Source: Blastocatellia bacterium (GTDB lineage: Bacteria; Acidobacteriota; Blastocatellia; UBA7656). Taken from it: a stretch of 64,000 nt of DNA. The position numbers and the translations under genes are program-made. Shown piece after piece: positions 1 through 64,000 of this stretch; positions within the stretch are counted from its first letter, which is position 1, and each line of letters opens with the position of its first letter. Under the pieces are notes generated by a model. That model was given only the letters and a program-made list of their open reading frames with translations, had not been told where the DNA came from and searched no databases. The stretch is from the NCBI GenBank assembly GCA_035575515.1, contig DATLXU010000127.1, positions 97,356 through 161,355 of the forward strand, in the 5' to 3' direction.

Positions 1-528
1 TCCGACCGTGTGTGTGCCGGGCATATAACCTGCGCGCGTGCTCGACGTTGGCACTTCGCGGTTGTATTCAGCTTCGACTATTCGCTTCAAAAAAATCGCC
101 GTGCCCGACGGCGCGTCCTTCTTGAATTTGTGATGAGCTTCTTCAATGAACGGATCGTGCGACTGAAAGCGGCTGAACAAGCGAGCGGCGCACTCGACTA
201 TCTTGAACATCAGGTTCACGCCGATGGAAAAGTTCGAGCCGTAAACGAACCCGATCTCGCTTTCATTAACGATGCGGCGAGCTTCATCAATCCGGTCGTA
301 CCAGCCCGTTGTGCCGACAACCATCGAAACGCCCGCAGCCGCCGCTTTCCGAATGTTCTCAATTACTGCCGCAGGCTCTGAAAAATCTATGCACACGTCG
401 GCGTCGCTCAACTCTCCGCGCGAGCCTGCAACAGGATCAATCACGCAGACAACTTCCATCGCGTCGCGCTGAGCCGCCTGCTCAACCATATGCCCCATCT
501 TTCCGTAGCCGAGTAAAGCGATTTTCAT
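1..528 (-). CDS. dapB: 4-hydroxy-tetrahydrodipicolinate reductase, C-terminally truncated by window edge
   Basis: Reverse-strand translation from ATG at 528 gives MKIALLGYGKMGHMVEQAA...VGTTGW..., the DapB N-terminal Rossmann motif and core; the ORF runs off the window start. Confidence 0.8.
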   Translation of the reverse strand, partial: MKIALLGYGKMGHMVEQAAQRDAMEVVCVIDPVAGSRGELSDADVCIDFSEPAAVIENIRKAAAAGVSMVVGTTGWYDRIDEARRIVNESEIGFVYGSNFSIGVNLMFKIVECAARLFSRFQSHDPFIEEAHHKFKKDAPSGTAIFLKRIVEAEYNREVPTSSTRAGYMPGTHTVG

Positions 529-530
529 AA

Positions 531-612
531 TCAGGGGTCGGGGGTCAGGGGTCGGGGTCAGGGCAAGGTGAATTGCATCAGTGCAAATCCCCTGACCCCT
601 GATTCCTGACCA
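531..612. repeat. Intergenic imperfect palindrome built from tandem heptamers (caggggt)n ... (cccctga)n
   Basis: caggggtcgggggtcaggggtcggggtcaggg ... cccctgacccctgattcctgacc; the arms are reverse complements. Confidence 0.7.
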
Positions 613-616
613 CTGT

Positions 617-1174
617 TCAAAACACGCATTCAGTATTGACGGCGAGCCGTTGTACTTCGGCGCGCGTCGGCTGATAGATTATCGTTTCAAGGCCGTCATC
701 CGAGCGGCGCAGTTGATAAGCCACGCCTGCGCTGCTCACGAAATAATAATAGCTTCGGCTCATCTCTTCCGTGCATCGCTTGAAATCAGCCGCGAGCTTC
801 AAATCAGCGCGCGACATCACAGCATCGGGTTTGAAATAGATCGTGAATACTTTGCCGACCATCGAGCGAGGCGCGCGGTAAATCTTCGCAAGGCTCGGCG
901 TGAGGTACGAGAAAGTGACTTCGCCGTCTTCGACCTTGAACGGCCCGACAGGCGTCTCTTCTTCGTAGCCAAGCTCGATGCCTAAGGCTTGCGCCACGTC
1001 AGCCGCCGTCGAGCGCAGCGGCGTGATGCCTCGCCATGAATTCCTGCTCGCTGCGGCCTTCGGTCTCGCCGGACGAGCTGCCTGAGACGGAACGATTATT
1101 AAAAACAACCCGACCATTGCAATCATTCGGGCCGCGTTTGTGTTGTTTCGCAGTATCGTTGGAATAAAACTCAT
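617..1174 (-). CDS. Hypothetical secreted protein
   Basis: 185-aa ORF with an N-terminal hydrophobic signal-like segment (MIAMVGLFLIIVPSQAA); no recognisable family. Confidence 0.45.
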   Translation of the reverse strand: MSFIPTILRNNTNAARMIAMVGLFLIIVPSQAARPARPKAAASRNSWRGITPLRSTAADVAQALGIELGYEEETPVGPFKVEDGEVTFSYLTPSLAKIYRAPRSMVGKVFTIYFKPDAVMSRADLKLAADFKRCTEEMSRSYYYFVSSAGVAYQLRRSDDGLETIIYQPTRAEVQRLAVNTECVF

Positions 1175-1284
1175 CGCGTCAACCAGAGAACAAAAATAAG
1201 GAGCAACCCTCCAATAATCGGGAACAAACTTATAATCAAAATCCAGATTGCTTCCTGCTTGAAAGAGAATTGCGTAATCTCCAT
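1171..1284 (-). CDS. Possible small single-TM membrane protein
   Basis: 37-aa reading MEITQFSFKQEAIWILIISLFPIIGGLLLIFVLWLTR within the 64-aa ORF, lying between lysC and the upstream gene. Confidence 0.25.
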   Translation of the reverse strand: MEITQFSFKQEAIWILIISLFPIIGGLLLIFVLWLTR

Positions 1285-1321
1285 GCTCTCATCTTCGCGC
1301 CGCGCCTTGCAAGCAGCTTCT

Positions 1322-2725
1322 TTATTCAAACACCTGCGGGTCGAGTTGATTGAAGAAAACTTCATGCAACCGCGCTATCACGCTTCCGACTTCGCCTTCG
1401 CTGACCACAAGATTCAAAGTGATTGGCGACGACCCGTGCAGTATCAGGCCGGGACGGATTTCTTCTATCGCCTGAAAGACTCGGCTCGCAAGTCGCGCAT
1501 CGGTCGGAAGCTGCTCGCCTACGAGCGACACAATGGCCTTGCCCGATTCCGCATTCACGGTTGCGAATGCGGAAATCTCTTCGATTAAATCGCGCTCGCG
1601 GCCATCCACAAGCTCGCGCGAATCAACTGCGAGCGCGACGCTCGAAGCCGAAACAGCCGTGATGAGCGGGCGCACACGTTTTCGCGCAAGCGCGTTGAGC
1701 AGCGTCTTTAGAAAATCTTCCGGCGATACGGCGTGGCCGCTGGCGGCAATCGTTTCACCTTTCACGTTGAAAACGGTCACGGGCCGCTTGTACGCGATGG
1801 ATTTAATAATATTGCTAGATGCAGGCGCGCTTGCGCTGATAAATGTGCCGGTCGCGGCGGGCTGCTTTGAATTATAAATATGAACGGGGATATTTTTTCG
1901 CGCCGCCGGATGAATCGCTTTCGGATGAAGCACCTTCGCGCCGAAGTAAGTCAAATCGGCTGCTTCAGCAAATGTGCAAACCTTAACAGTTCGCGCGCCC
2001 GCGAAAATCTTCGGGTCGCAGGTCATAAGTCCCGAAACGTCTTTCCAGATTTGAATGTCGCTGGCGTCAAGAGCCGCACCGACTATCGCGGCTGTGTAGT
2101 CCGAGCCTTCAAATCCGAGCGTCGTCGTAGCATTTTCGCGCGTCGAGCCGATGAAGCCTTGAAGCACGGCCACCGCGCCGTTCTCCGTGATGGGCGGGAT
2201 GGCTTCTTGCAGGTTGCGGTTCGTGATTTCAAAAAGAGGCGACGCGCCGCCGAATCGGTCATCGGTCTTAATCAACTGCCGCGCGTCCATCAGTCGCGCC
2301 GCAATGCCGCGCTCGATGAGCGCGGCAGTCACGATTGCAGATGAAAGCAATTCGCCGTAAGAGAGAATTTTATCGAGCCCTCGCGGTGGCACTTCGCCGA
2401 GGATAGCTAATCCTTCGAGCAGTTTTTTCAGCTCATCGAAATGGCGTTCGATGAAGCCGAAGACTTCGCGCTCCTGTGTATTTTTGACGAGCCTGCGCGC
2501 TTCGCTTGTATGGCGAGTCTTCAGGTCGGCGACGATTGAAAGCGTCGTTCGACTATCGCCCGCAGCCGAAGCTTCAGCGGCTTGAAGCAGCTTGCGCGTG
2601 GTCTTGCCCATTGCAGACACTACGACAATTGGCCGCAGCTCTAACCGCTCGCGGATAATCTCAGCCACGCGCTCAATGGATGCGGCGTCTTCAACAGAAG
2701 TGCCGCCGAATTTCATCACAATCAT
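1322..2725 (-). CDS. lysC: Aspartate kinase
   Basis: N-terminus MKFGGTSV, a kinase core and C-terminal ACT-like repeats; co-directional with asd and dapB. Confidence 0.9.
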   Translation of the reverse strand: MIVMKFGGTSVEDAASIERVAEIIRERLELRPIVVVSAMGKTTRKLLQAAEASAAGDSRTTLSIVADLKTRHTSEARRLVKNTQEREVFGFIERHFDELKKLLEGLAILGEVPPRGLDKILSYGELLSSAIVTAALIERGIAARLMDARQLIKTDDRFGGASPLFEITNRNLQEAIPPITENGAVAVLQGFIGSTRENATTTLGFEGSDYTAAIVGAALDASDIQIWKDVSGLMTCDPKIFAGARTVKVCTFAEAADLTYFGAKVLHPKAIHPAARKNIPVHIYNSKQPAATGTFISASAPASSNIIKSIAYKRPVTVFNVKGETIAASGHAVSPEDFLKTLLNALARKRVRPLITAVSASSVALAVDSRELVDGRERDLIEEISAFATVNAESGKAIVSLVGEQLPTDARLASRVFQAIEEIRPGLILHGSSPITLNLVVSEGEVGSVIARLHEVFFNQLDPQVFE

Positions 2726-2730
2726 AATTC

Positions 2731-2836
2731 AGTAGGCAGTAGGCAGTAGGCAGTTAGTAGTTGAGTTTCAGTTGCTACAATCCCTTTGAATGAACACGGC
2801 GTACGTCGCAGCTATTAACTGCCTACCGCCTACTGA
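2731..2836. repeat. Intergenic heptamer-repeat palindrome (agtaggc)3 ... (gcctacc)(gcctact)
   Basis: agtaggcagtaggcagtaggcag ... ctgcctaccgcctact between lysC start and asd stop; the right arm overlaps the asd stop codon. Confidence 0.7.
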
Positions 2837-3879
2837 TTCAAGTATCCTTGAACCTTCATCAACTCGGCGTTGAGTATGGCCGCGCCCGCAGCGCCGCGAA
2901 TCGTGTTGTGCGAAAGCACTACGAAGCGAACGTCAAAAACAGGGCATTCACGAATGCGGCCAATTACTGCGCTCATGCCGTTGCCAGCGTCGCGGTCAAA
3001 GCGAGGCTGCGGGCGGTCGCGCTCGCTCATCACTACGACTGGACGCTCAGGCGCGAACGGCAGCTTTAATTCTTGCGGAAGCGACTTGAAATTTGAAAGT
3101 GTTTGCGCGACTTCATCCGGCGACGGCTTCTTTTCAAACTCTACCGACACGCATTCCATGTGACCGTCTTCGACAAAGACGCGATTCGTGTGCGCGCTTA
3201 TTTTGCAATTGGCAAATCGAATATGACCGCCTTCGAGCGCGCCCATGATTTTGCGCGGCTCATCTTCGAGCTTATCCTCTTCGCTGCTGATGTAGGGGAT
3301 GACATTGCCGAGCATGTCAATCGCCGCAGGTCCCGGATAGCCCGCGCCCGACAGCGCCTGCATCGTCGTGACGATTGCTCGCGTGACTCTGAATGCGCGA
3401 TGAAGCGGCGCGAGCGCCATCACGAGTCCTACGGTCGAGCAGTTCGGATTCGTCACAATCGCGCCCGACCACCCGCGCCGCTCGCGTTGCGTCTTAATCA
3501 AGCCAAGATGATCGGGATTGATTTCTGGCACGAGCAGCGGCACATCTTCATCCATTCGATGATTCTTTGAGTTGCTCAAGACGATGTAGCCCGCGCGCGC
3601 GAAGTTCTCTTCGACCTCGCCCGCGACTGATGAATCAAGCCCTGAAAAAACGACGTGGCAATCAAGGTTCGGCTCACACGGCTTCACCATTTTGTCTTTG
3701 ACCGATTCAGGAATCGGCGTGTACTGCCGCCAGATTGTAGCGTCTTTATAAGGTTTGCCCGCCGAGCGGTCCGACGCCGCGAGTTCAGTCAGCTCGAACC
3801 ATGGATGACCATCAAGCAACTTGACGAATTTCTGCCCGACCGCGCCCGTCGCGCCCAATACTCCGACTGGAATCTTCAC
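2830..3879 (-). CDS. asd: Aspartate-semialdehyde dehydrogenase
   Basis: MKIPVGVLGATGAVGQKF NAD-binding N-terminus, active-site Cys region (NPNCSTV) and a C-terminal dimerisation domain. Confidence 0.9.
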   Translation of the reverse strand: MKIPVGVLGATGAVGQKFVKLLDGHPWFELTELAASDRSAGKPYKDATIWRQYTPIPESVKDKMVKPCEPNLDCHVVFSGLDSSVAGEVEENFARAGYIVLSNSKNHRMDEDVPLLVPEINPDHLGLIKTQRERRGWSGAIVTNPNCSTVGLVMALAPLHRAFRVTRAIVTTMQALSGAGYPGPAAIDMLGNVIPYISSEEDKLEDEPRKIMGALEGGHIRFANCKISAHTNRVFVEDGHMECVSVEFEKKPSPDEVAQTLSNFKSLPQELKLPFAPERPVVVMSERDRPQPRFDRDAGNGMSAVIGRIRECPVFDVRFVVLSHNTIRGAAGAAILNAELMKVQGYLNQ

Positions 3880-4937
3880 GATAATGACATCCTTTCTTTC
3901 AATCTCATCGTCATATTCACGTAAGCGTCAACTGCTTCTGCCAACTCTCTCTTTGAGATTTTCTCATGCGGAGTGTGCGCGTCAAGTATCGAGCCGGGAC
4001 CGAACAGCAAAGGTTTTCCCCAGTTCGTCAAAAGCGGAATGTCGGTCGTGAACGCGACTACGCCTGTTTCAAATCCTTCGAGCGGTTCTGCGAATACCGC
4101 GTCACACGCGAACGTGTATTGCACATCAACACGCCCGCCAACTATCTCTTCAATGATGCGCTTGAGCGAGTCGGCGTCCGTGACCACGCGAAACATCAAC
4201 TCGGCTTCGGCGTCGGCGGGGATGACGTTTGCGGCCACGCCGCCTTTAATCACGCCGATATTCATCGTGGTTTCGCCGAGCGTTGAATCAACAGGCAACT
4301 TGGCGCGGCGAAGGTCTGCCAGAACGTCGAGCAGTTTATCAATCGCCGATTCGCCCATGTGCGGGTAGGCCGAATGCGCCGCGCGGCCCGTCGCCTTGAA
4401 AACGGCTCTGAGAGCCCCTTTCGAGCCGAGCGCCAATTTCGATTCCGTAGGCTCGCCGTTAATCAGATAGCGTGAGCGGTTCGGGATTTTGCTGGCCGCG
4501 CGTGCGCCGGGACTGCCTGCTTCTTCGCCTACGACGAATAACAATCCAATGTCGGTGACGTTTGATGCAATCAGTTTTTCGGCGGCTTTAATCATCGCGG
4601 CGATGATGCCTTTAGCGTCGCACGCGCCGCGCCCATAGATGAACTGGTCGTCTTCACTGAACTCGACGTAGGGCGGAACGGTGTCGGTGTGAGACGAAAG
4701 CACAACATCAGGCTCACCGTGCCGCGCATAAACGTTTGGCCGATTCGGCTCGGCATCTTGAAGCTCAACTTCAAAGCCTGCGCTCGTCAGGTAGTCGGCA
4801 AGAAAATCGGCGACATTTTTTTCGTCGCCGCTCGTTGATGGTATGGAGATTAAATGCGTGGTTAATTCGAGTACATCCATGCTGAACTCACGTGGGTCTG
4901 TTCTAGACAGTTTTATATGAAGGCGCTTGCCGAACAT
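3876..4937 (-). CDS. M20-family metallopeptidase (DapE/ArgE-like deacylase); true start may be the internal Met near 4880
   Basis: LISIPSTSGDE, HTDTVP and GRGACDAKG motifs typical of the M20 ArgE/DapE family; sits in the lysine-pathway neighbourhood. Confidence 0.7.
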   Translation of the reverse strand: MFGKRLHIKLSRTDPREFSMDVLELTTHLISIPSTSGDEKNVADFLADYLTSAGFEVELQDAEPNRPNVYARHGEPDVVLSSHTDTVPPYVEFSEDDQFIYGRGACDAKGIIAAMIKAAEKLIASNVTDIGLLFVVGEEAGSPGARAASKIPNRSRYLINGEPTESKLALGSKGALRAVFKATGRAAHSAYPHMGESAIDKLLDVLADLRRAKLPVDSTLGETTMNIGVIKGGVAANVIPADAEAELMFRVVTDADSLKRIIEEIVGGRVDVQYTFACDAVFAEPLEGFETGVVAFTTDIPLLTNWGKPLLFGPGSILDAHTPHEKISKRELAEAVDAYVNMTMRLKERMSLS

Positions 4938-4994
4938 TCAAAGGCAAGCGCGGGCGGATATTATCTTTCATCTACGTGAAGGCGGCCTCCCTCT

Positions 4995-5912
4995 CTAACA
5001 ACAACTATGGATATCTCTTTTTTTATAATCGCCCGGCTTCAGAATTTTTATACGGAGCATTCTCCTATCGCTGCCCGATTCAAGTGTTGCCTCTATATCT
5101 TCAGGTTTCAAATCTGAATACCGGCGAAGCTCTCTCGCCCAATCACGATAACGTTGAGCAAGGAACTCAGCGCCGTTTGAGCGTAGTCTTTCCGATACCT
5201 GCTCGCTCCATTGATCTTCCTTCGTAATCATCGAGCCTTGATTCAGGCTGAAGGCGAGGTCTTCGGCTTCACGTTGCGAGAATGACCCCATGATGCGCCC
5301 TTCGTCTTCTATTCGCGCTTGGATCGTAGCAATTGATCGCACTTCGTTGTTTAAGACTATAGCTAAGGAATCTCCTATGCGCGCGCCCGTGATTTCGGCA
5401 AACCTTTTGCCCCCATCAGGTGTTAGCGTAAAAGCTATCTCATAATTCGAGCCGCCATATTGCGTAGCTCTCGCGCTCGCATTGCGCATATCGAGTCCGG
5501 TCAGGGCAGAATTCTTTTCAAGAATAACCCATCCGCTCTGGCCGTTGCGCTCGTGGTAAGTAAAGACTTCGTACTTGTCAGACCCTAGCTGATTGAGTTC
5601 AGCCTGCGCAGCTTCTTTCGTTGGAAACGTGCCGGCGCCTTTGGCTTGCAGTCTAATCTCCAGCTTGAATTCGGGTCTCAGTGCGCCTCTGTTCTCTTTG
5701 GCTATCTTGACGAGGTTCAGGAAGAAATCTTTCAGTTCGGTCGAGTCTTGCGACTTTGCATTATTCTGCTTACCGGCTTGAGGGCTTAGTTCCACTGTTT
5801 TGGAGCAGGCTGCTGCGAATACAGGCAATAAAAGAATCAAGCTGAGGTGCACCGCACTTCGTTTCACTTGGCCTCTCTTTTGTGAAGATAATCCGATGCC
5901 ATTATTCGACAC
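4995..5912 (-). CDS. Lipoprotein with a SecD/SecF P1-like periplasmic domain and no membrane domain
   Basis: Lipobox LLLPVFAAAC; the C-terminal half (LAIVLNNEVRSIATIQARIEDEGRIMGSFSQREAEDLAFSL) resembles the SecD P1 base (AIVLDG.V.SAP.I...I.G.FT..EA..LA). Confidence 0.5.
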   Translation of the reverse strand: MSNNGIGLSSQKRGQVKRSAVHLSLILLLPVFAAACSKTVELSPQAGKQNNAKSQDSTELKDFFLNLVKIAKENRGALRPEFKLEIRLQAKGAGTFPTKEAAQAELNQLGSDKYEVFTYHERNGQSGWVILEKNSALTGLDMRNASARATQYGGSNYEIAFTLTPDGGKRFAEITGARIGDSLAIVLNNEVRSIATIQARIEDEGRIMGSFSQREAEDLAFSLNQGSMITKEDQWSEQVSERLRSNGAEFLAQRYRDWARELRRYSDLKPEDIEATLESGSDRRMLRIKILKPGDYKKRDIHSCC

Positions 5913-6522
5913 TCAGAGCATCCAGCGCCGCTTCAATCGGTTGCTTGTTGCCATTGTTTGTTACTGCCCGATAAGGTTCGTAGCAGACGCGGCAGCGGGC
6001 TTCATAAGTGTTGTCGCCAATCTCAATCTGTGAATCGCCGCCCGCAACCCTCTGCGTGTAGTGCGCAAGCCCTCCGCATCGGACGCATATCGCGTGCATC
6101 TTCGAGACGTATTCAGCGACGGCAAGCAACTGGGGCATCGGGCCGAAAGGCCGCCGCAGATAATCCTGATCGAGTCCTGCTGCGATGACTCGCACGCCCG
6201 CGTCCGCCAATTCCATGCAGAGATCAACTATCCCGTCGTCGAAGAACTGAGCTTCGTCAATGCCGAGCACCTTCACGCCGAACGTAATGTTCGCGCGAAG
6301 CTCCGACGAGTTCTTTACGGCTATCGCGTCCATGCCGCGATTGTCGCGTGATATGACTCGCTTCAAATCGAAGCGGTTGTCAATTGCAGGTTTGAATAAT
6401 TGCGTGCGCTGGCGAGCAATTTCGGCGCGGCGTATGCGGCGAATCAATTCTTCGCTCTTGCCGCTGAACATCCCGCCTGTGATTACTTCTATCCATCCCC
6501 CTCTGGGGCTGTGTCCATCCAT
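5902..6522 (-). CDS. tdk: Thymidine kinase
   Basis: P-loop GGMFSGKSEEL, GIDEAQFF, and a C-terminal zinc ribbon CVRCG...CRVCY. Confidence 0.9.
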   Translation of the reverse strand: MDGHSPRGGWIEVITGGMFSGKSEELIRRIRRAEIARQRTQLFKPAIDNRFDLKRVISRDNRGMDAIAVKNSSELRANITFGVKVLGIDEAQFFDDGIVDLCMELADAGVRVIAAGLDQDYLRRPFGPMPQLLAVAEYVSKMHAICVRCGGLAHYTQRVAGGDSQIEIGDNTYEARCRVCYEPYRAVTNNGNKQPIEAALDALSVE

Positions 6523-6540
6523 GATTCTCCTTCGTCGGAT

Positions 6541-6650
6541 GTCGGGTGCCGGGTGAGAATAGCCATCGCCTTGAAATCGGCTTTGGCAGCTAGTTTCAGG
6601 GTAGCAACCATTGTTTCCCTGACCCCCGGCCCCTGACCCCTAGTTCAGTT
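6541..6650. repeat. Intergenic heptamer-repeat palindrome (gtcgggt gccgggt ... ccctgac ccccggc ccctgac)
   Basis: Same ggggtca/tgacccc sequence subfamily as the element at 531-612. Confidence 0.55.
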
Positions 6651-7227
6651 TCGCTTGCAGTCTCCTGAAGGCCTTAATTGCGAGCGCGTAATTCGGGTTC
6701 AAATCAATCGCCGCTTTGTATTCGCGGAGCGCGTCAAACAATCTGCCTTGCGCTTCATAAATCCTGCCGAGATTGAAGTGCGGATAAAAATAGCACTCGT
6801 AGCGCGGAGCGTCCATCGCTCGCTTAAGCCAGTTGATTGCGCCGTAGAGATCCCCTTTTTCAATCAGGTACGCGCCGATGTCGTTATAGGGGTTGCCGAA
6901 ATCCGGATCAACTTCAATCGCGCGGTGGCACTCCTCAATCGCTTCGTCGGTCAATCCCATGAAGCTGTATGTCCATCCTAAAAACGTATGCGCTTCGGCG
7001 GTCGGGTAAACGGCGATTGATTCACGGTAAAGGTCAGCCGCTTCATCAAGCTCGCCGCGCATCTGCGCTTCGTAAGCCTGCTTGAAGTATTCAAGAGCCT
7101 CGCGCTTGCGCGCAGCTTCTTCTTCGGTCAGGTATTCCGCTCGCCCGAAGGGCATATCGCCTATGCCAGTGTCTAGCGCGACGAGCGTTTTATTCTCGCT
7201 CTGCTTTGTTTCTGTCCTCTCGGCCAT
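6640..7227 (-). CDS. TPR-repeat protein
   Basis: Multiple 34-aa TPR-like repeats (AYEAQ..., AIEVDPDFGNPYN..., ALREYKAAIDLNPNYA). Confidence 0.75.
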   Translation of the reverse strand: MAERTETKQSENKTLVALDTGIGDMPFGRAEYLTEEEAARKREALEYFKQAYEAQMRGELDEAADLYRESIAVYPTAEAHTFLGWTYSFMGLTDEAIEECHRAIEVDPDFGNPYNDIGAYLIEKGDLYGAINWLKRAMDAPRYECYFYPHFNLGRIYEAQGRLFDALREYKAAIDLNPNYALAIKAFRRLQAKLN

Positions 7228-7323
7228 GTTTTCTAGCTGTCAGCAATCATCGGTCAGCTTTCAGCATAGCAGAAGCGTTGCGCGGCTCGGAAGTCGGCTG
7301 ATTGCGGAACGCTGATAGCTGAT

Positions 7324-9057
7324 TCAATACCCGATTGCCATCCCATCTTTGCGCGGGTCCGACGCGCCTGCGAGCATCCCCGTCGCCGGATCAATCATAA
7401 TCGCCTGACCGCCACCCATCGAAAGCGACCTATCGCTCATTCGCTCGTGACCTTTTTCAATCAATCGCTTGATGACCGCGTCACCCATCGCATCTTCCAT
7501 TATAACTCGCCTGCCGCTCACAAAACGAAATCGAGGCGCTTCAATCGCCTGCTGCAGATTCATCTTCAAATCAATCAGGTTCACAAGCACCTGCGTGTGG
7601 CCCTGCGGCTGGATGCCTCCGCCCATCACGCCGAACGACATGAAAAGTTTTCCGTCACGGAATACCATCGCCGGAATGATTGTATGAAAAGGTCGTTTGC
7701 CCGGCTCAAGCCTGTTGGGATGATTTGGATCGAGCGAGAATCCCGCGCCGCGATCATGAAGCACAATGCCCGTATCGCCCGCGACTATGCCTGAGCCGAA
7801 TGATTCGTAAAGGCTGTTGATGAACGAGACGGCGTTTCGGTCCTTATCAACGACGGTGAAATAAGTCGTGTCGCTGTGATTCGGAACAAGGCCCGGCTCG
7901 GCTTCGTCCATCGCGCGGTCAGAGTTGATGAGCTTGCGCCGCTCGGCTGCATATTGTTTCGAGAGCAGCTCGGCGACGGGAACCTTTGCGAAAGCCGGAT
8001 CAGCAATGTAGCGGTTGCGGTCTGCGAACGCCAGCTTCATCGCTTCGATCATCGTGTGATAATAAAGCTCAGGCTGCGCAGCCATCTTTGCAATATCAAA
8101 GCCTTCAAGGATGTTCAATGCTATCAGCGCCGCGAGTCCTTGCCCGTTCGGCGGGCATTCGTAAACCGTGTAGCCGCGATAGTCGGTTGAAATCGGCTCG
8201 ACCCACTCGGATCTGTGCTCAGCGAAATCCTGCATCGAAAGGAAGCCGCCGTTCTTCTGGCAGTAATCAACGATGGCGCGGGCGATCTCGCCTTTGTAGA
8301 AAGCATCGCGCCCGCCGCGAGCAAGCACACGAAAAGTGCGCGCGAGATTTTTCTGGCGGAAAACTTCGCCAGCGCGCGGCGCGCGTCCGTCAATCAAATA
8401 ATTCGCCGCAGCGGCAGGAGTCTTCTTGAGCTTATCAACTTCTGCGGCCCAATCCGCTGCGGCTTTTTCCATCACGGGAAAGCCGTTCTCGGCGTACTCG
8501 ATTGCGGGCTGAAGCAGGTCGCTCAATTTCATCGTGCCGTATTTTTCCAGCAGCGTCACCCATCCGTCGAATGCGCCGGGCACGGTGATTGGTTCCATGC
8601 CTGTGATCGGCATCTGTTTGATGCCGCGCTTTTTGAAATAGTCGAGCGTGAGCGCGCGAGGCGCTCGCCCGCTGGCGTTCAATGCTTTTAGCTCTTTCGT
8701 CTTCGACCAGTAGACGAGCATGAAAGCATCGCCGCCGATGCCTGTCATCATCGGCTCGGTGACGTTCAGCATCGCAGCCATCGCGATTGATGCATCAACG
8801 GCATTGCCGCCGCGCTTTAAGATTTCAAGCCCCACCTGTGAAGCGAGCGGCTGGCTCGACGCAACCATCCCGTGCTCGGCGCGCACGATTGAGCGGCCTG
8901 CTTTGACCCGCGCGGCAAGAGGCTTGTCGTCAGACGATTCGAGATGTGCTTCAACGCGGCGCAATTGCAGATTCATCATCAGCATTATAATCGCGAGCGC
9001 GATTGACAGGCTTGTGCGAGCGGCGTTTCGATTGAGCGATTTTCTGATATACGACAT
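7324..9057 (-). CDS. ggt: Gamma-glutamyltranspeptidase
   Basis: Signal peptide plus the catalytic Thr region TTYFTVVD and GGGIQ..GHTQV motifs of the GGT family. Confidence 0.9.
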   Translation of the reverse strand: MSYIRKSLNRNAARTSLSIALAIIMLMMNLQLRRVEAHLESSDDKPLAARVKAGRSIVRAEHGMVASSQPLASQVGLEILKRGGNAVDASIAMAAMLNVTEPMMTGIGGDAFMLVYWSKTKELKALNASGRAPRALTLDYFKKRGIKQMPITGMEPITVPGAFDGWVTLLEKYGTMKLSDLLQPAIEYAENGFPVMEKAAADWAAEVDKLKKTPAAAANYLIDGRAPRAGEVFRQKNLARTFRVLARGGRDAFYKGEIARAIVDYCQKNGGFLSMQDFAEHRSEWVEPISTDYRGYTVYECPPNGQGLAALIALNILEGFDIAKMAAQPELYYHTMIEAMKLAFADRNRYIADPAFAKVPVAELLSKQYAAERRKLINSDRAMDEAEPGLVPNHSDTTYFTVVDKDRNAVSFINSLYESFGSGIVAGDTGIVLHDRGAGFSLDPNHPNRLEPGKRPFHTIIPAMVFRDGKLFMSFGVMGGGIQPQGHTQVLVNLIDLKMNLQQAIEAPRFRFVSGRRVIMEDAMGDAVIKRLIEKGHERMSDRSLSMGGGQAIMIDPATGMLAGASDPRKDGMAIGY

Positions 9058-9188
9058 AGCGATTCACCTGCTTTGCGATTGGCTCCCGGTGAGATGATTT
9101 TACCGAAGCGCGATTATCGCACGATTATCTGAGGTGTCAACCGGATTGCGTCGGCTCGCTATGTTCACCTCTGCGCCCTCGTCGTATA

Positions 9189-10400
9189 ATGCAGACTATG
9201 CGAGCGGTAAAGGAGCAGAAGAGCAAAGCCGGATACATCATAGCGACGCTCTCAATCGCAGCCGCGACCGCCGCGCTTAAATTGTTCGGCAGCCATATCA
9301 ATTCAACAACAGTCGCGCTCGCGCTGCTGTTGATTGTTCTGTTCGTTGCAACTCGATGGGGATCGCGCCCCGCCGTCGTCGCTTCATTGCTCAGCATGGT
9401 TTGCTTCAACTATTTCTTCCTTCCGCCGGTGGGCACGTTGACCATAGCGACGCCCGACAACTGGGTTGCGCTCGCCGCGTTCTTAATCACCGCCGTCACC
9501 GCCGGAGAGCTTTCGGCTCGCGCAAGGCGGCGCGCCGAAGAGGCCGAAGCCGGACGGCGCGAGATCGAGCGTTTATACAGTGAGCTTCAAGACGCATTCG
9601 AGCGCGCAAGCTATGCGGAAGCTCTCAAACGTAGCGAGCGGTTGAAATCGGCTTTGTTAGACGCCGTGACGCATGACATTCGCACGCCGCTCACTTCCAT
9701 CAAAGCGTCCGTTACGACACTGCTCGACGAGTTGCGCGCAATGACAGGTGAAGCGGTCGCGCTCGACGCGGAAGGCCGCAGAGAGATGCTTGAAATAATT
9801 AACGAGGAAGCGGATCGGTTGAATCGTTTTGTCGAAAACCTTCTGGAGCTTGCGCGCATAGAAGCAGGCGAGATGCATCTCAGGCGCAGGTGGGGAGCGA
9901 TTGACGAGATAGTGCTTGCGGCGCTTGAGCGAGCCGAGCCGCTCACACGCCGTCACCGGATTGAAGCGGCTGTCGAGAACGAATTGCCGCTGGCGCGCGT
10001 TGACGGGCGAGCCGTTGCTGAAGTCCTTTATACTCTCATTGACAACGCCGCGAAGTATTCTCCGGCGGGCACGCGCATACGGGTTACGGCCAGTCGAGTT
10101 GATGAGAAGCTATTGCAGCTGTCGGTTGAAGATGAAGGGCCGGGCATTCCCGTTGAGATGCGCGAGCGCGCCTTCGATAAATTCTTTCGCGCAATGCGTG
10201 ACGGCGACTCAGGCGCGGGCCGCGCTTCGGGCGTAGGGATGGGACTGGCAATTGCGCGAGGCATTATCGAGGCGCACGGTGGGCGCATCTGGATTGAAGA
10301 TGGAGAGAACGGGCGCGGGACTCGCGTCGCGTTCACGTTGCCGGTGGGCAATGAAGAAGAAATTGCTCTGGAAGAATTGAAGCAGATCAGCTCCCGATGA
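9189..10400 (+). CDS. kdpD: KdpD C-terminal half: four-TM domain plus HisKA/HATPase sensor kinase; no KdpD N-terminal or Usp domain
   Basis: N-terminal TM bundle typical of the KdpD membrane domain, then H-box THDIRTPL and N/G boxes (GTRVAFTLP); adjacent to kdpE. Confidence 0.75.
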
Positions 10401-10520
10401 ATCGCAGGCAATTTTTGGAGCGATGCTTCACGCTTGCAGCCTTCAAAGAAGGTTTTCAAAAGAGCGGGCAAACCGCCGCACTCTGAAACTATTCAGAAAT
10501 CGCAAACGCGCGATTAGCGC

Positions 10521-11222
10521 ATGAACGAAAAGAAGCGCATTCTAATCGTCGACGACGAGCCGCAGATCACGCGCGTGCTCAGGCGCAGCCTGACCACGCA
10601 CGGCTACGACGTGCGCAGCGCCGCCGACGGTGAAAGCGCGCTTGAAACGTTCGGCGATTGGCCCGCCGATCTTGTCGTCACTGACCTTGCGATGCCGAAT
10701 GTCAATGGCATTGAGCTATGCCGACGATTGCGCGCTTTGTCGCGGGTTCCGATCATCGTGCTCTCGGTTCGCGGCGAAGAGCAGATGAAGGTTGAAGCGC
10801 TGGATGCGGGCGCGGATGATTATGTGACGAAGCCCTTTGGCATGGACGAGTTGCTTGCGCGCATCCGGGCGGCGCTGCGCCGCGCGCCTGAGGCTCACGC
10901 CGATGGCGAAGCTCTAACGATTTTGAAAGCGGGCGATTTTCGCGTTGACCTCGCAGCGCGCATCGTCACGGTCCAAGGCCGCGAAGTTCGCCTCACGCCG
11001 AAGGAATTCGACCTGCTGGTTTATATGATCGGCCACAGCGGAAGAGTTTTGACGCACCGCGCGCTGCTTGCCGCCGTGTGGGGCGGCAACTACGTCGAAC
11101 AGCACGAATATCTGCGTGTTTTCGTCGGGCAACTGAGAAAAAAGATTGAGCCAGACCCGGCCTCGCCGCGCTACATCCTGACAGAGCCGTGGATAGGTTA
11201 TCGGTTCAATCCCGGCGCGTGA
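10521..11222 (+). CDS. kdpE: OmpR-family response regulator KdpE
   Basis: Receiver domain (ILIVDDEP...DLAMP) plus winged-helix (LTPKEFDLL...GYRF); lies between the kdpD kinase half and the kdpFABC operon. Confidence 0.85.
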   Translation: MNEKKRILIVDDEPQITRVLRRSLTTHGYDVRSAADGESALETFGDWPADLVVTDLAMPNVNGIELCRRLRALSRVPIIVLSVRGEEQMKVEALDAGADDYVTKPFGMDELLARIRAALRRAPEAHADGEALTILKAGDFRVDLAARIVTVQGREVRLTPKEFDLLVYMIGHSGRVLTHRALLAAVWGGNYVEQHEYLRVFVGQLRKKIEPDPASPRYILTEPWIGYRFNPGA

Positions 11223-11261
11223 AACTCTCCTGTTTGTCCCGCATCAATCCTTACGAACTTT

Positions 11262-11292
11262 TTATAATCATTTTACTCCACCCTTACGCGCC
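11262..11292 (+). promoter_or_regulatory. Candidate KdpE operator (TTTATA-N5-TTTACT direct repeat) and promoter for the porin-kdpFABC operon
   Basis: TTTATAatcatTTTACTcc mirrors the E. coli kdpFABC KdpE box TTTATActtttTTTACAcc; followed by ccttacgcgc, which is also conserved at the second site at 21875. Confidence 0.5.
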
Positions 11293-11294
11293 CG

Positions 11295-12884
11295 GTGCTA
11301 GCCTGTGAATGTGACGAGGTCCTGCAAGGAACTGCGGCCAGCCGACGCGCTGGGGAGATGAAAATGGGGATAAAATTGTTGGCAGCAGCTTTCGCCATCG
11401 CGATGGTTGTTTTGTTGTGGCTGCGCGAATTCATCCTCAGCATTGGAAAAAAGAAGAAAGCTGGCAGTGTCCACGAGGTGCTCGTCGTGCGCGCAGAGGA
11501 TGAAAGAAGACCGCCAGAGCGCGCAGATGTGGAAGAGAGTCCAGACGAAGTTCAGCCCGACGCTTCATCGGTTGAGATTGAAGAGTTTCTTGCCGAGCTT
11601 CGCGCGAAGGCGCAAGACAAGCCGCGCAAGAATAACTCTCTTTTCTTGATAGCCATCCCGGCTCTAGTTGCAAGCTGGTTGCCTGCTGCGGCTTCAATCT
11701 GTCGCGCTCAAAGCTCTAGCATCAAGATAGGCCCGGTCGTTTCTGACAAGACTAATTCCGGCAAGTCGTTACTCGATAATGCGGTCGCTGAGGAAGTAGC
11801 GTCTCAAGAACCGCAGAAACAGCAGTCGAAGCCTGAATGGAACTATGGTGGCTTCGTGGATGTTGGCTACTCGCTCGATTTCAACCATCCGGCAAATCTG
11901 TTTTTCCGAAGTCGCGGTACCGCTTGGCACGTCGATAACTTGTATCTGAATATAGCGGGCGCATATGTGAAGAAAGATCCCTCCGAATCTTCACGATGGG
12001 GCGGTCAATTGACAGTCCAAGGGGGGAAAGATTCCGAGGTTTTTGGGTTCTCCGCAACGGCTCCAAACATCGGAGGTTTCAAAGTCCTTCGCCACCTCGG
12101 TCCAACAAATGTGTCTTATCTTGCGCCTGTGGGCAAGGGACTCACTGTGCAGGGTGGAATCTTCGGCAGTTTGATCGGCTACGACTCGCTCTACGCCAAG
12201 GATAATTTAGAATATACCAGACCGTGGGGAGCCGACTTCACGCCGTATTTGATGATGGGCGTCAACGCGAGTTATCCCTTCAACGAGAAGCTCACCGGCG
12301 CGTTCTTCGTGATCAATGGATACTGGCATCTGGCCAACGCGAACAGTGTCCCTAGTTCGGGTGGCCAACTTGCCTATAAGGCAAGCCCGCGCGTGACAGT
12401 GAAGGAAACGGTTCTTTGGGGGCCTCATCAGTCGAACACCTCATTCAAGTTCTGGCGCTTCCTTACGGACACCATTGTCGAATGCAAGACAGATCGAGTT
12501 ACTTTTGCATTTGAATACATCTACTCGTCGGAACGTGTTGACGCTCTTGGAACGCCCCGCGCCTTGATGATGGCTGGCCAGTTGCCGGTGCATTTTGCTT
12601 TGAACAAACGGTGGAGTGCAACCGTTCGACCTGAGGTTTTCTGGGATCGCAATGGCCGGTGGACCTTAGCCAGGCAGACCGTCAAAGCCATCACGACTAC
12701 GCTCGAATATCGCATCCCGTACCGACAAACCAATACGATCCTGCGGCTGGAGCACCGGTATGACGATTCGCGGGGGCCAGATGGAGGCTTCTTCAGAGGT
12801 GCTGAAGTACAGCCAGGCATGGTCGGCTTGACGCCAACCCAGCACCTTTTGATTTTCGGGCTGCTCTTCACGTTCGACCGCTAA
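11295..12884 (+). CDS. Predicted outer-membrane beta-barrel porin co-transcribed with kdpFABC; start codon uncertain (11364 preferred)
   Basis: C-terminal ~380 aa show alternating amphipathic beta-strand patterns ending in the aromatic terminus LLFTFDR; the N-terminus is unusual (TM-like segment, acidic linker, second hydrophobic segment). Confidence 0.5.
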   Translation: MLACECDEVLQGTAASRRAGEMKMGIKLLAAAFAIAMVVLLWLREFILSIGKKKKAGSVHEVLVVRAEDERRPPERADVEESPDEVQPDASSVEIEEFLAELRAKAQDKPRKNNSLFLIAIPALVASWLPAAASICRAQSSSIKIGPVVSDKTNSGKSLLDNAVAEEVASQEPQKQQSKPEWNYGGFVDVGYSLDFNHPANLFFRSRGTAWHVDNLYLNIAGAYVKKDPSESSRWGGQLTVQGGKDSEVFGFSATAPNIGGFKVLRHLGPTNVSYLAPVGKGLTVQGGIFGSLIGYDSLYAKDNLEYTRPWGADFTPYLMMGVNASYPFNEKLTGAFFVINGYWHLANANSVPSSGGQLAYKASPRVTVKETVLWGPHQSNTSFKFWRFLTDTIVECKTDRVTFAFEYIYSSERVDALGTPRALMMAGQLPVHFALNKRWSATVRPEVFWDRNGRWTLARQTVKAITTTLEYRIPYRQTNTILRLEHRYDDSRGPDGGFFRGAEVQPGMVGLTPTQHLLIFGLLFTFDR

Positions 12885-12895
12885 GGATCCGGGTA

Positions 12896-13096
12896 GTGGA
12901 GGTGACAGAACTTTACACAGAGCTTAAAGCGCGACACGAGGCCGGCATATCGGAGTGGTCTCTGGTAAAGCGAATGGCGGAGGTCTTCGTCAAAGACCTT
13001 CGTTACTACATAGATTTCCTTATGGCTTGCTTTCTAGTCTGGCGTGAATTGCGCCGCGAGAGGGAAAGCGCAAAGAACAAGGATATTGCGGGGTAG
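12896..13096 (+). CDS. Hypothetical small protein between porin and kdpF
   Basis: 66-aa ORF with no recognisable family; coding status uncertain. Confidence 0.2.
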   Translation: MEVTELYTELKARHEAGISEWSLVKRMAEVFVKDLRYYIDFLMACFLVWRELRRERESAKNKDIAG

Positions 13097-13190
13097 ACAT
13101 GGGAGACATCATCTTCATCGCGCTGACAATTGTTTTCTTCGCCTTGTCCGTCTGGTACGTCCGATTCTGCGAAAAGGTGTAGGAGCCAAG

Positions 13191-13283
13191 ATGACGAATA
13201 TCGAATACATAATCAGCGGAGTAATTGCCCTGCTGTTGCTCTTTTATCTGATGTACGCGCTACTCAAGCCAGAGAGGTTTTAG
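13191..13283 (+). CDS. kdpF: Potassium-transporting ATPase subunit F
   Basis: [30 protein letters not shown], cf. E. coli KdpF MSAGVITGVLLVFLLLGYLVYALINAEAF; missed by the 60-aa ORF cutoff. Confidence 0.8.
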
Positions 13284-14155
13284 AGCGTGTTGAGAAATTA
13301 GAGGAGAGGCAGTGGAAATGGGTAAACTGTCATTGCCATGAACCGCACAACCCTATCCATCTGACCTCTCCGATGAGCAGTGGAAACTGCTCGAACCTAT
13401 GTTACCACCTGCGGTTCCTGCGCGGTCGCAAGCGAACGGTGGATTTGCGCGAAATTGTCAACGCTATCCTTTACCTGCTGCGGACGGGTTGTGCTTGGCG
13501 TTATTTGCCTCACGAGTTCCCCGAGTGGACGACCGTTTATTATTACTTGCGGTTGCTGGCGCGACTTAGACTGGTTCGCCAAACTCAACGGCGAATTACG
13601 CAGCCCGCATCCGCAGGGCTTACGGACGCGACCGTAGACCCTAGCGCCGCCATCATCGATTCGCAATCGGTAAAGACGACCGAGCACGGGCGGCGAAAAA
13701 GGCTATGACGCGGGCAAGAAAGTCAATTGGCGCAAGCGTCATATCCTGGTCGATACCTTGGGCTTGTTGCTCTCGGTCAAAGTCTTGGCAGCCAATATCC
13801 AAGACCGCGGGGAGCGCGAAAGCCTTACTCGATGAAGTCAAAGAACGACCCCCGCGCCTCCACTTGATCTGGGCCGATGGCGGCTATGGCGGCAAGTTGA
13901 TTACTTGGGTAGCGACGAAGCGGTTTGTGGTTATTGCAAGTCGTCAAGCGCACAGATGACGTCAAAGGCTTCGTGGTTTTGCCCAGACGATGGGTCGTTG
14001 AACTTGCCCTTCGGCTGGCTGGGTCGCCCGCCGACGATTGAGCAAAGACTATGAGCGGCATTGTGAATCCTCCGAGTCGTTTGTTTATCTGGCGATGATT
14101 CACCTGATGCTCAAGCGGTTGAAGCCTATGCGAACTTAATTTCTCAACACGCTCT
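13284..14155 (+). mobile_element. Decayed IS5-family insertion sequence with perfect 19-bp terminal inverted repeats, inserted between kdpF and kdpA
   Basis: Left IR AGAGCGTGTTGAGAAATTA (13282-13300) and right-end reverse complement TAATTTCTCAACACGCTCT (14137-14155); internal reading frames encode transposase fragments. Confidence 0.8.
13363..14133 (+). pseudogene. IS5-family (DDE) transposase disrupted by at least four frameshifts
   Basis: [16 protein letters not shown] / [30 protein letters not shown] / [14 protein letters not shown] / [24 protein letters not shown] / LIWADGGYGGKLI / [18 protein letters not shown] lie in three different frames. Confidence 0.8.
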
Positions 14156-14160
14156 TAGAT

Positions 14161-15936
14161 ATGACTATCAACGGTTGGTTGCAAATCCTGTTATTCCTCG
14201 CGGCAATCTTGCTGGTCACAAAGCCGCTCGGTGTCTATATGGCGCGAGTGTTTAATCGCGAGAAAACGTTTCTCGATAGGGTGTTGCGCCCAATCGAACA
14301 ACTTATCTATCGCCTGACTCGCGTTGACGAATCGCGCGAGATGCGCTGGACCGAGTACGCCGTCGCGATGCTACTGTTCAGTGCCGTCTCGATGGTGGTG
14401 CTATACCTACTTCAGCGGCTTCAAGGTGTGCTGCCTTTCAACCCACAGAACCTGTCAGGCGTCGGAGATCATTCATCTTTCAACACAGCCGCGTCGTTCA
14501 CGACAAACACCAACTGGCAAAGCTACGTGCCAGAAACGACGATGAGCTACCTGACGCAGATGGCCGGGCTCGCTTATCACAATTTCGTCTCTGCCGCGGT
14601 CGGCATCGCACTCGCCATTGCCTTCATTCGTGGCATCGCCCGGCGCGAGAAAGACACAATCGGCAACTTCTGGGTTGACTTTGTGCGCTGCACCCTCTGG
14701 GTGCTTGTCCCGTTCTGCGTAATCGGCGCGCTCGCGCTCGTCTCGCAGGGCGTCGTACAAAACCTCAAACCTTATGACACGGCGAAGCTCGTCGAGCCGC
14801 TGACGGTAGAAAAAGAGTTGGAGGATGGCAGGAAAACTACGGAGACAGTCATCGAGCAGGTGATAGCTCAAGGGCCTGTCGCGTCGCAGGAGATAATCAA
14901 AGAGTTGGGCACAAACGGTGGAGGGTTCTTCAACGCCAATAGTGCGCACCCGTTTGAAAATCCCACGCCGCTTGCGAACTTCATAGAACTGTTTGCCATC
15001 TTCGCCATCTCTTCGGGGCTTACTTACACGCTAGGGCGAATGACCGGCTCGCAGCGACACGGTTGGGCCGTGTGGGGAGCGATGGCCGCGCTGTTTCTGG
15101 TCGGAGTCGCAGTCAGCTACTGGTCAGAAGCGCGAGGCAACCCGCTGCTTGCGGGCACTGACCAGACCGTAAGCGCGATGCAATCGGGCGGCAACATGGA
15201 AGGCAAAGAAGTCCGCTTCGGCATTGCCAACTCTGCGCTGTTTGCAACCGTCACGACCGACGCATCGTGCGGTGCGGTCAACTCGATGCTTGACTCATAC
15301 ACGCCGCTCGGCGGGCTTGTGCCGCTTACAAATATGATGCTCGGCGAAGTCATATTCGGCGGCGTCGGCGCTGGTATGTACGGCATTCTGATTTTCGTAA
15401 TACTTTCAGTCTTCATCGCGGGATTGATGGTCGGTCGCACGCCTGAATACTTGGGCAAGAAGATTGAAAGCTATGACGTGAAGATGGCGATGCTCGCCGT
15501 GCTGATCTTCCCTCTGACAATTCTCATACTGGCGGGCATATCGGCAATCTCGCCGTCGTTTGGCACATCGAGCATCTTAAATCCCGGCCCGCATGGGCTT
15601 TCAGAGATTCTTTACGCTTACACTTCCGGCACTGGCAACAACGGCTCTGCGTTCGCAGGGATTTCTGCCAACACGCCCTGGTACAACACGACAATTGGGC
15701 TGGCGATGCTTATCGGGCGATTCCTGATAATCATCCCGATGCTTGCTGTCGCGGGCAATCTCGGTCGCAAGAAGATAGTGCCGCCATCGCTCGGAACGTT
15801 TCCCGTAACGACGCCGCTGTTCACGGCGCTGCTCGTCTCGGTGATCGTGATTGTTGGTGCATTGACTTTCTTTCCTGCGCTGAGCCTTGGCCCCATTGTT
15901 GAACACTTGCTGATGGGAGCGGGACAAAGTTTCTGA
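14161..15936 (+). CDS. kdpA: Potassium-transporting ATPase subunit A
   Basis: [32 protein letters not shown]-terminus and selectivity-filter-like regions; 591 aa. Confidence 0.9.
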
Positions 15937-15944
15937 GGTCGAAC

Positions 15945-18004
<2,060 letters not shown>

Positions 18005-18008
<4 letters not shown>

Positions 18009-18562
18009 AAAACTTTGTGACGGCTATATTGATGGCGATAGTGACGACGATTTTGCTTGGTCTGGTTTATCCGCTCGTCGTAACGGGACTCGCGCAGGTC
18101 ATATTCCCTGACAAAGCCAACGGGCAGTTGATCGTGCGCTATGGCACGGTCATAGGCTCGCGCATCATTGGCCAGCCTTTCGCATCGCCGCGCTACTTTC
18201 ATTCGCGGCCTTCTGCGGCGGGCGCGGGCTATGACGCGGGCGCGTCTTCAGGCTCGAATCTCGGCCCGACCAATAACGCTTTGATCGAGCGCGTGAAGAC
18301 GGATGTCGAAAGCCGACAAAAAGAGAATCCTAACGCGCCCGTGCCGATTGATCTGGTGACGGCTTCGGCTTCTGGGCTCGACCCGCACATCTCACCGGCA
18401 GCGGCAGAATTTCAGGTGCCGCGAGTGGCGCAAGCGCGCGGATTGAGTGTTGATGAGGTGCGCCGTCTTGTGCAAGAGCATACCGAAGGCAGGACGTTCG
18501 GGATATTAGGCGAGCCGCGCGTCAACGTGCTCGAATTGAACCTGGCGCTGGATAAAAAGTGA
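18005..18562 (+). CDS. kdpC: Potassium-transporting ATPase subunit C
   Basis: Single N-terminal TM helix plus [14 protein letters not shown], the KdpC signature; overlaps the kdpB stop. Confidence 0.88.
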
Positions 18563-18632
18563 AAAGTGAAAAGTGGATAACAGCGAGAAGCTTGCCTTAA
18601 CACTATTCACTATTCGCTTTTCACTATTCGAT
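18563..18632. repeat. Intergenic heptamer-repeat palindrome (aaaagtg)3 ... (cactatt)3
   Basis: aaaagtgaaaagtgaaaagtg ... cactattcactattcgcttttcactattc between kdpC and the downstream kinase. Confidence 0.6.
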
Positions 18633-20525
18633 ATGAATAGCCTGAGACAAAAGCTGGCACTGAGCTACGGGTTGCTGATAATCATTATCTTCGCCGTCAG
18701 CGCGTGGAGCATCTATCATCTTGTGACGCTTGGCCGGGCGATTGATGTAATACTGGTTAATAACTACAAGAGCATCGTCGCAGCCGAGAATATGAAAGAA
18801 GCTCTTGAGCGACAGGATTCCGCAGCGATGTTTTTCATCGCCAGCCACGCCGACAAGGCTCGCCAGCAATTTGAAGCGAACAGCCAAAAGTTTTCTCAGG
18901 AATTTGAAATCGCCGCAAATAACATCACCGAAAAAGGCGAGCCGGAAATCATCAACGACATAAACGCGAAGTATCAGGCTTACCGAAGCGAGCTTGAAAG
19001 TTTTCTCAACCCGGCAGCGACTCTAACAGCAGCCAAGCAGTCCAACATCTACTTTGAAAGGCTTGAGCCGCAGTTCATCGCAATCAAAGACAAGCTGGAC
19101 GACTTGCTGCGCCTCAACCAGCAGGCTATGGTCGCGGCCAACGACCGCGCCATTTCCGTATCGCAACGCGCGGAGATTTCGACCGCAGTAACGGCGGCGC
19201 TCGCGCTTGCTCTGGCTTTGATATTCGCGTGGCAATTCACGCGCTACGTCGTCACGCCAATTTCAACTCTCAGCCAGAAGGCACGGCTGATAGGTGAAGG
19301 CGACCTGGATCAGCGCATAAGCGTTTCATCAAAAGATGAGATAGGCGTGCTTGCTGCGGAGTTCAACCGTATGCTTTTACGATTGCGCGAGGCGCGCAAA
19401 TTCGATTATGGGCGATTGCTTATCGAGCAGAAAAAATCGGATGCGGTGATTGATTCTCTCTACGAGCCGGTGATAGTGACCGATGCGCGCGGCCACGTTA
19501 TTAAGATCAATCGCGCGGCCAGCCAGTTGTTCAGCAACGGCAATAAAGGCGACTTGGATTTTTCACTGTCGCAATTCACGGGGGGCGAGCGCATACTGCG
19601 CGTGGTGCGCGATGTTGTTGCGATGCAGCGGCCCGTCGCCGCCGAAGGCGAGGCTGCGCTTGTGCCAATCGAGGTAGGCGGAGCCGAGCGCAGCTTTCGA
19701 CTGCGCGCAACTCCCATGCGCGACTCTGACGGGCGATTGCTTGGCGCAGTCACGGTACTTGAAGATGTCACAGCCATAACAGAGGTTGACAGGCTGAAAA
19801 CAGAATTCATCTCCGTCGCATCGGGCAAGCTGCGCGAGCCGCTTCATTCGCTTCAACTCGCGCTTCATGCAGTCATCGGAGGCTACGCAGGCGAGTTGAA
19901 CGATCAACAAGCGGATATGCTCGTGACAGCGCAGGAGAATGCAGAGAAGCTCGAAGAGATGATGAATGACCTGCTTCAGTTGGCAGAGATTGAATCGGGC
20001 GCGCGACGGCTTTCAATTCAACGGCTCCGCCCCGTTGATCTGGCGCGCGCTTGCGTTGAGAGGTTTCGCCCTCTAGCTGAAAGCAAACAGATTAAACTTG
20101 AAAACAATGTCTGGCCTGACCTGCCGTGGGTTGTTGGCGACCGCGAAGCTGTCGCGCGCGTCTTTGATAACTTGCTGTCGAATGCTATACGCCACACAGG
20201 GCGCGGCGGGCGCGTCACGATTGAAGCAAGAGAGCGCGCTGGGCGAGTCTTTTTCAGCGTGCGCGATACGGGCGAGGGCATACCTGAAGAGCACCTGCCC
20301 GTTTTATTCAGTCGCTTCGCTCGCGTTGGCAATAAAGCGGGCAGCACTGGGTTAGGGCTGGCTCTGGTGAAACGATTGGTGGAAGCGCAGGGAGGGCAAG
20401 TCAGCGTCGAAAGTCGCGTGGGCGAAGGCTCGACCTTTACTTTCACGATGCTCGAAGGCGGCCCTGCAAGCGTCAGGAGCACTGACCAGACGCGGGGACG
20501 CGGAGACGCGGAGACGCGACGATGA
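18633..20525 (+). CDS. Sensor histidine kinase (TM-periplasmic-TM, HAMP, PAS, HisKA, HATPase); the ORF track allows an earlier start at 18573
   Basis: Two TM segments, HAMP (EFNRMLLRLREA), PAS-like region, H-box, N/G boxes (HTGRGG, GLGLALVK); 3' end encodes RGRGDAETRR from GC-rich tandem repeats. Confidence 0.8.
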   Translation: MNSLRQKLALSYGLLIIIIFAVSAWSIYHLVTLGRAIDVILVNNYKSIVAAENMKEALERQDSAAMFFIASHADKARQQFEANSQKFSQEFEIAANNITEKGEPEIINDINAKYQAYRSELESFLNPAATLTAAKQSNIYFERLEPQFIAIKDKLDDLLRLNQQAMVAANDRAISVSQRAEISTAVTAALALALALIFAWQFTRYVVTPISTLSQKARLIGEGDLDQRISVSSKDEIGVLAAEFNRMLLRLREARKFDYGRLLIEQKKSDAVIDSLYEPVIVTDARGHVIKINRAASQLFSNGNKGDLDFSLSQFTGGERILRVVRDVVAMQRPVAAEGEAALVPIEVGGAERSFRLRATPMRDSDGRLLGAVTVLEDVTAITEVDRLKTEFISVASGKLREPLHSLQLALHAVIGGYAGELNDQQADMLVTAQENAEKLEEMMNDLLQLAEIESGARRLSIQRLRPVDLARACVERFRPLAESKQIKLENNVWPDLPWVVGDREAVARVFDNLLSNAIRHTGRGGRVTIEARERAGRVFFSVRDTGEGIPEEHLPVLFSRFARVGNKAGSTGLGLALVKRLVEAQGGQVSVESRVGEGSTFTFTMLEGGPASVRSTDQTRGRGDAETRR

Positions 20526-20586
20526 AACTTTCTAAACGAACCATTGCCGCATCTCAGATATAGGGCAGTTAGTTCAGTAATAAACA

Positions 20587-21732
20587 ATGAGCCAGGTTGT
20601 TGACACACGACCGAAAGCAGAGTCGCTGCTTGCACGGCAGCAACAGGCGCGGCGCGCGTGGCTGCGATTGTATATCGGCGCGGCTCCTGGCGTCGGCAAG
20701 ACTTATCAAATGCTCGAAGAGGCGCATCTTCTCAGGCGACAGGGCGTAGATATAGTCATCGGCCTCATCGAGCCGCATGGCCGCGCTGAAACCATAGCTT
20801 TGATAGACGAACTTGAGCGCGTTCCGCTGCGCCGAATAGAGTATCGCGGCGTCACGCTTGAAGAGATGGACGTTGAGCGTGTCATTGCGCGCAAGCCCGA
20901 AGTGGTCATCGTTGACGAGCTGGCGCACACGAACGTTCCCGGCTCGAAACATCACAAGCGATATGAAGATGTGCTGGAAATACTTGACGCAGGAATCTCT
21001 TGTATCACCGCATTCAATGTACAGCACATAGAATCGCTCAACGATACCATCGCGCGCATAACGGGCGTTCGCGTGCGCGAGACGATACCGGATTATTTCC
21101 TGCGCCGCGCCGATGAAGTGGTTAACATTGATGTATCGGTTGACACGCTGCGCACGCGGCTTCGTCAGGGAAAGATTTACAGCATAGAAAAGATCGAGCA
21201 GGCGCTTGCCAACTTCTTTCGCAAGGGCAATCTATCTGCGCTGCGCGAGCTTGCGCTGCGCCAGGTTGCCGAAGATCAGGCTGCAAAGGCGCACGACTAC
21301 CGCGAGCGCGAGGGACTAGAGCAGGCGGCAATTCCTGAAAAAGTCATGGTCTGCATGTCATCGCGTAGCAGCGCAAAAAAACTCCTGCGCACAGGCTCGC
21401 GCATTGCCGGACGGTTTGCTTCGGACTGGTACGCGGTCTATGTCGAAACGCCTCGCGAGGAGCCTAGCCGTATCAAGCCAGAAGACCATGCGGCGCTGAT
21501 GGAAAACATCCGATTTGCCGAAGAACTGGGCGCGAAAGTGGTACAGCTCAAAGCGCGCTGGGTTGCCGACGCGCTCATCGAATTTGCGCGGCGCGAAGGC
21601 GTCACGCACGTTGTCTTCGGCCAATCGGCCCGCTCCCGCTGGGACATACTGCTACGCGGTTCGGTAATAAATCGCTTTCTGAACGAGGTGCGCGACGCGA
21701 CTGTGCAAGTCGTCCCGCTTTCTGAAGGATGA
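20587..21732 (+). CDS. kdpD: KdpD N-terminal sensor domain plus Usp domain as a stand-alone protein; no TM or kinase
   Basis: GAAPGVGKTYQML Walker-A-like motif of the KdpD N-domain, then a Usp-like C-terminal half (KVMVCMSSRSS...HVVFGQS). Confidence 0.8.
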   Translation: MSQVVDTRPKAESLLARQQQARRAWLRLYIGAAPGVGKTYQMLEEAHLLRRQGVDIVIGLIEPHGRAETIALIDELERVPLRRIEYRGVTLEEMDVERVIARKPEVVIVDELAHTNVPGSKHHKRYEDVLEILDAGISCITAFNVQHIESLNDTIARITGVRVRETIPDYFLRRADEVVNIDVSVDTLRTRLRQGKIYSIEKIEQALANFFRKGNLSALRELALRQVAEDQAAKAHDYREREGLEQAAIPEKVMVCMSSRSSAKKLLRTGSRIAGRFASDWYAVYVETPREEPSRIKPEDHAALMENIRFAEELGAKVVQLKARWVADALIEFARREGVTHVVFGQSARSRWDILLRGSVINRFLNEVRDATVQVVPLSEG

Positions 21733-21863
21733 AAAAGAGACGCGGCGACCCGAAGATGCGATAATATATTTGTGTCAAGCGCGCTGTCGCCGCGTCGCCC
21801 TATCGCCGCGTCTACGTGTCCACGCGTCTCCGCGTCGTTTCTTCCATTTACCTCGTCGCAATC

Positions 21864-21905
21864 TTTATGAAAACTTTATAAACTTTTTACGCCATCCTTA
21901 CGCGC
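21864..21905 (+). promoter_or_regulatory. Candidate KdpE operator: TTTATG-N5-TTTATA-N5-TTTACG direct repeats, upstream of small ORFs and the KimA-like gene
   Basis: TTTATAaacttTTTACGcc, then atccttacgcgc, nearly identical to the site at 11262-11292. Confidence 0.5.
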
Positions 21906-22027
21906 GAAGTCTTACCGTGATTATTTGAGAGACTGTATGAACCGCAAATCGCGCTCGCCTATTTTGCCTGCCATCATCTCTTTGTTGTGGAGATCGGGAT
22001 CAACTTTAACTGAAAAGAGTAACTGCT

Positions 22028-22201
22028 ATGGACCCGTTTGTAATTATATTTGCCGCGCTTCTGCTCATCGCATGGCTCGTAGCTGATGCTCACGATAGGC
22101 GCGCGAAGAGGAAGATTGAAAATGCGACGACAACGTCGCACAACCGCTCGGATGGGCAAGAGAAAAGCAAGCGCGCAGATAGAGCAACGCGAGACTCATG
22201 A
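22028..22201 (+). CDS. Possible small membrane protein (57 aa)
   Basis: MDPFVIIFAALLLIAWLVADAH... single TM then a basic tail; below the ORF-track length cutoff. Confidence 0.25.
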   Translation: MDPFVIIFAALLLIAWLVADAHDRRAKRKIENATTTSHNRSDGQEKSKRADRATRDS

Positions 22202-22219
22202 AACGGACTTTGAAAACCG

Positions 22220-22525
22220 ATGCTATCAATAGGTCGTGAAATCAACATAAGTCAAAAAGAAGTCGTTTGCCGCAAATGCCATTGGGAAGGCGCGGGCAGC
22301 CAGCTTTCAATCGGGTTGATTGAGATTGCCCACACGCAGATGTACCTTGCGGCCTATCGCTGCCCACAGTGCCACAGCTTCGATGTAAATCGCAAAGGCA
22401 AGCTGCTTGAGTTTCGTTTGCCCCGCGCGCTCGATTATCAGCAAACGGACGCAGCCACACGCGATGAAAACAGCAACGAAAACGAATCGCGAAAAGATAG
22501 AGGGACGACTCCTTTATGGAGATAG
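22220..22525 (+). CDS. Small zinc-ribbon protein (CxxC...CxxC)
   Basis: CRKCHWEG and CPQCHSFD Cys pairs; lies in the leader region of the KimA-like gene. Confidence 0.35.
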   Translation: MLSIGREINISQKEVVCRKCHWEGAGSQLSIGLIEIAHTQMYLAAYRCPQCHSFDVNRKGKLLEFRLPRALDYQQTDAATRDENSNENESRKDRGTTPLWR

Positions 22526-24939
22526 ACAGTATGGAGATAGACAGCCTTACGCCTAAGACTCCAACAACTCAGAATCGCGTCAGGGTAGTCGTCGCCACGA
22601 CCGTTATGCTTTCGTTCATTTCATTCTGGCGAGCGGCGGCTATTGTCTTAAACGATCTCGGCTCGTCTGCTTTTTATGTCGGCGGAATTGCAGAAAAAGC
22701 TGTGGGGCGAGCGGCTCCTTGGTTCATTCTCGGCGTGATGCTTTTCTCTTACGCCGTGCGCGCCGTTTACGTCGAATCGTGCGCGATGTTCACGCGCGGC
22801 GGCGTTTATCGCGTAGTGAAAGAAGCAATGGGCGGCACGCTCGCAAAGCTTAGTGTCTCGGCTTTGATGTTCGATTACATCCTGACCGGGCCGATTTCCG
22901 GCGTATCAGCAGGCCAGTATATAGTCGGCCTTGCCGCGCAAACCTTAACTTATCTCGGCCATCCGTTGAGTCCCCCTCAATCAACCGTCAATGCAATCGC
23001 GGCTGGTATAGCAGTTTTGATAACCATTTATTTCTGGTGGCGAAATACTAAAGGGCTGCACGAATCATCAGGCGACGCGCTGCGAATAATGTACGTCACG
23101 ACGGCTATGATCGTGATGCTGATAGTGTGGTCAGGCCTGACCATTCTCACCCAGCCCGATAAACGGAGATTACCACCCGCGCCCGTTGCCGAAAATCTTA
23201 GTTTCAATCGCGACGCCGTCGGCTGGCTGCCCAGTATCGCGCCCGGCGCATTGCGAGAGTTGCCGCAGGAAGCCGCACCCGCCGATTCGCCCGCGCCTGA
23301 CCAAACTGCAACTGAGCCGCGCTACGGCATCATCGAGAACGCGGGCGCGCTCTTGGGACTGATCGGAATCCTTATGGCTTTCGGCCATGCGTTTCTCGCA
23401 ATGAGCGGCGAAGAATCGCTCGCGCAGGTCTATCGCGAGCTTGAATACCCGAAGCATAAAAACCTGATGCGAGCCGGGCTTGTGATATTTGTCTACTCAC
23501 TGCTGTTCACATCGCTCGTATCGTTTTTCGCTTACGCAATCATCCCTGACGATGTGAGACCTCAGTATCTTGATAATCTCATCAGCGGCATCTCGATTTA
23601 TCTGATAGGCCCTATGCCGCTGAAGCTGTTGTTTCAAGCCTTCATCGTAATAGTAGGTTTTCTGATGCTTGCGGGCGCGATCAATACTTCGATCATCGGA
23701 TCGAACGGCGTGTTGAATCGTGTGTCGGAAGACGGCGTGCTGACGGACTGGTTTCGTGCGCCGCATCGCAAATACGGTACGACACACCGGATCATTAACC
23801 TGATAGTCGTCCTGCAACTTGTCGCCATCGTCGCCTCGCGCGGAAATACTTACACGCTCGGCGAGGCCTACGCGTTCGGCGTGATATGGTCGTTTGCATT
23901 CAAGGCGCTCGCCGTGCTTGTGCTTCGATTCAAAGACCGCTCGGGCCGCGAGTGGAAAGTCCCTTTCAACATTCGCCTCGACGGCAACGAGCTTCCAATC
24001 GGACTTGGCGTAATCACGACGCTGTTGTTTTCGGTCGCGGGAATAAACCTGATAACGAAAGAGGTGGCGACCGTAGCAGGCGTCGCTTTCACAATAGTCT
24101 TTTTCGTCATCTTCACAATCTCGGAGCGAATCAACCAGCGAAAGCTCGACCGATCAATTGCGGCGCTCGACCAGTTCAAGCTGCACTACGAGCAGAACGT
24201 GAGCATTGATACTGTGAACGTGCGACCCGGCAATGTGCTTGTCGCCGCGCGAGACTATAACACGCTCTCGCATCTCGACCTCGCGCTTGAGCGCATTGAC
24301 ACAGACGAGCAGGACATCGTTGTGATGACGGTAATGGTGATACGTGGGCGCGGGCGCGGGCGAGCGCGATTTGTACGATGCGAACCTGTTCACAGATTAT
24401 GAGCAGCGATTGTTTACGCGAGTCGTTGCGCTGGCCGAGCGACACGGCAAGCCCGTCAACCTGCTCGTCGTGCCGTCAACGAACGTCTTCGACGCAGTGG
24501 CGCAGACCGCGTTGCGATTGGATTCAGCCGAGATAATCACAGGGCTGTCGGCAAAGATGAGCGCCGCCACGAGCTTTCGCGCCGATTGGGCCAGGCGTGG
24601 GAGCGGTTGCCTGAAAAGCCTCGCCGCCAGGTTAAATACACCGTTGTAGAGCCGAGCGGTCACGAGCGCGTCTTTTATCTCGGAGCGCACGCGCCCCAGC
24701 TTACGGAAGAAGACATAAATCTGATTCACAAGATATGGCTTGAGGTGAGCAAGCTGCCGGCCCGCCGCAAGGTGCATCATCGCGACGTTGTGCGTGTGGC
24801 ATTAGAGCGGCTCGCGCGCGATCTGCGCGGGCAGACGGACGTGATGCTGGACTTTTACAGGCTGGAGCACAACGAGGGAAAAAAGATTGGCAGCCGGGTT
24901 GATCGGTCTGACAATAGCGATGCTGGCGGCAGAAAATAG
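22516..24939 (+). pseudogene. kimA: KimA-like APC-superfamily K+ transporter gene with two frameshifts in the cytoplasmic C-terminal domain
   Basis: The N-terminal 12-TM domain aligns by eye to B. subtilis KimA (GGVYRVVKEAMG...FDYILT vs GGAYIVSKENLG...VDYILT; NTKGLHES vs NLRGLSES). The intact frame ends at 24402, but the homologous domain continues in two other frames to 24939. Confidence 0.6.
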
Positions 24940-25017
24940 CGGAAGCAATAACGGCATTCATAACTATTCAATCCCGATAGCCATGAATGCCGTTGTTCCG
25001 AGCGCAAGAGCGGCGCG

Positions 25018-25512
25018 CTATTCGATGTCGGTGACTTTGCCTTTCACCAGAGTGACTTTCAGTTTTAAAGCGGAGTAGATGAGTATCTCTTTCGATCCGG
25101 CGCTGATGGTTCTGTCAGGCTCGCCGAATTTCGCAATCACGTCTTTGCGCTCGATGCCGGGTTTCAATTCTACATTCTTGCCAGACTGCGCGCCGCTTTG
25201 AGCCTGCGATGCGCCCGCGTGAACATCGTCTGAAGGCGCGGTCGCGCCACCGTGAATGGCATCGTTTGGCGGCATCGCGCCTTCGGGCAACGGGCCTGCC
25301 GGAATAGTCTCGCCGGGCTTGATTGGCGGATGACCTTCGGGAAGCTGCGGCGCGCTCGTTTGAGTGCCGCTGTTGACGGATTCCGATTTCGGCCTGCCCT
25401 CTTCTACAACCTGCGAACCGGCTTTGCTCGTCGTCCAATTTCCTACGAGAAAGCCGAGCACGAGACCGGCGACTATGCCTATGATTCCATAACTTATGTA
25501 TTGCCTCTTCAT
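25018..25512 (-). CDS. Hypothetical membrane-anchored protein with a Pro/Gly-rich linker
   Basis: N-terminal TM (IIGIVAGLVLGFLVG), low-complexity linker, small C-terminal domain. Confidence 0.5.
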   Translation of the reverse strand: MKRQYISYGIIGIVAGLVLGFLVGNWTTSKAGSQVVEEGRPKSESVNSGTQTSAPQLPEGHPPIKPGETIPAGPLPEGAMPPNDAIHGGATAPSDDVHAGASQAQSGAQSGKNVELKPGIERKDVIAKFGEPDRTISAGSKEILIYSALKLKVTLVKGKVTDIE

Positions 25513-25741
25513 TGTTAAATGCTCCAGGTTTTAATTGATTGGTGAGATGCTCAAAATAACTGCATCAAGCCAGCAATTATTCTAGCACAGCGCGCGGTAT
25601 AAATCGAACGCGCGGCAGCAGAAGCGCGAGGCGTTTTACAGGGAACACAAGCGTCTCACCCACATGGAGTCAGAATGCAAGCGAATTATAAAGTCGCAGG
25701 CAAGACGTCTGTGTTCCAAGCCCTTCTCAGGTTCACCGAGC

Positions 25742-25936
25742 TTACATCAGTGTTCCGAAAGCGACGAAGCACGCAACGGCCAGAACTAAAAGAATCAGAC
25801 TGAGTCCGGCAGCGAATGCAGCCAAAGGCAAATCCCTCAGCCTCAGTATTTTCATGGTACCCACGCCCGCAAAGACCGCTGATGATAAACAGAACAGACC
25901 GATGACTATGATAATTGCAGCGACAAGAAGCGTCAT
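25742..25936 (-). CDS. Small two-TM membrane protein
   Basis: Two hydrophobic helices in 64 aa. Confidence 0.4.
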   Translation of the reverse strand: MTLLVAAIIIVIGLFCLSSAVFAGVGTMKILRLRDLPLAAFAAGLSLILLVLAVACFVAFGTLM

Positions 25937-26087
25937 ATTAAGCCCACCTCCCTCAGGTTCAGTTTGCTCCGCTCGCCTTGAAGCGACTTGCTACTTCAAA
26001 AGTATAGGCGAGTCTGCGAAGAATCTAAGTGACTGGTGTCACTTCGTTTGCGAGTGATAGAAGAGGGCCAGACGCAACGCGCAAGTG

Positions 26088-26882
26088 TCATCCTTTATCG
26101 CGCCTGAGCGTCAATCCGCCGTCGACGGTTATGACCTGACCTGTGATGTAATTGTCAGGCTCGACGAGCAATCGGACGACGCGGGCCACATCTTCGGGCC
26201 GCCCAAATCGCGGAATGATTTTTTGTTCTATGTAGAAATCGTACTTGCCTGACTCGATTGACTTCACGGCCATACCTGCGCGATTGACTCCCGGAGCCAC
26301 GACGTTCACGCGAATGGAGGGTCCCCATTGCTTCGCCATTATTCTCGCGGCTTGAATCAAAGCGGTCTTCGGCCCGGCGTAGTTGATGCTCGATTCAAAG
26401 ACGGCTACGGCCTGCATCGTTGAAATCAACACGATTGCGCCTGCGGTCTTGCGCTCCTGCATACGGCGAGCGGCTTCGCGCGCAAGCAACACGGGCGCGA
26501 CGTAATTCTTCTCGAAAGAGTCATGAAGGTCTGCGTCGGTCACTTCATCGAATTTGACGCGCGCCGGGTCGCCCGTGAAGCAGACCAGAGCGTAAAGCCC
26601 TTCGCCAATCGCATCGGCTGTCTCAACATAACGCTTTCTTGTCTCAGCGTCCGCGATGTCGCCTTCGACCAGATGCACATCCGCCTTGAAACCGGCTCCC
26701 AGAGCCTGTTTCAGGGCTTCAGCCCGCTTGCGGTTATGCGCGTAACCGGCGACAACCCTTGCGCCGTCGCGCACAAAGATCGCCGCCGCCGCGCTGCCAA
26801 GCCCGCCCGTCGCGCCCGCGACCAGTATCACGCGGCCCGCAAGCCCTCGCTCGTTGAAATCGAAATCAAAGGTGTCGCTCAT
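26088..26882 (-). CDS. Short-chain dehydrogenase/reductase (SDR) family oxidoreductase
   Basis: ILVAGATGGLGSAAA cofactor motif; YxxxK region present. Confidence 0.8.
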   Translation of the reverse strand: MSDTFDFDFNERGLAGRVILVAGATGGLGSAAAAIFVRDGARVVAGYAHNRKRAEALKQALGAGFKADVHLVEGDIADAETRKRYVETADAIGEGLYALVCFTGDPARVKFDEVTDADLHDSFEKNYVAPVLLAREAARRMQERKTAGAIVLISTMQAVAVFESSINYAGPKTALIQAARIMAKQWGPSIRVNVVAPGVNRAGMAVKSIESGKYDFYIEQKIIPRFGRPEDVARVVRLLVEPDNYITGQVITVDGGLTLRRDKG

Positions 26883-27252
26883 ATTATCTCAAGGCGCGGG
26901 TGATCTTTTAACAATCTTGCCCGCACGTTTATCGCCTTTCGGCGCAAAGTATCCTTTGCGTGCGATGATGGCTATTTTGCCTTCGCATTTTTCAACGTCG
27001 GGCAATAGAGCGAAGATAGTTTTTACCATATTTGCGAAAGCTCCTCTGTGCCGTGTGGCGCGGTTGTTATTAGACACCAAAATGGCTGCGCTGTTCCACC
27101 AATATTTGGCGGAACAAATACCGCGCACAAACGTCTAACAGAGCAGAGCGCCGCACCGGGCGCGGTTGAAATCGCAAGCCGCGCGCGCAGCCGCGTTCTA
27201 GCAACAGATAGATTCTGCCAGCCGTGCTTCAATCTCCCTTTAGGAGGCTCAC

Positions 27253-28449
27253 ATGAGAACTCGAATCGGCCTGCTCGCGGGCGTGCTCTTTACAGGACTC
27301 GCGCTGGCCTGCTTTTCATTGCTTTACACATCTCAAGCTCGAACAGAAAAACCGGCACACGAGCAAATACCCAGCACAATCACCGGCACAACTACGAAAC
27401 CGGCAGCGACTACGGCGCACTCCGCCTGGCGAGTCGGCGCGCCCGTCACTTTCGAGAAGTTGACCATCTTTCCCGTAATAACCGACGAGCCTGCCGCAAC
27501 AGATGATTTCATCACGCTTGATGAAGGATTGCGCGCGGGCACGGTCACGGTGACAGAAATCAGTTCCAGCCCGCGAACGGTCAGACCGGTTGCGCCGCCC
27601 AATCCGCGCAATCAACGGGCGCAGCAGAATCAGATTCCAAATCAGGTCGCGCAGATTTCGGATGGCGCGCGCGTGAACACGCTCGCGCTGACGAACAAGT
27701 CGGGCAGGAAGCTGATACTCATCGCAGGCGAAATGGTCATAGGCGGCAAGCAGGATCGCATAGTCGGCCACGATTGCATCGTCGCATCGTCTGACACGCC
27801 CGTGCCGCTTGACGTCTTTTGCGTCGAGCACGGTCGCTGGTCGGGAAGCAGCTTGTCATTCGGCCAGAGCAGCCGCAGTGAAAGCGTCACCGTATCGGGC
27901 GAGGCAAGCGGCTATGGCGTGATGGCTTCGCCGAAGGTGCGCGAGAAAGCGCAGGCGAAAAAACAGCAGACTGAAGTCTGGGATGAAGTTTCAAAGATGG
28001 TTCAGGAAAACCGCGTCGCAACGGCGACGGGCGACCTCAAGAGCGTTTACGAAGACAGGCGCGTGAACTCTTCGCTTGAAAGCTACGAGCGCGCGTTCAA
28101 GGACAACGTGACGGGCGCGAACGTCGTCGGCGTGGTCGTCGCAGTCGGCGGAAAGATAATCTCTGCCGATGTGTTCGCAAGCCCGCGACTGTTTCGAGCC
28201 TACTGGCCGAAGATGCTCAGGTCATACGCGCTCGAAGCAATCAACGCGACTGCAAGCAAGCAGACGGTTGGCGCGCGCGCGGCTGAGGCTTTCCTTGCTC
28301 GCGTCGAAGGCGAGAAAGCAGCTTCGGGTCAGGAAGGCGTTTATCGTTTGACCGAGCATCAATCTGAAAAGGGCGCAAGCTTCGAGCTTGAGAGCGCGGC
28401 GAAGGCTGCGCCCGTGCTCCTTCATTTCAACCGCGTAAACAAACAGTAG
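27253..28449 (+). CDS. Hypothetical secreted protein
   Basis: Signal peptide MRTRIGLLAGVLFTGLALACFS; no family recognised. Confidence 0.55.
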   Translation: MRTRIGLLAGVLFTGLALACFSLLYTSQARTEKPAHEQIPSTITGTTTKPAATTAHSAWRVGAPVTFEKLTIFPVITDEPAATDDFITLDEGLRAGTVTVTEISSSPRTVRPVAPPNPRNQRAQQNQIPNQVAQISDGARVNTLALTNKSGRKLILIAGEMVIGGKQDRIVGHDCIVASSDTPVPLDVFCVEHGRWSGSSLSFGQSSRSESVTVSGEASGYGVMASPKVREKAQAKKQQTEVWDEVSKMVQENRVATATGDLKSVYEDRRVNSSLESYERAFKDNVTGANVVGVVVAVGGKIISADVFASPRLFRAYWPKMLRSYALEAINATASKQTVGARAAEAFLARVEGEKAASGQEGVYRLTEHQSEKGASFELESAAKAAPVLLHFNRVNKQ

Positions 28450-28503
28450 AACGGATTCGGGCAAGGGGGATTGGGAGCAAGTTTCACTCAAGCGTTGAAT
28501 GAT

Positions 28504-28541
28504 GGCCCGCATCACACGGTGCGGGCTTTTGTCTTGAAAAT
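28504..28541 (+). terminator. Rho-independent terminator
   Basis: gcccgcatcacacggtgcgggc hairpin followed by ttttgtcttg. Confidence 0.6.
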
Positions 28542-28665
28542 CTAATTTCGCCCCAAGAGAAATGAGGATAAGCGCGGCGCTAACGAAATAAGAATCGGCC
28601 TCGCGCCGCGCGTCTTTGCAAGCTGTCGCCTGATGCGCTAGGATTCACAGGCGAGGAGAACCATC

Positions 28666-30309
28666 TTGCGCAAGATAGTTGAATGCATTCCTAATTTCAG
28701 CGAAGGCCGCAATAGCGAAATCATTGATCAGATCGTCGCTGCAATAAAAACGGTTCCCGGCGCGGTTCTGCTCGACCGCGAATCAGACCCGAATCATAAT
28801 CGCTCCGTCATAACATTCGTCGCAGAACCAGATCGTGTCGTTGATGCAGCAATCGCCGCCGCTCGCAAAGCCGCAGAGCTGATTGACCTCAACCGCCACA
28901 CAGGCGAACACCCGCGAATGGGCGCAACAGATGTCATTCCATTCGTTCCAATCGCGGGCGTTACGATGGATGATTGCGTAGAGCTTGCGCGCAAATGCGG
29001 CGAGCGGATGTGGCGCGAGCTTGGCGTCCCTGTTTATCTCTACGAAAAGGCTGCGGCGCGGCCCGAACGCGAGAATCTCGCCAACCTGCGACGAGGACAG
29101 TTCGAGGGCATTCGCGACGAGATTGCTACAAACGAAGCGCGGTGGCCCGATTACGGCGAAGCGCGCGTTCATCCGACAGCAGGCATAACGGCTGTCGGCG
29201 CGCGGCCTCCGCTCATCGCTTATAACGTCAACCTCAACACTTCAAACATTGAAATCGCAAATCGTATAGCTCGCGCCGTCCGTCACCTGTCGGGCGGATT
29301 GCGTTACGTCAAAGCATTAGGGTTCGCGCTCAGCGATAGGGGGATCGTTCAGGTCTCGATGAACATGGTCAACTACGAAGGGACGCCGCTGTTTCGCGCC
29401 TTCGAGATGGTAAAGCGCGAAGCTGAACGCTATGGTGTGACGGTCGCAGGTTCGGAGATTGTCGGACTCGTGCCGCAGCGGGCATTGAACGACTGCGCAG
29501 ATTTTTATCTTCAACTCGAAAACTTCAGCGAGAGTCAGATTCTCGAACAGCGACTCATCGCCGCGCTCGAAGAAGACACGGCGACACAGGGGCACGCAGA
29601 CGCGGCGACCGTTGAATCGCCAACCGCACCGTCGCAGTCAGCGTCTGAAACCTCAAACGAATCTCTCGCCGCGTCGCCTCATCCGCGCGTTGCGGTGATG
29701 AATCTTTCAGATTCTGTGGGTCTGTTTCCTGAGCTTGTCGCCGCGAACACGCCAACGCCGGGAGGCGGAAGCGTTGCGGCTCATAGCGGGATGCTTGCGG
29801 CTGCGCTCGGCCAGATGGTCTGCAACCTGACAATTGGCAAAAAGAAATTCGCCGATGCGGAGCTGCGAATCAAAGAGATAAGAAGCGAGCTTGAACGCGC
29901 GGGCGCGCGGCTGCGCGAGCTTATAGCCGAAGACGCCGAGAGCTTTGAAGCGGTGATGGCGGCTTATCGCCTGCCGAAAGATACGGATGAGCAAAAAGCC
30001 GAGCGCGCGGCCCGCATAGAGAAAGCAACGCGCGGGGCAATTGATGTGCCTGTTGAAACTGCTCGCCGCGCATTTGAAGTGTTGAAGCTCGTGCGCGAGC
30101 TTGCCGATATTGGCAACCCGAACGCAATTTCTGATGTAGCAGTCGCCGCGCAACTGGCAGCGACGGCCATCAAAGGCGCATACTACAACGTGCGCATTAA
30201 CCTCAACTCGCTTTCAGACGGCGAGCGGGCGGCGCAATTAGAGCAGCAGGTGACGGGTCTTATTGACGAAGCGCGCAGCATCGCCGGTGAAGTTGAAGCC
30301 AAGATATAG
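28666..30309 (+). CDS. Bifunctional glutamate formimidoyltransferase / formiminotetrahydrofolate cyclodeaminase (FTCD-like)
   Basis: N-terminal MRKIVECIPNFSEGRN formiminotransferase signature; C-terminal cyclodeaminase domain (PTPGGGSVAAHSGMLAAALGQMV). Confidence 0.85.
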   Translation: MRKIVECIPNFSEGRNSEIIDQIVAAIKTVPGAVLLDRESDPNHNRSVITFVAEPDRVVDAAIAAARKAAELIDLNRHTGEHPRMGATDVIPFVPIAGVTMDDCVELARKCGERMWRELGVPVYLYEKAAARPERENLANLRRGQFEGIRDEIATNEARWPDYGEARVHPTAGITAVGARPPLIAYNVNLNTSNIEIANRIARAVRHLSGGLRYVKALGFALSDRGIVQVSMNMVNYEGTPLFRAFEMVKREAERYGVTVAGSEIVGLVPQRALNDCADFYLQLENFSESQILEQRLIAALEEDTATQGHADAATVESPTAPSQSASETSNESLAASPHPRVAVMNLSDSVGLFPELVAANTPTPGGGSVAAHSGMLAAALGQMVCNLTIGKKKFADAELRIKEIRSELERAGARLRELIAEDAESFEAVMAAYRLPKDTDEQKAERAARIEKATRGAIDVPVETARRAFEVLKLVRELADIGNPNAISDVAVAAQLAATAIKGAYYNVRINLNSLSDGERAAQLEQQVTGLIDEARSIAGEVEAKI

Positions 30310-30446
30310 GAGTCGAGGCGAAAAGGATGAGGGATGAAGACGGAAGGATGAATAAGAGTTATTGAATCTCGCATTTCAGGTTTGAGGTTTGAGATTTGAA
30401 ATCTGTTTCATCCTTATCCTTGCACGACCCCTGCCCCCTGAAGCCA
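30310..30446. repeat. Intergenic heptamer-repeat palindrome (aaggatg/agggatg)n ... (catcctt/atcctt)
   Basis: aaaaggatgagggatgaagacggaaggatgaa ... tttcatccttatccttg, plus an aggtttgaggtttgagatttgaaatct sub-repeat; same ggatga subfamily as 58070-58173. Confidence 0.6.
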
Positions 30447-31219
30447 TGCCATACAAAGACATTCAATTCGCCGTGACGGACCGGGTGGCGCGGATAACGT
30501 TCGCGCGACCTCCGTTGAACATCCTCACAATCTCGATGATGAAAGAGGCAGCCGATGCCGTTAATCGCGTGAGCGCGATGTCGGACGTGTGCGCGATTGC
30601 GTTTGCGGCTGCGCCGAGCACGCGCGCTTTTTCGGCGGGCGTCTCCATCGAAGAGCACAGGCCCGAAACGGTCTTTCAAATGCTCGATACTTTCCATTCA
30701 ATCTTTCGCGCGCTCAACAGTGTGTCGAAGCCAGTGGTTGCGATTGTCACAGGCGCGGCGCTCGGCGGCGGGTGCGAGCTTGCCGCGTTCGCCGATATAG
30801 TCATTGCTGCGCAGTCGGCTCGCTTCGGCCAGCCTGAAATCAAGCTGGCGGTCTTCCCGCCGGTTGCGGCTGTAGTGCTCCCGCGCGTCGTTGGCGAAAA
30901 GAAGGCGCGCGAGATGATACTCACGGGCGAGCTTGTCACAGCCGAGCAGGCGCTCGCGATGGGACTGGTTAACTATGTCGTGGGCGAGCAGGAGGTTGAG
31001 TCGAAGGCCGAAGAGATTTTCAACGTGCTCAGGCAGATGAGCGCGCCCGCGCTTGAGATGGCCCGCCGCGCGATTACGCAGTCGGATGGACTCAGCTTCG
31101 ACGAGGCGCTCAAGCGCACCGAAGACATTTATCTCAATCAACTGATGGCGTTCAAAGACCCGCAGGAAGGCGTCGAGGCGTTCACGGCCAAGCGCCCGCC
31201 GCGCTGGAAGCATAAGTAA
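30389..31219 (+). CDS. Enoyl-CoA hydratase/isomerase (crotonase) family protein; probable start at 30447
   Basis: ITFARPPLN...AAGVSIEEH...GGGCELAAFADIVIAAQSARFGQPE crotonase-fold motifs. Confidence 0.8.
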   Translation: MRFEICFILILARPLPPEAMPYKDIQFAVTDRVARITFARPPLNILTISMMKEAADAVNRVSAMSDVCAIAFAAAPSTRAFSAGVSIEEHRPETVFQMLDTFHSIFRALNSVSKPVVAIVTGAALGGGCELAAFADIVIAAQSARFGQPEIKLAVFPPVAAVVLPRVVGEKKAREMILTGELVTAEQALAMGLVNYVVGEQEVESKAEEIFNVLRQMSAPALEMARRAITQSDGLSFDEALKRTEDIYLNQLMAFKDPQEGVEAFTAKRPPRWKHK

Positions 31220-31582
31220 AAGTTGTTGCGCTCAGCCGAGTCAAAGCGCGCGTTTTCAACGATGATGAATTGATTACAGATTTCGTTGAAGCGGCGCGGG
31301 CGTTGTGATATATTGCGAAACCTCATACGAAGTACGGATTCATATCTCGATTGATTTCAACTGGCTTGATTTTTTGCCATAAGCAGAACGCGGGCTAAGG
31401 AAACCGCAGCCGCAGAGTTGAAGCGAAGGCAGGCCGAATAAACAGTCAAATCCTCACCATTCCGGCTGTCCCTGTTTGCCTTTGCTGTCCGTGCTCGCAG
31501 GCATTGCGGCAAGCCCATCCGCTCACCAGAAGACAGATCGCTGATTCAGGCGATGAAAAACGCTTTAGTGGAGGCAACCGTC

Positions 31583-32440
31583 ATGAGGAGAACTTTCGCT
31601 TCTGTTCTGTTGGTCGGTTTAACATTCGCTTCTGCGGCCTGGCTGATGATGCCGACAGCCAAAGCCGAAACCATAATCTTTACCGCCCAGTTGCTGGCTT
31701 CCAACGAAGTCCCGCCGGTAGCCGTCGCTCCGTCGGAAGCGGGCGCAAACGGATTTGCTACGGTCACACTCGACGTGACCAGAGATTCGGGAGGAAACAT
31801 CACCGCCGCCACAGCGAGGTTCGATGTCAGCATAAGCGGCATGGCGGCAAACTCCTCAATCATACTTGCCCACATTCACGAAGGCGGCGCGACCGTCAAC
31901 GGTCCCGTTAGAGTTGATTCGGGCATAACGCCCGCCGCGCCGATTGCAGCGCCGCTCGGCGCTGCCACTTTCACCCGCTCGAACCTGACGGTCGCGCCCG
32001 CGCTCGCGCAGTCAATCATAAACAATCCGGGCGGGTTCTATTTCAACGTCCACACGGCCCTGAGTCCCAACGGCGTTGCGCGCGGACAGCTCTCTCGCCA
32101 GCAGCAGACGACTCCGGGAATCACAGCGCCGACGCTTTCAGAGTGGGGCGCGATACTGATGACACTCTTGATAATCGCCGCCTGCACGTTCTTCCTGCTC
32201 GGGCGCGCTCGCGCGGTTATGGCGACGGCCAATGCTGATAGCTCCGCTCCGCTCGATGCTTCTTTGAAGGCGGTTGATTGGAAGCTGCTGGCGCGCGTCG
32301 CCTTCTACATCGAAGCGGCAATCGCGATTGCGCTGTTTGCCATCGCGCCCGGTGTTGTTGACGCGATAGGCGCGCTCGTCGCGGGTTTGATTGTGGCGTT
32401 CATCGCACACCTGTTCGCAGCAAACGCGCGGCTACGCTGA
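31583..32440 (+). CDS. Secreted CHRD-domain protein with an IPTL-CTERM-like segment followed by an unusual ~65-aa hydrophobic extension
   Basis: Signal peptide; CHRD-like body (FTAQL..NEVPP...GFYFNVHT..NGVARGQL); TAPTLSEWGAILMTLLIIAACTFFLLGRARA resembles the IPTL-CTERM consensus; the ORF continues with two more TM-like helices. Confidence 0.6.
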   Translation: MRRTFASVLLVGLTFASAAWLMMPTAKAETIIFTAQLLASNEVPPVAVAPSEAGANGFATVTLDVTRDSGGNITAATARFDVSISGMAANSSIILAHIHEGGATVNGPVRVDSGITPAAPIAAPLGAATFTRSNLTVAPALAQSIINNPGGFYFNVHTALSPNGVARGQLSRQQQTTPGITAPTLSEWGAILMTLLIIAACTFFLLGRARAVMATANADSSAPLDASLKAVDWKLLARVAFYIEAAIAIALFAIAPGVVDAIGALVAGLIVAFIAHLFAANARLR

Positions 32441-32558
32441 ACGCGTGCAAGTTGAATCTTAAATTGAATGGCGAGTGATGCGCCGACGATGATTAAACTA
32501 TAATTATCGCGCGGGCATCGCTCGCCGTCGTTTAAGCGCGGGCGATTGAATAAAGCTG

Positions 32559-33095
32559 ATGGGGGTAGCCGAACAAGCCATTTCTTTCGTGAGCGCGAAC
32601 CGCAAAGCTCTGCGTTTTCTCGCGCTGTTCGCGCTCGCGTTCGGCGTGTGCTATTTTGTGTTCGGGATAGCGCCGGGCGTGCGGCGCGGACTGATCAAGC
32701 CGTACACGGAGTTATTAGCGAAAGCGGTCGCTGCGATAATCAACCTGTTCGGCGCGGGCGCAACCGCTGATGGAACAATCGTTGGGTCGCCTGAGTTTTC
32801 CGTCAACATTGCAATGGGCTGCGACGGCGTGGAAGCGTCGAGCCTCTTTCTGGCCGGAGTGCTTGCGTTTCCGACTACGCGGCGAGCGAAGCTTTTAGGA
32901 TTAGCGATTGGCGTTCCGCTCATTCAAGTGATTAATCTCGCGCGCCTTGTCGGGTTATACTACGCGGGCCTGATAGTGCCGTCGGCGATTGAAGGAATAC
33001 ATGTCTATGTCGCCCAAACCGTCGTCATCCTCCTGTCGACAGCCATCCTTATCGTCTGGCTCGAACGATTTGCCATTCGAGCCGGGAAAACATAA
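32559..33095 (+). CDS. Short exosortase/archaeosortase-family transmembrane protein
   Basis: Polytopic membrane protein with a Cys-containing motif AMGCDGVEASS (cf. exosortase CSGLRS) and IQVINLARLVGLY (cf. the conserved N-x-x-R); immediately follows the IPTL-CTERM-like substrate gene. Confidence 0.55.
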   Translation: MGVAEQAISFVSANRKALRFLALFALAFGVCYFVFGIAPGVRRGLIKPYTELLAKAVAAIINLFGAGATADGTIVGSPEFSVNIAMGCDGVEASSLFLAGVLAFPTTRRAKLLGLAIGVPLIQVINLARLVGLYYAGLIVPSAIEGIHVYVAQTVVILLSTAILIVWLERFAIRAGKT

Positions 33096-33735
33096 ATGGC
33101 TGCGGCTCGTGCTGCTGGCCATTGGCCTGTATCTTATCTTCATTCCAGTATGGCTCCTCACGCTCAATGCCATTGCATGGTTTGCCGCAACCGTCGCGCA
33201 GTGGATTTATCTGCTGTTAGACCCGCTCATCTCAATCAAAGCTAACGGCAACACGGTTGATGTAGTCGTGATGGCATCTGCTCAGAGCGGCTTCGGCGGG
33301 CAGGTCTATTCGCAGCCGCTGAGAGTCGACACGGTGACTTACGGACTGCCCGTGATAGCGGCGCTCGTTCTGGTCACGCGCGCCGATTCGACTCGCGCGA
33401 AGCTGCGCGCGCTTGCAATCGGAATGATCGTAATGCTTGTGACGAGCGTGCCTGCTGTGATGATGTGGGCGAAGCTTACGAGCCTTCAACTTGAAGAGCA
33501 GCTGGCGCGAGCAGCGATGAGCACAAGCGGCGACCGTTCGAGCTTTTTCTATTACGCATTTCACGGCTACGCATTCTCGCAGCCGGTCATCGCTGTTGCG
33601 GTGTGGCTCGCGCTCTTGATGTTCGGATTATTCAAAGATAAAAAGAAGCAGCCTTTGTCGCAAGCAATCGCCCGCAACGTGCCCTGCCCCTGCGGCAGCG
33701 GGAGGAAGTATAAGCGATGCTGCGGGCGCGCGTGA
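32989..33735 (+). CDS. Polytopic membrane protein ending in a SEC-C metal-binding motif; start uncertain, may be frame-linked to the upstream exosortase gene
   Basis: Several TM helices; C-terminus [14 protein letters not shown] is a SEC-C motif; the N-terminal ~35 codons overlap the 3' end of the exosortase-family gene. Confidence 0.45.
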
Positions 33736-33742
33736 CGACTCG

Positions 33743-34573
33743 TTGTCGGAAGCGATTTCATCAGAAATAGACAATCTCAACGCGGAGGCAAACTTGAACT
33801 GGCAAGATTTATTGAAGCTCGGCGGCATTGCAATCGTTGTCGTAGGGCTTGCGCTCAGGTGGCGCACGACCGTCGTTGTACTTGTGGCGGCGCTCGTGAC
33901 GGGCATCGCTGCGGGGCTGCCGCTGTTTTCCGATCAGGGAGTTTTTCATTCAATTCCGTTCCTGACAAAGCCCGGACAGGAAGGAATCATAAACACGCTC
34001 GGCAAGGAGTTCGTGAAGAATCGGCTGATGACGCTCTTTATCATCACGCTTCCGGCCATAGGACTGTCGGAACGCTTCGGGCTGCAGGAGCAATCAGCCG
34101 CGCTCATTCGCCGCATCAGCGCGGCAACCGTCGGGCGACTCCAGATCGTCTATCAGTTCTTTCGCGTGCTGATTGGAATCACGGGCATAAGGGTCAACGG
34201 TCATCCGTCGTTCGTTCGCCCGATGGTCTTTCCGATGTCTGTTGGCGCAGCCGAAGCTGCGCTCGAAGTTAAGAGCGCCGATGATGTGCCGGAAGAGTTG
34301 GTCGAGGAGATCAAAGCGGCAAACGCGGCGAGCGAGAACTACGGGAATTTTTATGGCCAGAACCTCAACCCTGTTCAGGCGGGCATTCTTCTCGTTCTTA
34401 CGAACCTGAACGGGGTGATGGAAAAGGTCGGCTACGACAAGCGAGTTGACGCTTTTACGCTTGTGCTGTTCGCCATACCCATCACAAGTATATCGGTCAT
34501 TTTAGGAGCGGCTCAATTCCTGCTCTTTGACAGGCGGATCAAAAGAAGAAAAGCGGCTGGCAATAGGTCATGA
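33743..34573 (+). CDS. DUF969-family membrane protein
   Basis: Polytopic membrane protein; a gene pair with the downstream DUF979-like protein, and the stop overlaps its start. Confidence 0.55.
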
Positions 34574-35547
34574 TGTTTGCAACTATTCTTTCATCGCTGG
34601 CGAAAGCGGTCTTCAGCCTCGAAGCGGTTTACATAATGACGGGCGCGGTGCTGCTCGTCTTTGCCGCGATGACTTTTCGCGACCGTCAGAACCCGCGACG
34701 ACTTGGCAGCGCGCTTTTCTGGCTCATACTCGGATTGATATTCGCGCTTGGCAGCCTGCTTGAGTCATGGATAGTCGGATTGCTCATCATCGCGATGGTC
34801 GCGCTCGACGGCGCGGGCCGCGTCACTCGCGGCAGCCACAAAGAAGCCACAAAGCAAGAGCAGATCGCGAACGCGAGCCGATTGCGATACAAAATCTTTC
34901 TGCCCGTGCTGGCCATCCCTGTTGTCACCTTTGCGTTTGCGATTGCGTTTCTAAGTCTCGGCCTCAACGTCACGGACGGCGCGCTAGTCGGACTCGGCTT
35001 CGGAGGCGTCGCAGCAATGATCGTTTGCCTGAGGCTCACGGGCAGCAGCGCGCGACTGATGATGCAGGATGGCCGGCGGCTCAACGATGCGATGGGCACG
35101 CTGAACATATTGCCTCAGTTGCTCGCGTCGCTCGGAGTCATCTTCACCGCCGCAGGCGTTGGCAACTTGATAGCGAAAGGAATCATTCAGGTAGTCCCGG
35201 CGAATAACCTGTTCCTGCTCGTGCTCGCGAATTGTCTCGGCATGGCGATGTTCACGATAGTGACAGGCAATTCGTTTGCGGCTTTTCCTGTGATTGCTTC
35301 GGGCGTGCTTGTGCCGCTGCTCATCGTGCCGTATGACGTGAATCCGGCTATGGTCGGAATCATCACGCTGACGGCAGGCTCAAGCGGGACGCTGATGACT
35401 CCAATGGCGGCGAATTTTAATATAGTGCCTGCGGCGCTACTGGATATGCGCGATCAGTATGGCGTTATAAAATTTCAACTGCCGTTCGCGCTCGTAATCT
35501 GGTCATTGCACGTCGTGCTGATGTGGCTGATGATAAAACTGTTTTAG
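34570..35547 (+). CDS. DUF979-family membrane protein
   Basis: Polytopic membrane protein typical of the DUF969/DUF979 paired families. Confidence 0.55.
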
Positions 35548-35832
35548 GTTTCGGGTTCCGGCTTCAGGGTTCGGGAGTAAGAGCTCTTGTATTAATCAGC
35601 TTTCCCTGAATGTGAAACTCGGAGTCAGATTTTATTTGATTACTTCCGAGCGATGTTGTATAACGAAGTTGTCACGTCTATCGGTCTTGGAAATCCCTGT
35701 GCCAAGTTCTGATTGATTCGATGGCGAGGTTCGAGCCTGTCTCGGACGCGACAGACGAATTACGTCAACCAAAGGCTGCCTTCACAGTCTCAAAAAGAAT
35801 AAATACGCTTGCTGTTTATGAGAGGAGATTCT

Positions 35833-36249
35833 ATGTCAGACAGAAAATACAAACAACGCGGCTATCAGGATGAAGAGAGAGAGCAAAAGCCGCGCCCGGC
35901 AAATACGCAAAAGAGCGATGTGCGCTCGCCGAAGATGCCCGCCTTTCACGAAGTGACTCGGTGCGCGCTTTGCGGCACGCCTATAAATATCGAAGTCGGA
36001 GGCATCGCGCTCGATGCGCAGTGCCCGAAGTGCCACAGCGATCTGCATTCGTGCAAGAACTGCATAAGCTTCGATCCCGGCGCGCGTTTCCAGTGCCGCA
36101 AGCCTGTCACCGAGCGCATAGCGAAAAAAGATATCAGAAACGAGTGCGCGCTTTTCGAGCCGCGAAAGACTATCGAGCGCGAGACTACGGCTGCGACCGT
36201 GAGCGCAAAAGACCCCCGCTCGGCATTCGACAAGCTCTTCAAGATTTAA
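35833..36249 (+). CDS. Hypothetical zinc-ribbon protein
   Basis: CALCG...CPKCHSDLHSCKNC...C Cys clusters; N-terminal basic region. Confidence 0.45.
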   Translation: MSDRKYKQRGYQDEEREQKPRPANTQKSDVRSPKMPAFHEVTRCALCGTPINIEVGGIALDAQCPKCHSDLHSCKNCISFDPGARFQCRKPVTERIAKKDIRNECALFEPRKTIERETTAATVSAKDPRSAFDKLFKI

Positions 36250-36379
36250 TCATCTCCCGCTTCGGTCGCGCGGCCCGAATGGCTTGAGCGCAGTAATCGC
36301 CCCACGCTGCGCTCTCGGCGTTTAACCACATTCAAGAATCAACCCGAGCTTGTTGCGCGAGAGATTGCTGCGCGCGTCG

Positions 36380-37273
36380 TCAATCGGCGGCTGGGATGAA
36401 CCTGCGCACCAAAAGCCGGTACGCCGCCGCGCCGATGAGCGCGCCCACAATTGGCGCAACGATGTAGAGCCACCACTCGTTGCCGCGCGGGCCGGGAAAT
36501 GCGATTGAACCAAAGCCCGCAAGATAAGCGAACAGGCGCGGGCCGAAATCGCGCACGGGGTTCACGGCATCCATAGTGAGCGCCCCGCCCATCCCAACTA
36601 TCGCGGTGACCGTCAGGCCAATAAAAATCGGGCCAAGCCCCGCTTGCGGGAGCGCGGGGCTTTTCGGTTCGGTCAGCGCAAAGATCATCAGCAGCAGAAA
36701 GATCGTAAGCACTGCTTCAATAAAAAAAGCCGTGCCTGCGCTGACCGTCGCCATTGCCGCTGCGTCCGTGCCTACGCCGCCGGGATTAGGATAGAAGCAC
36801 GAAAAGACCATCATCAATTTCTGGCTGCCCGCCGCGCCGATTTCAACATTGAGCTTCTGAGCCGCATTCGCCCAGAAGCCCGACCACATCGCATAGACCG
36901 CAGCCGCGCCAGCGAACGCGCCCGCCGTCTGGCTGATGATGTAAGGCGCAACTCTCTTCAACGGAAAGCCGCGAAACGCAGTCATCGCAATCGTGACCGC
37001 AGGGTTGAAATGCGCGCCCGAAGAAGGCGCGGCGACATATATGCCGAATGTGACGGCGAGTCCCCACATCACGGCAACCCCCCATCCATCAATCGCGCCC
37101 GTAAAGACCGCAGCCGCGACAGCTCCATCGCCTACGAGGATAACTATGAACGTGCCAATGAATTCTGCAAGGCACGCGCCCGTGAGCGACGTGGCGAGTA
37201 TATCGTTTCCCTTCTCGCTTGCTTCTTCAACGGTCTTTGTTTCGATTGCAGCCTGTGCCATCAATAACCTCAC
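36380..37273 (-). CDS. Aquaporin / glycerol-uptake facilitator (MIP family)
   Basis: Two NPA-box regions: SGAHFNPAVT and NPVRDFGPR. Confidence 0.85.
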   Translation of the reverse strand: MRLLMAQAAIETKTVEEASEKGNDILATSLTGACLAEFIGTFIVILVGDGAVAAAVFTGAIDGWGVAVMWGLAVTFGIYVAAPSSGAHFNPAVTIAMTAFRGFPLKRVAPYIISQTAGAFAGAAAVYAMWSGFWANAAQKLNVEIGAAGSQKLMMVFSCFYPNPGGVGTDAAAMATVSAGTAFFIEAVLTIFLLLMIFALTEPKSPALPQAGLGPIFIGLTVTAIVGMGGALTMDAVNPVRDFGPRLFAYLAGFGSIAFPGPRGNEWWLYIVAPIVGALIGAAAYRLLVRRFIPAAD

Positions 37274-37359
37274 AACGGTTTAGGATTTTAGATTTTGGAT
37301 TGGCGGAGTTGGATCGTATTTAAGTGCAGAGGCTCTGCTTCTTCGATCCAAAATCCAAG
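37274..37359. repeat. Intergenic heptamer-repeat palindrome (ttggatt)n ... (aatccaa)n
   Basis: taggattttagattttggattggcggagttggatcg ... cgatccaaaatccaag; same heptamer subfamily as 56370-56479 and 62940-63051. Confidence 0.7.
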
Positions 37360-39846
37360 TCAGATGATTTTTTGTGCCACTTGAAGCACGCGCCAGTATG
37401 CGCGGCGAGCAACGCCGGGCCAGCTTCCGTTCAACACGGGCGTGGCGCGCGTCGCCGCTGATTCGTTCCAGCGGTTAGACCAGCCCGATAAATCCCACAG
37501 CAGGTCTGCGCCCTTCAAACCTAAATTTGTTAATTGCTCAGTCGGGCTGCGACCATTGGGCGGATAGCGATCCGCGTCTTTTTCGTCGCCGAATTTATTA
37601 TCGTGAATCCAGTTGTTTTCGGGCGTGGGACCGACATCGAAAGCCGTCCCCTTCGGAAAGATTATTTCGAGACTCACGACCGCGACGCCGAAGCTGTTGT
37701 TGCCGCAGACCGTGTTAGCGGTGACTTCGGTATTGTCTGCGGCCATTATCAAAATGCCCGTGCCCGGCTGAACGTTCGACACGATGGCGTTCGGATTGCC
37801 GAAGTTGACATGGTTATTAGCAATCACTCGATTGTTGCGAACGATGCAATCGCGCCCGACCTTCGAGACGTTGTTCGGCAGCACGAAAACCAGTATGCCG
37901 CCCGTGTTGTTCGTGACTTCGTTTTCTTCGACGACAGCGTTGATTGAGTTTTCAATCTCGATGCCGGTGACGCTGTCGTGAGCTTTGCATCTTCTGACAG
38001 CAATATCGCGCGACTGGCCAACGTAAATCGCGGCGTCGGCTATGCCTGACGCTTCAACATCTTCGATCGTCACGCCCGTGCAGCTCACGGGATAAACGCC
38101 GTACAGCCCCGTCTTATCAACTCGCAAATTGCGAAAGAGAGGGCGGAAGGCGTGCTGCACGACAACGCCGTTTGCGGTGTAGTTCTTCACGTCGAAGTTT
38201 TCGATGTGAAAATCGCTGCCCGTCGCAATCACCGCGTCGGACAAAATATCCTTCCCGTCGAAGACTGGCCGCGATGGATTTGATTGCGCATCGGTCGCTC
38301 CGATCAAAGTTATGCGGTCAAGATCAACGCTGATTGATTCGTGATAAACACCGGGCATGACGCGGATCGTATCGCCGGGTATCGCGCGATTGACCGCATC
38401 TTGAATTGACTCGCCCGACTTCACAGTGATCGTCTGCGGCTCGCTGCGGTTGGCGAACTGCTCGGCGGGCGAACCTGTGTTGAATTGCCGGGCAAGCTCG
38501 CGCGCAGGATTGTTCAATCGTGGCACGACGACGAGGCCCGAAGGCACGCGGTCGGGAATCTGCGGCAGATTCGATTCATCCGTGAGCGCGTAGAGGAACG
38601 CAATCAAATCCTGCTTCTCTTCTTTGGTGATCGTGTAGGTGTGAATCTTGTCGTCAATGCGAATCGTTTTTGCCTCAAGCCCGCGTTTGAATTCGTCGGA
38701 AAGCTCGCTTTTGAACGGCTCGCCTGAGCCTCCACCTGCGGCGTAAAAATCGAGCACCTCTTCGAGAGTCTTAAAGCGACCGTTGTGCATGTAAGGCGCG
38801 TTGAGCGCGACGTTGCGGAGCGTCGGCACTTTGAAGGCGAACTTGTTGCCTTCGCCCTTTGTCACGTCGAAGCGACCGAGATCGGGTTGCTTCGCATCGG
38901 TATCGGGCACGCCAATTATTTTGAAATCGCGGTTGGCAAACGTCGGCAGCCCGTGACACTCAAAGCAGCGCGTGCGGCCTGATCGAAACAGGTTGAAGCC
39001 GCGAATCTGCGACGCAGTGAGCGCCGTGCGGTCACCATTGACGTAGCGATCAAAGGGCGAATTGTTGGCCGTAAGCGTCCGCTCGAACGCGGCTATCGCT
39101 TTGACGACGTTATCGAACGTTACGCCTGCGCCGTCGCTTGCGCCGAAAGCTGAGTCGAACGCTTTCGCGTATTCAGGGATGGCTTTGAGTTCGCGAACGA
39201 GGTTGTCGGGGTCTTCGGCCATCTCGTCGGCGCTTGTGATCGGGCCTCTGGCCTGTTCTTCGAGGTCTGCGGCACGGCCATCCCAGAATTGCATGTGATT
39301 ATAAGCCGCGTTCCAGATAGTCGGCGCGCTGCGACGTATCGCGGTTCCGCCCGCGCGCTCAGGCCCAAGCCCGCGCCCGCCTCTGCCCATCGAGAGCGGG
39401 CGCGCGTCTGTGAATCCAAGGTCGGGATGATGACACGTCGCGCAGGAGATGTCATTTGCGCCCGAAAGAATTGGATCGAAGAATAACAAGCGGCCAAGCG
39501 CGACGCGCTCGTTGAACTTTGGATTATTGATGTCGTTGTCTGCGCGAACGACCATCGCGGGGAACGGGCGGCGAAGCCCGCCGCCGCCTTCCGCAACGCC
39601 CGCCGTGCCTTCATCGCCCACGAAGTCTTTCGGCATAGGCCACAGACCAAGAGCGAGCAGCGTGGCGAAGATAAGGGCGAGCGGTATGAAAATCCATTTC
39701 ATCCAGCGGCGTCGCGACCGGGCGCGCGGCTGGCTTTCTTCCATCTCGATTTGTTGCGCAGATGCGGTCATAGGGTTCGTGCCTCCGTGATGAATCGAAA
39801 GAAAGCTGAGAAGCGGCCAAGCGATTATATTGAACGCGCCGCGCAA
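37360..39846 (-). CDS. Di-heme cytochrome c peroxidase (CCP/MauG family) fused to a C-terminal right-handed parallel beta-helix (NosD/pectin-lyase-like) domain
   Basis: Two CxxCH motifs (CATCHH, CFECHG) in a CCP-like fold with PYMHNG; C-terminal ~350 aa of 22-25-residue beta-helix repeats ([29 protein letters not shown]). Confidence 0.75.
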
Positions 39847-40042
39847 GTCAAAGCGATTAACGCTCAGGTTAAGAGTCCGGCCTTCAGGCTATTCGTAAGC
39901 ACGCTAATGCGTGAACTCTGAGCTTCGCTCCGCGCATAACGGAGCAATAACACAAATGGTACTTTTCGGCATACTGGAATCGGGTTAGAATCTCTGTCGC
40001 CATCGAAGCAATCAATCGCACTTTTATGATTTAGAGAGCGGA

Positions 40043-40447
40043 ATGAATAATAGAAGAGAACTGAAGAGCGAGTACAAACAAACCCATACAAGGATGGGCG
40101 TCTATCAAATACGCAGCCTCGTCAACGGCAAAGTATTGATAGGCGTCGCGCTCAATCTGACGGGTATTCTCAACAGCAATAGATTCCAGCTTGAGATGGG
40201 AAGCCACGCGAACCGAAAGCTCCAAGCTGAGTGGAAAGAATTTGGCAGCGAAAATTTCGCATTTGAAGCGCTGGACGAACTCGCGGCGACCGAAGGAGCA
40301 GATTACGATTATAAGCCTGACCCGGCGTTCCTTGAGGAGATGTGGCTTGGGAAGTTGGAGCCTTACGGCGAGCGCGGGTATAACGAAAAGAAAAAAGGTA
40401 GAGAAGAAAAACTGAGGCAGATAGCGCGGAATCGCATGAGCAATTAA
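40043..40447 (+). CDS. Stand-alone GIY-YIG nuclease-domain protein
   Basis: GVYQIRSLVNGKVLIGVALNL...RF...H.NRKLQAEWKEFG matches the GIY-YIG catalytic core (cf. I-TevI GIYQIKN..NKVYVGSA...R...H); low-GC neighbourhood. Confidence 0.6.
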   Translation: MNNRRELKSEYKQTHTRMGVYQIRSLVNGKVLIGVALNLTGILNSNRFQLEMGSHANRKLQAEWKEFGSENFAFEALDELAATEGADYDYKPDPAFLEEMWLGKLEPYGERGYNEKKKGREEKLRQIARNRMSN

Positions 40448-40487
40448 CAAGGTGTGGAGCGCGCTAATGAAATAAATCGCGCTCAGG

Positions 40488-42065
40488 TTGATGCAGGTAT
40501 CAAAGCGCAGTAAGAAGTTTGATTTTATGTTGAAGAAATTTTTCGCTCTACTGTTTATCGCAGCCGCCTTTGGTTTCGTCGCGTTCAACGCGCGCACGAT
40601 GAGCGCGGCTGCCGCTGATGCGCCAACGTTCAGTAACGAAGTCGTTCGCATCTTTCAACGCAACTGCCAGGTCTGCCATCACGCGGGCGACATCGCGCCG
40701 TTTTCGCTGATGAGCTATCAGGAGGCGCGGCCCTACGCTTCGCGCATAAAAGAAAAAACCGCATCGCGTGAGATGCCGCCGTGGAAACCTGTACCCGGGT
40801 GCGGCGAGTTTGAAGGCGAGCGAAGATTAACCGACGAAGAGATTGACACCGTCGCGCGATGGGTTAATGCGGGCGCGCCCGAAGGCAACTCATCGGATTT
40901 GCCTGAGCCTTTACGGTTCGATGGCGGGTGGACCATCGGCCAGCCCGATTTGGTATTGCAGCCTGACGCGGACTACACGGTGAAACCGGGCAATGATGTT
41001 TATCGCTGCTTCTCGATTCCGACAGACCTGCGCGGCGACCGCTACGTTTCTGCGGTTGAAATCAAGCCGGGCAATCGCGAGGTTGTTCATCACGTCATCA
41101 TCTATCTCGACACGACGGGCGAATCAAAGCGGCTCGACGACGCAGACCCTGAGCCGGGCTACACTTCATTCGGCGGGCCGGGCTTTGCCGCGACGGGCAC
41201 GCTCGGCGGTTGGGCTCCCGGCGCTCGCGCGCGGTACGAACCCGACGGCAACGGTTGGCTTCTGCCCAAAGATGCGCGCGTCGTGATTCAGGTTCACTAT
41301 CATCCGCACACGGCTGATTCGGAAACTGATCGCACGCAGATAGGTCTTTACTTCGCGCGCAAGCCCATTGTTAAAGACATTCAGGTGCTGCCGCTCATCA
41401 ACACAAACTTTTCGATTCCGGCGGGCGACCCGCACTATCGAGTCACGGCTTTGGCCATCATCCCGCCCGGCGCAAACGCTCACATTCTCGGAATCGCGCC
41501 ACACATGCACCTGCTCGGACGCGAAATGAATGTCGAAGCGCGATTGCCGAATGGTACGACCGAGTGTCTCATCAACATTGACGATTGGGACTTTCACTGG
41601 CAGGGAGTTTATTACTACAAAGAGCCTGTCGCGATCACGCCGTTCACGCAGTTGAGCCTCACAGCTTATTACGACAACTCTGTGAACAATCCGCGAAACC
41701 CGAATTATCCTCCGAAGACTGTTACGTGGGGCGAGCAGACTACGGATGAGATGTGCATCGCATTTTTCCTTTTCACACTCGACGGGCTGAACCATACGCC
41801 ATCATTGCCGCAACTCAACGACGTTTCAGTTGATACGAATGGCAGGTTGATTGTGAGCGGCAGAGGATTTTCGGCGGGCGCGGATATTTTGATTGACGGC
41901 GAGCGCGTACGCGACACCGTGAATCATAAAAAGAAGAAGAAAGCCGAAAAGCAACTCATCTCGAAAGAGGACTGGCAGCGGCTGGCTCCGCCCGGAAAGC
42001 AGGTTATGGTGAGCGTTCTAAACACCGACGGCGTGACGACTGCGACTCTGTCGTTTATGCGATAG
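40488..42065 (+). CDS. Secreted mono-heme cytochrome c domain fused to a PHM/DBH-like copper type II monooxygenase (paralog 1); probable start at 40527
   Basis: N-terminal CQVCHH...MPPW heme-c module (planctomycete-cytochrome-like); His/Met ligand pattern HH(VIIY) - HYHPH - HMH - TTDEMC with PHM-like ~65-75-aa spacing. Confidence 0.65.
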   Translation: MMQVSKRSKKFDFMLKKFFALLFIAAAFGFVAFNARTMSAAAADAPTFSNEVVRIFQRNCQVCHHAGDIAPFSLMSYQEARPYASRIKEKTASREMPPWKPVPGCGEFEGERRLTDEEIDTVARWVNAGAPEGNSSDLPEPLRFDGGWTIGQPDLVLQPDADYTVKPGNDVYRCFSIPTDLRGDRYVSAVEIKPGNREVVHHVIIYLDTTGESKRLDDADPEPGYTSFGGPGFAATGTLGGWAPGARARYEPDGNGWLLPKDARVVIQVHYHPHTADSETDRTQIGLYFARKPIVKDIQVLPLINTNFSIPAGDPHYRVTALAIIPPGANAHILGIAPHMHLLGREMNVEARLPNGTTECLINIDDWDFHWQGVYYYKEPVAITPFTQLSLTAYYDNSVNNPRNPNYPPKTVTWGEQTTDEMCIAFFLFTLDGLNHTPSLPQLNDVSVDTNGRLIVSGRGFSAGADILIDGERVRDTVNHKKKKKAEKQLISKEDWQRLAPPGKQVMVSVLNTDGVTTATLSFMR

Positions 42066-42217
42066 AGTGTGGAGTTCATCATCGCGCTATTGAAAACGAG
42101 TCATGGCTGGTTTATTCTCAGGCGGAAATTATTAGCGATCATAATCAATCATAGCGGTGGGGCCTGATCCTTCATCATCTCAGGTTGGGCAAGAAAAAAA
42201 TCAAACAGGAGGCTTTT

Positions 42218-42475
42218 ATGAAGAGCAAGATTTCTCGTCGCTCAGTTGTAGGCGCAATACTCCCCGCAGCAGCTTTGGGATTGGCTTTGCCAAAGAGGGC
42301 CAGAGCCGCAGACCAACCTCACATGCAGGCTGCGCTCGATGCATTGAAGACTGCTCGCCGCGAACTGGAAGAAGCTACGTCGGACAAGGGAGGACACAGA
42401 GCGAACGCGCTGAAACTGGTCAATCAAGCAATTAATCAGGTCGAAAGAGGCATAGCATTCGACAGACGGCACTGA
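42218..42475 (+). CDS. Small secreted protein with a Tat-like signal (SRRSVVGAILPAAALGLA)
   Basis: Twin-Arg motif plus a hydrophobic region; helical mature part. Confidence 0.4.
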   Translation: MKSKISRRSVVGAILPAAALGLALPKRARAADQPHMQAALDALKTARRELEEATSDKGGHRANALKLVNQAINQVERGIAFDRRH

Positions 42476-42558
42476 CGCCGGCTAAAACTTTCTGACGAAC
42501 AAACGGTGATTCACGCGGTTTGACGATTAATTCATTTCTTGGCAAACCGATGAAACTC

Positions 42559-42603
42559 GGCCCGCCGCTTACTTTCACGTTTTCGGCGGGCCAAAGATTT
42601 TTT
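42559..42603. terminator. Bidirectional terminator hairpin between convergent genes; the psuG stop codon lies in the loop
   Basis: ggcccgccg-N16-cggcgggcc followed by aaagatttttt. Confidence 0.5.
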
Positions 42604-43528
42604 GCGCGAGGCTCACAGAGATTTGCGCTGCGACTTCGGCGTTGTTGATTAATAGCGCGCGATTGGTTTCGAGCGTTCGCCCTCCGCTCAACTCTTTCAA
42701 TTGAGTAAGCAGGAACGGCGTGAGGGCTTTGCCGCGAATCCCAAGCCGAGTGGCTTGGCGAAGCGATTCATCAACTGCGCGCTCCACTTCATCAATTGGT
42801 ATCTCGAACTCTTCAGGAACAGGAACGCACACCAGCACAGATGTCTGGCCGCCCATCCGCCAGTGGCACATAGCTATCTCGGCTGCTTCATCCGCGCTCT
42901 GCACGGTTGCATCAACACGCAGGCCGCACGTGCGAGAGTAAAACGCGGGAAACTCTTCCGTGCGATAGCCGATGACTGGTACGCCGAGCGTTTCAAGATA
43001 CTCCAAAGTCTTCGGCAAGTCGAGAATCGCTTTCGCGCCTGCGCAGACGCAAATCATCTGCGTCGCGGCAAGCGCCGTCAGGTCTGCCGACACATCGAAA
43101 GAATCAAATGCGCCCCTGTGCACGCCGCCGATCCCGCCTGTCGAAAAAACCTTTAATCCTGCGAGTGAGGCCAGCTTCAATGTTGCTGCAACCGTTGTGG
43201 CCCCGCTCGCATGCCGCGCCGTGACTGCGGCGAGGTTGTTGAGACCAACTTTTTCAATTGCGCTCCCGTCGCTGGCTCGCCCGGTTGCGAAGATTTTTAA
43301 TTCGTCTTCGTTTAAGCCGATTACCGCCGCGCCGTCAACGATGCCGATGGTTGCTGGCACGGCCCCAAGTCGCCGAACGGCCTCTTCGCACGCACGAGCG
43401 GTTTCCAAGTTTAGCGGCTGCGGCAAGCCGTGAGCGATGACGGTTGATTCGAGCGCGACGATTGCTTGAGCCTTATCCATAGCGCGGCGCATGCTGTCGG
43501 CTATGCGGATTTCGCTTTGCGCTGTCAT
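42575..43528 (-). CDS. psuG: Pseudouridine-5'-phosphate glycosidase
   Basis: IVALESTVIAHGLP...GIGGVHRGA...DVSADL signature of the PsuG/IndA family. Confidence 0.85.
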   Translation of the reverse strand: MTAQSEIRIADSMRRAMDKAQAIVALESTVIAHGLPQPLNLETARACEEAVRRLGAVPATIGIVDGAAVIGLNEDELKIFATGRASDGSAIEKVGLNNLAAVTARHASGATTVAATLKLASLAGLKVFSTGGIGGVHRGAFDSFDVSADLTALAATQMICVCAGAKAILDLPKTLEYLETLGVPVIGYRTEEFPAFYSRTCGLRVDATVQSADEAAEIAMCHWRMGGQTSVLVCVPVPEEFEIPIDEVERAVDESLRQATRLGIRGKALTPFLLTQLKELSGGRTLETNRALLINNAEVAAQISVSLAQKIFGPPKT

Positions 43529-43696
43529 AAGAGCAATTATGAACTATGAATGATGAATGATGAACCCTGATCGGTTTTTTCTTGTTCATCGCTAAATGGT
43601 CATACTGCTCCGCGAGGGTTTCATAGCGGGCGGGCTGACGGTTATACTTTTGCCTGCGGTGGGCGCAAGGAATCGTTCTTTATCACAAGGAGCGCA

Positions 43697-44989
43697 TTGA
43701 TGGCGGATGAGAAAGTGCTGGCAGTGATACTGGGCGGAGGCGCGGGGCAGCGCCTTTATCCTCTCACAAAGCAGCGGGCTAAACCTGCGGTGCCGCTCGG
43801 TGGCAAGTACAGGCTCATTGATATACCGGTTTCCAACTGCATCAACTCCGACATAGTTCGCATATTCATTCTCACGCAATACAATTCTGCTTCGCTCAAT
43901 CGCCACATCACGCGGACCTACCGCTTCACTCAATTTACGAACGGCTTCGTCGAGATACTTGCGGCGGAGATAACGCCTGAGCGGCCCGACTGGTTTCAGG
44001 GTACAGCCGACGCCGTGCGCCAGAGCTTCACGCACCTTGATGATTACAAGGGCGACCTGATACTCGTGCTATCGGGCGACCATCTCTATCGCATGGATTA
44101 TCGCGAGTTCATCGCGCGGCACGAAAACACTCGCGCGGATATTACCATCTCGGTCACGGCTGCGCGCACGGAAGATGCTTCGGGATTTGGATTGATGAAG
44201 ATTGACGACACGGGGCGCGTCGTTGAGTTCAGCGAAAAGCCGAAGGGCGAGGCGCTCGAAAAGATGCGCGTTGATACGACAAAGCTTGGACTATCGCCTG
44301 AGCAGGCAGAGCGGCGGCCCTTCCTGGCTTCGATGGGGATTTACGTTTTTCATAAAGAAGTGTTAAGGCGATTGCTTCAGGAAGAGATGCCGAATGCGGT
44401 TGATTTCGGCAAAGAGATCATCCCGCAGGCGCTTTCGCGTTACAACGTGCAGGCGCACCTGTTTGACGGTTACTGGGAAGACATCGGAACTATAGGCTCT
44501 TTCTATCGCGCGAATATGGAAATGACCTTGCCGCTGCCCCCGTTTAATTTCTTCGACGCGGAAGCCCCGATGTACACGCGCCCGCGATACCTGCCCGGCT
44601 CGAAGCTTCTGGATTGCCAGATACAAAGCTCGATCATCACCGAAGGGTGCATAATCAACGGCGCGACCGTCAAGGATTCCATAATTGGGATTCGCAGCCG
44701 CATAGAACATGGGTCGCGGCTCGAAGGCGTGTTGATGATGGGCGCGGATCTTTACCAGACGATAGACGAGATGCAGGCCGACATAGAGCGAGGCTACCCG
44801 CGCGTGGGCGTTGGAGCCAACACGTTCATCCGCCGTGCAATCATAGACAAGAACGCGCGTATAGGCTCAGGCGTGAGGATAGTAAACGAGCAAGGGATTC
44901 AAGAGCATGAAGGGGACGGCTATTTCATCCGCGACGGCATAGTCATCATTCCCAAGAACGGTGTGATAGCTGACGGAACCGTGATTTAG
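43697..44989 (+). CDS. glgC: Glucose-1-phosphate adenylyltransferase
   Basis: [45 protein letters not shown]-terminus; C-terminal left-handed beta-helix. Confidence 0.9.
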
Positions 44990-45082
44990 TGAGGCGTTGG
45001 CAGGGACCGCAAGAGTTTTGCAATTGCGCAAGCGGCGCAAGTCACGCTATCATTTCTTTTGCGCTTTTTGATGAATTTGTGT

Positions 45083-45157
45083 GGCGGCTATAGTTCAGTT
45101 GGTTAGAACGCCTGACTGTGGATCAGGAGGTCGTCGGTTCAAGTCCGACTAGCCGCC
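45083..45157 (+). tRNA. tRNA-His (anticodon GTG) with encoded G-1
   Basis: Hand-folded cloverleaf: G-1 opposite discriminator C, acceptor GCGGCTA/TAGCCGC, anticodon loop CTGTGGA, T-arm GTCGG-TTCAAGT-CCGAC. Confidence 0.8.
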
Positions 45158-45189
45158 CTTCATCGGCTCGATTATAATCAACCTTTTGC

Positions 45190-45263
45190 GGCGGGGTAGC
45201 TCAGTTGGTGAGAGCGTGGGATTCATAACCCCAAGGTCGGGAGTTCAAGTCTCCCCCCCGCTA
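45190..45263 (+). tRNA. tRNA with CAT anticodon (Met, or Ile2 if lysidine-modified)
   Basis: Acceptor GGCGGGG/CCCCGCT (G1-U72), D-arm GCTC-AGTTGGTGA-GAGC, anticodon loop TTCATAA, T-arm GGGAG-TTCAAGT-CTCCC. Confidence 0.75.
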
Positions 45264-45358
45264 TTAATATCTTACTTTACAAAGCGGCAGAGTCAGTACA
45301 ATGACCTGCCTTTTTCTTTATTGTTCCAGCTTCGAATCCTTATGACGGGAGAGAAACT

Positions 45359-46030
45359 TTGAAGTCCACGCGATACAGTTGCACAATCGCTCTTTTAGTC
45401 GCGCTTTCGCTTTCGCCCGCCTTTAGCTTCCCGCAGGATCAGCCTCCGAAAGAGACAGGGCAGTTTCGCAAGCCTGAGCTTGTCGAATTGAAGAAGCTCG
45501 ACCCGACCATCAGATTAGATATTCGATATGCGACTTCAAATAATTTCTTGGGTCGGCCTGTTTATACAGAAGCACGCGCGTTCCTTCAACGCCCGGCGGC
45601 GAAAGCTCTAGCGCGAGTGAACAAAGCGCTGCGGAAGAAAGGCTACGGGATCGTCGTCTTCGATGGCTATCGCCCGTGGTCGGTGACGAAGATATTCTGG
45701 GACGCGACGCCCGAAGACAAGAAGCAATTCGTGGCCGACCCCGCGCAAGGCTCGCGCCACAATCGCGGCTGCGCGGTCGACCTCTCAATTTTCGAGTTGA
45801 AAACCGGCAAGCTGGTCGAAATGCCGTCAGGCTATGACGAGATGACCGAACGCTCACATATCAACTATACAGGCGGGACGGATGAGCAACGACGCTTGCG
45901 CGACATGCTGCGCGCGGCGATGGAAGCCGAGGGCTTTGCGGTTTACGAGCCTGAGTGGTGGCATTACGATTATAAAGACTGGCGCGAGTATCCGATTCTC
46001 AATATCCCATTCTCGGCCATTAAGAATTAA
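45359..46030 (+). CDS. D-alanyl-D-alanine dipeptidase (M15/VanX family), secreted
   Basis: Signal peptide; SRHNRGCAVDLS and EWWHYD zinc-ligand motifs of the VanX/DdpX family. Confidence 0.8.
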   Translation: MKSTRYSCTIALLVALSLSPAFSFPQDQPPKETGQFRKPELVELKKLDPTIRLDIRYATSNNFLGRPVYTEARAFLQRPAAKALARVNKALRKKGYGIVVFDGYRPWSVTKIFWDATPEDKKQFVADPAQGSRHNRGCAVDLSIFELKTGKLVEMPSGYDEMTERSHINYTGGTDEQRRLRDMLRAAMEAEGFAVYEPEWWHYDYKDWREYPILNIPFSAIKN

Positions 46031-46099
46031 TCCACGAATTCACTCAAAGAATCACTAATGAGACCTTGAAAAAATTCGCGCAGATTCGCGGATCGCTCT

Positions 46100-47461
46100 C
46101 TATTTCAGCTTAAAGCTCTCAAGCATTCGCCGGAAGGTCGGCTCGTACTGGCGAAACTCGCGGTCGGGCGCAATGAACAGAATGTAGACGACGCTCTGGC
46201 CGACGGGTTGCGCCACAACCCACACGCGCTCTTTATATCCTTGAGCCGTCCTGCCTGTAAGATAAGTCGCCATCGCCTGTTCCCCGTCAAGTTCCGTTTC
46301 GCGACGCTCGCTTCTTTCTTCGCGCAGGTAAGTATTCACCTGTAAGAGTTGCGCAATGATAGCGTCGAGGGCCTGACCCGTCGACATCGAGCGGCGCGGG
46401 CCGGCCTCGAGGTGACCGATTATAGCGCCGTGCGTCACGTCGTTTCCGTCAACGGCCCAATCGGGCGCAAACGTCACGGTCGCGCCTTCATCATTCACTT
46501 CCCAATTAGATGGATAGCCTACGCGAACGCCGCCGTCCGGCGAACGATAAGTCTGAAAATCGTGGCTCGGCGCTTCGCCCGTCTGCGAGCTTGTGCGCGC
46601 CGACGCGCGGCGCGGCGAAACGTTTGGCGCAGGAACCATCGAGCGCAAACGGCTCTTGGCCTGCAAGTAAAGATTCGAGTTTCCAATCGGATTGCGCGGC
46701 ACCTGAACCAAGCTTATCTCTTGCTGGATTCGCTTGATGCGGTTTTCAGGATTCGGATGATCGGATAAAAACTGCGGGCCGTTCCCGCCTTCGCGCTGGA
46801 GCTTCTCGAATATTGTCGTCATCCCGCGCGGGTCGTAGCCGGCGCGAGTCATCGTTTGCACACCGAGAATGTCTGCGTTCTGTTCCGCGCTGCGGCTGAA
46901 CTTCAAAAACGCCAGCGACATCCCGACCAGACCGATTTTGCCGATGACACCGGCTGTGCCCTTCATCTGGCCAAGTACCGCGAGCGGCAGTTGCAGCAAC
47001 AACGCTTTGGTCAACTGATTCGTCCCGTGCCTGAGCGTTACGTGCGCCATCTCGTGCCCCAACACTCCGGCAAGCTCGCTTTCGTCGTTCGTTATTTCAA
47101 TCAGGCCGCGATTGACATAGACGAATCCGCCGGGCAGCGCAAACGCGTTTATCTCGCGCGAGTTCGTGACATGAAATTGCCAGGGCAGATTCGGCATCGA
47201 GGTCTTTGATGAAAGCCTGTGACCGAGTTCATCAATCCACCCCTGCACAATGGGGTCGCGCACGAGCGGCATCTGCTTTTCGACTTCTCTGGACGCCTCG
47301 CGGCCAAACTCAACGTCGTCTTTTATCGAAAAGAAATTCCATCCGGGTTTTACTCTGGTCTGAGCGATGGAGGCGACTGGCAAAAACATTATCACGACAA
47401 GCGCGAGCGCGCTCAGGTAAGCTACAGGCTTTCTGATGTTATTCATGAGAATACTCCTCAA
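46100..47461 (-). CDS. M48-family zinc metalloprotease with a C-terminal extension
   Basis: Signal peptide; HEMAH motif (GVLGHEMAHVTLRHG). Confidence 0.8.
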   Translation of the reverse strand: MRSILMNNIRKPVAYLSALALVVIMFLPVASIAQTRVKPGWNFFSIKDDVEFGREASREVEKQMPLVRDPIVQGWIDELGHRLSSKTSMPNLPWQFHVTNSREINAFALPGGFVYVNRGLIEITNDESELAGVLGHEMAHVTLRHGTNQLTKALLLQLPLAVLGQMKGTAGVIGKIGLVGMSLAFLKFSRSAEQNADILGVQTMTRAGYDPRGMTTIFEKLQREGGNGPQFLSDHPNPENRIKRIQQEISLVQVPRNPIGNSNLYLQAKSRLRSMVPAPNVSPRRASARTSSQTGEAPSHDFQTYRSPDGGVRVGYPSNWEVNDEGATVTFAPDWAVDGNDVTHGAIIGHLEAGPRRSMSTGQALDAIIAQLLQVNTYLREERSERRETELDGEQAMATYLTGRTAQGYKERVWVVAQPVGQSVVYILFIAPDREFRQYEPTFRRMLESFKLK

Positions 47462-47725
47462 AGATCACCCGTGTCGGGCGAACGCCATAAAGACGCAATC
47501 GCGGCGCAAGCGGGTTGCCTGTGGAATGATTAATTCACAGGCTGTGTTCGCAACTGCGGCCAGACGGATTAGAATCGCAATTCAACAGAAAGTCAACATT
47601 GCGGCTGCGCTTGAAACCATCTGCCTGATTCAAACGTAAAAAGTTTGGGATTTGCCTCATCGCTTTCAGGTCATTATCCTATTGAACGTTGCCTGCGACG
47701 ACGCTCAGGTTGAAATGGAGGATTT

Positions 47726-48280
47726 ATGCCCGCATCAAAAAAGATTCAAGAGATTGTTGACGCGATTTCAAATCATCGCCGCGCCGTGCTCGATGCAATT
47801 TCAGGTTTGAGCGAAACTCAACTGGGCTACAAGCCTTCCGACAGCAACTGGTCAATCACGGATGTTCTTCATCACCTTGCTTTGACCGAAGAGGCAAATC
47901 TAAAACTGGCATCGCGCATGCTCAAGCAGGCTCAGGCTCTGAATCTTCCGCCCGACCCGACGCCCGACGGTTCTGAAATCAATTGCCTTGAGCCGTTCGC
48001 GGAAAAGCTCGGCAGCACAAGGGCGCAAGCGCCCGATTTTGTCGCGCCTCAATCTCACCTGCCCGTCGAGGAGTCGCTTGCGCGGCTTGAGGCGTCGCGC
48101 CAGAGGTTTTTAGAAGTTATAGAAGGGTTGGGCCAGTATGACCTGAGCCTTTTGAAATACCCGCACCCGATTCTCGGAGAGTTAAATATGTACCAGTGGC
48201 TCGTGATCGCAGGCGGACACGAGCGAAGACATGCCGCGCAGATTGAGCGAATGAAAGCTCAGTTTGATTTCCCGAAGTAA
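47726..48280 (+). CDS. DinB/YfiT-like (DinB_2) superfamily protein
   Basis: Four-helix-bundle metal-binding family features (HH..L.E, HERRH). Confidence 0.6.
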   Translation: MPASKKIQEIVDAISNHRRAVLDAISGLSETQLGYKPSDSNWSITDVLHHLALTEEANLKLASRMLKQAQALNLPPDPTPDGSEINCLEPFAEKLGSTRAQAPDFVAPQSHLPVEESLARLEASRQRFLEVIEGLGQYDLSLLKYPHPILGELNMYQWLVIAGGHERRHAAQIERMKAQFDFPK

Positions 48281-48386
48281 GATGACCGGAACTCTGCTCG
48301 TTGAATCTCGAAGGCCGATTAACCGCGCCCGCTCGTTTCGAGCGCGGCCACGACATAGTTACTGAATGAAAACCAGGAGGTGTTAA

Positions 48387-48884
48387 ATGGGACTGAATGA
48401 AATAATCATCGGAGAACTGAAGCATGAAGCAAATACAACAAGAAAACTGCTTGAGCGTGTGCCGGAACCGGCTCTCGGCTGGAAGCCGCACGAGAAATCA
48501 ATGTCGTTGGGAAGGCTCGCAGGCCACGTCGCAGAGCTTCCCGGATTGATCGTTCCAATAGTCAACCAGGATGAACTTGATTTCGCTTCGGGCGATTACA
48601 AGCCATTCACACCGACCAGCAGATTCGAGTTGTTGGAGGTGTTCGACAAAGCTCTCTCAATGGCCGTTGATGCATTGCAAACGGCGACCGACGAACAGCT
48701 ACAAAAAACTTGGCGGCTGAGAAGCGGTGATAAAGTTTTCGGCGAGTTGCCACGAATAGCGATGATTCGCGGGCTGGTGCTGAACCACATTATTCACCAT
48801 CGCGGGCAGCTTTCGGTTTACCTGCGCTTGCAGGACGTGCCGCTGCCTTCTATCTACGGCCCTTCGGCTGACGAGCCGATGTAA
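48387..48884 (+). CDS. DinB/YfiT-like (DinB_2) superfamily protein, tandem paralog
   Basis: [10 protein letters not shown]...[14 protein letters not shown] features. Confidence 0.6.
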
Positions 48885-50273
48885 TGGCAGTAATCTAACG
48901 ATTTTCGGATGAGTGACCGCGATTGCGGCAACATTCGATTCGCAATAAAATGGCGAGCCGCGTTCGAGCGCCTCGCCATTCTGTTTTTGAGAGAGCGGCG
49001 CTGCTTGAAGATTCTGACGGTCTAGCGTGAAGCCGACGAAACCTATCATCATCTCTTCCCAAGTCTGCTGGCCCCATCGAACTGTCTTCGTAGGATCAGG
49101 ATTCCACTTGTTCTTTGCAGAATTGTCAAAGTGCGCGAGGCATTCGAGCCGACTGCCCTTCGGAGCCGCAATCGGCTCTTTCAGTTCATAACGAGTTTGC
49201 CAGTTGAAATCATATCGCGGCACTTTCAAGATGATTTTCGATGTGCCGTCGGGATAAACGAGGCGGTACTCGAAATCTTTTCCGCGAAGGTGCATATGCG
49301 GCATCAACGAAAAGATGTGCGCGTCTTCTTTGAACGTATAGCTTGAGCGCGCTTCGTAGTTTTCATCTCCCGGCGGAATTGCGAACCAGCGATTGATAGC
49401 CGCGCCGCCGCGCGCTTCTTTCGCGACGGGCTTGCGGCTGAAAATAATCCCTATCGAAGTGCGGTCTTTTTGCGGCGTTCCGTTCGGCGTGTAGTGCATT
49501 TGAAGCACAAGCATCGAGCCTGCTTTGATGAGCCTCCCTACGCCGTCCGGCAAAATCACAGGCTCCTCTCCGGGAGCCGTGCCTACGAGAGCATCAATTC
49601 CGCCCTCGTTTGAAAAGACGCGCGGCCTTCCTTTGAATGCGTCAGGGCTTACGACAAAGACGATGACGTGATGAACGACTGCCGAGTTGCCGGGTCGCAC
49701 CTCTGCGGCTTGCACCCAGCGGTCTTCGGTGAAGTTCGTCGGCACGAAGAAGTATTGATAGCGCACCGTGCCTTCAGCGGGAACCGAGTACTCCTGCGCC
49801 ATGCTCAACACGACGTCGGGCTTGCCTATACGCCAGCCTTCGGTGAATTGCGGCGCTGGCGGCAAGTCTTTCGGGTTGCCTTCTTTTGCGCCCGCGTCAA
49901 CCCACGCGACTATCGTGTCAATCTCTGTCTTTGTGAGGCGGCGGTCATTTTTGAAATTGCCATAGCGCGGGTCGGCGTGCCATGGAGGCATCACTCCGTC
50001 GAGGACTTTTTCGCGGATTGACTTGGCCCATGGGCGCGCGTCCTTGTAAGTCATAAGCGACATCGGCGCGATGCTGCCCGCGCGGTGGCACTCGACGCAG
50101 TGCTTATAAAATATCGGCGCAACGTCTTTCGTGAAAGTGACGGGCGATTTTGAAGCCCCAGTGCTGCTTCCCGAAACGCCAAGCGCGGTAAACGCGAAAA
50201 CAACCGCCGCGCCTATCGTTAATCGAAGAGCGCTTTTCATGGACTCGCCTCCTTTTCGCTTTATCGCATTCAT
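48699..50273 (-). CDS. Cytochrome c::PHM/DBH-like copper monooxygenase fusion (paralog 2); probable start at 50240; the 3' end likely aberrant, since the ORF reads through the terminator into the antisense DinB gene
   Basis: CVECHRAG...MPPW heme module; HHVIVFV, HYTPNG, PHMHLRG, TWEEMM ligand pattern collinear with paralog 1; the last ~100 codons have no counterpart in paralog 1. Confidence 0.6.
48948..48995. terminator. Bidirectional Rho-independent terminator
   Basis: aaaatggcgag-ccgcgttcgagcgc-ctcgccatt followed by ctgttttt; A-run on the opposite side. Confidence 0.65.
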
Positions 50274-50382
50274 TAAGACTACGGCTTTAGCCTGCGAGTT
50301 TCAATTTTCTTCGAGGCGTCGTAGGCTTTGAGGCTCGCAGCCGCGCTCTTTTCATGTGATACAATTCAAGCGCAACGAAACG

Positions 50383-50811
50383 ATGAGCATTCAAGCGAGC
50401 GAAAAGATTATTCATATAACCCAAGCCGTGCGGCGCGCGATTGAAGAGCACGCGCTTAGGTCGCGCCCGGCGGAATGCTGCGGCCTGCTCAGCGGGCGAA
50501 ACGGCACGGTCACAGATATTCACCCGCTGCGCAACTGCGCTGATAATCCTGAGACGAGATACTTCGCTTCGCCCGAAGATTTGTTTGCCGCGATGCGGCG
50601 CATACGCGAGTCGAACCAGATGCTTTTGGGAATCTATCATTCGCATCCGCGCACGGCACCTTATCCATCGGCGTCAGACATCGGTATGGCTTTCTACCCG
50701 GAAGCCGTCTACTTTATCATATCGCTTGAGCCGCAAATTGAACTGCGAGCTTTCAAAATCGAAAGCTCGCGCGTGGAAGATGTACAGGTGTCCGTGGTCC
50801 GAAGTCCGTAG
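50383..50811 (+). CDS. JAMM/MPN+ metalloprotease (Mec+/QbsD-like)
   Basis: E...HSHPRTAPYPSASD JAMM zinc motif; ~140 aa single-domain form. Confidence 0.75.
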   Translation: MSIQASEKIIHITQAVRRAIEEHALRSRPAECCGLLSGRNGTVTDIHPLRNCADNPETRYFASPEDLFAAMRRIRESNQMLLGIYHSHPRTAPYPSASDIGMAFYPEAVYFIISLEPQIELRAFKIESSRVEDVQVSVVRSP

Positions 50812-50885
50812 TCCGGTGTCTGCGAAACAGCGAGCGAAACAGATGGCTTCGAACATCGGACTACGAGCTTCTATCTAAAATTGTC

Positions 50886-51584
50886 ATGTCAACTGCGAAT
50901 AGAATAAATATCACAGCATTGCTATTCGGCCAGGCGCGCGAGATGATCGGAGCCGAATCGGTCGCGCTTGAGCTTGATGAGCCTGCAACGGTTGAAAGCG
51001 CGTTCGCTGCGCTCAAATCGAATCATCCGAAACTGGCTGAGATGGAACGCAGCCTGCTTTTCGCCATCAACGAAGAGTACGCGACGCGCGCAAGCCGATT
51101 GAAAGAGAACGACCGGTTGGCGATACTTCCGCCCGTAAGCGGCGGCGAGGAAGAAGATGTTTTCGAGATCACGCGCGAGCCGATAGACATCGCGGGGCTG
51201 AGAGCGCGAGTGCTTACGCCTGATTCGGGCGCGGTAGTCATCTTCGATGGAGTCGCGCGCAATAACACGAAAGGCCGTCGCACGCTTTATCTGGAATACG
51301 AAGGCTACACGGAGATGGCCATCAAGATGCTCCGGCAGATTGGCCGCGAGGCGCGCGAGCAGTGGCCGATAAATCGAATAGGGATCATTCACCGGCTTGG
51401 CCGCATAGAGATTAGCGAATCGAGCGTCGTCATCGTCGTTGCGTCGGCTCACCGCCGCGTCGCATTTGAAGCGTGCCGATACGCGATTGACCGTTTGAAG
51501 AAGATAGTTCCGATCTGGAAGAAAGAATATTTTGAAGACGGCGCGATTTGGGTCGAAGGCGAAGGCGCTCCGCCTCAGTGTTAA
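50886..51584 (+). CDS. moaDE: MoaD-MoaE fusion (molybdopterin synthase sulfur-carrier fused to the catalytic subunit) with an internal Gly-Gly processing site
   Basis: N-terminal ~85 aa ubiquitin-like MoaD ending PPVSGG, then an acidic linker and a MoaE domain (AVVIFDGVARN...LEYEGY...IVPIWKKE). Confidence 0.75.
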   Translation: MSTANRINITALLFGQAREMIGAESVALELDEPATVESAFAALKSNHPKLAEMERSLLFAINEEYATRASRLKENDRLAILPPVSGGEEEDVFEITREPIDIAGLRARVLTPDSGAVVIFDGVARNNTKGRRTLYLEYEGYTEMAIKMLRQIGREAREQWPINRIGIIHRLGRIEISESSVVIVVASAHRRVAFEACRYAIDRLKKIVPIWKKEYFEDGAIWVEGEGAPPQC

Positions 51585-51652
51585 ATCAATTCGTCAGACT
51601 GCAAAGCGACTTGATGTGAGAAAGTTGTCTACTCCTTTAATCAGGGAGAGGC

Positions 51653-52084
51653 TCATTCAAAAATCGCTGGCGGCGCTTTGTACTTTTTATCCCAACCGAT
51701 GTAAGGCACATCTGTTGCGCCTATGACGAACGCAACGACCTGCCACTTGCTGCCCTGCTTGCGAAGCAGAGCGCAAATCCCATCATCAAACGCGCCCTGT
51801 TTTATTGCCGTTTCGTATTCCGTGCCGCGATAATCCATAGCCCTGCCGTTTGGCTGTTGAGGCACGCCCAGCATGAATGCCCATCCGTTTTGAACTTTCA
51901 GGTGATCAACTTTAAAGACCGTCGGTTTGAAAAGTTTGCGTTCAACTGGAACGCGCAGAGCGTCCATTATCGCTTTGCGTTCGGCGCTTCCGTGTTTGGG
52001 CGCGTAAGGCTCGCTTTGCGCTCGCGCCGCTGTGCTGAATGAAAGGATTATGAGGAGCAGAGCGAAGTATTTCGGTCGCGACAT
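51653..52084 (-). CDS. Hypothetical secreted protein
   Basis: Signal peptide MSRPKYFALLLIILSFSTAARAQ; no family recognised. Confidence 0.45.
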   Translation of the reverse strand: MSRPKYFALLLIILSFSTAARAQSEPYAPKHGSAERKAIMDALRVPVERKLFKPTVFKVDHLKVQNGWAFMLGVPQQPNGRAMDYRGTEYETAIKQGAFDDGICALLRKQGSKWQVVAFVIGATDVPYIGWDKKYKAPPAIFE

Positions 52085-52171
52085 GATTAGCGTCTCCGTT
52101 TTGTGACGTCGTTTCAGTTTTGGAGAAGTCACTGCTTTATCGAACCGTTCGAAAGCGCTGATGAGTCCGCG

Positions 52172-52927
52172 CTACAGCGGCCTGATCCATATATTTCGGT
52201 AGCGTACATGGTTGCCATGATCTTGCAACTTCAGCGATGCGGGTCCGTGCGCGATATAAAGCGCCGCCCTGTCGTGCCACGTATTGCCGTATATCTCGAC
52301 GTTGTTTTGAATCAGCACTCCATTATGCAACACGGTCACTCGCGCTCGCTCTGTAACCTTGCCCTGCTCGTCAAACTTCGGAGCCTTGAAGATAATGTCG
52401 TAAGTCTGCCACTCGCCGGGCTTGCGGCTGGCGTTTACGAGCGGCGCGTATTGATTGTAGATCGCTCCGGCCTGCCCGTGATAATAAGTTTTGTTGTTGT
52501 AGGAATCGAGCACCTGCACTTCGTATCGTTCCATCAGAAAGACGCCGCTGTTGCCGCGCTCCTGCCCTTCGCCTTTGACTTCAGCGGGCGTTGCCCATTC
52601 AATGTGAAGCTGGCAATCGCCGAATTCTTCTTTCGTTGCGATATCGCCCGTGCCCGGCACGACTTCCACATAGCCGTCTGCGACTTTCCATTTAGCCGGG
52701 CCGCTGCCGTTCGCGCTGCGCCAGCGTGATAAATCTTTGCCGTCGAATAAGACTATCGCGTCCGACGGCGGGTCGCTGTTCGTTTTGCCCGGAGTGACAA
52801 TGGGCGGCTCGCGTTTTGGCGGAGGGAACGGTCCCGGATCCTGCGTGGTCTGACTTGAAGCGATTACTTTGAGAGTTGAAATGACAACAATCGTAGTTAA
52901 GCTCAAAAGCGTCCAGAGTCGTTTCAT
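52172..52927 (-). CDS. Secreted DUF1080-family (3-keto-disaccharide hydrolase-like, concanavalin-fold) protein
   Basis: Signal peptide; LFDGKDLS.W...W.V.DG...[15 protein letters not shown]...[15 protein letters not shown] pattern typical of DUF1080. Confidence 0.6.
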
Positions 52928-53002
52928 AGAATCAATTTCTCCGCGAGTAGTGTACTACCAATAGGTTTGATCCAAAACCGCTTCGCGTAACAGCGCAGTC
53001 TG

Positions 53003-53611
53003 TCAAAGGGCGCCTTCTTTTACGAATCGCTCAAAGTCGCTGATCGTCTTCACGCCACGATCAAAAACCGCGCGATAGATCATGTCGCTCGTGATTGTGT
53101 CACGGTACTCGGGCCGCCGCCAGTAAGCCTCTTTGATTGCAAGAATGATGGCTCTGCTCTCCGGCGTTAGCTTTTCGCGCATATTAAAGCAGTAAGCCGC
53201 GTGCTCGTCGTAGCCCGCCTGATCTAAAAACCACAGATCAATTTTCCATGCGCATTGTCGCGCGTCTCCCAGCCGGATTCCCCAGTATAGCCCGTTAGGC
53301 TCGCCGCCGACGTTGTTTGTAAAACGCGATTTCACAGCGCCGAGTCGCCGGGTCAGTTCATAAGCGATTTCAAAACATCGTTTCAAATCGCGCGCCGGGT
53401 CGAGAACGTACATATTGAGGTCGCGCCAGCACATAAGGTCATAGCTGTAGCTGCCGCCGATGAACCATCTCGCGTAGGGGGCCAGCAATTCCGCTAGCCT
53501 GCAATCGGCAATTAATCGGTCTGCCTCTTTCTTCAATTCTTCGTTTTTCATATCAGAGAAAGACGATTTGTTCTCCTCGCCATAGCAGGACGTAAGAAGC
53601 TCAGGAAGCAA
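53003..53611 (-). CDS. Hypothetical protein, possibly a minimal nucleotidyltransferase fold
   Basis: GGSYSYDL...RDLNMYV resembles the G[GS]x-D.D NTase motif; lower-GC gene. Confidence 0.3.
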   Translation of the reverse strand: MLPELLTSCYGEENKSSFSDMKNEELKKEADRLIADCRLAELLAPYARWFIGGSYSYDLMCWRDLNMYVLDPARDLKRCFEIAYELTRRLGAVKSRFTNNVGGEPNGLYWGIRLGDARQCAWKIDLWFLDQAGYDEHAAYCFNMREKLTPESRAIILAIKEAYWRRPEYRDTITSDMIYRAVFDRGVKTISDFERFVKEGAL

Positions 53612-53713
53612 ATCGTTTTCAGTCCCATTTTGATAACGTATTGATGAATCGCATCTGACACATTACGAACTGCGTTGCAATCTCGTATTGAACCTCAGCT
53701 ATAATCTTCAGGC

Positions 53714-54106
53714 ATGAGAATACCTTTCGACAAATGGCCGAAGCTTGTTTTCATTTTTGTTCCCGCAGCTATCACGATCATCGCCGCCGCAGTGCTTGCG
53801 GTTGAATACTTCCAACCCGATACGGCGAAAGCCATACGCCTCGTGAAAGAAAGCTCGTCGCGCAAAGAGAACTTCACCGTGCAACAATACCTCTACTCGA
53901 CTCTCTATCATTATAAGAACAATGGCGAAGCGATAGAGATAAACGGATGGCGCGCCGAGCCGTCAACAGACGAGCGCGCTCCGATTGTCGTGGAGTTCAG
54001 CTATACGGACGCAATCGGCCTTCACATCGCCCGATGGGGGGCTGATGTCAAACGCGGCGTTGTGATTCCGCTCAATGAAATAGCAAGCGACCTGTCGTGG
54101 CATTGA
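53714..54106 (+). CDS. Hypothetical membrane-anchored protein
   Basis: N-terminal TM (LVFIFVPAAITIIAAAVLAV), small extracytoplasmic domain. Confidence 0.4.
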   Translation: MRIPFDKWPKLVFIFVPAAITIIAAAVLAVEYFQPDTAKAIRLVKESSSRKENFTVQQYLYSTLYHYKNNGEAIEINGWRAEPSTDERAPIVVEFSYTDAIGLHIARWGADVKRGVVIPLNEIASDLSWH

Positions 54107-54134
54107 GTCTAAACGATGACTCACGTTTGAATCT

Positions 54135-54596
54135 GTGATTAGAAACGAGAAAGCAAAAGATCATTTTGGTCGGTTCACGACGCGTTCGTCTGAAGAGACT
54201 TTCGAGCTTGCGCGACGAATCGGCGAACAACTCAACAGCCGAGCAATCTTTTTGCTTAGCGGCGATCTCGGCGCGGGCAAAACCGTATTCGCAAAAGGAA
54301 TCGCCGCAGGACTCAAGATTGACCCTGTGGATGTCACAAGCCCGTCGTTTACGCTCATCAATGTTCACGAAGGCCGCTTGCGCCTTTATCACATTGACCT
54401 CTACCGGCTAGGCGAAGGCGCGTGCCCTGAGCTTGGGCTTGATGAAATCTTTGAAGATGAAAAAGCAATTACGATAATCGAATGGGCCGAAGCGTTGGGA
54501 TTTACGCCCGAAGGCGCAATTCGAGTCGAGATTCGATACCTTTCAGACACCGACCGCGAAATCAACATTCAACCTCCCGCGAGCGCGGCATCGTAA
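54135..54596 (+). CDS. tsaE: tRNA threonylcarbamoyladenosine biosynthesis protein TsaE
   Basis: P-loop LSGDLGAGKTVFAKG and HIDLYRL motifs. Confidence 0.85.
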   Translation: MIRNEKAKDHFGRFTTRSSEETFELARRIGEQLNSRAIFLLSGDLGAGKTVFAKGIAAGLKIDPVDVTSPSFTLINVHEGRLRLYHIDLYRLGEGACPELGLDEIFEDEKAITIIEWAEALGFTPEGAIRVEIRYLSDTDREINIQPPASAAS

Positions 54597-54742
54597 TTGC
54601 GATAAGAGTTCTCAGACACAAACCGGATGATTGTGAGCGCGCCTAAATTCTGGCAATCGGGCGCGTAACACGCAGTCTCGTATCGTTTCCGAACTTCAAT
54701 GTTCTTCGATAGAGCAAAGGCTCGTGCCGGCGGTGTAACGAT

Positions 54743-55702
54743 ATGGCAGCGCTTAAAGACAAGATCACGAACGCGCTCAACGAAGCGCGCATACTGATAC
54801 TGGGCGCGCACGTTCTGCTCGGCTTTCAGTTCCGCTCCGTCTTTGAACAAGGCTTCGAGTCGCTGCCCGAACACACAAAGTCTCTCAAGCTCGCAGCGCT
54901 CGCGTTGATGATAATCGCAGTCGCCCTGCTTATGACGCCGAGCGCGTATCACAGAATTGCTAATGAAGGCGAAGATACTAAAGATATGCATTCCATCACA
55001 TCGGTCTTTATAACGCTGGCGCTGATGCCTTTCGCGCTGGGGCTGGGCATAGACTTTTTCGTTGCGACAGAAAAACTCTTTGGCACAGCCATCGGCGCAA
55101 TGTCGGGCGTGGCGGCCAGCCTCGTCGCGCTGTTTTTCTGGTATGGACTTGAACTATTTGCTAAGGGAAAACCCGCGCGCAAGGGGGAGCAGTCAATGAG
55201 CAAGAAAGAGCAAGCATCAACCGGGACCAGGCTCAAAGACAAGATAAAGCATGTGCTTACTGAGGCAAGGACAGTGCTGCCTGGCGCTCAGGCGCTGCTG
55301 GGATTTCAATTCGCCACGATGCTTGTCGAGAGCTTCGACAAGCTGCCCGATTCGTCAAAATACATCCATCTGGCGAGCCTCGCGCTCGTGGCGTTGAGCA
55401 CAGTGTTGCTGATGACTCCTGCGGCTTATCATCGCATCGTTGAAGAGGGCGAGGACACAAAACACTTCCACAACTTTTCGAGTCGCGTGCTGTTAGCGGC
55501 CATGATCCCGCTCGCTTTAGGCATCTGCGGGGATTTCTTTGTCGTTGCGCGCAAGATCAGCGATTCGGTCTCTTTCTCTTTGATCGCTTCAATAGTTTTG
55601 ATGGCTATATTCTTCGGCCTGTGGTTCGGCTTCACTGCATATCGCAGAGAGCAGCGCGAAGAAATTCTCGAACGGCACAGGCGACAGGAGGCGGCGGATT
55701 GA
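54743..55702 (+). CDS. Membrane protein made of two ~150-aa internal repeats
   Basis: Both halves share LKDKI..L.EAR..LPGAQ.LLGFQF...LP...K...LA.LAL...LLMTP.AYHRI.EGEDTK...ALG...DFFV. Confidence 0.6.
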   Translation: MAALKDKITNALNEARILILGAHVLLGFQFRSVFEQGFESLPEHTKSLKLAALALMIIAVALLMTPSAYHRIANEGEDTKDMHSITSVFITLALMPFALGLGIDFFVATEKLFGTAIGAMSGVAASLVALFFWYGLELFAKGKPARKGEQSMSKKEQASTGTRLKDKIKHVLTEARTVLPGAQALLGFQFATMLVESFDKLPDSSKYIHLASLALVALSTVLLMTPAAYHRIVEEGEDTKHFHNFSSRVLLAAMIPLALGICGDFFVVARKISDSVSFSLIASIVLMAIFFGLWFGFTAYRREQREEILERHRRQEAAD

Positions 55703-55808
55703 AGAAGGCAGAAGTAAAAACGCAAAAGGTAAAGTTTAGGAGAAGCGTAGAAATCAAAGTGTATCCTCGCTTCCCACTTTTACCTATTGCATTTTTACTT
55801 CTGCCTTA

Positions 55809-56369
55809 TCAAACCGTCATCACTTCTTTTTCTTTGTGCTCTGAAAGCTCGTTGATTCGAGCAATGTGCTGGTCGGTAAGTTTTTGAATCTGATCGAGAC
55901 CGTCTTTTTCAACGTCTTCGGAAATCTCTTTGTCCTTGAGCATCTTCTTGAGGTGATCGTTCGCGTCGCGGCGGATGTTGCGAACCGCAGTGCGATGCTC
56001 TTCCGCAATCTCGTGAACGACTTTCACCATCTGCTTGCGGCGCTCTTCGGTGAGCGGTGGAATCGGCACGCGGATCAGCTTGCCGTCATTTGAAGGATTA
56101 AGCCCAAGCTCGGAAGCGCGAATCGCTTTTTCGATGTTGCCGAGTTGCGTCGGATCAAAAGGCTGAACGGTCAGCAGCGTCGCTTCCGGCGCGTGAATAG
56201 TCGCAACCTGATTGAGCGGCATCTCCGTGCCGTAGTATTCAACCGTCACGTTGTCGAGCAGGCTCACCGATGCCCGTCCTGTTCGCACAGCCGCAAGCTT
56301 TTTTCTCACATCATCAACCGCAGCGTCCATCCGCCTGCGCGCGTCGTTGATTATCTCTTTGACTTCCAT
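55809..56369 (-). CDS. frr: Ribosome recycling factor
   Basis: Full-length RRF signature ([11 protein letters not shown]...[13 protein letters not shown]). Confidence 0.92.
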
Positions 56370-56479
56370 TCAACTCCTCCACCATTTCGATTTTCGATTT
56401 TGGATTGCGTAGATTGGATTCCCAGATGAACGCGAGTATGACGCTCCTTCAATCCAAAATCCAGCACTAAAATCCAGAA
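56370..56479. repeat. Intergenic heptamer-repeat palindrome (cgatttt/ggattgc)n ... (caatcca/aaatcca)n
   Basis: cgattttcgattttggattgcgtagattggattcc ... caatccaaaatccagcactaaaatccag between pyrH and frr. Confidence 0.7.
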
Positions 56480-57241
56480 TCAGGAAGGTTGCGCAGCCGA
56501 CTCCAGGAGAGATTCGTCAGCGCACACGACCGAGCCGACTCTTTCGCCGCGCACGACGCGGGCGATGTTGCCGTGCTTGTAGAGATTGAAAACGTGAATC
56601 GGTATGCCTCGCTCGCGGCACAGGCTGATTGCTGACGTATCCATCACCTGAAGGTCGCGCTGAATCACGTCCAGGTAAGTTAATCTCTCAAGCATCGTCG
56701 CCGTTTCGTCCTTCGTCGGGTCGGCGGTGTAAATGCCTTCGACTTTCGTGGCCTTGAGTATGGCATCGGCGCGAATCTCAAGCGCGCGAAGCGCGGCAGC
56801 CGAATCCGTTGTGAAATATGGATTGCCCGTGCCTGCTGCGAATATGACGACGCGCCCCTTTTCGACGTGGCGAATGGCGCGGCGGCGGATGAACGGCTCG
56901 GCTATCTTGTTCATTTCGATTGCAGACATGACGCGCGTGAAGACGCCCTGCTTTTCGAGCGCGTCCTGAAGCGCCAGCGCATTAATCACAGTCGCAAGCA
57001 TCCCCATCGAATCAGCCGATGCGCGGTCCATTCCTTTGGCCGACAGCGCGACCCCGCGAAAGATGTTCCCTCCGCCGACAACTATCGCAACCTCGACGCC
57101 AAGATCGTGAACGTCTTTGATCTCTTGAGCGATGCGCGTAATGGTCGCAGGGTCAATGCCGTAACCTTGATCGCCCATCAGCGCTTCGCCCGACAGCTTC
57201 AGCAGTATTCGCTTGTAAACCGGTTTTTGATCCGCAGACAT
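56480..57241 (-). CDS. pyrH: UMP kinase
   Basis: [11 protein letters not shown]...[10 protein letters not shown] signature. Confidence 0.92.
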
Positions 57242-57342
57242 AAATAGCTATCAGCTTTCAGCCATCAGCTTTCAGCAAGAAGTTTAATTAGTCTGCAATC
57301 AGGCTTTCAATAACTCTTCTGGTTGCTGACCGCTGAATGCTG

Positions 57343-57378
57343 GTGGCAATAATAAAAAAGCCTCTCTTGCGAGAGGCT
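57343..57378 (-). terminator. Rho-independent terminator downstream of tsf
   Basis: Minus strand: agaagcctctcgcaagagaggc hairpin followed by ttttttattatt. Confidence 0.7.
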
Positions 57379-57389
57379 TCTGTAGCTCG

Positions 57390-58061
57390 TTACTTGTTGC
57401 CGCCGAGCAGGTCTTGAACTTCGGCTCCGAGATCGGTGCTGCGTTTCTCCAGACCTTCGCCCATTTTGAAGCGAACGAAGCGGCGCACCTTGATGTTCTC
57501 GCCTGTCTTCGAGATCATCTGATTCACAAGATCGCCTACGGTAATGTTCTGGTCTTTCACGAAGGGCTGCTCCATCAGGCAAGTCTCCTGATAGAACTTG
57601 CTCAAGCGGCCTTCGACTATTTTATCGAGCACCTGCTGAGGCTTGTTAACGTTTTTCGGATCATTCTTCGCCTGCTCAAGCGCTATCTCGCGCTCTTTAG
57701 CAAGCACGTCTTCCGGCACGTCTTCTTTGGTGACATAGCGAGGCTCCGCCGCCGTCACGTGCATTGCGAGGTCGTGAACGAAGCGACGGAAATCATCCGT
57801 GCGCGCGACGAAATCCGATTCGCAATTGACTTCAATCAGCACGCCGACTTTTCCGCCCGCGTGTATGTATGAATCAACAAGCCCTTCGGCTGCGATGCGG
57901 CCCGATTTCTTGGTTGCCGTCGCAAGCCCTCGCTTGCGCAAAATCTCAATGGCTTTCTCTTCGTTGCCGCCGGCTTCGGTGAGAGCAGACTTGCACTCCA
58001 TCATTCCCGCGCCGGTCTTCTCTCTAAGAGCTTTGATTGCTGCTGGTGTTATTGTTCCCAT
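57390..58061 (-). CDS. tsf: Elongation factor Ts (short form)
   Basis: [30 protein letters not shown]-like N-terminus. Confidence 0.9.
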
Positions 58062-58069
58062 TACTGCTT

Positions 58070-58173
58070 GATCTCCCTATTGCAAGGGATGAGGGATGAA
58101 GGATGAAAAGGATGAATCAGAGAACTAAGGCTTCTCCGTTTCATCCCTCATCCCTCATCCCTCATCCTTAGAT
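58070..58173. repeat. Intergenic heptamer-repeat palindrome (gggatga)n ... (ctcatcc)n
   Basis: agggatgagggatgaaggatgaaaaggatgaa ... tttcatccctcatccctcatccctcatcc between rpsB and tsf. Confidence 0.8.
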
Positions 58174-59361
58174 TTATTCTGCTTCCGCTTTCTCTGCTTT
58201 CGGAGCGTCTTCTGCCGGAGCGGGAGCCATCTGGCCCGGCGTCGCCTCGGCGCCAGAGGGTGACTGCTCGCCTTCGCGCCCGAAGGCCCCCGGCACGTGC
58301 TGCGCCGCAGGCACAGTCTCTGCCGGTACGCTTTCACGTTCAGCGTCAAACGATTCGTGATGGCCGCGATGGCCCGGCTGCGACATCTGAACATCCGACT
58401 GCGTCACGGTTGCGGCCAAGTCTGCGCCTGACGGAGCGGCGGCTCCGGTCTCAGGCGGGACAGGAGCGAGCGGCTCCGGGATAGGAGGCGCTCCGGGCGG
58501 CACGTAAGTCGTGCGACGGCGCTCGCCGCGCTTGCGACCGCCGCGCTCGCGTCGTTCACCGCGCTCAGGTCTTTCGGCGCGCGGCGCGGCTTCCGCCCCG
58601 GCTGCTGCGGCAGCGACTTCGGCGCCTTCTGCAGCCTCGCCGATTTCAGCCGCGCCCTCTTTCATCATCTGCTGGCCTTCGATTATCGCGTCGGCCATCT
58701 TCGCCGCGAAAAGTCTCACGGCGCGAAGCGCGTCGTCGTTGCCGGGCACGATGTAATCAATGCCGTCAGGATTGCAGTTCGTGTCAACTATCGCCACGGT
58801 CGTGATGCCGAGCTTGTTGGCTTCGCGGACCGCGATCTCTTCTTTGTTGGAATCAATAATGAAGATCACGTCGGGCAATCGCTTCATGTCGCGAATGCCT
58901 GCGAGGTTCTTCTCAAGTGAAGCGTGCTCGCGCTCAAGGTGCAACCGCTCTTTCTTGGTGAGCGTATCGAAGCGGCCATCGGTTCTCATGGCCTCGATGT
59001 CTTTCATCCGCTGGATTGATTTTTGAACCGTCTGGAAGTTCGTGAGCAGCCCGCCGAGCCACCGCTGATTGACGTAGAACTGACCGCAGCGTTTCGCTTC
59101 TTCTTCGACTGCATCCTGCGCCTGCCGCTTTGTGCCTACGAAGAGGAAGCTCGCGCCTTCCATCGCTTTCTGCGTTACAAATTTGACTGCTTCTTTGAAA
59201 AGCCGCTGGGTCTTCTGAAGATCAATTATGTAGATTCCGTTGCGCTCGCCGAAGATGTACTCTTTCATCTTCGGATTCCACCGCTTGACCTGGTGCCCGA
59301 AATGAACGCCAGCCTCAAGCAGTTCTTTCATTGTTACGGTAGCCAATCGTTCCTCCTTCAA
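58174..59361 (-). CDS. rpsB: 30S ribosomal protein S2 with a long Ala/Pro/Glu-rich C-terminal extension
   Basis: [11 protein letters not shown]...RWNPKM S2 signature; ~140 aa low-complexity acidic tail. Confidence 0.9.
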
Positions 59362-59496
59362 TGCTGAATTGGTTTATGTACTCACTGGCCCGCGTCCCCT
59401 GATGTCCTGCCGGGACAACCAATCACGAGAGCCAGCAATGGACTATTGGTCATTTGTCTTTCGTCCCTTGTGAAAATAACAAATGACCAAAACGCT

Positions 59497-59892
59497 TTAG
59501 CGTTTTGAAAACTGGAAGCGCTTGCGTGCGCCCTTCTGGCCGTACTTCTTGCGCTCCTTCGCGCGCGGATCGCGCGTGATGAAACCGGCCTTTTTCAGTC
59601 TAACTCTGAATTCAGGGTTGAGGTCCACAAGCGCGCGCGTGATGCCGTGACGCACCGCGCCCGCCTGGCCCGCTATGCCGCCGCCGTCGACGTTTACGAG
59701 TATGTCGAACTTGCCTACTGAATCTGTTAAGTGAAGCGGCTGGCGGATGACCATTCTGTGCACTTCGTTCTTGAAATAGTCCTCGAATTTGCGCTTGTTG
59801 ACAATAATCTCTCCGGTACCGGGCTTGATAAACACGCGCGCCGTTGCGCTCTTGCGGCGGCCCGTTCCGTAATTCTGAATCGCTTCTGCCAC
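59497..59892 (-). CDS. rpsI: 30S ribosomal protein S9
   Basis: [12 protein letters not shown]...[16 protein letters not shown]. Confidence 0.92.
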
Positions 59893-59949
59893 TATCGAAT
59901 CTCCTTCAAATCACACAATCGGCGCTTCGGTGCAGCCGGACTTGTGGTT

Positions 59950-60393
59950 TTACTTCTTTCCGATCTCAAAAACTTCGGGCTGCTGCGCCTGATGCGGGTG
60001 ATCTGTGCCGACATAGACCTTCAGCTTCTTGCCCATCTTGCGACCGAGCTTGTTCTTTGGAAGCATCCCTAAAATTGCCGACTGAAGTATGCGTTCCGGG
60101 TGCTTCTGCAATTGCTTCTGCGCCGTGACCTCTTTGAGTCCGCCGGGCCAGCCCGTGTGATGGCGATAGACTTTGTCCTGCCACTTGTTGCCCGTGAAGA
60201 CCACCTTCTCGGCGTTGATGACGATGACGTGATCGCCGACGTCTAAGAATGGCGTGTAGGTGGGCTTGTTCTTTCCCATCAATAGACGCGCGGCCTCAGT
60301 TGCGAGGCGACCGACGGTTTTGCCGTCCGCGTCAATGATAAACCACTTGCGGTTCTGCTCAAGGTTCTTACCGCTTGGAACGAATGTGCTCAT
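59950..60393 (-). CDS. rplM: 50S ribosomal protein L13; start taken at the internal Met of the 160-aa ORF
   Basis: [17 protein letters not shown]...[14 protein letters not shown]13 signature. Confidence 0.9.
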
Positions 60394-60925
60394 GATACGA
60401 ATCTCCAAATTTTTCGTAAAGAAGACGAACAAAAAGAATACGAGATGGGATATACATTGTCAAGGCGCGCATAAAGTTAAAAATCATGGCTTATTTGCGC
60501 TCGCGCGATGAATAAAAAATGGCTGCGACATAAGAAAGAAGTTGACACGCGAGCGCGGCCTGGTTTATCTTGGGTCATCCGCCAACGCGCGGTTTTGCTA
60601 TTGTTGCTTGCGAAAAATTTTTGAACCTGCAAACGGGCAGCGCGCGTAGTTCATAGAGTCAAGCGGAGAGAGTTTAATGAAAAGCGCACACGAAAAATTC
60701 ATAGCTGATCCGGTCGGCGTTGTCGGCCTGGCTGCGCTTGAAGACTGCCTTGCGCTTTACCCGACGGCGCAGCCCGTCCCGATGCCTTTTACCGGAATGC
60801 AACAGGATACTCGTAACGGACCATAACAATTTTACCAGCGTCAAGCGCGACAGCCGCCAGCGTCAAGTTTGACGTTGGCGGCTTTTGATTTTTACGGCAG
60901 CAATTAGGCTGCAACGGAGCCAATC

Positions 60926-62332
60926 ATGTCATCAGCAACATACGGCGAGCTGATAAAAGGCAATCGCAACTTTCGCAGGCTCTGGACGGGCCAGGTAATA
61001 AGCGAGCTTGGCACCTGGTTTTCCTTCATTGCCGAGCTTGGGCTTATCAGGATGTTTTCAGGCTCGCCGCTCGCAACGACCGCGCTGCTTGTCGCAAGGC
61101 TGCTCCCGTTTCTGATGGTCGCGCCGTTTGCTGGCGTCTTTGTTGACCGCCTTTCTCGCAAACGGATAATGATTGCGACAGATATCATTCGCGCCGCAGT
61201 TGCGCTCCTGTATCTTGCGGCTGCTGCGGCTGGCTCGGTCTGGGCCGTCTGCTTGTGCAGCGCATTGATGTCATCGCTTGCGGTCTTCTTCGAAGCGGCA
61301 AAGAACGCTGCGATGCCGAATCTGGTGGCGCCGCGCGAGCTGCTCACGGCGAACATACTGATGTACTCGACGCGCTTTCTTCAATTCACGCTGGGCGCTG
61401 CGCTCGGCGGAGTCACGGCGGCGCGATTCGGTTACAACATAGCCTTTGTCGTGGATTCGGCATCGTTCGTCGCGTCGGCGCTCTACGTCGCGCTGATACC
61501 TGCTGCGACAATGAAGAGGCAGGCGAAGGCTCAAAGCTCAACGGTTGCCGCAGCCGCTTCATCAGCAAGCGAGTTGCAGGTTGATAAAGAAACGAGCTTA
61601 GTTGATGTGCTTGCTGCTGAAGAAGTGTGCGGCGCGACTGTTCACGCAAGCGAGCAGGTGGTGCAATCGCCCGCGCGATTCACATCGGATTTGCGCGAAG
61701 GGCTTCATTACATCTGGACGACGCCGTTCGTTCGCGGGGTGATACTCGTGAACATCGGATGGGCGATGGGCGGCGGGATGCATAGCGTCCTGTTCGATCA
61801 GATAGGCGGCCACCTCTTCGCTCAAGGCGAGCGAGGCGACTGGAGCGTGGCCATGCTGTTCACGGCAAGCGGCGTAGGTCTCTTTATCGGCATGGCTATG
61901 GCGCGGCGCATTGGCGGATGGATGAGCAAGGAAAGGCGCGCGAGTCATTTTGTCGGCTGGTCGCTCATCGCGCACGGCTTGATCTTTTCAGCGGGCGGAT
62001 TGATGCCGTCGCTGGCGCTCGTCGCGCTGTGCATAGGCATGAGTCGGCTTGTAATCGCAGCCGAGTTCGGCGTGCAGGAGACGATGGTGATGCGCGTGAT
62101 ACCTGACGAGTATCGCGGGCGCGTGTTCACAACGGACCGCGCGCTTGAGCTTGGGATGATGACGATTTCAATGATCATCGGCGGGTGGATGCTCAAAGCG
62201 ATGAGTCCGCTCACGGTGATGATAGTTTCGGGATTGCTATCGGCGATTCCCGGCATTGCGTGGCTGCTTGCGGTGAAGTTTGCGGAGTTCCGCATCCCTG
62301 CGCGGGCGGTGCGCGAAAGCTACGGTGATTAG
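60926..62332 (+). CDS. MFS transporter
   Basis: 12-14 TM helices with MFS-type loop motifs (GVFVDRLSRKR). Confidence 0.8.
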   Translation: MSSATYGELIKGNRNFRRLWTGQVISELGTWFSFIAELGLIRMFSGSPLATTALLVARLLPFLMVAPFAGVFVDRLSRKRIMIATDIIRAAVALLYLAAAAAGSVWAVCLCSALMSSLAVFFEAAKNAAMPNLVAPRELLTANILMYSTRFLQFTLGAALGGVTAARFGYNIAFVVDSASFVASALYVALIPAATMKRQAKAQSSTVAAAASSASELQVDKETSLVDVLAAEEVCGATVHASEQVVQSPARFTSDLREGLHYIWTTPFVRGVILVNIGWAMGGGMHSVLFDQIGGHLFAQGERGDWSVAMLFTASGVGLFIGMAMARRIGGWMSKERRASHFVGWSLIAHGLIFSAGGLMPSLALVALCIGMSRLVIAAEFGVQETMVMRVIPDEYRGRVFTTDRALELGMMTISMIIGGWMLKAMSPLTVMIVSGLLSAIPGIAWLLAVKFAEFRIPARAVRESYGD

Positions 62333-62592
62333 TTGCAAGGAAGGAGACACGGCGAAATTTTGCAGCTTGGATTCGCGCGGAGGAATGACTATGAACTTGC
62401 TCTGGACAATTTTCTTGATGTGCCTGAGCGTAGGGATAGTCGCCGTGTCGCTGCGTCTCAGAGAGCCGCGCAAATCAAGTGCTGATGCGCCGCCGCGGCC
62501 ATAACTTTCTTGCAACCACCGTAGCTTTGAAGTACCATTTTGGCAGGTAACGAAACTGGTCTTTTATTAACCATACAAGGAGGAATATTCCT

Positions 62593-62835
62593 ATGAGCTA
62601 CTCTGAGACCGAAGCGCTCAAGCAGCAGCTTTTGTCGACCGACGCACACTTTGCGGAGCTTGCGCACCAACACAGCGAGTACGAGAAGAGGTTGAGCGAG
62701 CTGGCCGCGCTGCATTATCCGAGCGCTGAGGAACAGATGGAAGAAGCCACGTTGAAAAAGAAGAAGTTATACTTAAAAGACCAGATGGAAGAAATCCTGC
62801 GCAGCTACAAGCAAAAGCAGGCGGCAGGGCATTAA
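62593..62835 (+). CDS. DUF465 (YdcH-like) small coiled-coil protein
   Basis: 80-aa helical protein (HFAELAHQHSEYEKRLSELA...) typical of DUF465. Confidence 0.55.
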   Translation: MSYSETEALKQQLLSTDAHFAELAHQHSEYEKRLSELAALHYPSAEEQMEEATLKKKKLYLKDQMEEILRSYKQKQAAGH

Positions 62836-62939
62836 TTTTTAGAGCGAGAGCCGAAAGCGCGCCATTATAGAAAAGAGAATCGCTGGTTGCCTACGAGCGG
62901 AAAATGTTCGCGCACCCGTTGCGCGCTTGCTGCGCTCGT

Positions 62940-63051
62940 CGTGGGTGACCAGCGCTTTTTATTTTGGATTTTGGATCGAAGAACCATTGTGTTTTTGCCC
63001 GTCCGAAATCCTTTCGTAATCCAAAATTTAAAATCCAAAATCTAAAATCGC
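62940..63051. repeat. Intergenic heptamer-repeat palindrome (attttgg)n ... (aaaatcc)n
   Basis: tattttggattttggatcg ... cgtaatccaaaatttaaaatccaaaatctaaaatcg upstream of psd. Confidence 0.7.
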
Positions 63052-63672
63052 ATGGCAAAAGAAGGCATCCCATTCATTATTCTATTTATAATCCCGGCGG
63101 CAATCTTTGCTGCGCTCGGATGGTGGATTGCTGCGGGCATATGCTTCGCGCTCGCTGCGTTTATGGCCTTCTTCTTCCGCGACCCTGAGCGTAACTGCCC
63201 GACCGATGAAGCTTTGATTCTCTCTCCGGCGGATGGCCGCGTCGTCGTTGTCGCTCCGCTTGAGCCTGACGCGAAAGATTCTCCCACGCAGATTTCGATA
63301 TTTCTTTCGCCGATGGATGTTCACATCAACCGCTCGCCGATTGCGGGCGAGATAGTTGACTTCGTTCACAAGCCGGGCGCATTTCACATCGCGTCGCGCG
63401 ACATTGCATCTGTAGAGAACGAGCAGAACATCGCCACGATTCGCGGGCGATTCGTCACCGTTCAGATTCGCCAGATTGCGGGCGTGCTGGCCCGCCGCGT
63501 CGTCTTCTGGAAAAAGATAGGCGACCGAGTTCAGGCGGGCGAGCGCGTCGGGCTGATGAAATTCGGCTCGCGCATGGACGTTTTAGTGCCTGCGGAAGTC
63601 GAAGTGCTTGCGCGCAAAGGCGACCGCGTCACGGGCGGCATCACGGTGATAGCTCGCGTGCGCTGCGATTGA
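63052..63672 (+). CDS. psd: Phosphatidylserine decarboxylase proenzyme (short form)
   Basis: N-terminal TM helices; FLSPMDVH; self-cleavage LMKFGS-R site. Confidence 0.85.
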   Translation: MAKEGIPFIILFIIPAAIFAALGWWIAAGICFALAAFMAFFFRDPERNCPTDEALILSPADGRVVVVAPLEPDAKDSPTQISIFLSPMDVHINRSPIAGEIVDFVHKPGAFHIASRDIASVENEQNIATIRGRFVTVQIRQIAGVLARRVVFWKKIGDRVQAGERVGLMKFGSRMDVLVPAEVEVLARKGDRVTGGITVIARVRCD

Positions 63673-63717
63673 CTTCCATGCATTCCGGCGAGTCTAATGC
63701 TTTCATGGGAGAAAGCG

Positions 63718-64000
63718 ATGGCTGACAAAACATCAAACGCATTGCCGGGTGATATTCAGGACTCTCGCTTGCGGCGTCGCTTCCGCAAGGGCGTCTTCGT
63801 AGTTCCGAGTCTGCTCACGACGGCAAACATCTTCTGCGGCTTTTATTCAATTATGGAATCGCTCGCAGGGACGCGCGCCATTGAAGGCGGGAATTTCACA
63901 GCCGCCGCAGACCACTTTGACCGCGCCGCGATCAATATAGGCTTTGCCGCGCTGTTTGACCTGCTTGATGGTCGCGTCGCGCGCATGACGAACGCGACGA
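63718..64000 (+). CDS. pssA: CDP-diacylglycerol--serine O-phosphatidyltransferase, 3'-truncated by the window edge
   Basis: CDP-alcohol phosphatidyltransferase motif DLLDGRVAR near the window end; follows psd. Confidence 0.7.
   Translation, partial: MADKTSNALPGDIQDSRLRRRFRKGVFVVPSLLTTANIFCGFYSIMESLAGTRAIEGGNFTAAADHFDRAAINIGFAALFDLLDGRVARMTNAT

Follow-up and report, generated by a model that had tools for sequence, protein, structure and literature searches.

In the window, by which we mean the whole 64,000-nucleotide stretch of DNA analysed here, the Kdp potassium-pump locus of a soil bacterium of the Blastocatellia (Acidobacteriota) includes a sensor gene whose product is, as judged from its sequence, a conserved histidine pseudokinase and not a functional histidine kinase. 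The explanation that we favour as a whole, and that we hold to be probable, is that this is a locus of the known 'split KdpD' type with one undescribed addition. What is new here is that addition, a PAS sensor gene lacking the acceptor histidine; the split itself is not new. The earlier note on this DNA had overestimated the novelty of the split, which is the majority state in the phylum: of the 140 species that Silberberg et al. 2024 place in this class, 31 belong to the Acidobacteriota, out of 37 species surveyed from that phylum (PMC11018627, Supplementary Data 2).

Architecture of the locus

The locus runs in the order DUF4118-HisKA-HATPase kinase, kdpE, BBP2 porin, kdpF, kdpABC, 4HB-HAMP-PAS-HisKA-HATPase gene and KdpD-N/Usp gene (Table 1). 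Profile searches with Pfam and NCBIfam recovered every gene and domain that the earlier note had named, where it had placed them and with very strong scores. The reading of KdpD as divided into a stand-alone N-domain/Usp protein and a separate transmembrane kinase beside kdpE is borne out by these searches and by synteny, and the third sensor-like protein embedded in the operon is both present and conserved. The pump genes, however, do not form the one contiguous kdpFABC unit that had been described: an insertion sequence of the IS5 family, 872 bp long, separates the kdpF stop codon from the kdpA start codon. The products of kdpA, kdpB and kdpC each score above the curated cut-off.

Table 1. 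Features of the Kdp locus, with positions in the window and supporting matches
Feature	Position	Strand	Evidence
HKc, short KdpD-type histidine kinase	9189..10400	+	DUF4118 6e-28, HisKA 5e-16, HATPase_c 6e-27 (Pfam)
kdpE, OmpR-family response regulator, cognate partner of HKc	10521..11222	+	REC and Trans_reg_C (Pfam)
BBP2 (OmpL-like) outer-membrane porin	11358..12884 (longest ORF from GTG 11295)	+	Pfam PF07642, 1e-45
sORF27, conserved 27-codon hydrophobic small ORF directly 5' of kdpF	13099..13182	+	tblastn
kdpF	13191..13283	+	NCBIfam TIGR02115, 37.9 bits (cut-off 26.85)
IS5-family (IS427-like) insertion sequence, 872 bp	13283..14154	+	DUF4096 and DDE_Tnp_1 (Pfam), IS5 transposase (NCBIfam)
kdpA	14161..15936	+	TIGR00680, 750 bits
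kdpB, P-type ATPase subunit	15945..18008	+	TIGR01497, 1090 bits
kdpC, 4-nt overlap with kdpB	18005..18562	+	TIGR00681, 241 bits
Histidine pseudokinase (PAS protein)	18633..20525 (also from 18573)	+	4HB_MCP_1, HAMP, PAS, HisKA, HATPase_c (Pfam)
KdpD N-terminal domain and Usp (KdpD-N/Usp), predicted atypical serine kinase (ASK) for KdpB	20587..21732	+	Pfam KdpD 9e-93, Usp

The two KdpD halves are complete ORFs, each with a start and a stop codon, and the 10 kb between them contain the whole pump operon. A stand-alone kdpD-N gene is located 3' of kdpC in all 80 species-level Blastocatellia genomes fetched, and a relative whose KdpD-N is 86% identical has the same gene order on an 855-kb contig, where the PAS gene and kdpD-N overlap by 4 nt. 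It is therefore extremely improbable that the halves represent one gene broken by assembly error, frameshift or recent pseudogenisation. We found no point in favour of such a break: complete ORFs flank the pump genes, the same layout is present in independent assemblies and across the 80 species, the arrangement is already a published class, and the only lesion in the locus is the insertion sequence between kdpF and kdpA. The assembly artefact that the earlier note had considered is thus rejected by the comparative data.

A conserved histidine pseudokinase in the pump operon

The protein encoded between kdpC and kdpD-N, which we call the PAS protein, consists of TM1, a periplasmic four-helix bundle, TM2 and HAMP, PAS, DHp and CA domains, with the DHp and CA domains seen in its AF2 model. 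The earlier note had described it as a second full sensor kinase, but the position of the phospho-acceptor histidine is occupied by glycine (FISVAS-G-KLREPL), so that its H-box reads S-G-K-L-R-E-P-L against S-H-E-L-R-T-P-L in a canonical kinase. The glycine falls where VicK and the 8U4X kinase have their histidine and DivL its tyrosine; the alignment is ungapped for VicK, 8U4X and the His-containing homologs. The flanking E/DxxT/N phosphatase motif is also missing, with K at +1 and E at +4. An acceptor histidine occurs in 0 of 120 ortholog clusters, where the residue is S (63), A (25), G (19), E (4), D (3), R (3) or T (3) and never Y, and it is likewise missing in all type-A loci.

The ATP-binding region is kept. 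HATPase_c is matched at 1.5e-28 with intact N, G1, F and G2 boxes, and 37 sequences of 65-85% identity show no variation at N513, N517, D545, G547, G549, F559 and G573-L576. Over its full length the gene has a dN/dS of 0.07-0.15, like kdpB and kdpC. The CA boxes of a canonical HisKA-type kinase are thus present, while the acceptor histidine and an adjacent response regulator are absent, and what selection maintains is a histidine kinase fold without its acceptor. We class the protein as a conserved pseudokinase because the histidine is lost while the ATP-binding boxes are invariant and dN/dS is ~0.1.

Since both the acceptor histidine and the phosphatase motif are missing, the PAS protein is predicted to be unable to phosphorylate or dephosphorylate KdpE by the canonical route, and the three-component sensing arrangement feeding KdpE that had been proposed does not survive in that form. 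One conceivable substitute acceptor is a histidine 14 residues past the lost site (LALH), with a conservation of at least 98% in the clade of the window protein, but this role is disfavoured because the position varies between H, Y and F in the other His-less clade. The strict conservation of the ATP boxes argues that the pseudokinase still uses ATP, which a catalytic role, for instance Ser/Thr phosphorylation or trans-phosphorylation, would explain no less well than pure allostery.

The best NCBIfam families of the PAS protein are WalK, PnpS and PhoR, not KdpD, and Foldseek and phmmer place it nearest to WalK/VicK and DivL.

Distribution and evolution of the PAS gene

A PAS-HK homolog directly adjoins kdpD-N in 63 of 76 classifiable genomes, with intergenic gaps mostly between -7 and 100 nt. 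The order flips, the homolog being upstream of kdpD-N in 16 genomes and downstream in 47. Since the other 13 genomes have no PAS gene beside kdpD-N, the partnership is not obligatory. Adjacency alone would fit KdpD-N, HKc, KdpE or the pump as the partner of the PAS gene.

The histidine is evidently a derived loss, because the wider family mostly keeps it (112 of the 118 with a recognisable H-box, among the best 150 representatives of clusters at 50% identity) and the clusters nearest to the window protein are the His-less ones. On the tree, His-less forms occupy two or more separate positions. A response-regulator gene is adjacent to 20 of 26 His-containing versions, compared with 0 of 18 His-less versions. 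In sister lineages, the His-containing homologs pair with a regulator made of REC and an unknown domain, not with KdpE; no REC gene flanks the PAS gene in the window.

The stand-alone KdpD-N/Usp protein

The 381-aa KdpD-N/Usp ORF comprises a KdpD domain (23-229) and a Usp domain (251-367) and has no TM or kinase part according to Pfam; its best 120 homologs are all 378-414 aa long. G31-x5-G37K38T39, Y40 (W39 in E. coli), D110E111 and R191 align with the ASK residues of E. coli, and these catalytic motifs are kept in 77-79 of 80 KdpD-N proteins. The window protein matches PDB 2R8R at 1e-67 and, over 359 aa, shares 45% identity with D. geothermalis KdpD/Usp, which has been characterised biochemically. 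The match of the window protein to NF038185, the 'KdpD-like non-kinase potassium sensor', covers profile positions 5-370 of 373 but reaches 437 bits where the cut-off is 550; the protein has the architecture of that curated family yet falls outside it by score.

In the aligned KdpB, T160-G-E162-S163 corresponds to E161/S162 of E. coli, where the serine is the regulatory phospho-serine, and D308 is also present; the TGES motif is kept in 60 of 61 related loci. The window therefore has the features of the 'split KdpD' class on this side of the system: a stand-alone KdpD+Usp chain, Walker A/B motifs with the aromatic/Arg pair, and the TGES motif of KdpB.

The KdpD domain is a serine kinase that acts on KdpB and switches it off, and the stand-alone KdpD/Usp of Deinococcus (D. 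geothermalis) phosphorylates KdpB in vitro (Silberberg et al. 2024, PMC11018627). The idea that the KdpD N-domain is a mere modulator of kinases, put forward in the earlier note, is outdated in this light: the domain is itself a serine kinase (PMC11018627), and the motifs are all kept in the window. By analogy with these homologs, KdpD-N/Usp is predicted to phosphorylate Ser163 of KdpB in the window organism. The c-di-AMP control known for the Deinococcus protein may not apply here, because motif I of the Usp domain has the E. coli form, RxxxR-x8-WxAVY, and not the c-di-AMP form of S. aureus, and because most Acidobacteriota (29 of 37 in the 2024 survey) have no annotated diadenylate cyclase (PMC11018627, Supplementary Data 2).

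The membrane kinase and KdpE

HKc is built from four TM helices (DUF4118), a DHp domain with its histidine present and a CA domain, without KdpD-N, Usp or GAF. Its best NCBIfam family is KdpD (profile positions 658-889), and its H-box is THDIRTPL, with the histidine kept in 26 of 28 orthologous loci. Alignment to residues 381-894 of E. coli KdpD leaves a gap of ~120 aa at the position of the GAF domain, and only ~30 residues lie between the end of DUF4118 (120) and the start of HisKA (153). The best 120 homologs, all 369-473 aa long, have the same three domains and no GAF. The identification of this gene as the membrane and kinase half of KdpD thus stands, except that the half lacks the GAF domain of E. 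coli KdpD.

The best NCBIfam family of the response regulator is KdpE, at 227 bits, which is below the equivalog cut-off of 325. In nearly all loci that extend far enough, its gene follows HKc directly, and in the window it is the only response regulator of the locus. As in the 'split KdpD' class, a separate KdpD-type transmembrane histidine kinase with its catalytic histidine is present together with KdpE; the GAF domain that the kinase chain of this class carries between TM4 and DHp is found neither in HKc nor in its 120 homologs.

Comparison with known systems

The class described by Silberberg et al. 2024 combines a KdpD/Usp serine-kinase chain with a separate 'TM, GAF, DHpCA' histidine kinase (PMC11018627). 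As in such systems, the KdpD-N/Usp gene of the window is at the 3' end of the pump operon, a separate gene for the membrane kinase that represents the C-terminal half of KdpD is found beside the response regulator gene, upstream of the pump genes, and both the Walker A/B motifs of the serine kinase and the TGES motif of KdpB are kept. Unlike them, the window has a kinase half without GAF, a His-less PAS sensor gene between kdpC and kdpD-N, and a porin and a second small ORF as part of the locus. In D. radiodurans, a kdpBAC-kdpD-N operon with an SK-RR operon upstream has been studied experimentally (Dani et al. 2017, PMC5716572); there the kinase-regulator pair is divergent from the pump genes, whereas in the window it is co-oriented with them. 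The window also differs from Deinococcus KdpD/Usp in its E. coli-like Usp motif.

With E. coli KdpD/KdpE and kdpFABC, the locus shares the pump subunits, the regulator family and the overall domains. The alignment of KdpD-N with E. coli KdpD spans 380 residues, of which 153 are identical, and that of the kinase core covers TM1-4 and DHp/CA. In E. coli, however, a single 894-aa protein (KdpD-N, Usp, TM, GAF, DHp, CA) is encoded after kdpC and followed by kdpE, whereas in the window each KdpD half has its own gene, one at either end of the locus, and there is no GAF. Truncated KdpD is also found in Anabaena and Synechocystis.

Among structures, the best PDB sequence match of the DHp-CA region of the PAS protein is DivL (1.4e-33, 35% identity). 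DivL of Caulobacter crescentus (PDB 4Q20) is a pseudokinase with Tyr in place of His that serves as a sensor/adaptor for another kinase (Childers et al. 2014, PMC4211667). Both proteins have a histidine kinase fold with PAS, DHp and CA domains and no acceptor histidine. Unlike DivL, the window protein has Gly at this position (S, A, G and others in orthologs) with no conserved Tyr, carries a periplasmic four-helix-bundle sensor and HAMP, and is encoded in a K+ pump operon rather than belonging to a cell-cycle network. WalK/VicK- and KinB-type HAMP-PAS histidine kinases share its domain order and fold; WalK and VicK are the top Foldseek matches, and orthologs are annotated 'KinB' by JGI. The PAS protein differs from these types in lacking a catalytic histidine, a phosphatase motif and a neighbouring cognate regulator.

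Proposed working of the locus and alternative explanations

On the basis of homology and synteny, the transcriptional arm would consist of HKc phosphorylating KdpE, which would then activate the promoter of an operon made up of sORF27, kdpF, kdpA, kdpB, kdpC, the PAS gene and kdpD-N. In the post-translational arm, suggested by motif conservation and the published biochemistry of homologs, soluble KdpD-N/Usp would act as a Walker-A/B atypical serine kinase that phosphorylates Ser163 of KdpB (S162 in E. coli), blocking the pump when K+ is sufficient. The retention of kdpD-N downstream of kdpC means that KdpD-N would be made together with the pump.

The PAS pseudokinase would most likely act through protein-protein contact, not phosphotransfer. 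It may relay a signal from the membrane or periplasm, either to its conserved neighbour KdpD-N/Usp or to the kinase that lacks GAF, and might stand in for the sensory TM/GAF tether lost when KdpD was split. A more specific and tentative version, which we regard as rather unlikely to be right in full, is that the His-less HAMP-PAS protein is the missing signal input, a periplasmic sensor that switches the KdpD-N/Usp serine kinase by direct contact, perhaps in an ATP-dependent manner, and so gates KdpFABC, with the form that has the histidine and the REC-X regulator being ancestral. If true, this would mean post-translational gating of the pump in a phylum mostly without c-di-AMP synthesis, and the His-containing PAS version and REC-X regulator of sister lineages would represent the ancestral phosphotransfer form of the same control.

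Other roles for the PAS protein have to be weighed against this contact-sensor proposal. It is unlikely, in our estimation, that the protein is an active Ser/Thr kinase of the histidine kinase fold, with KdpB, KdpD-N/Usp, HKc or KdpE as its target. Kinases of this kind include subfamily-2 ethylene receptors, mitochondrial PDK/BCKDK and anti-sigma-factor kinases; the position of the lost His drifts, yet the N, G1, F and G2 residues stay invariant, the surrounding Kdp system is already under serine-phosphorylation control, and Pfam HATPase_c_2, the anti-sigma-factor-type kinase domain, is matched at 30.4 bits (cut-off 27.4). That match, however, overlaps a much stronger one to HATPase_c and is also seen in His-containing relatives; pseudokinases such as DivL keep a folded CA domain too, and no specific substrate motif or precedent is known in Kdp systems. 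A passenger gene, the decaying remnant of an unrelated two-component system with no tie to K+ transport, is an unlikely explanation. His-containing homologs do carry their own regulator, which the His-less ones have lost, fragmentary remnants of the gene occur in a few loci (L033, L056, L083), and it is missing at this position in 13 of 76 genomes, but decay is at odds with 120 full-length ortholog clusters, highly conserved sensor, HAMP, PAS and CA motifs and strong purifying selection (dN/dS 0.07-0.15) over the full length. The adjacency to kdpD-N is moreover kept despite the order flip, with a translationally coupled 4-nt overlap in some loci.

The reading closest to that of the earlier note, in which KdpE receives phosphate from both the DUF4118 kinase and the PAS kinase, each a working histidine kinase, and KdpD-N/Usp tunes one or both of them, appears very unlikely. 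It would accord with KdpE being the sole response regulator in the locus, with the conserved +14 histidine and with the behaviour of E. coli KdpD, in which the separated N-domain acts in trans on the C-terminal kinase half. Against it, the acceptor histidine is absent from the window protein and from 120 of 120 ortholog clusters, and the acceptor position is not under selection, because the residue there is variable (S/A/G/E/D/R/T). The phosphatase motif has gone as well, the family affinities of the PAS protein are with WalK, PnpS and PhoR, not KdpD, and the His-containing homologs of sister lineages work beside their REC and unknown-domain regulator instead of KdpE.

Insertion sequence, porin and small ORF

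The element between kdpF and kdpA belongs to the IS427-like group of the IS5 family: it has a DUF4096/DDE transposase, perfect terminal inverted repeats of 18-19 bp and a TTA target duplication at 13280-13282 and 14155-14157. The insertion point is the stop codon of kdpF, which leaves 6 nt between the element and the ATG of kdpA, and the element is absent from the locus of every other species compared, in which the spacing between kdpF and kdpA is 2-90 nt. With its transposase reading frame interrupted so as to leave four segments, this copy is probably inactive, unless sequencing errors account for the interruptions. The insertion has removed the Shine-Dalgarno context of kdpA in this genome, so that expression of the pump may be impaired or driven by the element.

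In identical MAG contigs, the porin gene that separates kdpE from kdpF is annotated with a length of 508 aa. Its presence varies among relatives: it is absent in locus L001, and versions ~27% or 83% identical are found elsewhere. sORF27 had no family match in the profile search, and tblastn located it beside kdpF in 55 loci.

The kdp locus and its split KdpD

The genes of the locus were established by listing open reading frames (ORFs) and by profile searches against Pfam and NCBIfam, and every gene named in the earlier note is present, all on the + strand. Over the kdp region, the window matches MAG contigs of GCA_037024495.1 and of its sister assemblies at 100% identity. Source labels of the closest homologs include Blastocatellia and Acidobacteriota.

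Features of the kdp locus in the window and selected features of related loci (L handles denote kdp loci of related genomes)
Feature	Location	Strand	Details
HKc, kinase half of split KdpD	9189-10400	+	403 aa; DUF4118, HisKA and HATPase_c; top NCBIfam family KdpD, C-terminal part
KdpE-like OmpR-family regulator	10521-11222	+	REC and Trans_reg_C
BBP2 porin	11358-12884	+	PF07642; open from 11295
Hydrophobic 27-codon ORF	13099-13182	+	Conserved beside kdpF
kdpF	13191-13283	+	TIGR02115 above cut-off
IS5-family element	13283-14154	+	872 bp
kdpA, kdpB, kdpC	14161-18562	+	Each above curated cut-off
PAS gene	18633-20525	+	630 aa; 4HB_MCP-HAMP-PAS-HisKA-HATPase_c; ORF open from GTG 18573
KdpD-N/Usp gene, N-terminal half of split KdpD	20587-21732	+	381 aa; KdpD domain (9e-93) and Usp
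CxxC protein	22220-22525		101 aa; two CxxC pairs (zinc-ribbon-like); overlaps start of permease
APC-family permease	22516-24402		628 aa; AA_permease_2
REC-X regulator after His-containing PAS kinase (Pyrinomonadaceae)	L044 13172-13939		Also in L031, L036, L073 and others
Stand-alone X domain between kdpE and kdpA	L043 3747-4094; L023 3864-4193
27-codon ORF directly 5' of kdpF, example	L001 3228-3311
Second kdpA-like gene	L025 6265-7965; L032 903-2621; L052 3962-5662

The division of KdpD between two genes, reported in the earlier note, is borne out by the relatives. The best 120 homologs of KdpD-N/Usp are all 378-414 aa long, and the best 120 homologs of HKc are all 369-473 aa long with an identical three-domain make-up. 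A relative with an 86% identical KdpD-N has, on an 855-kb contig, the order HK, kdpE, kdpF, kdpA, kdpB, kdpC, PAS gene and kdpD-N, without the porin and the IS element and with a 4-nt overlap of the PAS gene with kdpD-N. Our synteny survey, in which each species was represented by a single genome, yielded 80 loci, all from Blastocatellia or Pyrinomonadaceae; a stand-alone kdpD-N lies 3' of kdpC in 80/80, and the HK-kdpE pair lies upstream in every locus whose contig extends far enough. Since the split recurs across 80 species-level loci, the two halves cannot have arisen through an assembly artefact or recent pseudogenisation. A second kdpD-N copy was seen in the MAG that carries locus L028, on another contig (L040), beside an HK-kdpE pair and without pump genes between, so that some genomes have two KdpD-N paralogs.

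Such an arrangement has been described before. The kdpBAC-kdpD-N genes of D. radiodurans have been described and tested, with a sensor-kinase/regulator operon immediately upstream, and similar truncated kdpD genes were noted in cyanobacteria (Dani et al. 2017, PMC5716572). In a classification of KdpD in 5495 species, the class with 'KdpD domain, Usp domain + TM, GAF, DHpCA domain' on separate chains comprised 140 species, was one of five common classes and formed the majority in Acidobacteriota, with 31/37 species (Silberberg et al. 2024, PMC11018627). The observation made in the earlier note is sound and its interpretation holds in part; its headline, a KdpD in two pieces, had been published before and describes the usual state in this phylum. 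Our literature search returned nothing on kdp regulation in Acidobacteria beyond this survey.

A stand-alone serine kinase and its control

Work on the KdpD domain has shown it to be an atypical serine kinase that phosphorylates Ser162 of KdpB, whereupon the pump is inhibited; the isolated domain suffices, and the natural stand-alone KdpD/Usp of D. geothermalis also phosphorylates KdpB (PMC11018627). Residues were mapped by alignment to E. coli KdpD and KdpB from NC_000913.3. The window KdpD-N keeps G31-x5-G37-K38-T39, Y40 (W39 in E. coli), D110-E111 and R191, and the window KdpB keeps T160-G-E162-S163 and D308. The serine-kinase motifs are found in 77-79 of 80 KdpD-N proteins (80 species) and TGES in 60 of the 61 KdpB proteins of surveyed relatives, and over 359 residues the window KdpD-N/Usp shares 45% identity with the characterised enzyme of D. 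geothermalis. Given this motif conservation, this homology and the published serine-kinase biochemistry, the best-supported reading is that KdpD-N/Usp would serve as a post-translational brake on the pump. The stand-alone N-domain had been put forward as a modulator of the kinases; on the same motifs and homology it is likelier to brake the pump, and so is not, or not only, a kinase modulator.

The Deinococcus stand-alone serine kinase has c-di-AMP as its control signal, and an annotated diadenylate cyclase is missing in 29/37 surveyed Acidobacteriota (PMC11018627). Motif I of the window Usp domain is exactly of the E. coli type (RTGSR-x8-WYAVY), and the S. aureus c-di-AMP motif SxS-x20-FTAxY is not found in that domain. 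Because the c-di-AMP-responsive D. geothermalis protein carries neither motif, however, the motif type is no guide to a c-di-AMP response. An Rfam scan of 8500-25500 at E<=1 gave zero matches, to a ydaO/c-di-AMP riboswitch or to any other known RNA. In many organisms, the serine kinase is soluble, stands alone and is severed from the K+-sensing TM/GAF domains, which raises the question of its control. As a concrete candidate controller, the window locus and its 63 relatives have a conserved sensor derived from a histidine kinase and kept beside kdpD-N.

The PAS protein is a histidine pseudokinase

The product of the PAS gene has FISVAS-G-KLREPL as its H-box, where the canonical form is S-H-E-L-R-T-P-L, and this stretch aligns without gaps to His-containing homologs. 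Independent phmmer alignments place the Gly opposite the His of VicK, the His of the 8U4X kinase and the Tyr of DivL, a classic histidine pseudokinase that is also the top PDB match (1.4e-33). Across 120 ortholog clusters (65-100% identity), the acceptor position is S in 63, A in 25, G in 19, E in 4 and D, R and T in 3 each, and it is never His; with seven different residues there, this position drifts freely. The phosphatase-motif residues +1 and +4 are also altered. Taken together, these changes argue against the 'extra PAS kinase' of the earlier note as a working histidine kinase.

The protein is otherwise well conserved. Its ATP-binding residues (N, G1, F and G2) do not vary among 37 sequences, long conserved stretches lie in the periplasmic helix bundle, HAMP and PAS, and dN/dS against six relatives is 0.07-0.15, like that of kdpB and kdpC. 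An AF2 monomer model of moderate quality (pLDDT 72, pTM 0.40) has the order TM, 4HB, TM, HAMP, PAS, DHp and CA, and Foldseek matched it to the generic histidine-kinase folds of WalK, VicK and DivL; neither gave mechanistic insight.

For the wider family, we searched 1.8 billion cluster representatives and judged the H-box in the best 150 at 50% identity, where the His is kept in 112 of 118 relatives with a recognisable H-box. Since the His-less members are the clusters nearest to the window protein, loss of the His is derived. One relative, P0388 (a 254-aa fragment, 67% identical to the window protein), has the pseudokinase-type H-box context with the His kept (VAS-H-KMREP) and might represent a step on the way to losing the catalytic site.

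HKc aligns with E. coli KdpD across TM1-4 and DHp/CA, and its H-box is intact. Unlike E. coli KdpD, which has a GAF domain of ~120 residues between these regions, HKc and all of its best 120 homologs are without GAF. With kdpE directly downstream, HKc is the obvious candidate phosphodonor for KdpE. DHp positions +7, +8, +11 and +12 were compared by eye in four groups (T,S,A,S in HKc; H,S,L,A in the PAS protein; T,S,M,G in His-containing homologs; T,V,G,Q in E. coli KdpD), with no informative resemblance.

The PAS gene across relatives

The PAS gene lies between kdpC and kdpD-N in 16 genomes, including the window and its nearest relatives (layout A), follows kdpD-N in 47 (layout B) and is absent at that position in 13 (layout C); 4/80 loci were unclassifiable. 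It is 67-86% identical to the window gene in layout A and ~40% in layout B, where the architecture is unchanged, and most gaps to kdpD-N measure -7 to 100 nt. In layout B, a response-regulator gene usually comes next; its product, REC-X, combines REC with a conserved ~130-aa C-terminal domain, 'X', for which neither Pfam nor NCBIfam gave a match and of which the window has no homolog. The regulator is at times tandem-duplicated, and the X domain also occurs alone.

In a neighbour-joining tree, layout A forms a single His-less clade, and layout B contains another such clade as well as two isolated His-less proteins. A regulator gene adjoins 20/26 His-containing vs 0/18 His-less proteins, counts that are not phylogenetically independent, and the pattern of no His and no regulator is seen at two or more distinct positions in the tree. 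The catalytic His appears to have been lost more than once. Judged from these sequences, a HAMP-PAS kinase is persistently kept beside kdpD-N, and where the regulator is missing the His is lost, yet selection maintains the protein. As both forms occur in closely related genomes, the locus provides a natural series from two-component kinase to pseudokinase. Literature searches returned nothing describing a conserved His-less sensor beside a stand-alone serine kinase; this pairing is what the present analysis adds, the split KdpD itself being known.

Proposed mechanism

Locus composition, absence of the His, conservation of the serine-kinase motifs and synteny are all read directly from the sequences. 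Extending published work on homologs to this locus, HKc and KdpE would drive transcription, and KdpD-N/Usp would phosphorylate KdpB. We hypothesize that the pseudokinase could relay a signal from the periplasm or membrane, through direct contact, to either KdpD-N/Usp or the GAF-less HKc, and that such contact might replace the sensory tether lost when KdpD was split.

With its ATP-binding site invariant, the PAS protein could yet be catalytic in another way, for example as a Ser/Thr kinase, and a conserved His at +14 gives non-canonical autophosphorylation a small chance. That the PAS gene is a mere passenger is unlikely, given that it is under selection and its adjacency is retained. Were the protein unrelated to K+, the locus would simply be another member of the known split-KdpD class.

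The IS element and other features

The IS5/IS427-like element between kdpF and kdpA has perfect 18-19-bp inverted repeats and is flanked by a TTA duplication (13280-13282 and 14155-14157). Its point of insertion is exactly the kdpF stop codon, 6 nt 5' of the kdpA ATG; in relatives, kdpF and kdpA are 2-90 nt apart. Excising it in silico restored ...GAGAGGTTTTAGATATG, with a GAGAGG Shine-Dalgarno 8 nt 5' of the kdpA start. The insertion parts kdpABC, the PAS gene and kdpD-N from the promoter and moves the kdpA ribosome-binding site out of place. The transposase frame of the element is in four pieces, no second copy lies within the window, and the element is confined to this population (L003-L005), being absent from every other species' locus. 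As the pump genes are intact, they would be expressed by read-through or from the element, or else the lesion is recent. In scans for sigma-70 promoters and terminators, hits were no more numerous than expected from shuffled sequence, and these scans are hence uninformative.

Downstream, the pair of CxxC protein and APC permease is conserved 3' of kdpD-N in several layout-A loci. A role of the permease as a KimA-like K+ transporter is unsupported, as it had no PDB sequence match at 1e-3, the solved KimA structure included; it also had no NCBIfam match.

The 27-codon ORF, which has no family match, is 48-74% identical across 55 related loci and could encode either an additional small membrane subunit or a leader peptide for the Kdp operon. 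Many Blastocatellia kdp loci, though not all, have a BBP2/OmpL-like porin gene between kdpE and kdpF (L007, L010-L012, L018, L019, L028, L037, L039, L047, L048, L058). These porins share either ~83% or only ~27% identity with that of the window, a pattern suggesting that the gene was recruited or replaced repeatedly. A few loci carry a divergent second kdpA-like gene (~48% identical), placed between kdpC and either the PAS gene or kdpD-N.

Follow-up and report, generated by a model that had tools for sequence, protein, structure and literature searches.

Gene organisation at the kdp locus

The window, i.e. the whole stretch of 64,000 nucleotides from a Blastocatellia bacterium analysed here, contains a kdp gene cluster and a gene for a permease related to KimA. 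The regulatory genes and the protein-coding genes of the two units described below are on the + strand, and two short putative promoter regions, referred to as box 1 and box 2, are present upstream of the kdp operon and the permease gene, respectively. Two tRNA genes (45084-45157 and 45190-45263) are the sole Rfam matches in the window.

The gene at 10521-11222 encodes an OmpR/PhoB-family response regulator with KdpE as its best NCBIfam match, at 227 bits and thereby below the equivalog cut-off of 325 bits. Its stop codon lies 28 nt 5' of the first box 1 half-site. The E. coli KdpE structure 4kny is among its best solved relatives (E = 2e-58). Binding by E. coli KdpE requires R193, R200 and T215, the first of which typifies KdpE proteins (PMC3264566); all three residues are identical in the window KdpE as judged from the alignment to 4kny. 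The cognate sensor KdpD is split. A histidine kinase corresponding to its C-terminal half (9189-10400; DUF4118-HisKA-HATPase_c according to Pfam, and NCBIfam KdpD covering model residues 658-889) is encoded before kdpE, while the N-terminal KdpD sensor domain together with Usp is encoded after kdpC as a separate, non-kinase protein (20587-21732; Pfam KdpD and Usp, NCBIfam KdpD_non_kinase E = 6e-131). This arrangement is kept in the closest relatives, represented by loci L001, L004, L007, L008, L017 and L073. The same six loci have kept, at the same position, an extra sensor kinase gene, which in the window is located within the kdp operon (18573-20525; 4HB_MCP-HAMP-PAS-HisKA-HATPase_c according to Pfam).

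Downstream of box 1, the first gene of the kdp operon encodes a BBP2 (OmpL-like) outer-membrane porin (11358-12884, with the start codon at ATG 11358 or 11364; Pfam PF07642, E = 1e-45). Porin homologues head the kdp operons also in L004, L045 and L037, and the porins of L045 and L011 were identified by Pfam as well. The porin gene is followed by a 66-aa ORF (12896-13096) that was not found elsewhere and, directly 5' of kdpF, by an ORF for a 27-aa hydrophobic peptide, p27 (13099-13182), with 63-74% identity (tblastn) to sequences in many Blastocatellia loci; p27 may be an extra small Kdp subunit. The kdpF gene (13191-13283; 30-aa translation) is conserved in the related loci and kdpA (14161-15936), kdpB (15945-18008) and kdpC (18005-18562) were identified by Pfam. 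Exactly between the kdpF stop and the kdpA start, where relatives have only about 110 nt, there is an IS5-family insertion sequence (13282-14155) with DUF4096 and DDE_Tnp_1 fragments and perfect 19-bp terminal inverted repeats. This element is not part of the regulon discussed below, and it may be polar on kdpABC or supply an outward promoter. Between the stop of the gene for the KdpD N-terminal protein and box 2, at 21740-21797, a GC-rich inverted repeat (GACGCGGCGAC ... GTCGCCGCGTC) together with related repeats may constitute a terminator or insulator between two transcription units.

The second unit, downstream of box 2, begins with two small ORFs in the leader of the permease gene, which the initial annotation had placed under the same control as the permease. 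Conservation distinguishes the two. A 101-aa CxxC...CPxC zinc-ribbon protein, encoded directly 5' of the permease gene (22220-22525), is widely conserved (39-61% identity by tblastn in about 20 loci, with intact frames in L007, L004 and L050 and weak zinc-ribbon Pfam matches), whereas the 57-aa ORF with one transmembrane helix (22028-22201) is present only in the window and in L008 (38% identity over 39 aa). The latter ORF lies within a leader segment of approximately 225 nt that is absent from most relatives, and no other copy of the segment 21941-22215 was found in the window or the related loci.

The permease gene (22516-24939) encodes an APC-superfamily protein (Pfam AA_permease_2) with a C-terminal alpha/beta domain. 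Its first ORF ends at 24402, and two frameshifts were detected in the part encoding the C-terminal domain, one near 24345-24365 in a GC-rich repeat and one near 24565-24580, after which the frame resumes to the stop at 24939. As a result of the two frameshifts the annotated 628-aa product is truncated, intact homologues being approximately 800 aa long, and the window copy is either a pseudogene or affected by a MAG assembly error. A sequence identical to this permease has been annotated in a Blastocatellia (Acidobacteriota) MAG. Given these frameshifts and the insertion sequence between kdpF and kdpA, the regulon may be partly non-functional in this genome, or the assembly may be imperfect.

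The "KimA-like" label given to the permease in the initial annotation holds insofar as KimA, which belongs to the KUP family of K+/H+ symporters, is its best solved relative, but the two are only distantly alike. A single-sequence phmmer search of the permease against PDB gave no match even at E <= 10, KimA included, while a profile built from 25 permease-family members matched KimA (6S3K) at 9.3e-16, with the next match at 0.011; the sequence alignment to KimA spans the membrane domain only. For the intact homologue P0013, the predicted structure (mean pLDDT 81) has KimA entries as Foldseek ranks 1-3 at only 16-17% identity in the structural alignment, and its predicted C-terminal alpha/beta domain comprises residues about 570-720. 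Cation-chloride cotransporters follow close behind KimA in Foldseek, so the fold alone does not discriminate between them. Identification as KimA by direct sequence search was rejected; KimA is reached solely through the family profile and the predicted fold.

With respect to the residues of the ion site, HMMER alignments show that KimA D36, Y43, D117, T121, S125, E233 and Y377 are conserved in the permease family, while T230 is replaced by S. Specifically, D36 corresponds to the invariant D44 and Y43 to F/Y50 beside the invariant Y51; the motif FDYILTGPIS covers D117, T121 and S125, MSGEE covers T230 (S) and E233, and GEAYAFG covers Y377. More distant members of the wider family have lost some of these residues. 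The roles of the KimA residues in K+ binding and proton coupling are taken from PMC6994465, and we infer that the permease transports K+ together with H+ (symport).

In Bacillus subtilis, kimA is under the control of a c-di-AMP (ydaO-type) riboswitch (KimA structure 6S3K; PMC6994465). The Rfam search of the window at the gathering threshold gave no match in the permease leader, and a permissive search of 21730-22560 gave none at E <= 1, the c-di-AMP riboswitch included. With both searches empty a leader riboswitch was rejected, in keeping with the initial proposal that the KimA-like gene is not riboswitch controlled.

Sequence and conservation of the two boxes

The two strings originally noted as KdpE boxes are both present on the + strand: TTTATAatcatTTTACTccacCCTTACGCGC at 11261-11291 (box 1) and TTTATAaacttTTTACGccatCCTTACGCGC at 21875-21905 (box 2), the start of box 1 having been placed one base late, at 11262 instead of 11261. 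Likewise, the third half-site claimed for box 2, TTTATG, is found at 21864-21869. The described E. coli-type architecture (TTTATA-N5-TTTACA direct repeats in an 11-bp register) also stands, but each box has four half-sites and not two or three. In box 1 (11250-11288) these are CTTACG (11250-11255), TTTATA (11261-11266), TTTACT (11272-11277) and CTTACG (11283-11288), of which the first, at the upstream end, had been overlooked. In box 2 (21864-21902) they are TTTATG (21864-21869), TTTATA (21875-21880), TTTACG (21886-21891) and CTTACG (21897-21902). The tail cc..ccttacgcgc reported as common to both boxes is found at both, and the fourth half-site lies within it (11283-11288 and 21897-21902, respectively). 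Ten nt after the fourth half-site there is a predicted -10 hexamer, TAGCCT at 11299-11304 in box 1 and TACCGT at 21913-21918 in box 2, with putative transcription starts near 11311 and 21925. The full modules hence read CTTACG-N5-TTTATA-N5-TTTACT-N5-CTTACG-N10-TAGCCT (11250-11304) and TTTATG-N5-TTTATA-N5-TTTACG-N5-CTTACG-N10-TACCGT (21864-21918).

The pattern TTTAYR-N5-TTTAC has exactly two matches on both strands of the 64-kb window, and these are the two boxes. The mean expectation from 100 dinucleotide-preserving shuffles was 0.06 and none of the shuffles reached two matches. For the 31-nt pattern common to both boxes the expectation is 0.00.

Relatives of the permease were taken from 80 genomes, and the 10-kb flanks around each permease gene are referred to as the related loci. 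In a dozen of these loci a simple regular expression already matched immediately 5' of the permease gene, which revealed that the motif is longer than initially described. The module consists of four YTTAYR half-sites in an 11-bp register followed by 10 bp and TAnnnT, in total 55 nt. A 62-nt matrix was refined on the upstream regions of the permease-anchored loci and applied to 2.54 million positions (80 related loci and the window, both strands), giving 54 instances at >=30 bits and only five more between 10 and 30 bits. All 54 are located upstream of, and on the same strand as, a K+-related gene. Across these instances the half-site cores show little or no variation at their T and A, and 53-54 of the 54 have T51, A52 and T56 of the -10 hexamer. 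In the window, box 2 scored 72.8 bits, box 1 61.6 bits and the next independent position -10.1, and a search for further boxes with a two-half-site sub-matrix yielded only overlapping registers of the two boxes together with weak matches in coding regions.

The scores of the permease upstream regions are bimodal. Outside the window 40 of 81 permease genes have the module at >=30 bits (41 of 82 above 25 bits when the window's own is included), and the remaining genes score below 25 bits. Among the module-bearing permease genes, 29 of 40 also have kdpE or the gene for the KdpD N-terminal protein less than 1.6 kb upstream, and in the related loci the permease gene is found directly downstream of either kdpFABC-kinase-kdpDN, as in the window, or a kinase-kdpE pair. 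The half or so of the permease homologues that do not have the module include MAGs labelled Terriglobia, NC10 and Thermodesulfobacteriota. Aligning box 2 with seven relatives showed the module as an island of conservation, with the sequence 5' of it unalignable, and orthologous sites for box 1 were identified in L015, L005, L011, L026 and L027. The module is conserved across the class Blastocatellia.

In three loci from more distant, Acidobacteriota-type/Terriglobia-type, bacteria (L037:2988, L040:9909 and L060:4429), a KdpE-like gene with about 50-59% identity lies directly 5' of the permease gene, and the short intergenic region has other, TTTTAGG-like repeats in 11-bp phase, which suggests that the wiring is the same and the half-site putatively diverged.

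The orthologous sites also bear on the origin of the two boxes, which the initial annotation had seen as a duplicated promoter module. That the two copies would result from a recent intragenomic duplication, be the remnant of a mobile element or have arisen by chance, and so share no regulatory meaning, gains some weight from the unusually long identical tail in the window (CCTTACGCGC). However, each copy has its own orthologues, its own spacer and its own -10 (TAGCCTG for the box 1 type, TAC(C/G)AT for the box 2 type); for example, L015:2759 has CGCCCGGTGCTAGC in common with box 1, while L001:9578 resembles box 2. Recent duplication is excluded because the orthologues of each copy have copy-specific spacers. 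Moreover, the sequences beyond the module are unrelated, the boxes are not flanked by inverted repeats or transposase genes, and the chance expectation is about 0. The description as a duplicated module was consequently abandoned, and a recent duplication or mobile element was rejected given the single leader copy, the unrelated flanks and the separate orthologues. Also considering the recurrence of the module on at least 120 metagenome contigs, with a gene of the K+ set downstream in 92 of 98 cases among the matches listed (see below), we regard this whole explanation as barely credible.

Genes linked to the module in metagenomes and the identity of the regulator

A degenerate pattern of the module, which matches 40 times in the related loci and the window, was scanned over metagenome contigs without using any gene as reference. 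At least 125 matches on at least 120 contigs were obtained, and five of the matches listed are AT-rich low-complexity tandem repeats. Among the matches listed with >=600 nt of downstream sequence, and with the low-complexity ones removed, a recognised gene of the set follows the module in 92 of 98. For those listed with >=2.5 kb downstream, kdpFABC, true KimA, the KimA-like permease or Kup was found in 46 of 51, and kdp regulatory genes alone in two more of the 51. As permease-anchored loci were the source of both the matrix and the scan pattern, any bias favours the permease gene and not kdp, KimA or Kup. The module is followed by a full-length orthologue of B. subtilis KimA in L026 (E = 1e-144 to 6S3K) and by ORFs similar to KimA in L027 and L032. 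On one metagenome contig (L122) it precedes a canonical Kup transporter with the VFGDIGTSPLY motif, and the regulon can hence also include Kup.

The first genes 3' of the module often encode small proteins of unknown function or porins, the latter being BBP2 or a 243-aa outer-membrane protein. Three recurrent, unannotated protein families were noted. The putative 243-aa outer-membrane protein (L020:9025-9756) comes first after the module and precedes kdpF; a family of approximately 150-170 aa with an LTENGF motif (L026:2945-3466, L045:12704-13156 and L053:8383-8886) comes first after the module, usually before KimA or the permease; and a membrane protein of about 95-125 aa (L020:8760-9041) is encoded by the first gene after the module in other contigs. 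None of the three families has a Pfam match.

As to which protein binds the array, kdpE is the gene directly upstream of the module in 69 of 87 of the metagenome matches listed that have enough upstream sequence. We considered whether another OmpR/PhoB-family regulator, e.g. an unlinked partner of the 4HB_MCP-HAMP-PAS kinase, might bind instead of the adjacent KdpE. The kdp operon does include this extra sensor kinase without a linked response regulator, the window KdpE falls under its equivalog cut-off (227 vs 325 bits), and direct repeats of 11 bp are a general feature of the OmpR/PhoB family (PMC3264566). On the other hand, the half-sites agree with the experimentally defined E. coli KdpE half-sites and the KdpE-specific R193 is kept; moreover, among the related loci and the metagenome matches listed, no second response-regulator gene recurs at the module and the extra kinase is missing from most module-bearing loci. 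Because of the kdpE linkage and the conserved R193 we judge a different regulator very unlikely, and take KdpE as the probable ligand of both boxes.

Placement of the KimA-like gene in the KdpE regulon, as first proposed from the window, is in agreement with these data: the half-sites equal those of the E. coli operator, the KdpE binding residues are kept, the module is conserved and the metagenome scan returned K+ genes, all of which argue that the permease gene is probably a member.

Promoter architecture and proposed mode of activation

On the + strand, a consensus promoter scan of the two boxes gave no sigma-70 -35/-10 pair, and a canonical sigma-70 promoter was accordingly rejected. Relative to the predicted start, the half-sites are located at about -61, -50, -39 and -28, the array ending at -23, such that half-sites 3 and 4 (about -39 to -34 and -28 to -23) overlap the -35 and spacer region. 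Both boxes show the features of a pho-box-like promoter, i.e. 11-bp repeats over the -35 region, a conserved -10 and no -35 hexamer. The -10 and start-site assignments are predictions from sequence conservation.

OmpR-family regulators can repress from positions overlapping the -35 and spacer regions, and the location of half-sites 3 and 4 would fit a KdpE that binds the array yet mainly represses or acts as a dual switch, with these half-sites (-39 to -23) occluding RNA polymerase. Nevertheless, neither promoter has a -35 hexamer, the absence of which is a hallmark of activator-dependent promoters, and in PhoB-activated pho boxes the last repeat ends 10 bp upstream of the -10, the very geometry seen here. 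In addition, kdpFABC, an operon that has to be switched on when K+ is limiting, is preceded by the same module, and KdpE activates kdpFABC wherever this has been studied (PMC3264566). Repression or dual switching thus appears quite unlikely, and we consider it probable that both boxes are activator-dependent promoters of a KdpE (potassium-limitation) regulon. It is from sequence that we infer KdpE binding, activation rather than repression, the start sites and the response to K+.

In the mechanism that we propose, the split KdpD sensor, i.e. the KdpD-N/Usp protein together with the DUF4118 kinase, would phosphorylate KdpE at low K+, and the extra PAS kinase may contribute. The four half-sites offer room for two tandem KdpE dimers, and KdpE~P would occupy the array from about -61 to -23, standing in for the absent -35 contact in the manner of PhoB at pho boxes. 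Taking the absence of a -35 pair together with the pho-box geometry, two KdpE~P dimers would recruit RNA polymerase instead of a -35 contact. From box 1 KdpE~P would start a first unit, porin-p27-kdpF(IS)ABC-kinase-kdpDN, and from box 2 a second unit comprising (orf57), the zinc-ribbon protein and the KimA-like K+/H+ symporter. Via the two boxes KdpE most likely switches on both the Kdp pump and the KimA-related importer.

The resemblance to E. coli concerns the half-sites and the regulator. The kdpFABC KdpE operator of E. coli is TTTATA-N5-TTTACA at -72 to -50 (PMC3264566), and E. coli-type half-site pairs are present in both boxes (TTTATA-N5-TTTACT at 11261-11277 and TTTATA-N5-TTTACG at 21875-21891). 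As in E. coli, the half-sites are TTTAYR direct repeats with an invariant T/A core, a 5-bp spacer and an 11-bp register, and the operator lies 5' of a kdpF...ABC operon together with a regulator having R193, R200 and T215. In E. coli, however, there are two half-sites for one dimer, upstream of the core promoter, whereas the four present here come within 10 bp of the -10, and a -35 is missing; the array does not have the single-site E. coli-type position (-72 to -50), its last half-site ending 10 nt before TAnnnT (relative to the predicted start). The operator differs from that of E. coli also in that it would serve KimA, the KimA-like permease, porins and the kinase-kdpE operon.

Regarding the mode of action, pho boxes overlap the -35 region (PMC2695467), and the present arrays resemble the PhoB pho boxes (E. 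coli pstS) and the 11-nt arrays of Streptomyces PhoP in that 11-bp repeats overlap and replace the -35 (PMC2695467, PMC2275107). The number of repeat units is variable and even in both cases, and, as for PhoB/PhoP, one operator type would define a nutrient-starvation regulon including a high-affinity transporter, a porin and the regulator's own operon. Unlike in pho boxes, the half-sites are of the KdpE type instead of CTGTCAT, the regulator resembles KdpE, and presumably K+ rather than phosphate serves as the signal.

As for B. subtilis kimA, the gene of a K+ importer expressed when K+ is scarce, the genes predicted to be regulated here comprise true KimA orthologues and a distant family with the same ion-site residues. 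In contrast to B. subtilis, there is no detectable leader riboswitch and control is predicted to occur at transcription initiation by a two-component regulator, and the intact homologues, of approximately 800 aa, have a different, larger C-terminal domain than B. subtilis KimA. Our literature search returned no report linking KdpE to kimA regulation, and KdpE ChIP-seq in Caulobacter gave another motif, with kimA not among the targets.

KdpE is usually described as governing essentially one operon for K+ homeostasis. What is new is that the predicted KdpE regulon has more members and that its operator is built like a pho box. On balance we lean towards a general scheme for the Blastocatellia, where a four-half-site KdpE operator over the -35 region would drive envelope-wide K+ scavenging by dedicated porins, KdpFABC, canonical KimA and the hitherto uncharacterised, approximately 800-aa KimA-related family with its zinc-ribbon partner; KdpDE would replace the c-di-AMP riboswitch logic of Firmicutes for kimA-type genes, and do so in a PhoB-like class II mode rather than the upstream-site mode of E. 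coli. The same operator would define a multi-operon K+ regulon over a whole class of abundant soil bacteria. Moreover, it provides a testable prediction of K+/H+ symport for a large unannotated group of "APC family permease" proteins, as well as testable functional predictions for the zinc-ribbon partner and several recurrent small proteins of unknown function, and from the position of the module, K+ limitation would seem to induce specific outer-membrane porins. In the annotation of Acidobacteriota metagenomes, the sharply defined 55-nt module can be used as a marker of genes responsive to K+. Finally, KimA-type transporters are apparently under different control depending on phylum, either that of a riboswitch or that of a two-component activator.

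Follow-up and report, generated by a model that had tools for sequence, protein, structure and literature searches.

The window (the whole 64-kb stretch of DNA analysed here, from a soil bacterium of the Blastocatellia, Acidobacteriota) carries a kdp cluster that, as an earlier note on this sequence had claimed, is interrupted by an insertion sequence. An IS5-family element of ~0.87 kb (13283-14155), with matches to DUF4096 and the IS5 transposase, lies exactly between kdpF and kdpA. It is bounded by perfect terminal inverted repeats of 18-19 nt (13282-13300 and 14137-14155) with a TTA target duplication, and its junctions are formed by the kdpF stop codon (13281-13283) and the kdpA start (14161). 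The sister contigs show the same spacing, and contigs from runs SRR24677611 and SRR24677612 have an identical kdpA. Downstream of the element, on the plus strand, kdpA (14161-15936; Pfam KdpA, full length, E 1.6e-243), kdpB (15945-18008; E1-E2_ATPase and Hydrolase) and kdpC (18005-18562; KdpC, E 1.2e-78) are all intact.

The last gene of the kdp cluster (20587-21732, plus strand) encodes a stand-alone 381-aa protein that combines the KdpD N-terminal sensor with a Usp domain (Pfam KdpD, E 9e-93; Usp, E 6e-8). It is located ~490 bases upstream of a conserved ORF of 101 aa (22220-22525, plus strand) with a weak Zn_ribbon match, which overlaps the start of a transporter gene by 10 bases and is probably its operon partner. 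This zinc-ribbon-like ORF was called in loci L001-L004 and, by tblastn, adjoins the transporter gene in 15 of 82 related loci, mostly upstream. The KdpD/Usp gene and the transporter gene are also syntenic in L004 and further close relatives, and kdp genes are found no more than 6 kb from the transporter in ~16 of the 82 loci, in several arrangements. Promoter and terminator scans returned background-level signals only.

The transporter gene itself is split among three plus-strand ORFs, confirmed in the program-made ORF list: 22516-24402 (628 aa), 24344-24649 and 24586-24939. The first of these, identical to database protein P0090, encodes an APC-superfamily permease with a complete 12-TM domain; its residues 35-532 align with positions 1-426 of the 427 in the Pfam profile AA_permease_2 (E 3.8e-46). 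After the 12-TM domain, this ORF retains the first strand-helix-strand of a Usp-like domain, followed by ~17 out-of-frame residues, RGRGRARFVRCEPVHRL, and a premature TGA (24400-24402), which is where the earlier note had the intact frame end. At the start of the gene, a 15-bp tandem duplication (22515-22529, plus strand), by which MEIDS is encoded twice, is present in the window only (window compared with L001-L003; P0090 compared with P0096).

Taken alone, neither the middle ORF (24344-24649) nor the last one (24586-24939) has a Pfam match. In a frameshift-aware tblastn search of the window with the intact homologue P0001, a check proposed in the earlier note, the homology switches from frame 1 to frame 2 and back to frame 1, with E values in the range of 1e-26 to 1e-51. 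Frame 1 carries the matches to P0001 residues 540-609 (at 24145-24342, E 2e-26) and 683-790 (at 24577-24897, 72% identical, E 2e-51), and frame 2 the one in between, to residues 610-682 (at 24356-24565, 87% identical, E 3e-39). Given that the next-best tblastn matches elsewhere in the window have E >0.06, this pattern is far beyond chance. The middle segment (24356-24565, plus strand), readable in frame 2 only as ERDLYDANLF...GLSAKMSA, covers the part of the Usp-like domain from helix 2 through strand 3 and helix 3 to strand 4. The last segment (24568-24939, plus strand) comprises the end of that domain and a helical tail, and closes with the ancestral stop codon TAG (24937-24939); in gene calls, a portion of it appears as an independent ORF of 117 aa with a TTG start (24586-24939), on six contigs. 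The earlier note had placed the two segments in frames +1 and then +2. The middle segment is indeed in another frame, but the last one has returned to the frame in which the first ORF is read: positions 22516 and 24586 each leave a remainder of 1 on division by 3, and the two shifts (+1, then +2) sum to +3. Deletion of one and then two bases yields a single 806-aa ORF uninterrupted by stop codons. Identity to the intact relatives of ~800 aa is 82%.

The first frameshift site (24346-24362, plus strand) consists of a GGGCGC-repeat run, GGGCGCGGGCGCGGGCG, the same run to which the shift had previously been assigned, and contains a 1-base insertion relative to intact orthologues. In the DNA alignment, the intact orthologues L004 and L005 both show a 1-base gap, and the extra base is most simply a G at ~24350 (CGTGGGC[G]CGGG); the tblastn frame change falls between 24342 and 24356. 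In the model of P0001, this site is predicted to map to a disordered loop of the Usp-like domain (residues 608-617, pLDDT <50). The second site (24560-24573, plus strand; AGCGCC[GC]CACGAG) lies in GCCGCC and contains a 2-base insertion, GC at ~24566-24567, opposite a 2-base gap in L004 and L005; a 1-base deletion following an earlier 3-base gain is a less parsimonious alternative. A simple change in homopolymer length accounts for neither indel. The second insertion does not rescue the protein because the premature TGA lies between the two sites. A compensatory, selected pair of indels was considered and rejected on account of this stop codon; moreover, by chance alone a second frameshifting indel would restore the frame in about one case out of two.

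No orthologue with either shift was found among the relatives. In 81 of 82 related loci, a single HSP spans both sites (P0001 residues 595-700), the sole exception, L056, being cut by a contig end. The 120 homologues among the matches listed are ~770-830 aa long and align with as much as 99% of the repaired protein. Both indels are, however, base-for-base identical in five MAG assemblies (GCA_037024415.1,.435.1,.455.1,.495.1 and.555.1). These sister assemblies represent a distinct haplotype, 99.7-99.8% identical to the window, with 10-11 substitutions and a 15-bp indel over 11.9 kb, and with a 4-base cluster of changes; all five belong to the same submission series and were possibly sequenced on the same platform. 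The indels are present in six assemblies representing two haplotypes and at least two pipelines, and the broken allele, like the insertion sequence between kdpF and kdpA, occurs in every assembly found. In a scan of GTDB species representatives, the window's own species was not among the matches, the best of which was 83% identical.

KimA (YdaO) of Bacillus subtilis is a K+/H+ symporter of a KUP-related APC subfamily (PDB 6S3K, 8B70, 8B71). The earlier note had called the 12-TM region KimA-like, and KimA is its best solved match both by profile and by fold. The relationship was reached only with a profile of diverse homologues, for which KimA (6s3k) is the top PDB match (E 1.8e-16) and the next APC match, the best amino-acid transporter, follows at E 0.012; single-sequence phmmer searches of the PDB with the repaired protein and with its N-terminal 122 aa produced no match, KimA included. 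Foldseek ranks 1-3 are all KimA (E 8.9e-15), and the AF2 model of P0001 shows 12 TM helices in the APC/LeuT fold. The motifs previously cited as shared with KimA (GGxYxVxKE...DYILT, NxRGLxES and KAF..G.SALTGVEAIS) are all present in the HMMER alignment.

In KimA, the K+ site and gate involve T121, S125, T230 and Y377, the tunnel D117, and proton coupling E233 (PMC6994465). In the HMMER alignment, D117, Y118, T121 and S125 correspond to the D, Y, T and S of MFDYILTGPIS, E233 to the E of AMSGEES, and Y377 to the Y of GEAYAFG, whereas T230 is replaced by S; E233 is kept in 25 of 29 family members and Y377 in 28 of 29. The alignment begins at KimA residue 91, so that D36 and Y43 of TM1 are outside the aligned part. 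These two TM1 residues are essential for K+ uptake by KimA. The window encodes NDLGSSAFY, with D and Y seven residues apart, which matches the D36-Y43 spacing and is treated as a lead only. Residue conservation and gene neighbourhood together suggest that K+ was the ancestral substrate.

The intact proteins share with KimA the 12-TM LeuT fold and a cytoplasmic alpha/beta domain C-terminal to TM12, but the identity is only ~17%, and they are longer (~800 aa, compared to 607 aa for KimA), with a long periplasmic or loop insert (approximately residues 210-275) and an extra helical tail. The Rfam search of the whole window detected no ydaO or other riboswitch, so that, in contrast to KimA (YdaO), the gene is not preceded by a ydaO c-di-AMP riboswitch. 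The next-best whole-chain fold matches are the cation-chloride cotransporters of the SLC12 family (NCC, NKCC and KCC), which likewise combine the APC fold with a large C-terminal alpha/beta regulatory domain; however, these proteins are eukaryotic, only ~11-13% identical, with much larger C-terminal domains and no detectable relationship at the sequence level. The only NCBIfam match, TIGR00909, was far below the cutoff and gave no family-level assignment, and a search of the literature for Acidobacteria homologues of KimA brought up nothing relevant.

The C-terminal cytoplasmic domain of KimA is a five-stranded, PPAT-like alpha/beta domain that binds c-di-AMP. The earlier note had a KimA-like cytoplasmic domain continuing past the stop codon; the continuation is real, but by fold the domain is Usp-like. 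When it was searched alone, the best fold matches were Usp domains (E 4e-5 to 1e-4), including the c-di-AMP-bound Usp domain of KdpD (PDB 7JI4) and cAMP-bound MSMEG_3811 (5AHW), with KimA outside the top 50. The domain shares the Rossmann-like beta-alpha-beta topology of Usp domains and differs from these in having two extra strands and a ~60-residue helical extension. At the sequence level, the domain profile gave a non-significant Usp match in Pfam (E 0.013, in one of 12 members) and nothing significant in the PDB (best E 0.2). The c-di-AMP motif described for the Usp domain of KdpD is SXS-X20-FTAXY (PMC4686210). Database entries name the intact family no more specifically than "amino acid transporter" or "APC family permease"; its members are more likely to be K+/H+ symporters of the KimA type that carry a Usp-like regulatory domain.

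The middle segment is as similar to 40 homologues as these are to one another (identity 0.81 in both cases); since the disrupted segments match the conservation seen in intact homologues, the break is recent. At the polymorphic four-base cluster (24424-24429, plus strand), the window encodes the ancestral RVVALA in the ancestral frame, whereas the five sister assemblies encode RVDGLA. This change of VVA to VDG falls in a helix, LFTRVVALAE, conserved in the homologue consensus, and hints that the shifted segment may no longer be under selection. Apart from this cluster, the segments show no excess divergence, which fits a very recent event. The N-terminal parts of the two haplotypes differ by one non-synonymous SNP (a conservative V/I change) and the in-frame duplication, too few polymorphisms for selection on this part to be judged.

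The earlier note had left the choice between a recent pseudogene and an indel-type assembly error. With the indels recurring in six assemblies, the evidence favours the former, and we give the reading of a real gene that was inactivated or truncated recently a probability of roughly 0.7. The event appears to be an ordinary, recent pseudogenization or truncation, and the family concerned is uncharacterised, related to KimA and linked to kdp. The ancestor would have been a membrane protein of ~805 aa, in which a 12-TM LeuT-fold KimA-related domain was followed by a Usp-like domain and then a helical tail. The 1-base insertion at ~24350 shifts the frame just past strand 2 of the Usp-like domain, and out-of-frame translation halts 17 codons on, at the TGA; the 2-base insertion at ~24566-24567 brings the remainder back to the original frame with no rescue of the protein. 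The truncated product, whose regulatory and probably dimerising domain is only half built, is likely to be non-functional or crippled. The K+ uptake route provided by this gene is then presumably inactive, although the 628-aa product could retain some activity. Short-repeat indels, a premature stop, out-of-frame homology, intact orthologues and fixation within one species are all shared with ordinary bacterial frameshift pseudogenes, from which the present case differs in nothing essential, the only oddity being the second indel that restores the frame and rescues nothing.

We consider it unlikely, but worth weighing, that the 628-aa protein works as a transporter of K+ (or another cation) from which the Usp-like regulatory domain has been lost, a deregulating and possibly adaptive change. 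Most APC transporters function without any C-terminal domain, and here the full 12-TM domain and all the conserved site residues are upstream of the first shift. The single conservative V/I change in the N-terminal part and the fixation of the allele in every assembly found are compatible with retained function, but polymorphisms are too few to show purifying selection. The half Usp domain with an Arg-rich missense tail makes misfolding likely, and in KimA it is chiefly the swapped cytoplasmic domains, with their linker loops, that hold the dimer together (PMC6994465). In addition, the Usp-like domain is kept by all 81 relatives, which suggests that it is needed. About equally doubtful is the broader proposal that these genes form an uncharacterised Acidobacteriota clade of KimA-related, kdp-linked K+/H+ symporters regulated by a nucleotide-binding Usp-like domain and, jointly, that the lesions in both high-affinity routes of this locus reflect an adaptive shutdown or deregulation of K+ import and not random decay.

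Far less probable is that both indels are sequencing or assembly artefacts and that the real gene is intact. The GC-rich repeats in which both sites are located and the total gain of exactly three bases could suggest such errors. However, an assembly error is unlikely because the indels are identical in the five other assemblies and the rest of the window is unfragmented: long ORFs cover 84% of it, and no other split genes are evident in the 64 kb. The absence of a simple homopolymer length change at either site also argues against artefacts, as does the disruptive change that the sister haplotype carries in the shifted segment, which is expected if that segment is untranslated. Programmed recoding, with +1 and then +2 (or -1) ribosomal frameshifting yielding a full-length protein of ~88 kDa, would account for the restored frame and for three segments that are all open in their ancestral frames, but is barely conceivable given that the shifts are absent from the relatives (81 of 82 loci read through without a break), neither position has a slippery heptamer or known +1 site, the sister haplotype gathers damaging changes in the middle segment, and two independent recoding events 215 bases apart are, to our knowledge, unprecedented.

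If the gene is indeed recently inactivated or truncated, the frameshifts together with the insertion between kdpF and kdpA suggest ongoing erosion of the locus for high-affinity K+ uptake in this lineage. That both K+ uptake systems at one locus bear lesions in one Blastocatellia species is of modest biological interest; the double lesion could be of use for asking whether the habitat makes K+ acquisition dispensable. The practical value is chiefly one of annotation: the "APC family permease" of 628 aa and the hypothetical protein of 117 aa in public records are two pieces of the same broken gene.

The transporter gene has been disrupted by real and recent frameshifts, which make it a pseudogene or, at best, a truncated allele; the disrupted protein was related to KimA, the Bacillus subtilis K+/H+ symporter, and probably imported K+. 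The gene is spread over three plus-strand ORFs: an APC-superfamily permease at 22516-24402 (628 aa), which matches nearly the entire Pfam profile AA_permease_2 (E = 3.8e-46), and two pieces at 24344-24649 (101 aa) and 24586-24939 (117 aa), neither of which produced a Pfam match when searched alone. The first and third ORFs share one frame (starts both 1 mod 3), and the second is offset by +1. Frameshift-aware tblastn with an intact homologue, P0001, detected three consecutive segments of it, at 24145-24342 (frame 1, E = 2e-26), 24356-24565 (frame 2, 87% identity, E = 3e-39) and 24577-24897 (frame 1, 72% identity, E = 2e-51). Together with DNA alignment to the intact orthologues of two relatives (loci L004 and L005), this search bears out the claim of the earlier note that a KimA-like gene is split, with homology switching frames. 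Of the frames assigned there, both shifts stood, but the last segment lies in the original frame, the shifts themselves being +1 and +2.

Relative to L004 and L005, insertion 1 is one extra base at about 24350, CGTGGGC[G]CGGGCGCGGGCGAG, and insertion 2 is two extra bases at about 24566-24567, ATGAGCGCC[GC]CACGAG. Removal of the three inserted bases yields a single stop-free ORF of 806 aa. The return of the frame brings no rescue, because the out-of-frame stretch is terminated by a premature TGA at 24400-24402, formed from the Tyr-Glu codon pair TAT-GAG of the window lineage where L004 has TAC-GAG. Given that about half of second frameshifting indels are expected to restore the frame, its restoration here is an unremarkable coincidence, and frameshift disruption of such a gene is an ordinary phenomenon.

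A search with the conceptual protein joined from the three ORF pieces returned thousands of matches. The best 120 of these, from metagenome-assembled genomes (MAGs) of Blastocatellia and other Acidobacteriota, are mostly about 770-830 aa long and 70-83% identical, with query coverage up to 99%; their database names say no more than "amino acid transporter" or "APC family permease". The 628-aa product of the window is itself among the best 120 (P0090, "MAG TPA: Blastocatellia bacterium"), as is P0096, a 623-aa product 99% identical to it.

A PDB search with a single sequence found nothing, whereas a profile from an alignment of 29 diverse family members matched B. subtilis KimA with E = 1.8e-16, the next APC transporter following at 0.012. 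Of the functional sites defined for KimA (PMC6994465), D117, Y118, T121 and S125 are conserved in the window (MFDYILTGPIS), as are the proton-coupling E233 (AMSGEES) and Y377 (GEAYAFG), and T230 is replaced with Ser in the same AMSGEES motif. Across the 29 family sequences, E233 is retained in 25 and Y377 in 28. The profile alignment does not reach D36 and Y43 of TM1. The window motif NDLGSSAFY, with D and Y at the D36-Y43 spacing of KimA, may correspond to them but is no more than a lead to follow. An AlphaFold2 model of P0001 (pLDDT 80) had KimA as its top three Foldseek matches in the PDB (E = 9e-15), followed by cation-chloride cotransporters and then amino-acid APC transporters. The gene neighbourhood also supports a role in K+ uptake: the window and its closest relatives share the order kdpC, histidine kinase, KdpD-N/Usp protein, 101-aa ORF, transporter, and about 16 of 82 loci have kdp genes, variously arranged, within 6 kb of the transporter gene. 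Thus, the profile match, site residues, fold ranking and kdp neighbourhood back the KimA-like assignment of the earlier note, and a KimA-like K+ transporter is the best supported functional reading from sequence and model. A widespread, so far unnamed family thereby gains a better functional label, although it is a distant, uncharacterised branch with about 17% identity to KimA. Neither a ydaO riboswitch nor any other known RNA element was found at the gene; throughout the window, Rfam matched only two adjacent plus-strand tRNA genes (45084-45157 and 45190-45263). Some distant family representatives carry long C-terminal extensions, one matching MgtE_N (E = 1.7e-5), and the database protein P0175 (1174 aa) has an MgtE-like membrane part; such members look like two fused cation transporters.

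In the P0001 model, an alpha/beta domain comes after TM12 and precedes three C-terminal helices; its elements run strand 1, helix 1, strand 2, loop, helix 2, strand 3, helix 3, strand 4, helix 4 and two further strands. No significant sequence-level match of the C-terminal domain was found in the PDB or Pfam. Modelled alone, this region best matched Usp domains, with the c-di-AMP-bound KdpD Usp domain on top (7JI4, E = 4e-5), and further cAMP- and dAMP-bound Usp proteins and cation-chloride cotransporter C-terminal domains. Insertion 2 falls at the start of helix 4. Because insertion 1 lies in the disordered loop following strand 2, the 628-aa product comprises the entire membrane domain, no more than a third of the cytoplasmic one and an Arg-rich missense tail. 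In KimA, the main dimer interface and the c-di-AMP site are built from the swapped cytoplasmic domains with their linkers (PMC6994465, PMC10284832). By analogy, truncation is expected to remove at least regulation and probably to destabilise the protein; it is unlikely that the product keeps residual, deregulated activity.

A sequencing or assembly artefact, the other option of the earlier note, is highly improbable. Both insertions recur base for base, gapless against the window, in five sister assemblies (GCA_037024415.1,.435.1,.455.1,.495.1 and.555.1) at 99.7-99.8% identity over 11.9 kb. These are not copies of the window, because about ten substitutions, the absence of a 15-bp tandem duplication and a cluster of four changed bases at 24424-24429 set them apart from it, and one of the five has a private SNP. 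P0096 is encoded on four NCBI MAG contigs; the 117-aa product is found unchanged on six. Neither insertion is a homopolymer length change, and no other clearly split gene was seen in the window (greedy ORF cover 84%). A conserved programmed frameshift is ruled out because the frameshifts are common to no relative: a single HSP spans both sites in 81 of 82 related loci, and the remaining one is interrupted by a contig end. The perfect 15-bp duplication (22515-22529, ATGGAGATAGACAGT/C), which doubles the N-terminal MEIDS, is confined to the window.

Comparison of the repaired protein with 40 intact homologues, set against homologue-homologue identity, revealed no measurable decay in the TM domain (0.84 vs 0.83), middle segment (0.81 vs 0.81) or last segment (0.69 vs 0.72), which indicates that both lesions are recent. 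The shared indels favour a recent pseudogene over assembly error. The sole sign of relaxed constraint is the cluster at 24424-24429, 4 substitutions in 6 bases that look like a single multi-nucleotide mutation: in the ancestral frame, the window retains the family consensus LFTRVVALAE, and all five sister assemblies read RVDGLA, placing Asp and Gly within a conserved amphipathic helix. Of practical use are the corrected gene anatomy (+1, +2, frame return) and the case against assembly error.

The insertion sequence reported earlier in the Kdp operon is present as a 0.87-kb IS5-family element (13283-14155), exactly between the kdpF stop (kdpF, 13191-13283) and the kdpA start (14161), with perfect inverted repeats (13282-13300 and 14137-14155), a TTA target duplication, and DUF4096 and IS5 transposase matches. 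The kdpF TAG stop is partly made of IS sequence. Because kdpF, kdpA, kdpB and kdpC are each intact ORFs, the element would act through polarity or regulation and not by breaking a gene. Sister contigs, including the SRR24677611 and SRR24677612 run-level assemblies, have the same 1065-base spacing and DUF4096 ORF; therefore, both K+ locus lesions are common to all assemblies found for the species.

KdpD is split: a stand-alone KdpD-N/Usp protein (381 aa, 20587-21732) closes the kdp cluster, and a DUF4118-HisKA-HATPase kinase (403 aa, 9189-10400) lies upstream, adjoining a KdpE-like regulator. An extra 4HB_MCP-HAMP-PAS histidine kinase (650 aa, 18573-20525) lies between kdpC and KdpD-N. Close relatives such as L004 keep this arrangement. 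The zinc-ribbon-like 101-aa ORF at 22220-22525, with two CxxC pairs, shares 10 bases with the start of the transporter gene and is its neighbour in 15 of 82 related loci, mostly upstream. Directly 3' of the intact transporter gene, L004 (7402-7776) and L005 (12541-12915) each have a 124-aa gene, the two being matched by size and position; in the window's species it is not called, and an unrelated 164-aa opposite-strand gene (25018-25512) occupies the place. A BBP2/OmpL-like beta-barrel porin gene (11295-12884) and a conserved 66-aa ORF (12896-13096), between the KdpE-like regulator and kdpF, may represent an outer-membrane K+ entry route of the kdp locus.

Follow-up and report, generated by a model that had tools for sequence, protein, structure and literature searches.

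In the PEP-CTERM/exosortase A system, an accessory membrane protein is encoded beside the sortase; the sortase itself (XrtA) has 8 transmembrane (TM) segments and is much larger than exosortase H (XrtH), recognises PEP rather than PTL, and has many substrates with terminal signals. The system built on XrtH is also already known, and comprises exosortase H, a partner membrane protein and cargo with a matching IPTL signal. Exosortase systems are widespread and our searches turned up very little experimental work on exosortases, which were still without experimental analysis as of a 2018 review (PMC6098224). The searchable literature yielded no experimental work on XrtH or on any IPTL-CTERM substrate, and one incidental mention of IPTL-CTERM, in a Methylomirabilis S-layer protein with an IPTL-CTERM domain. 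In Haloferax volcanii, ArtA acts on a substrate whose tripartite signal is not C-terminal, splitting it into N-terminal and C-terminal fragments (Abdul Halim et al., 2017, as summarized in PMC6098224); the same summary describes this substrate as fused, in a strain-specific manner, to the NifU-domain gene downstream.

We analysed a region within a 64-kb stretch of DNA (the window) from the MAG of a soil bacterium of the Blastocatellia (Acidobacteriota). Judged from its sequence, the region is probably a three-gene XrtH sorting cassette, made up of a CHRD cargo, XrtH and an XrtH-associated partner. All three open reading frames (ORFs) lie on the plus strand and were confirmed in the ORF list of the window, and the sequences that an earlier note on this DNA had quoted were all present in their translations.

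31583..32440, + strand: cargo gene, from the ORF list; 285 aa plus stop, identical to P0001
32559..33095, + strand: exosortase H (XrtH), 178 aa; TIGR04177, TIGR04178, PF09721
33070..33735, + strand: XrtH-associated membrane protein, 221 aa from TTG 33070; NF041730, PF28117, PF02810

The earlier note had read the locus as an IPTL-type substrate beside a cognate exosortase-family enzyme and a SEC-C membrane accessory, a functional reading that proved correct. What is modestly new here is a conserved two-helix membrane hairpin located after the IPTL signal of the cargo, the signal not being the end of the protein.

The 178-aa protein, whose translation contains both GCDGVEASS and INLARLV, passed the exosortase models proposed as a check on it. 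It scored 103.4 bits against TIGR04177 (cutoff 86), with residues 24-169 aligned to profile positions 3-153 of 158, 43.7 bits against TIGR04178 (cutoff 23) and 29.1 bits against PF09721, while scores against the XrtA/EpsH models were far under their cutoffs (17.9 vs 208 and 20.5 vs 105.6). An identical sequence is labelled 'exosortase H' by NCBI, and relatives are labelled 'exosortase H (IPTLxxWG-CTERM-specific)' by JGI. The statement that IPTL-CTERM substrates lack a dedicated sortase was therefore mistaken, as TIGR04177 is exosortase H and the names in place already make the assignment. Nor is the enzyme anomalously short, as had been claimed from a comparison with canonical exosortases: the 120 closest homologues are mostly 176-180 aa long, 178 aa being the commonest length, and the model itself has 158 positions. 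Three residues are candidates for catalysis.

Cys88 32820-32822, Arg129 32943-32945, His148 33000-33002, + strand: candidate catalytic residues, invariant

These residues (C88, R129 and H148) were invariant in 24 sequences, in which the C-terminus was conserved too. The proposal of a minimal exosortase, cognate to IPTL-CTERM and not assigned before, together with a new SEC-C accessory drew on the substrate-like tail that adjoins a gene of the exosortase family and one for a membrane protein with SEC-C, and it fits an open literature on IPTL-CTERM that is nearly empty. The enzyme, however, passes a curated XrtH model and carries NCBI and JGI names, the accessory family is catalogued (NF041730/PF28117), and 178 aa is a normal XrtH length. 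As a claim of novelty this proposal is refuted, and we consider it very improbable; the functional pairing that it contained is kept in our best explanation.

Three starts were compared for the partner gene: TTG 33070; GTG 33109, which gene callers select; and position 32989, where the mechanical ORF begins (32989..33735). The N-termini of homologues (MPFxxGxHxWLRLL) and a local profile support TTG 33070, which gives an overlap of 26 nt with the 3' end of XrtH. The apparent 107 nt shared by the second and third ORFs is an artefact of start choice, arising because the first possible start codon was taken. Against NF041730 the partner scored 32.9 bits (cutoff 35); PF28117 is on record for an identical 208-aa protein and for nearly all of the homologues listed, and PF02810 is also on record for the identical protein. 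The AlphaFold2 (AF2) model of the partner had a pLDDT of 84.9, and a fold search with it against the PDB returned nothing below E = 1. Its C-terminus carries a zinc-binding motif.

33673..33729, + strand: SEC-C zinc-binding motif at the C-terminus of the partner, after the basic stretch KDKKK

The SEC-C motif that had been noticed at the end of this protein was borne out by PF02810 (E 2.6e-9, 37.2 bits vs a cutoff of 20.4), and its cysteines C206, C208, C217 and C218, putative metal ligands, were invariant in 28 sequences. YchJ-like and SWIM/SEC-C models matched weakly, and only within this tail, which is presumed to be cytoplasmic. Weak cross-matches also raised the idea that XrtH_assoc is a degenerate exosortase paralogue; it gained no support, as profile-profile comparison aligned only 19 columns, with a probability of 6.9%.

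The 107 nt shared by the mechanical ORFs would fit a single longer exosortase gene that a frameshift, or an error in sequencing, near 33090 has divided into the second and third ORFs, and a metagenomic protein of 362 aa (P0217) does have Exosortase_EpsH and XrtH_assoc domains together. Two genes with a short overlap were found, however, on 17 contigs with an identical XrtH and in divergent genomes. XrtH spans its model from end to end (3-153 of 158) with a conserved C-terminus, the partner shows N-terminal conservation of its own, and profile-profile homology between the two is not meaningful (probability 6.9%). The conserved two-gene layout, the end-to-end XrtH match and the N-terminus of the partner lead us to reject this reading, to which we give almost no credence: the downstream protein belongs to a family of its own, XrtH_assoc (PF28117/NF041730), and is encoded by a separate, slightly overlapping gene. 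The overlap of the partner gene with the stop codon of XrtH suggests translational coupling.

The cargo has an N-terminal signal peptide, a CHRD domain, an IPTL-type sorting signal, a linker and a two-TM hairpin.

31583..31666, + strand: N-terminal signal peptide, MRRTFASVLLVGLTFASAAWLMMPTAKA, then ETIIF; read from the sequence
31679..32092, + strand: CHRD domain (PF07452), the extracytoplasmic part of the cargo
32126..32215, + strand: IPTL-type tripartite sorting signal, with the APTLSEWG motif, TM helix 1 and the basic cluster GRARA
32216..32263, + strand: linker of about 16-20 aa, from the basic cluster to the hairpin; poorly conserved
32264..32437, + strand: two-TM hairpin, LKAVDWKLLARVAFYIE…VDAIGALVAGLIVAFIAHLF…ARLR; conserved are an acidic residue, the G-A-L motif and a His

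At full extent the cargo ORF spans 31553..32440 (295 aa). The likely start is ATG 31583, from which the cargo is 100% identical to a 285-aa protein (P0001); the in-frame upstream ATG 31553 is less likely. Homologues number more than 800; they are about 270-290 aa long and align to 96-97% of the ORF, the tail included. The position of the signal peptide, for which a cleavage site is predicted, is conserved in an alignment of 26 family sequences (A1), and the AF2 model has a helix there (residues 2-21). PF07452 matched the CHRD domain over all its positions (1-117 of 117; E 1.8e-15, 58.3 bits vs a cutoff of 24.1), with H97, H99 and H157 among the invariant or near-invariant residues in A1. The domain was modelled as a beta-sandwich with pLDDT 92-97, and a fold search with the cargo model gave just weak Cu,Zn-SOD-like matches for it (best E 1.6e-3), a model-based resemblance that suggests something about the fold of CHRD and not about its function.

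The sequence that the earlier note compared with the IPTL-CTERM consensus, TAPTLSEWGAILMTLLIIAACTFFLLGRARA, is present in the cargo translation, and the residues after it include two hydrophobic helices. The cargo has the tripartite layout, in which APTLSEWG is followed by AILMTLLIIAACTFFLL and then by GRARA, and P183, T184, L185, W188 and G189 of the motif were invariant in A1. The IPTL-CTERM models, which match residues 193-209 of the 295-aa ORF, gave 16.3 bits for TIGR04174 (cutoff 20.5) and 16.5 bits for PF18203 (cutoff 20.8), both below threshold owing to the non-terminal position of the signal and to its beginning with APTL rather than IPTL. TIGR04174 matched 24 of 26 cargo homologues, several of them above cutoff at 21-27 bits. 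APTLSEWG is the sole motif of its type in the 64-kb window. Instead of lying at the extreme C-terminus, it stands 103 residues from the stop codon, and the distance is 97-108 residues in all Blastocatellia-type relatives. A signal in mid-protein had been called unusual; it is not unprecedented, given the NF033207 model and, as recounted in PMC6098224, an archaeosortase substrate with a non-terminal signal whose cleavage was demonstrated by experiment.

The roughly 75 residues 3' of the signal are real and conserved, consisting of a variable linker and then a hairpin with the pattern D-x-x-G-x-L…A-Y-x-x-H-L. This extension is kept in the more than 800 homologues and holds invariant residues. 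In the 26-sequence alignment E244, D260, G263, A264 and L265 of the hairpin were invariant and H276 and L277 near-invariant; AF2 placed its helices at residues 233-253 and 261-284. Conservation of the linker was low in both A1 and a second alignment (A2), with pLDDT below 50 at residues 218-225. The whole module of about 108 aa, from signal to hairpin, is C-terminal in at least 334 cluster representatives, whose lengths run from 140 to 1449 aa and whose N-terminal domains are unrelated, and many module-bearing proteins do not adjoin an XrtH. In one metagenomic locus (L073), with a bona fide XrtH (105.7 bits), there are two IPTL-CTERM cargos with short signals, and behind each of them the hairpin is encoded by a gene of its own, of 68 aa. 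No model in Pfam or NCBIfam covers the hairpin. Its strong conservation, its presence on many unrelated cargos and its free-standing occurrence elsewhere suggest that it contributes actively to sorting, perhaps by docking or presenting the signal helix to XrtH or the partner, and is no passive remnant.

The order cargo, XrtH, partner was kept in divergent genomes despite different flanking genes. Among loci from GTDB species representatives, a module-bearing cargo ORF lay directly upstream of XrtH in 34 of 34, its type being CHRD in 27 and ice-binding-like/Ig in 7; the co-occurrence of IPTL-like tail and short sortase on which the earlier note had staked its reading therefore took the form of adjacency at every genome locus examined. 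Three genomes had two cassettes apiece, with a separate cargo type for each cassette. Wherever a metagenome locus of Blastocatellia type extended far enough, an IPTL-type protein lay directly upstream of XrtH. The partner gene was immediately 3' of XrtH in the window and in 32/34 genome loci, and its absence from two cassettes (L025 and L028) indicates that it may not be essential. Across about 598 kb of flanks of the genome loci, PTLSEWG-like motifs occurred only in the upstream cargos and once in a locus with a module-bearing protein but without XrtH (L009). Short-form IPTL tails were not seen in the flanks of the Blastocatellia loci; the flanks of all loci scanned for IPTL-type tails came to about 598 kb plus 300 kb. 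Chance does not account for the extension, the short sortase or the SEC-C fusion, as more than 100 homologues retain each of them.

Between cargo and XrtH lies a further element, at the nucleic acid level.

32458..32536, + strand: strong RNA/DNA hairpin in the gap between cargo and XrtH, from folding

This intergenic hairpin had a minimum free energy (MFE) of -53.5 kcal/mol (z -4.06). Most related cassettes have comparable long stems, with T-runs after several of them; a simple terminator scan did not flag the hairpin in the window, because its T-run is weak. Probably it acts as a leaky terminator, or as an attenuator, and keeps expression of the cargo above that of the sortase, its strength suggesting cargo in excess over enzyme.

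In the mechanism that we propose, the CHRD cargo would be exported by Sec and first held in the inner membrane by its C-terminal module of four parts: the APTLSEWG motif, the TM helix with its basic cluster, the variable linker, presumed to be cytoplasmic, and the conserved two-TM hairpin. XrtH, a small polytopic enzyme with Cys88, Arg129 and His148, would recognise motif and helix and cut at or near the motif, the cleavage site presumably lying within APTLSEWG or next to it. Such a cut would free the CHRD domain from its anchor or hand it to an acceptor and, as the signal is not terminal, would leave a 3-TM fragment of about 100 residues in the membrane. The hairpin may serve by docking or presenting the signal helix as described above. 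The partner would probably form a complex with XrtH, which the SEC-C zinc tail may, quite speculatively, connect with the Sec machinery, the ribosome or another cytoplasmic partner, and the cargo would be made in excess over the enzyme at a ratio set by the intergenic hairpin. Taken as a whole, cassette, mid-cut of the cargo by XrtH and working hairpin make up a reading that we believe is likely to be right. Our data show the family identities, the conserved residues, the gene order and the fact that the module is portable and separable, and from these we infer cleavage, membrane topology and the roles of hairpin and SEC-C.

It is also conceivable that the cargo is never cut. The IPTL-like helix and hairpin would then anchor it permanently through 3 TM segments, the CHRD protein would be a stable subunit or regulator of an XrtH-containing complex, and true short-signal substrates would be encoded elsewhere in the genome. 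A conserved 3-TM tail would fit a never-cut protein too, the invariant polar residues of the hairpin fit a functional membrane domain, the cargo adjoins XrtH in 34/34 loci, and the IPTL match of the window cargo is under cutoff. The module nevertheless ends hundreds of unrelated proteins of up to 1449 aa, many of them not beside an XrtH, which is the behaviour of a sorting tag and unlike that of a dedicated subunit. The invariance of the P-T-L-x-x-W-G residues, the separate hairpin gene behind cargos with classic short signals, and the unequal expression of cargo and enzyme suggested by the intergenic hairpin or terminator also speak against a permanent anchor, as does the cleavage of non-terminal signals by the homologous ArtA in the account given in PMC6098224. 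We regard the permanent anchor as unlikely and prefer cleavage by XrtH. A broader proposal, possible but for now tentative, is that the hairpin is an unmodelled, separable component of XrtH-type sorting, which docks or presents the signal helix or acts after cleavage and is supplied either in cis, fused to the cargo after its IPTL signal, or in trans, from a 68-aa gene behind short-signal cargos. IPTL sorting would then have short and long forms, and Blastocatellia a version with one cargo per sortase in which the SEC-C partner links processing to translocation.

The membrane fragment of about 100 residues that follows the signal would be convenient experimentally, as both cleavage products should be detectable; according to PMC6098224, a similar non-terminal substrate let archaeosortase proteolysis be demonstrated. 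The compact Blastocatellia cassettes could therefore serve as a clean test system for XrtH cleavage, hairpin function and the relevance of SEC-C. For annotation, current models call these XrtH cargos just 'CHRD domain-containing protein', and the hairpin module merits a family model of its own.

Among known systems, the SEC-C tail compares with the SEC-C motif of SecA and with small YchJ-like SEC-C proteins, with which it shares a CxC…CC zinc knuckle and basic flanks (PF02810); here, however, it is a polytopic membrane protein belonging to a sortase system that has the motif at its end, with no SecA or YchJ body. With the PEP-CTERM/exosortase A system (XrtA, EpsH; EpsI accessory) the cassette shares the enzyme superfamily and the tripartite signal logic. 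With the ArtA substrate, as presented in PMC6098224, it shares a sorting signal followed by further protein, acted on by a homologous enzyme, and by analogy the cutting of a non-terminal signal by XrtH appears feasible. The downstream part of our cargo differs from that of the ArtA substrate in that review in being a small, conserved and widespread membrane hairpin found on many cargos.

The concept of NF033207, 'midcut-by-XrtH protein', is the same: the cargo has a mid-protein IPTL-like signal and an XrtH neighbour, as the name of that family implies. The model (175 positions, cutoff 45 bits) was run on the window protein, on 26 family members and on 134 module-bearing proteins. The window cargo gave no match at E<=1, and sub-threshold matches were obtained with 77/124 module-bearing proteins and 11/26 CHRD-family members. 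All scores were below cutoff, at 16-38 bits, and the matches inspected spanned only positions ~13-89 of 175, that is, the motif and first helix; CHRD-family members scored 16-21 bits over positions ~13-64 only. Membership of NF033207 was rejected on these grounds, scores being always under cutoff and every inspected match covering only the motif region. The D-x-x-G-x-L…A-Y-x-x-H-L hairpin is not described by the rest of that model.

The cassette is itself of the known exosortase H/IPTL-CTERM type (TIGR04177, TIGR04174, PF18203). Points in common are an enzyme that passes the XrtH model, a cargo with P-T-L-x-x-W-G, a TM helix and a basic cluster, and an XrtH_assoc-family partner encoded directly downstream. 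Distant XrtH or XrtH-like loci that we examined had weak XrtH_assoc-like neighbour ORFs without a SEC-C tail, whereas the Blastocatellia partner has one. The Blastocatellia loci differ further in having one adjacent cargo per XrtH, and in a cargo signal that stands about 100 residues from the C-terminus and is followed by a conserved two-TM hairpin.

The three open reading frames (ORFs) described in the earlier note were all found on the plus strand, together with every peptide motif quoted there. They form a cassette encoding a CHRD-domain cargo, exosortase H (XrtH) and an XrtH-associated membrane protein (XrtH_assoc) with a SEC-C tail.

Features of the window
31553-32440, plus strand: cargo ORF; likely start the second ATG, 31583, where relatives begin, giving 285 aa
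31679-32092: CHRD domain, profile match
32458-32536: stem-loop in the 118-nt gap between cargo stop and XrtH start; RNA MFE -53.5 kcal/mol, z -4.06
32559-33095, plus strand: XrtH ORF, 178 aa, from the ORF list and profile matches
32989-33735, plus strand: third ORF as delimited mechanically; start TTG 33070, from homologue N-termini (MPFxxGxHxWLRLL) and a local profile
33743-34573 and 34570-35547, plus strand: DUF969/DUF979 membrane-protein pair directly 3' of the cassette; stop and start overlap by 4 nt

The 178-aa protein scored 103.4 bits on NCBIfam TIGR04177 (exosortase H, cutoff 86), covering profile positions 3-153 of 158, and 43.7 bits on the exosortase/archaeosortase signature model (cutoff 23); Pfam Exosortase_EpsH also matches it. 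C88, R129 and H148 are invariant in 24 aligned sequences. NCBI names the exact sequence 'exosortase H [Blastocatellia bacterium]', and many homologues carry the JGI label 'exosortase H (IPTLxxWG-CTERM-specific)'. The XrtH/IPTL reading is established knowledge, correctly named in public annotation. The length of the enzyme, singled out previously as much shorter than canonical, is normal for the subfamily, since the 120 closest homologues are mostly of 176-180 aa, with 178 aa the commonest. The earlier note had taken IPTL-CTERM substrates to lack an assigned sortase and had offered a frameshifted longer exosortase as an alternative; the family identities of both proteins show that neither holds, XrtH being near full-length on its own model and the third protein carrying the domain of a separate family, XrtH_assoc.

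The third protein scored 32.9 bits on NF041730 ('exosortase H-associated membrane protein', cutoff 35) and 37.2 bits on SEC-C; the database entries of the identical protein and of nearly all homologues listed give PF28117 XrtH_assoc plus PF02810 SEC-C. Gene callers place its start at GTG 33109; with the start at TTG 33070, the true overlap with the XrtH gene is 26 nt. A structure search with XrtH_assoc found nothing, and comparison of the two proteins gave no support for XrtH_assoc as a decayed exosortase paralogue. One 362-aa database protein (P0217, from a 2.8-kb metagenome contig) carries Exosortase_EpsH and XrtH_assoc Pfam domains together, and is either a natural fusion of XrtH and its partner or the result of a frameshift in its contig.

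A 285-aa protein 100% identical to the cargo from ATG 31583 is already in the database. Its CHRD domain scored 58.3 bits, and its IPTL-CTERM match 16.3-16.5 bits, below the cutoffs of about 20.5; the IPTL model matched 24 of 26 cargo homologues, several above cutoff. In the CHRD H-x-H motif H97 is invariant and H99 nearly so; H157 is also invariant. The AlphaFold2 model of the domain bears a weak likeness to Cu,Zn-superoxide dismutase (best Foldseek E 1.6e-3); together with the conserved histidines, this hints at a metal site.

The extension that follows the sorting signal is no artefact, as over 800 homologues (270-290 aa) align with the ORF right up to its end. The aligned tail opens with an invariant P-T-L-x-x-W-G motif and a hydrophobic helix that has a basic cluster; a variable linker (about 16-20 residues) then leads to a helix-turn-helix hairpin in which E244, D260, G263, A264 and L265 are invariant and H276 and L277 nearly so in the family alignment. 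AlphaFold2 placed tail helices at 185-216, 233-253 and 261-284, behind a confident beta-sandwich.

A 108-position profile of this module, searched against 1.84 billion cluster representatives (E<=1e-3), retrieved 334 proteins of 140 to 1449 aa, nearly all matching the whole profile at the extreme C-terminus. In the module proteins inspected, the IPTL helix is followed by a common pattern, D-[IV]-x-G-x-L-x-S-x-x-I-x-A-Y-x-x-H-L. Because it ends proteins with unrelated N-terminal parts (CHRD, DUF6345, Big_1, beta-helix, peptidase C13, laminin-G and others), the module behaves like a portable, long-form sorting tag. Curators were already aware of XrtH-linked proteins with a central IPTL signal, as NCBIfam has NF033207, 'midcut-by-XrtH protein' (175 positions, cutoff 45). 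This model matched 11 of 26 members of the CHRD family and, among 124 other proteins that bear the module, 77, all below cutoff (16-38 bits); the matches inspected span only profile positions of about 13-89, that is, the motif and first helix, and the window cargo gave no match to it. The hairpin has no counterpart among Pfam and NCBIfam models; the concept is thus known, but this module is unmodelled.

Scanning metagenomes with the module motif, and then searching the loci with local profiles, revealed other arrangements. Long-form cargos lie directly upstream of XrtH-like genes in several distant loci (L070, L071, L077) and without a nearby XrtH in L009, L076 and others. Loci L087, L090 and L091 have classic short-form cargos, with 27-35 residues between motif and stop, beside XrtH or XrtH-like genes.

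Features of compared loci (coordinates within each locus)
L076, 6572-10333 and 11835-15095: two tandem proteins of >1000 aa with divergent long-form IPTL-plus-hairpin ends, on a 150-kb metagenome contig
L073, 1-300 with 364-621 and 751-2019 with 2093-2311, opposite strand to XrtH: pairs of a short-IPTL-CTERM cargo and a hairpin ORF
L073, 3125-3658, minus strand: bona fide XrtH, 105.7 bits; a weak XrtH_assoc-like ORF without SEC-C on the same strand
L007, 5632-7537, and L008, 5354-7259, minus strand: divergently transcribed RmlD-like and dTDP-glucose dehydratase-like genes adjoining the cassette in two divergent genomes
L026, L030, L033, L034, L036, L038 and L042, about 7900-9900 each, and L059, 7964-10321: ice-binding-like cassettes, a second, paralogous XrtH cassette

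With no XrtH within 10 kb, the tandem pair of L076 indicates that the long-form tag serves several cargos per genome in other lineages. In L073, a stand-alone 68-aa ORF comes after each of the two short-signal cargos; these ORFs are nearly identical and match profile positions 48-106, the hairpin alone. That the hairpin occurs fused or split argues that its function is tied to sorting, whether or not it is attached covalently. The main rival explanation has the 3-TM tail anchoring the CHRD protein permanently, as a partner of XrtH that is never cut; against it speak the occurrence of the module, like a tag, on unrelated proteins, the invariance of the sorting motif and the split hairpin of L073. 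The weak XrtH_assoc-like ORFs of L073 and L091 lack the SEC-C tail, as does an unassigned ORF 3' of the XrtH-like gene in L090; in the loci sampled the tail is therefore a Blastocatellia-clade feature.

The identical XrtH occurs on 17 contigs, Blastocatellia MAG assemblies among them, and divergent genomes whose flanking genes differ keep the same gene order (cargo, XrtH, XrtH_assoc/SEC-C). The XrtH alignment, run against one genome per GTDB species, returned 34 loci, nearly all with Blastocatellia or Acidobacteriota labels; four of them, from three MAGs, bear the label 'uncultured Clostridia'. These four (L022, L031, L034, L041) hold Blastocatellia-type cassettes with XrtH identity of 67-70%, and their taxonomic labels look wrong. 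Local profile searches placed a module-ending ORF directly upstream of XrtH in 34/34 loci and a SEC-C-tailed partner downstream in 32/34. Even with search filters off, no partner gene was found after XrtH in L025 and L028 (downstream of 10540). Both are CHRD-type cassettes with a NUDIX-like ORF in the partner's place, and a second cassette in the L028 genome (L042) does include a partner.

The cargo is a CHRD protein in 27 of the 34 loci and a ~600-aa ice-binding-like protein with He_PIG Ig repeats in 7. Cargos of the paralogous cassette (~600-780 aa) bear the IPTL-plus-hairpin module as well, together with an ice-binding-like domain (PF11999) and He_PIG repeats, of which there are 3-4; one cassette of each type is present in each of three genomes (CAZJQQ01, DLHY01, QHVH01). 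Across ~598 kb of flanks, PTLSEWG-like motifs were found only upstream of XrtH, plus one in L009 (module-bearing, without XrtH), each 97-106 residues before the stop codon. This suggests that the cassettes are cargo-specific, although short-form substrates elsewhere in the genomes are possible.

Upstream of the window cassette are formiminotransferase-cyclodeaminase and enoyl-CoA hydratase genes. The sugar-nucleotide neighbours in L007 and L008 make a tie to glycan synthesis possible. The DUF969/DUF979 pair follows the cassette in the close relatives L001-L006 and is absent there in L007 and L008, and so probably lies outside the sorting unit. An equally strong stem of unrelated sequence occupies the cargo-XrtH gap of most related cassettes, with T-runs after some, which would fit attenuation that leaves more cargo than enzyme; in L024 and L032 the stems resemble classic intrinsic terminators. 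The 26-nt overlap suggests that XrtH and its partner are translationally coupled and form a complex.

What remains of interest is the two-TM hairpin behind the IPTL signal, which is conserved, portable and separable, and the partner with its SEC-C tail; the compact cassettes of Blastocatellia in which both occur could give an experimental handle on exosortase action. A mechanism may be drawn by analogy with archaeosortase A, which requires conserved sortase-like active-site residues, and whose substrates are cut at a C-terminal tripartite signal and are lipid-anchored (PMC6098224). Sec would export the CHRD domain, and XrtH would cleave the cargo at or near the PTL motif, leaving a ~100-residue 3-TM fragment in the membrane. 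The linker and cargo C-terminus would be cytoplasmic, which GRARA, the K/R before helix 2 and the terminal RLR fit, and the KDKKK stretch preceding the SEC-C motif would place that motif in the cytoplasm also. Our best guess is that the hairpin docks the signal helix and that the SEC-C tail couples the system to translocon or ribosome. Cleavage, rather than permanent anchoring, also has a precedent in archaeosortase A: a substrate with a non-terminal signal yielded detectable N- and C-terminal fragments (PMC6098224).
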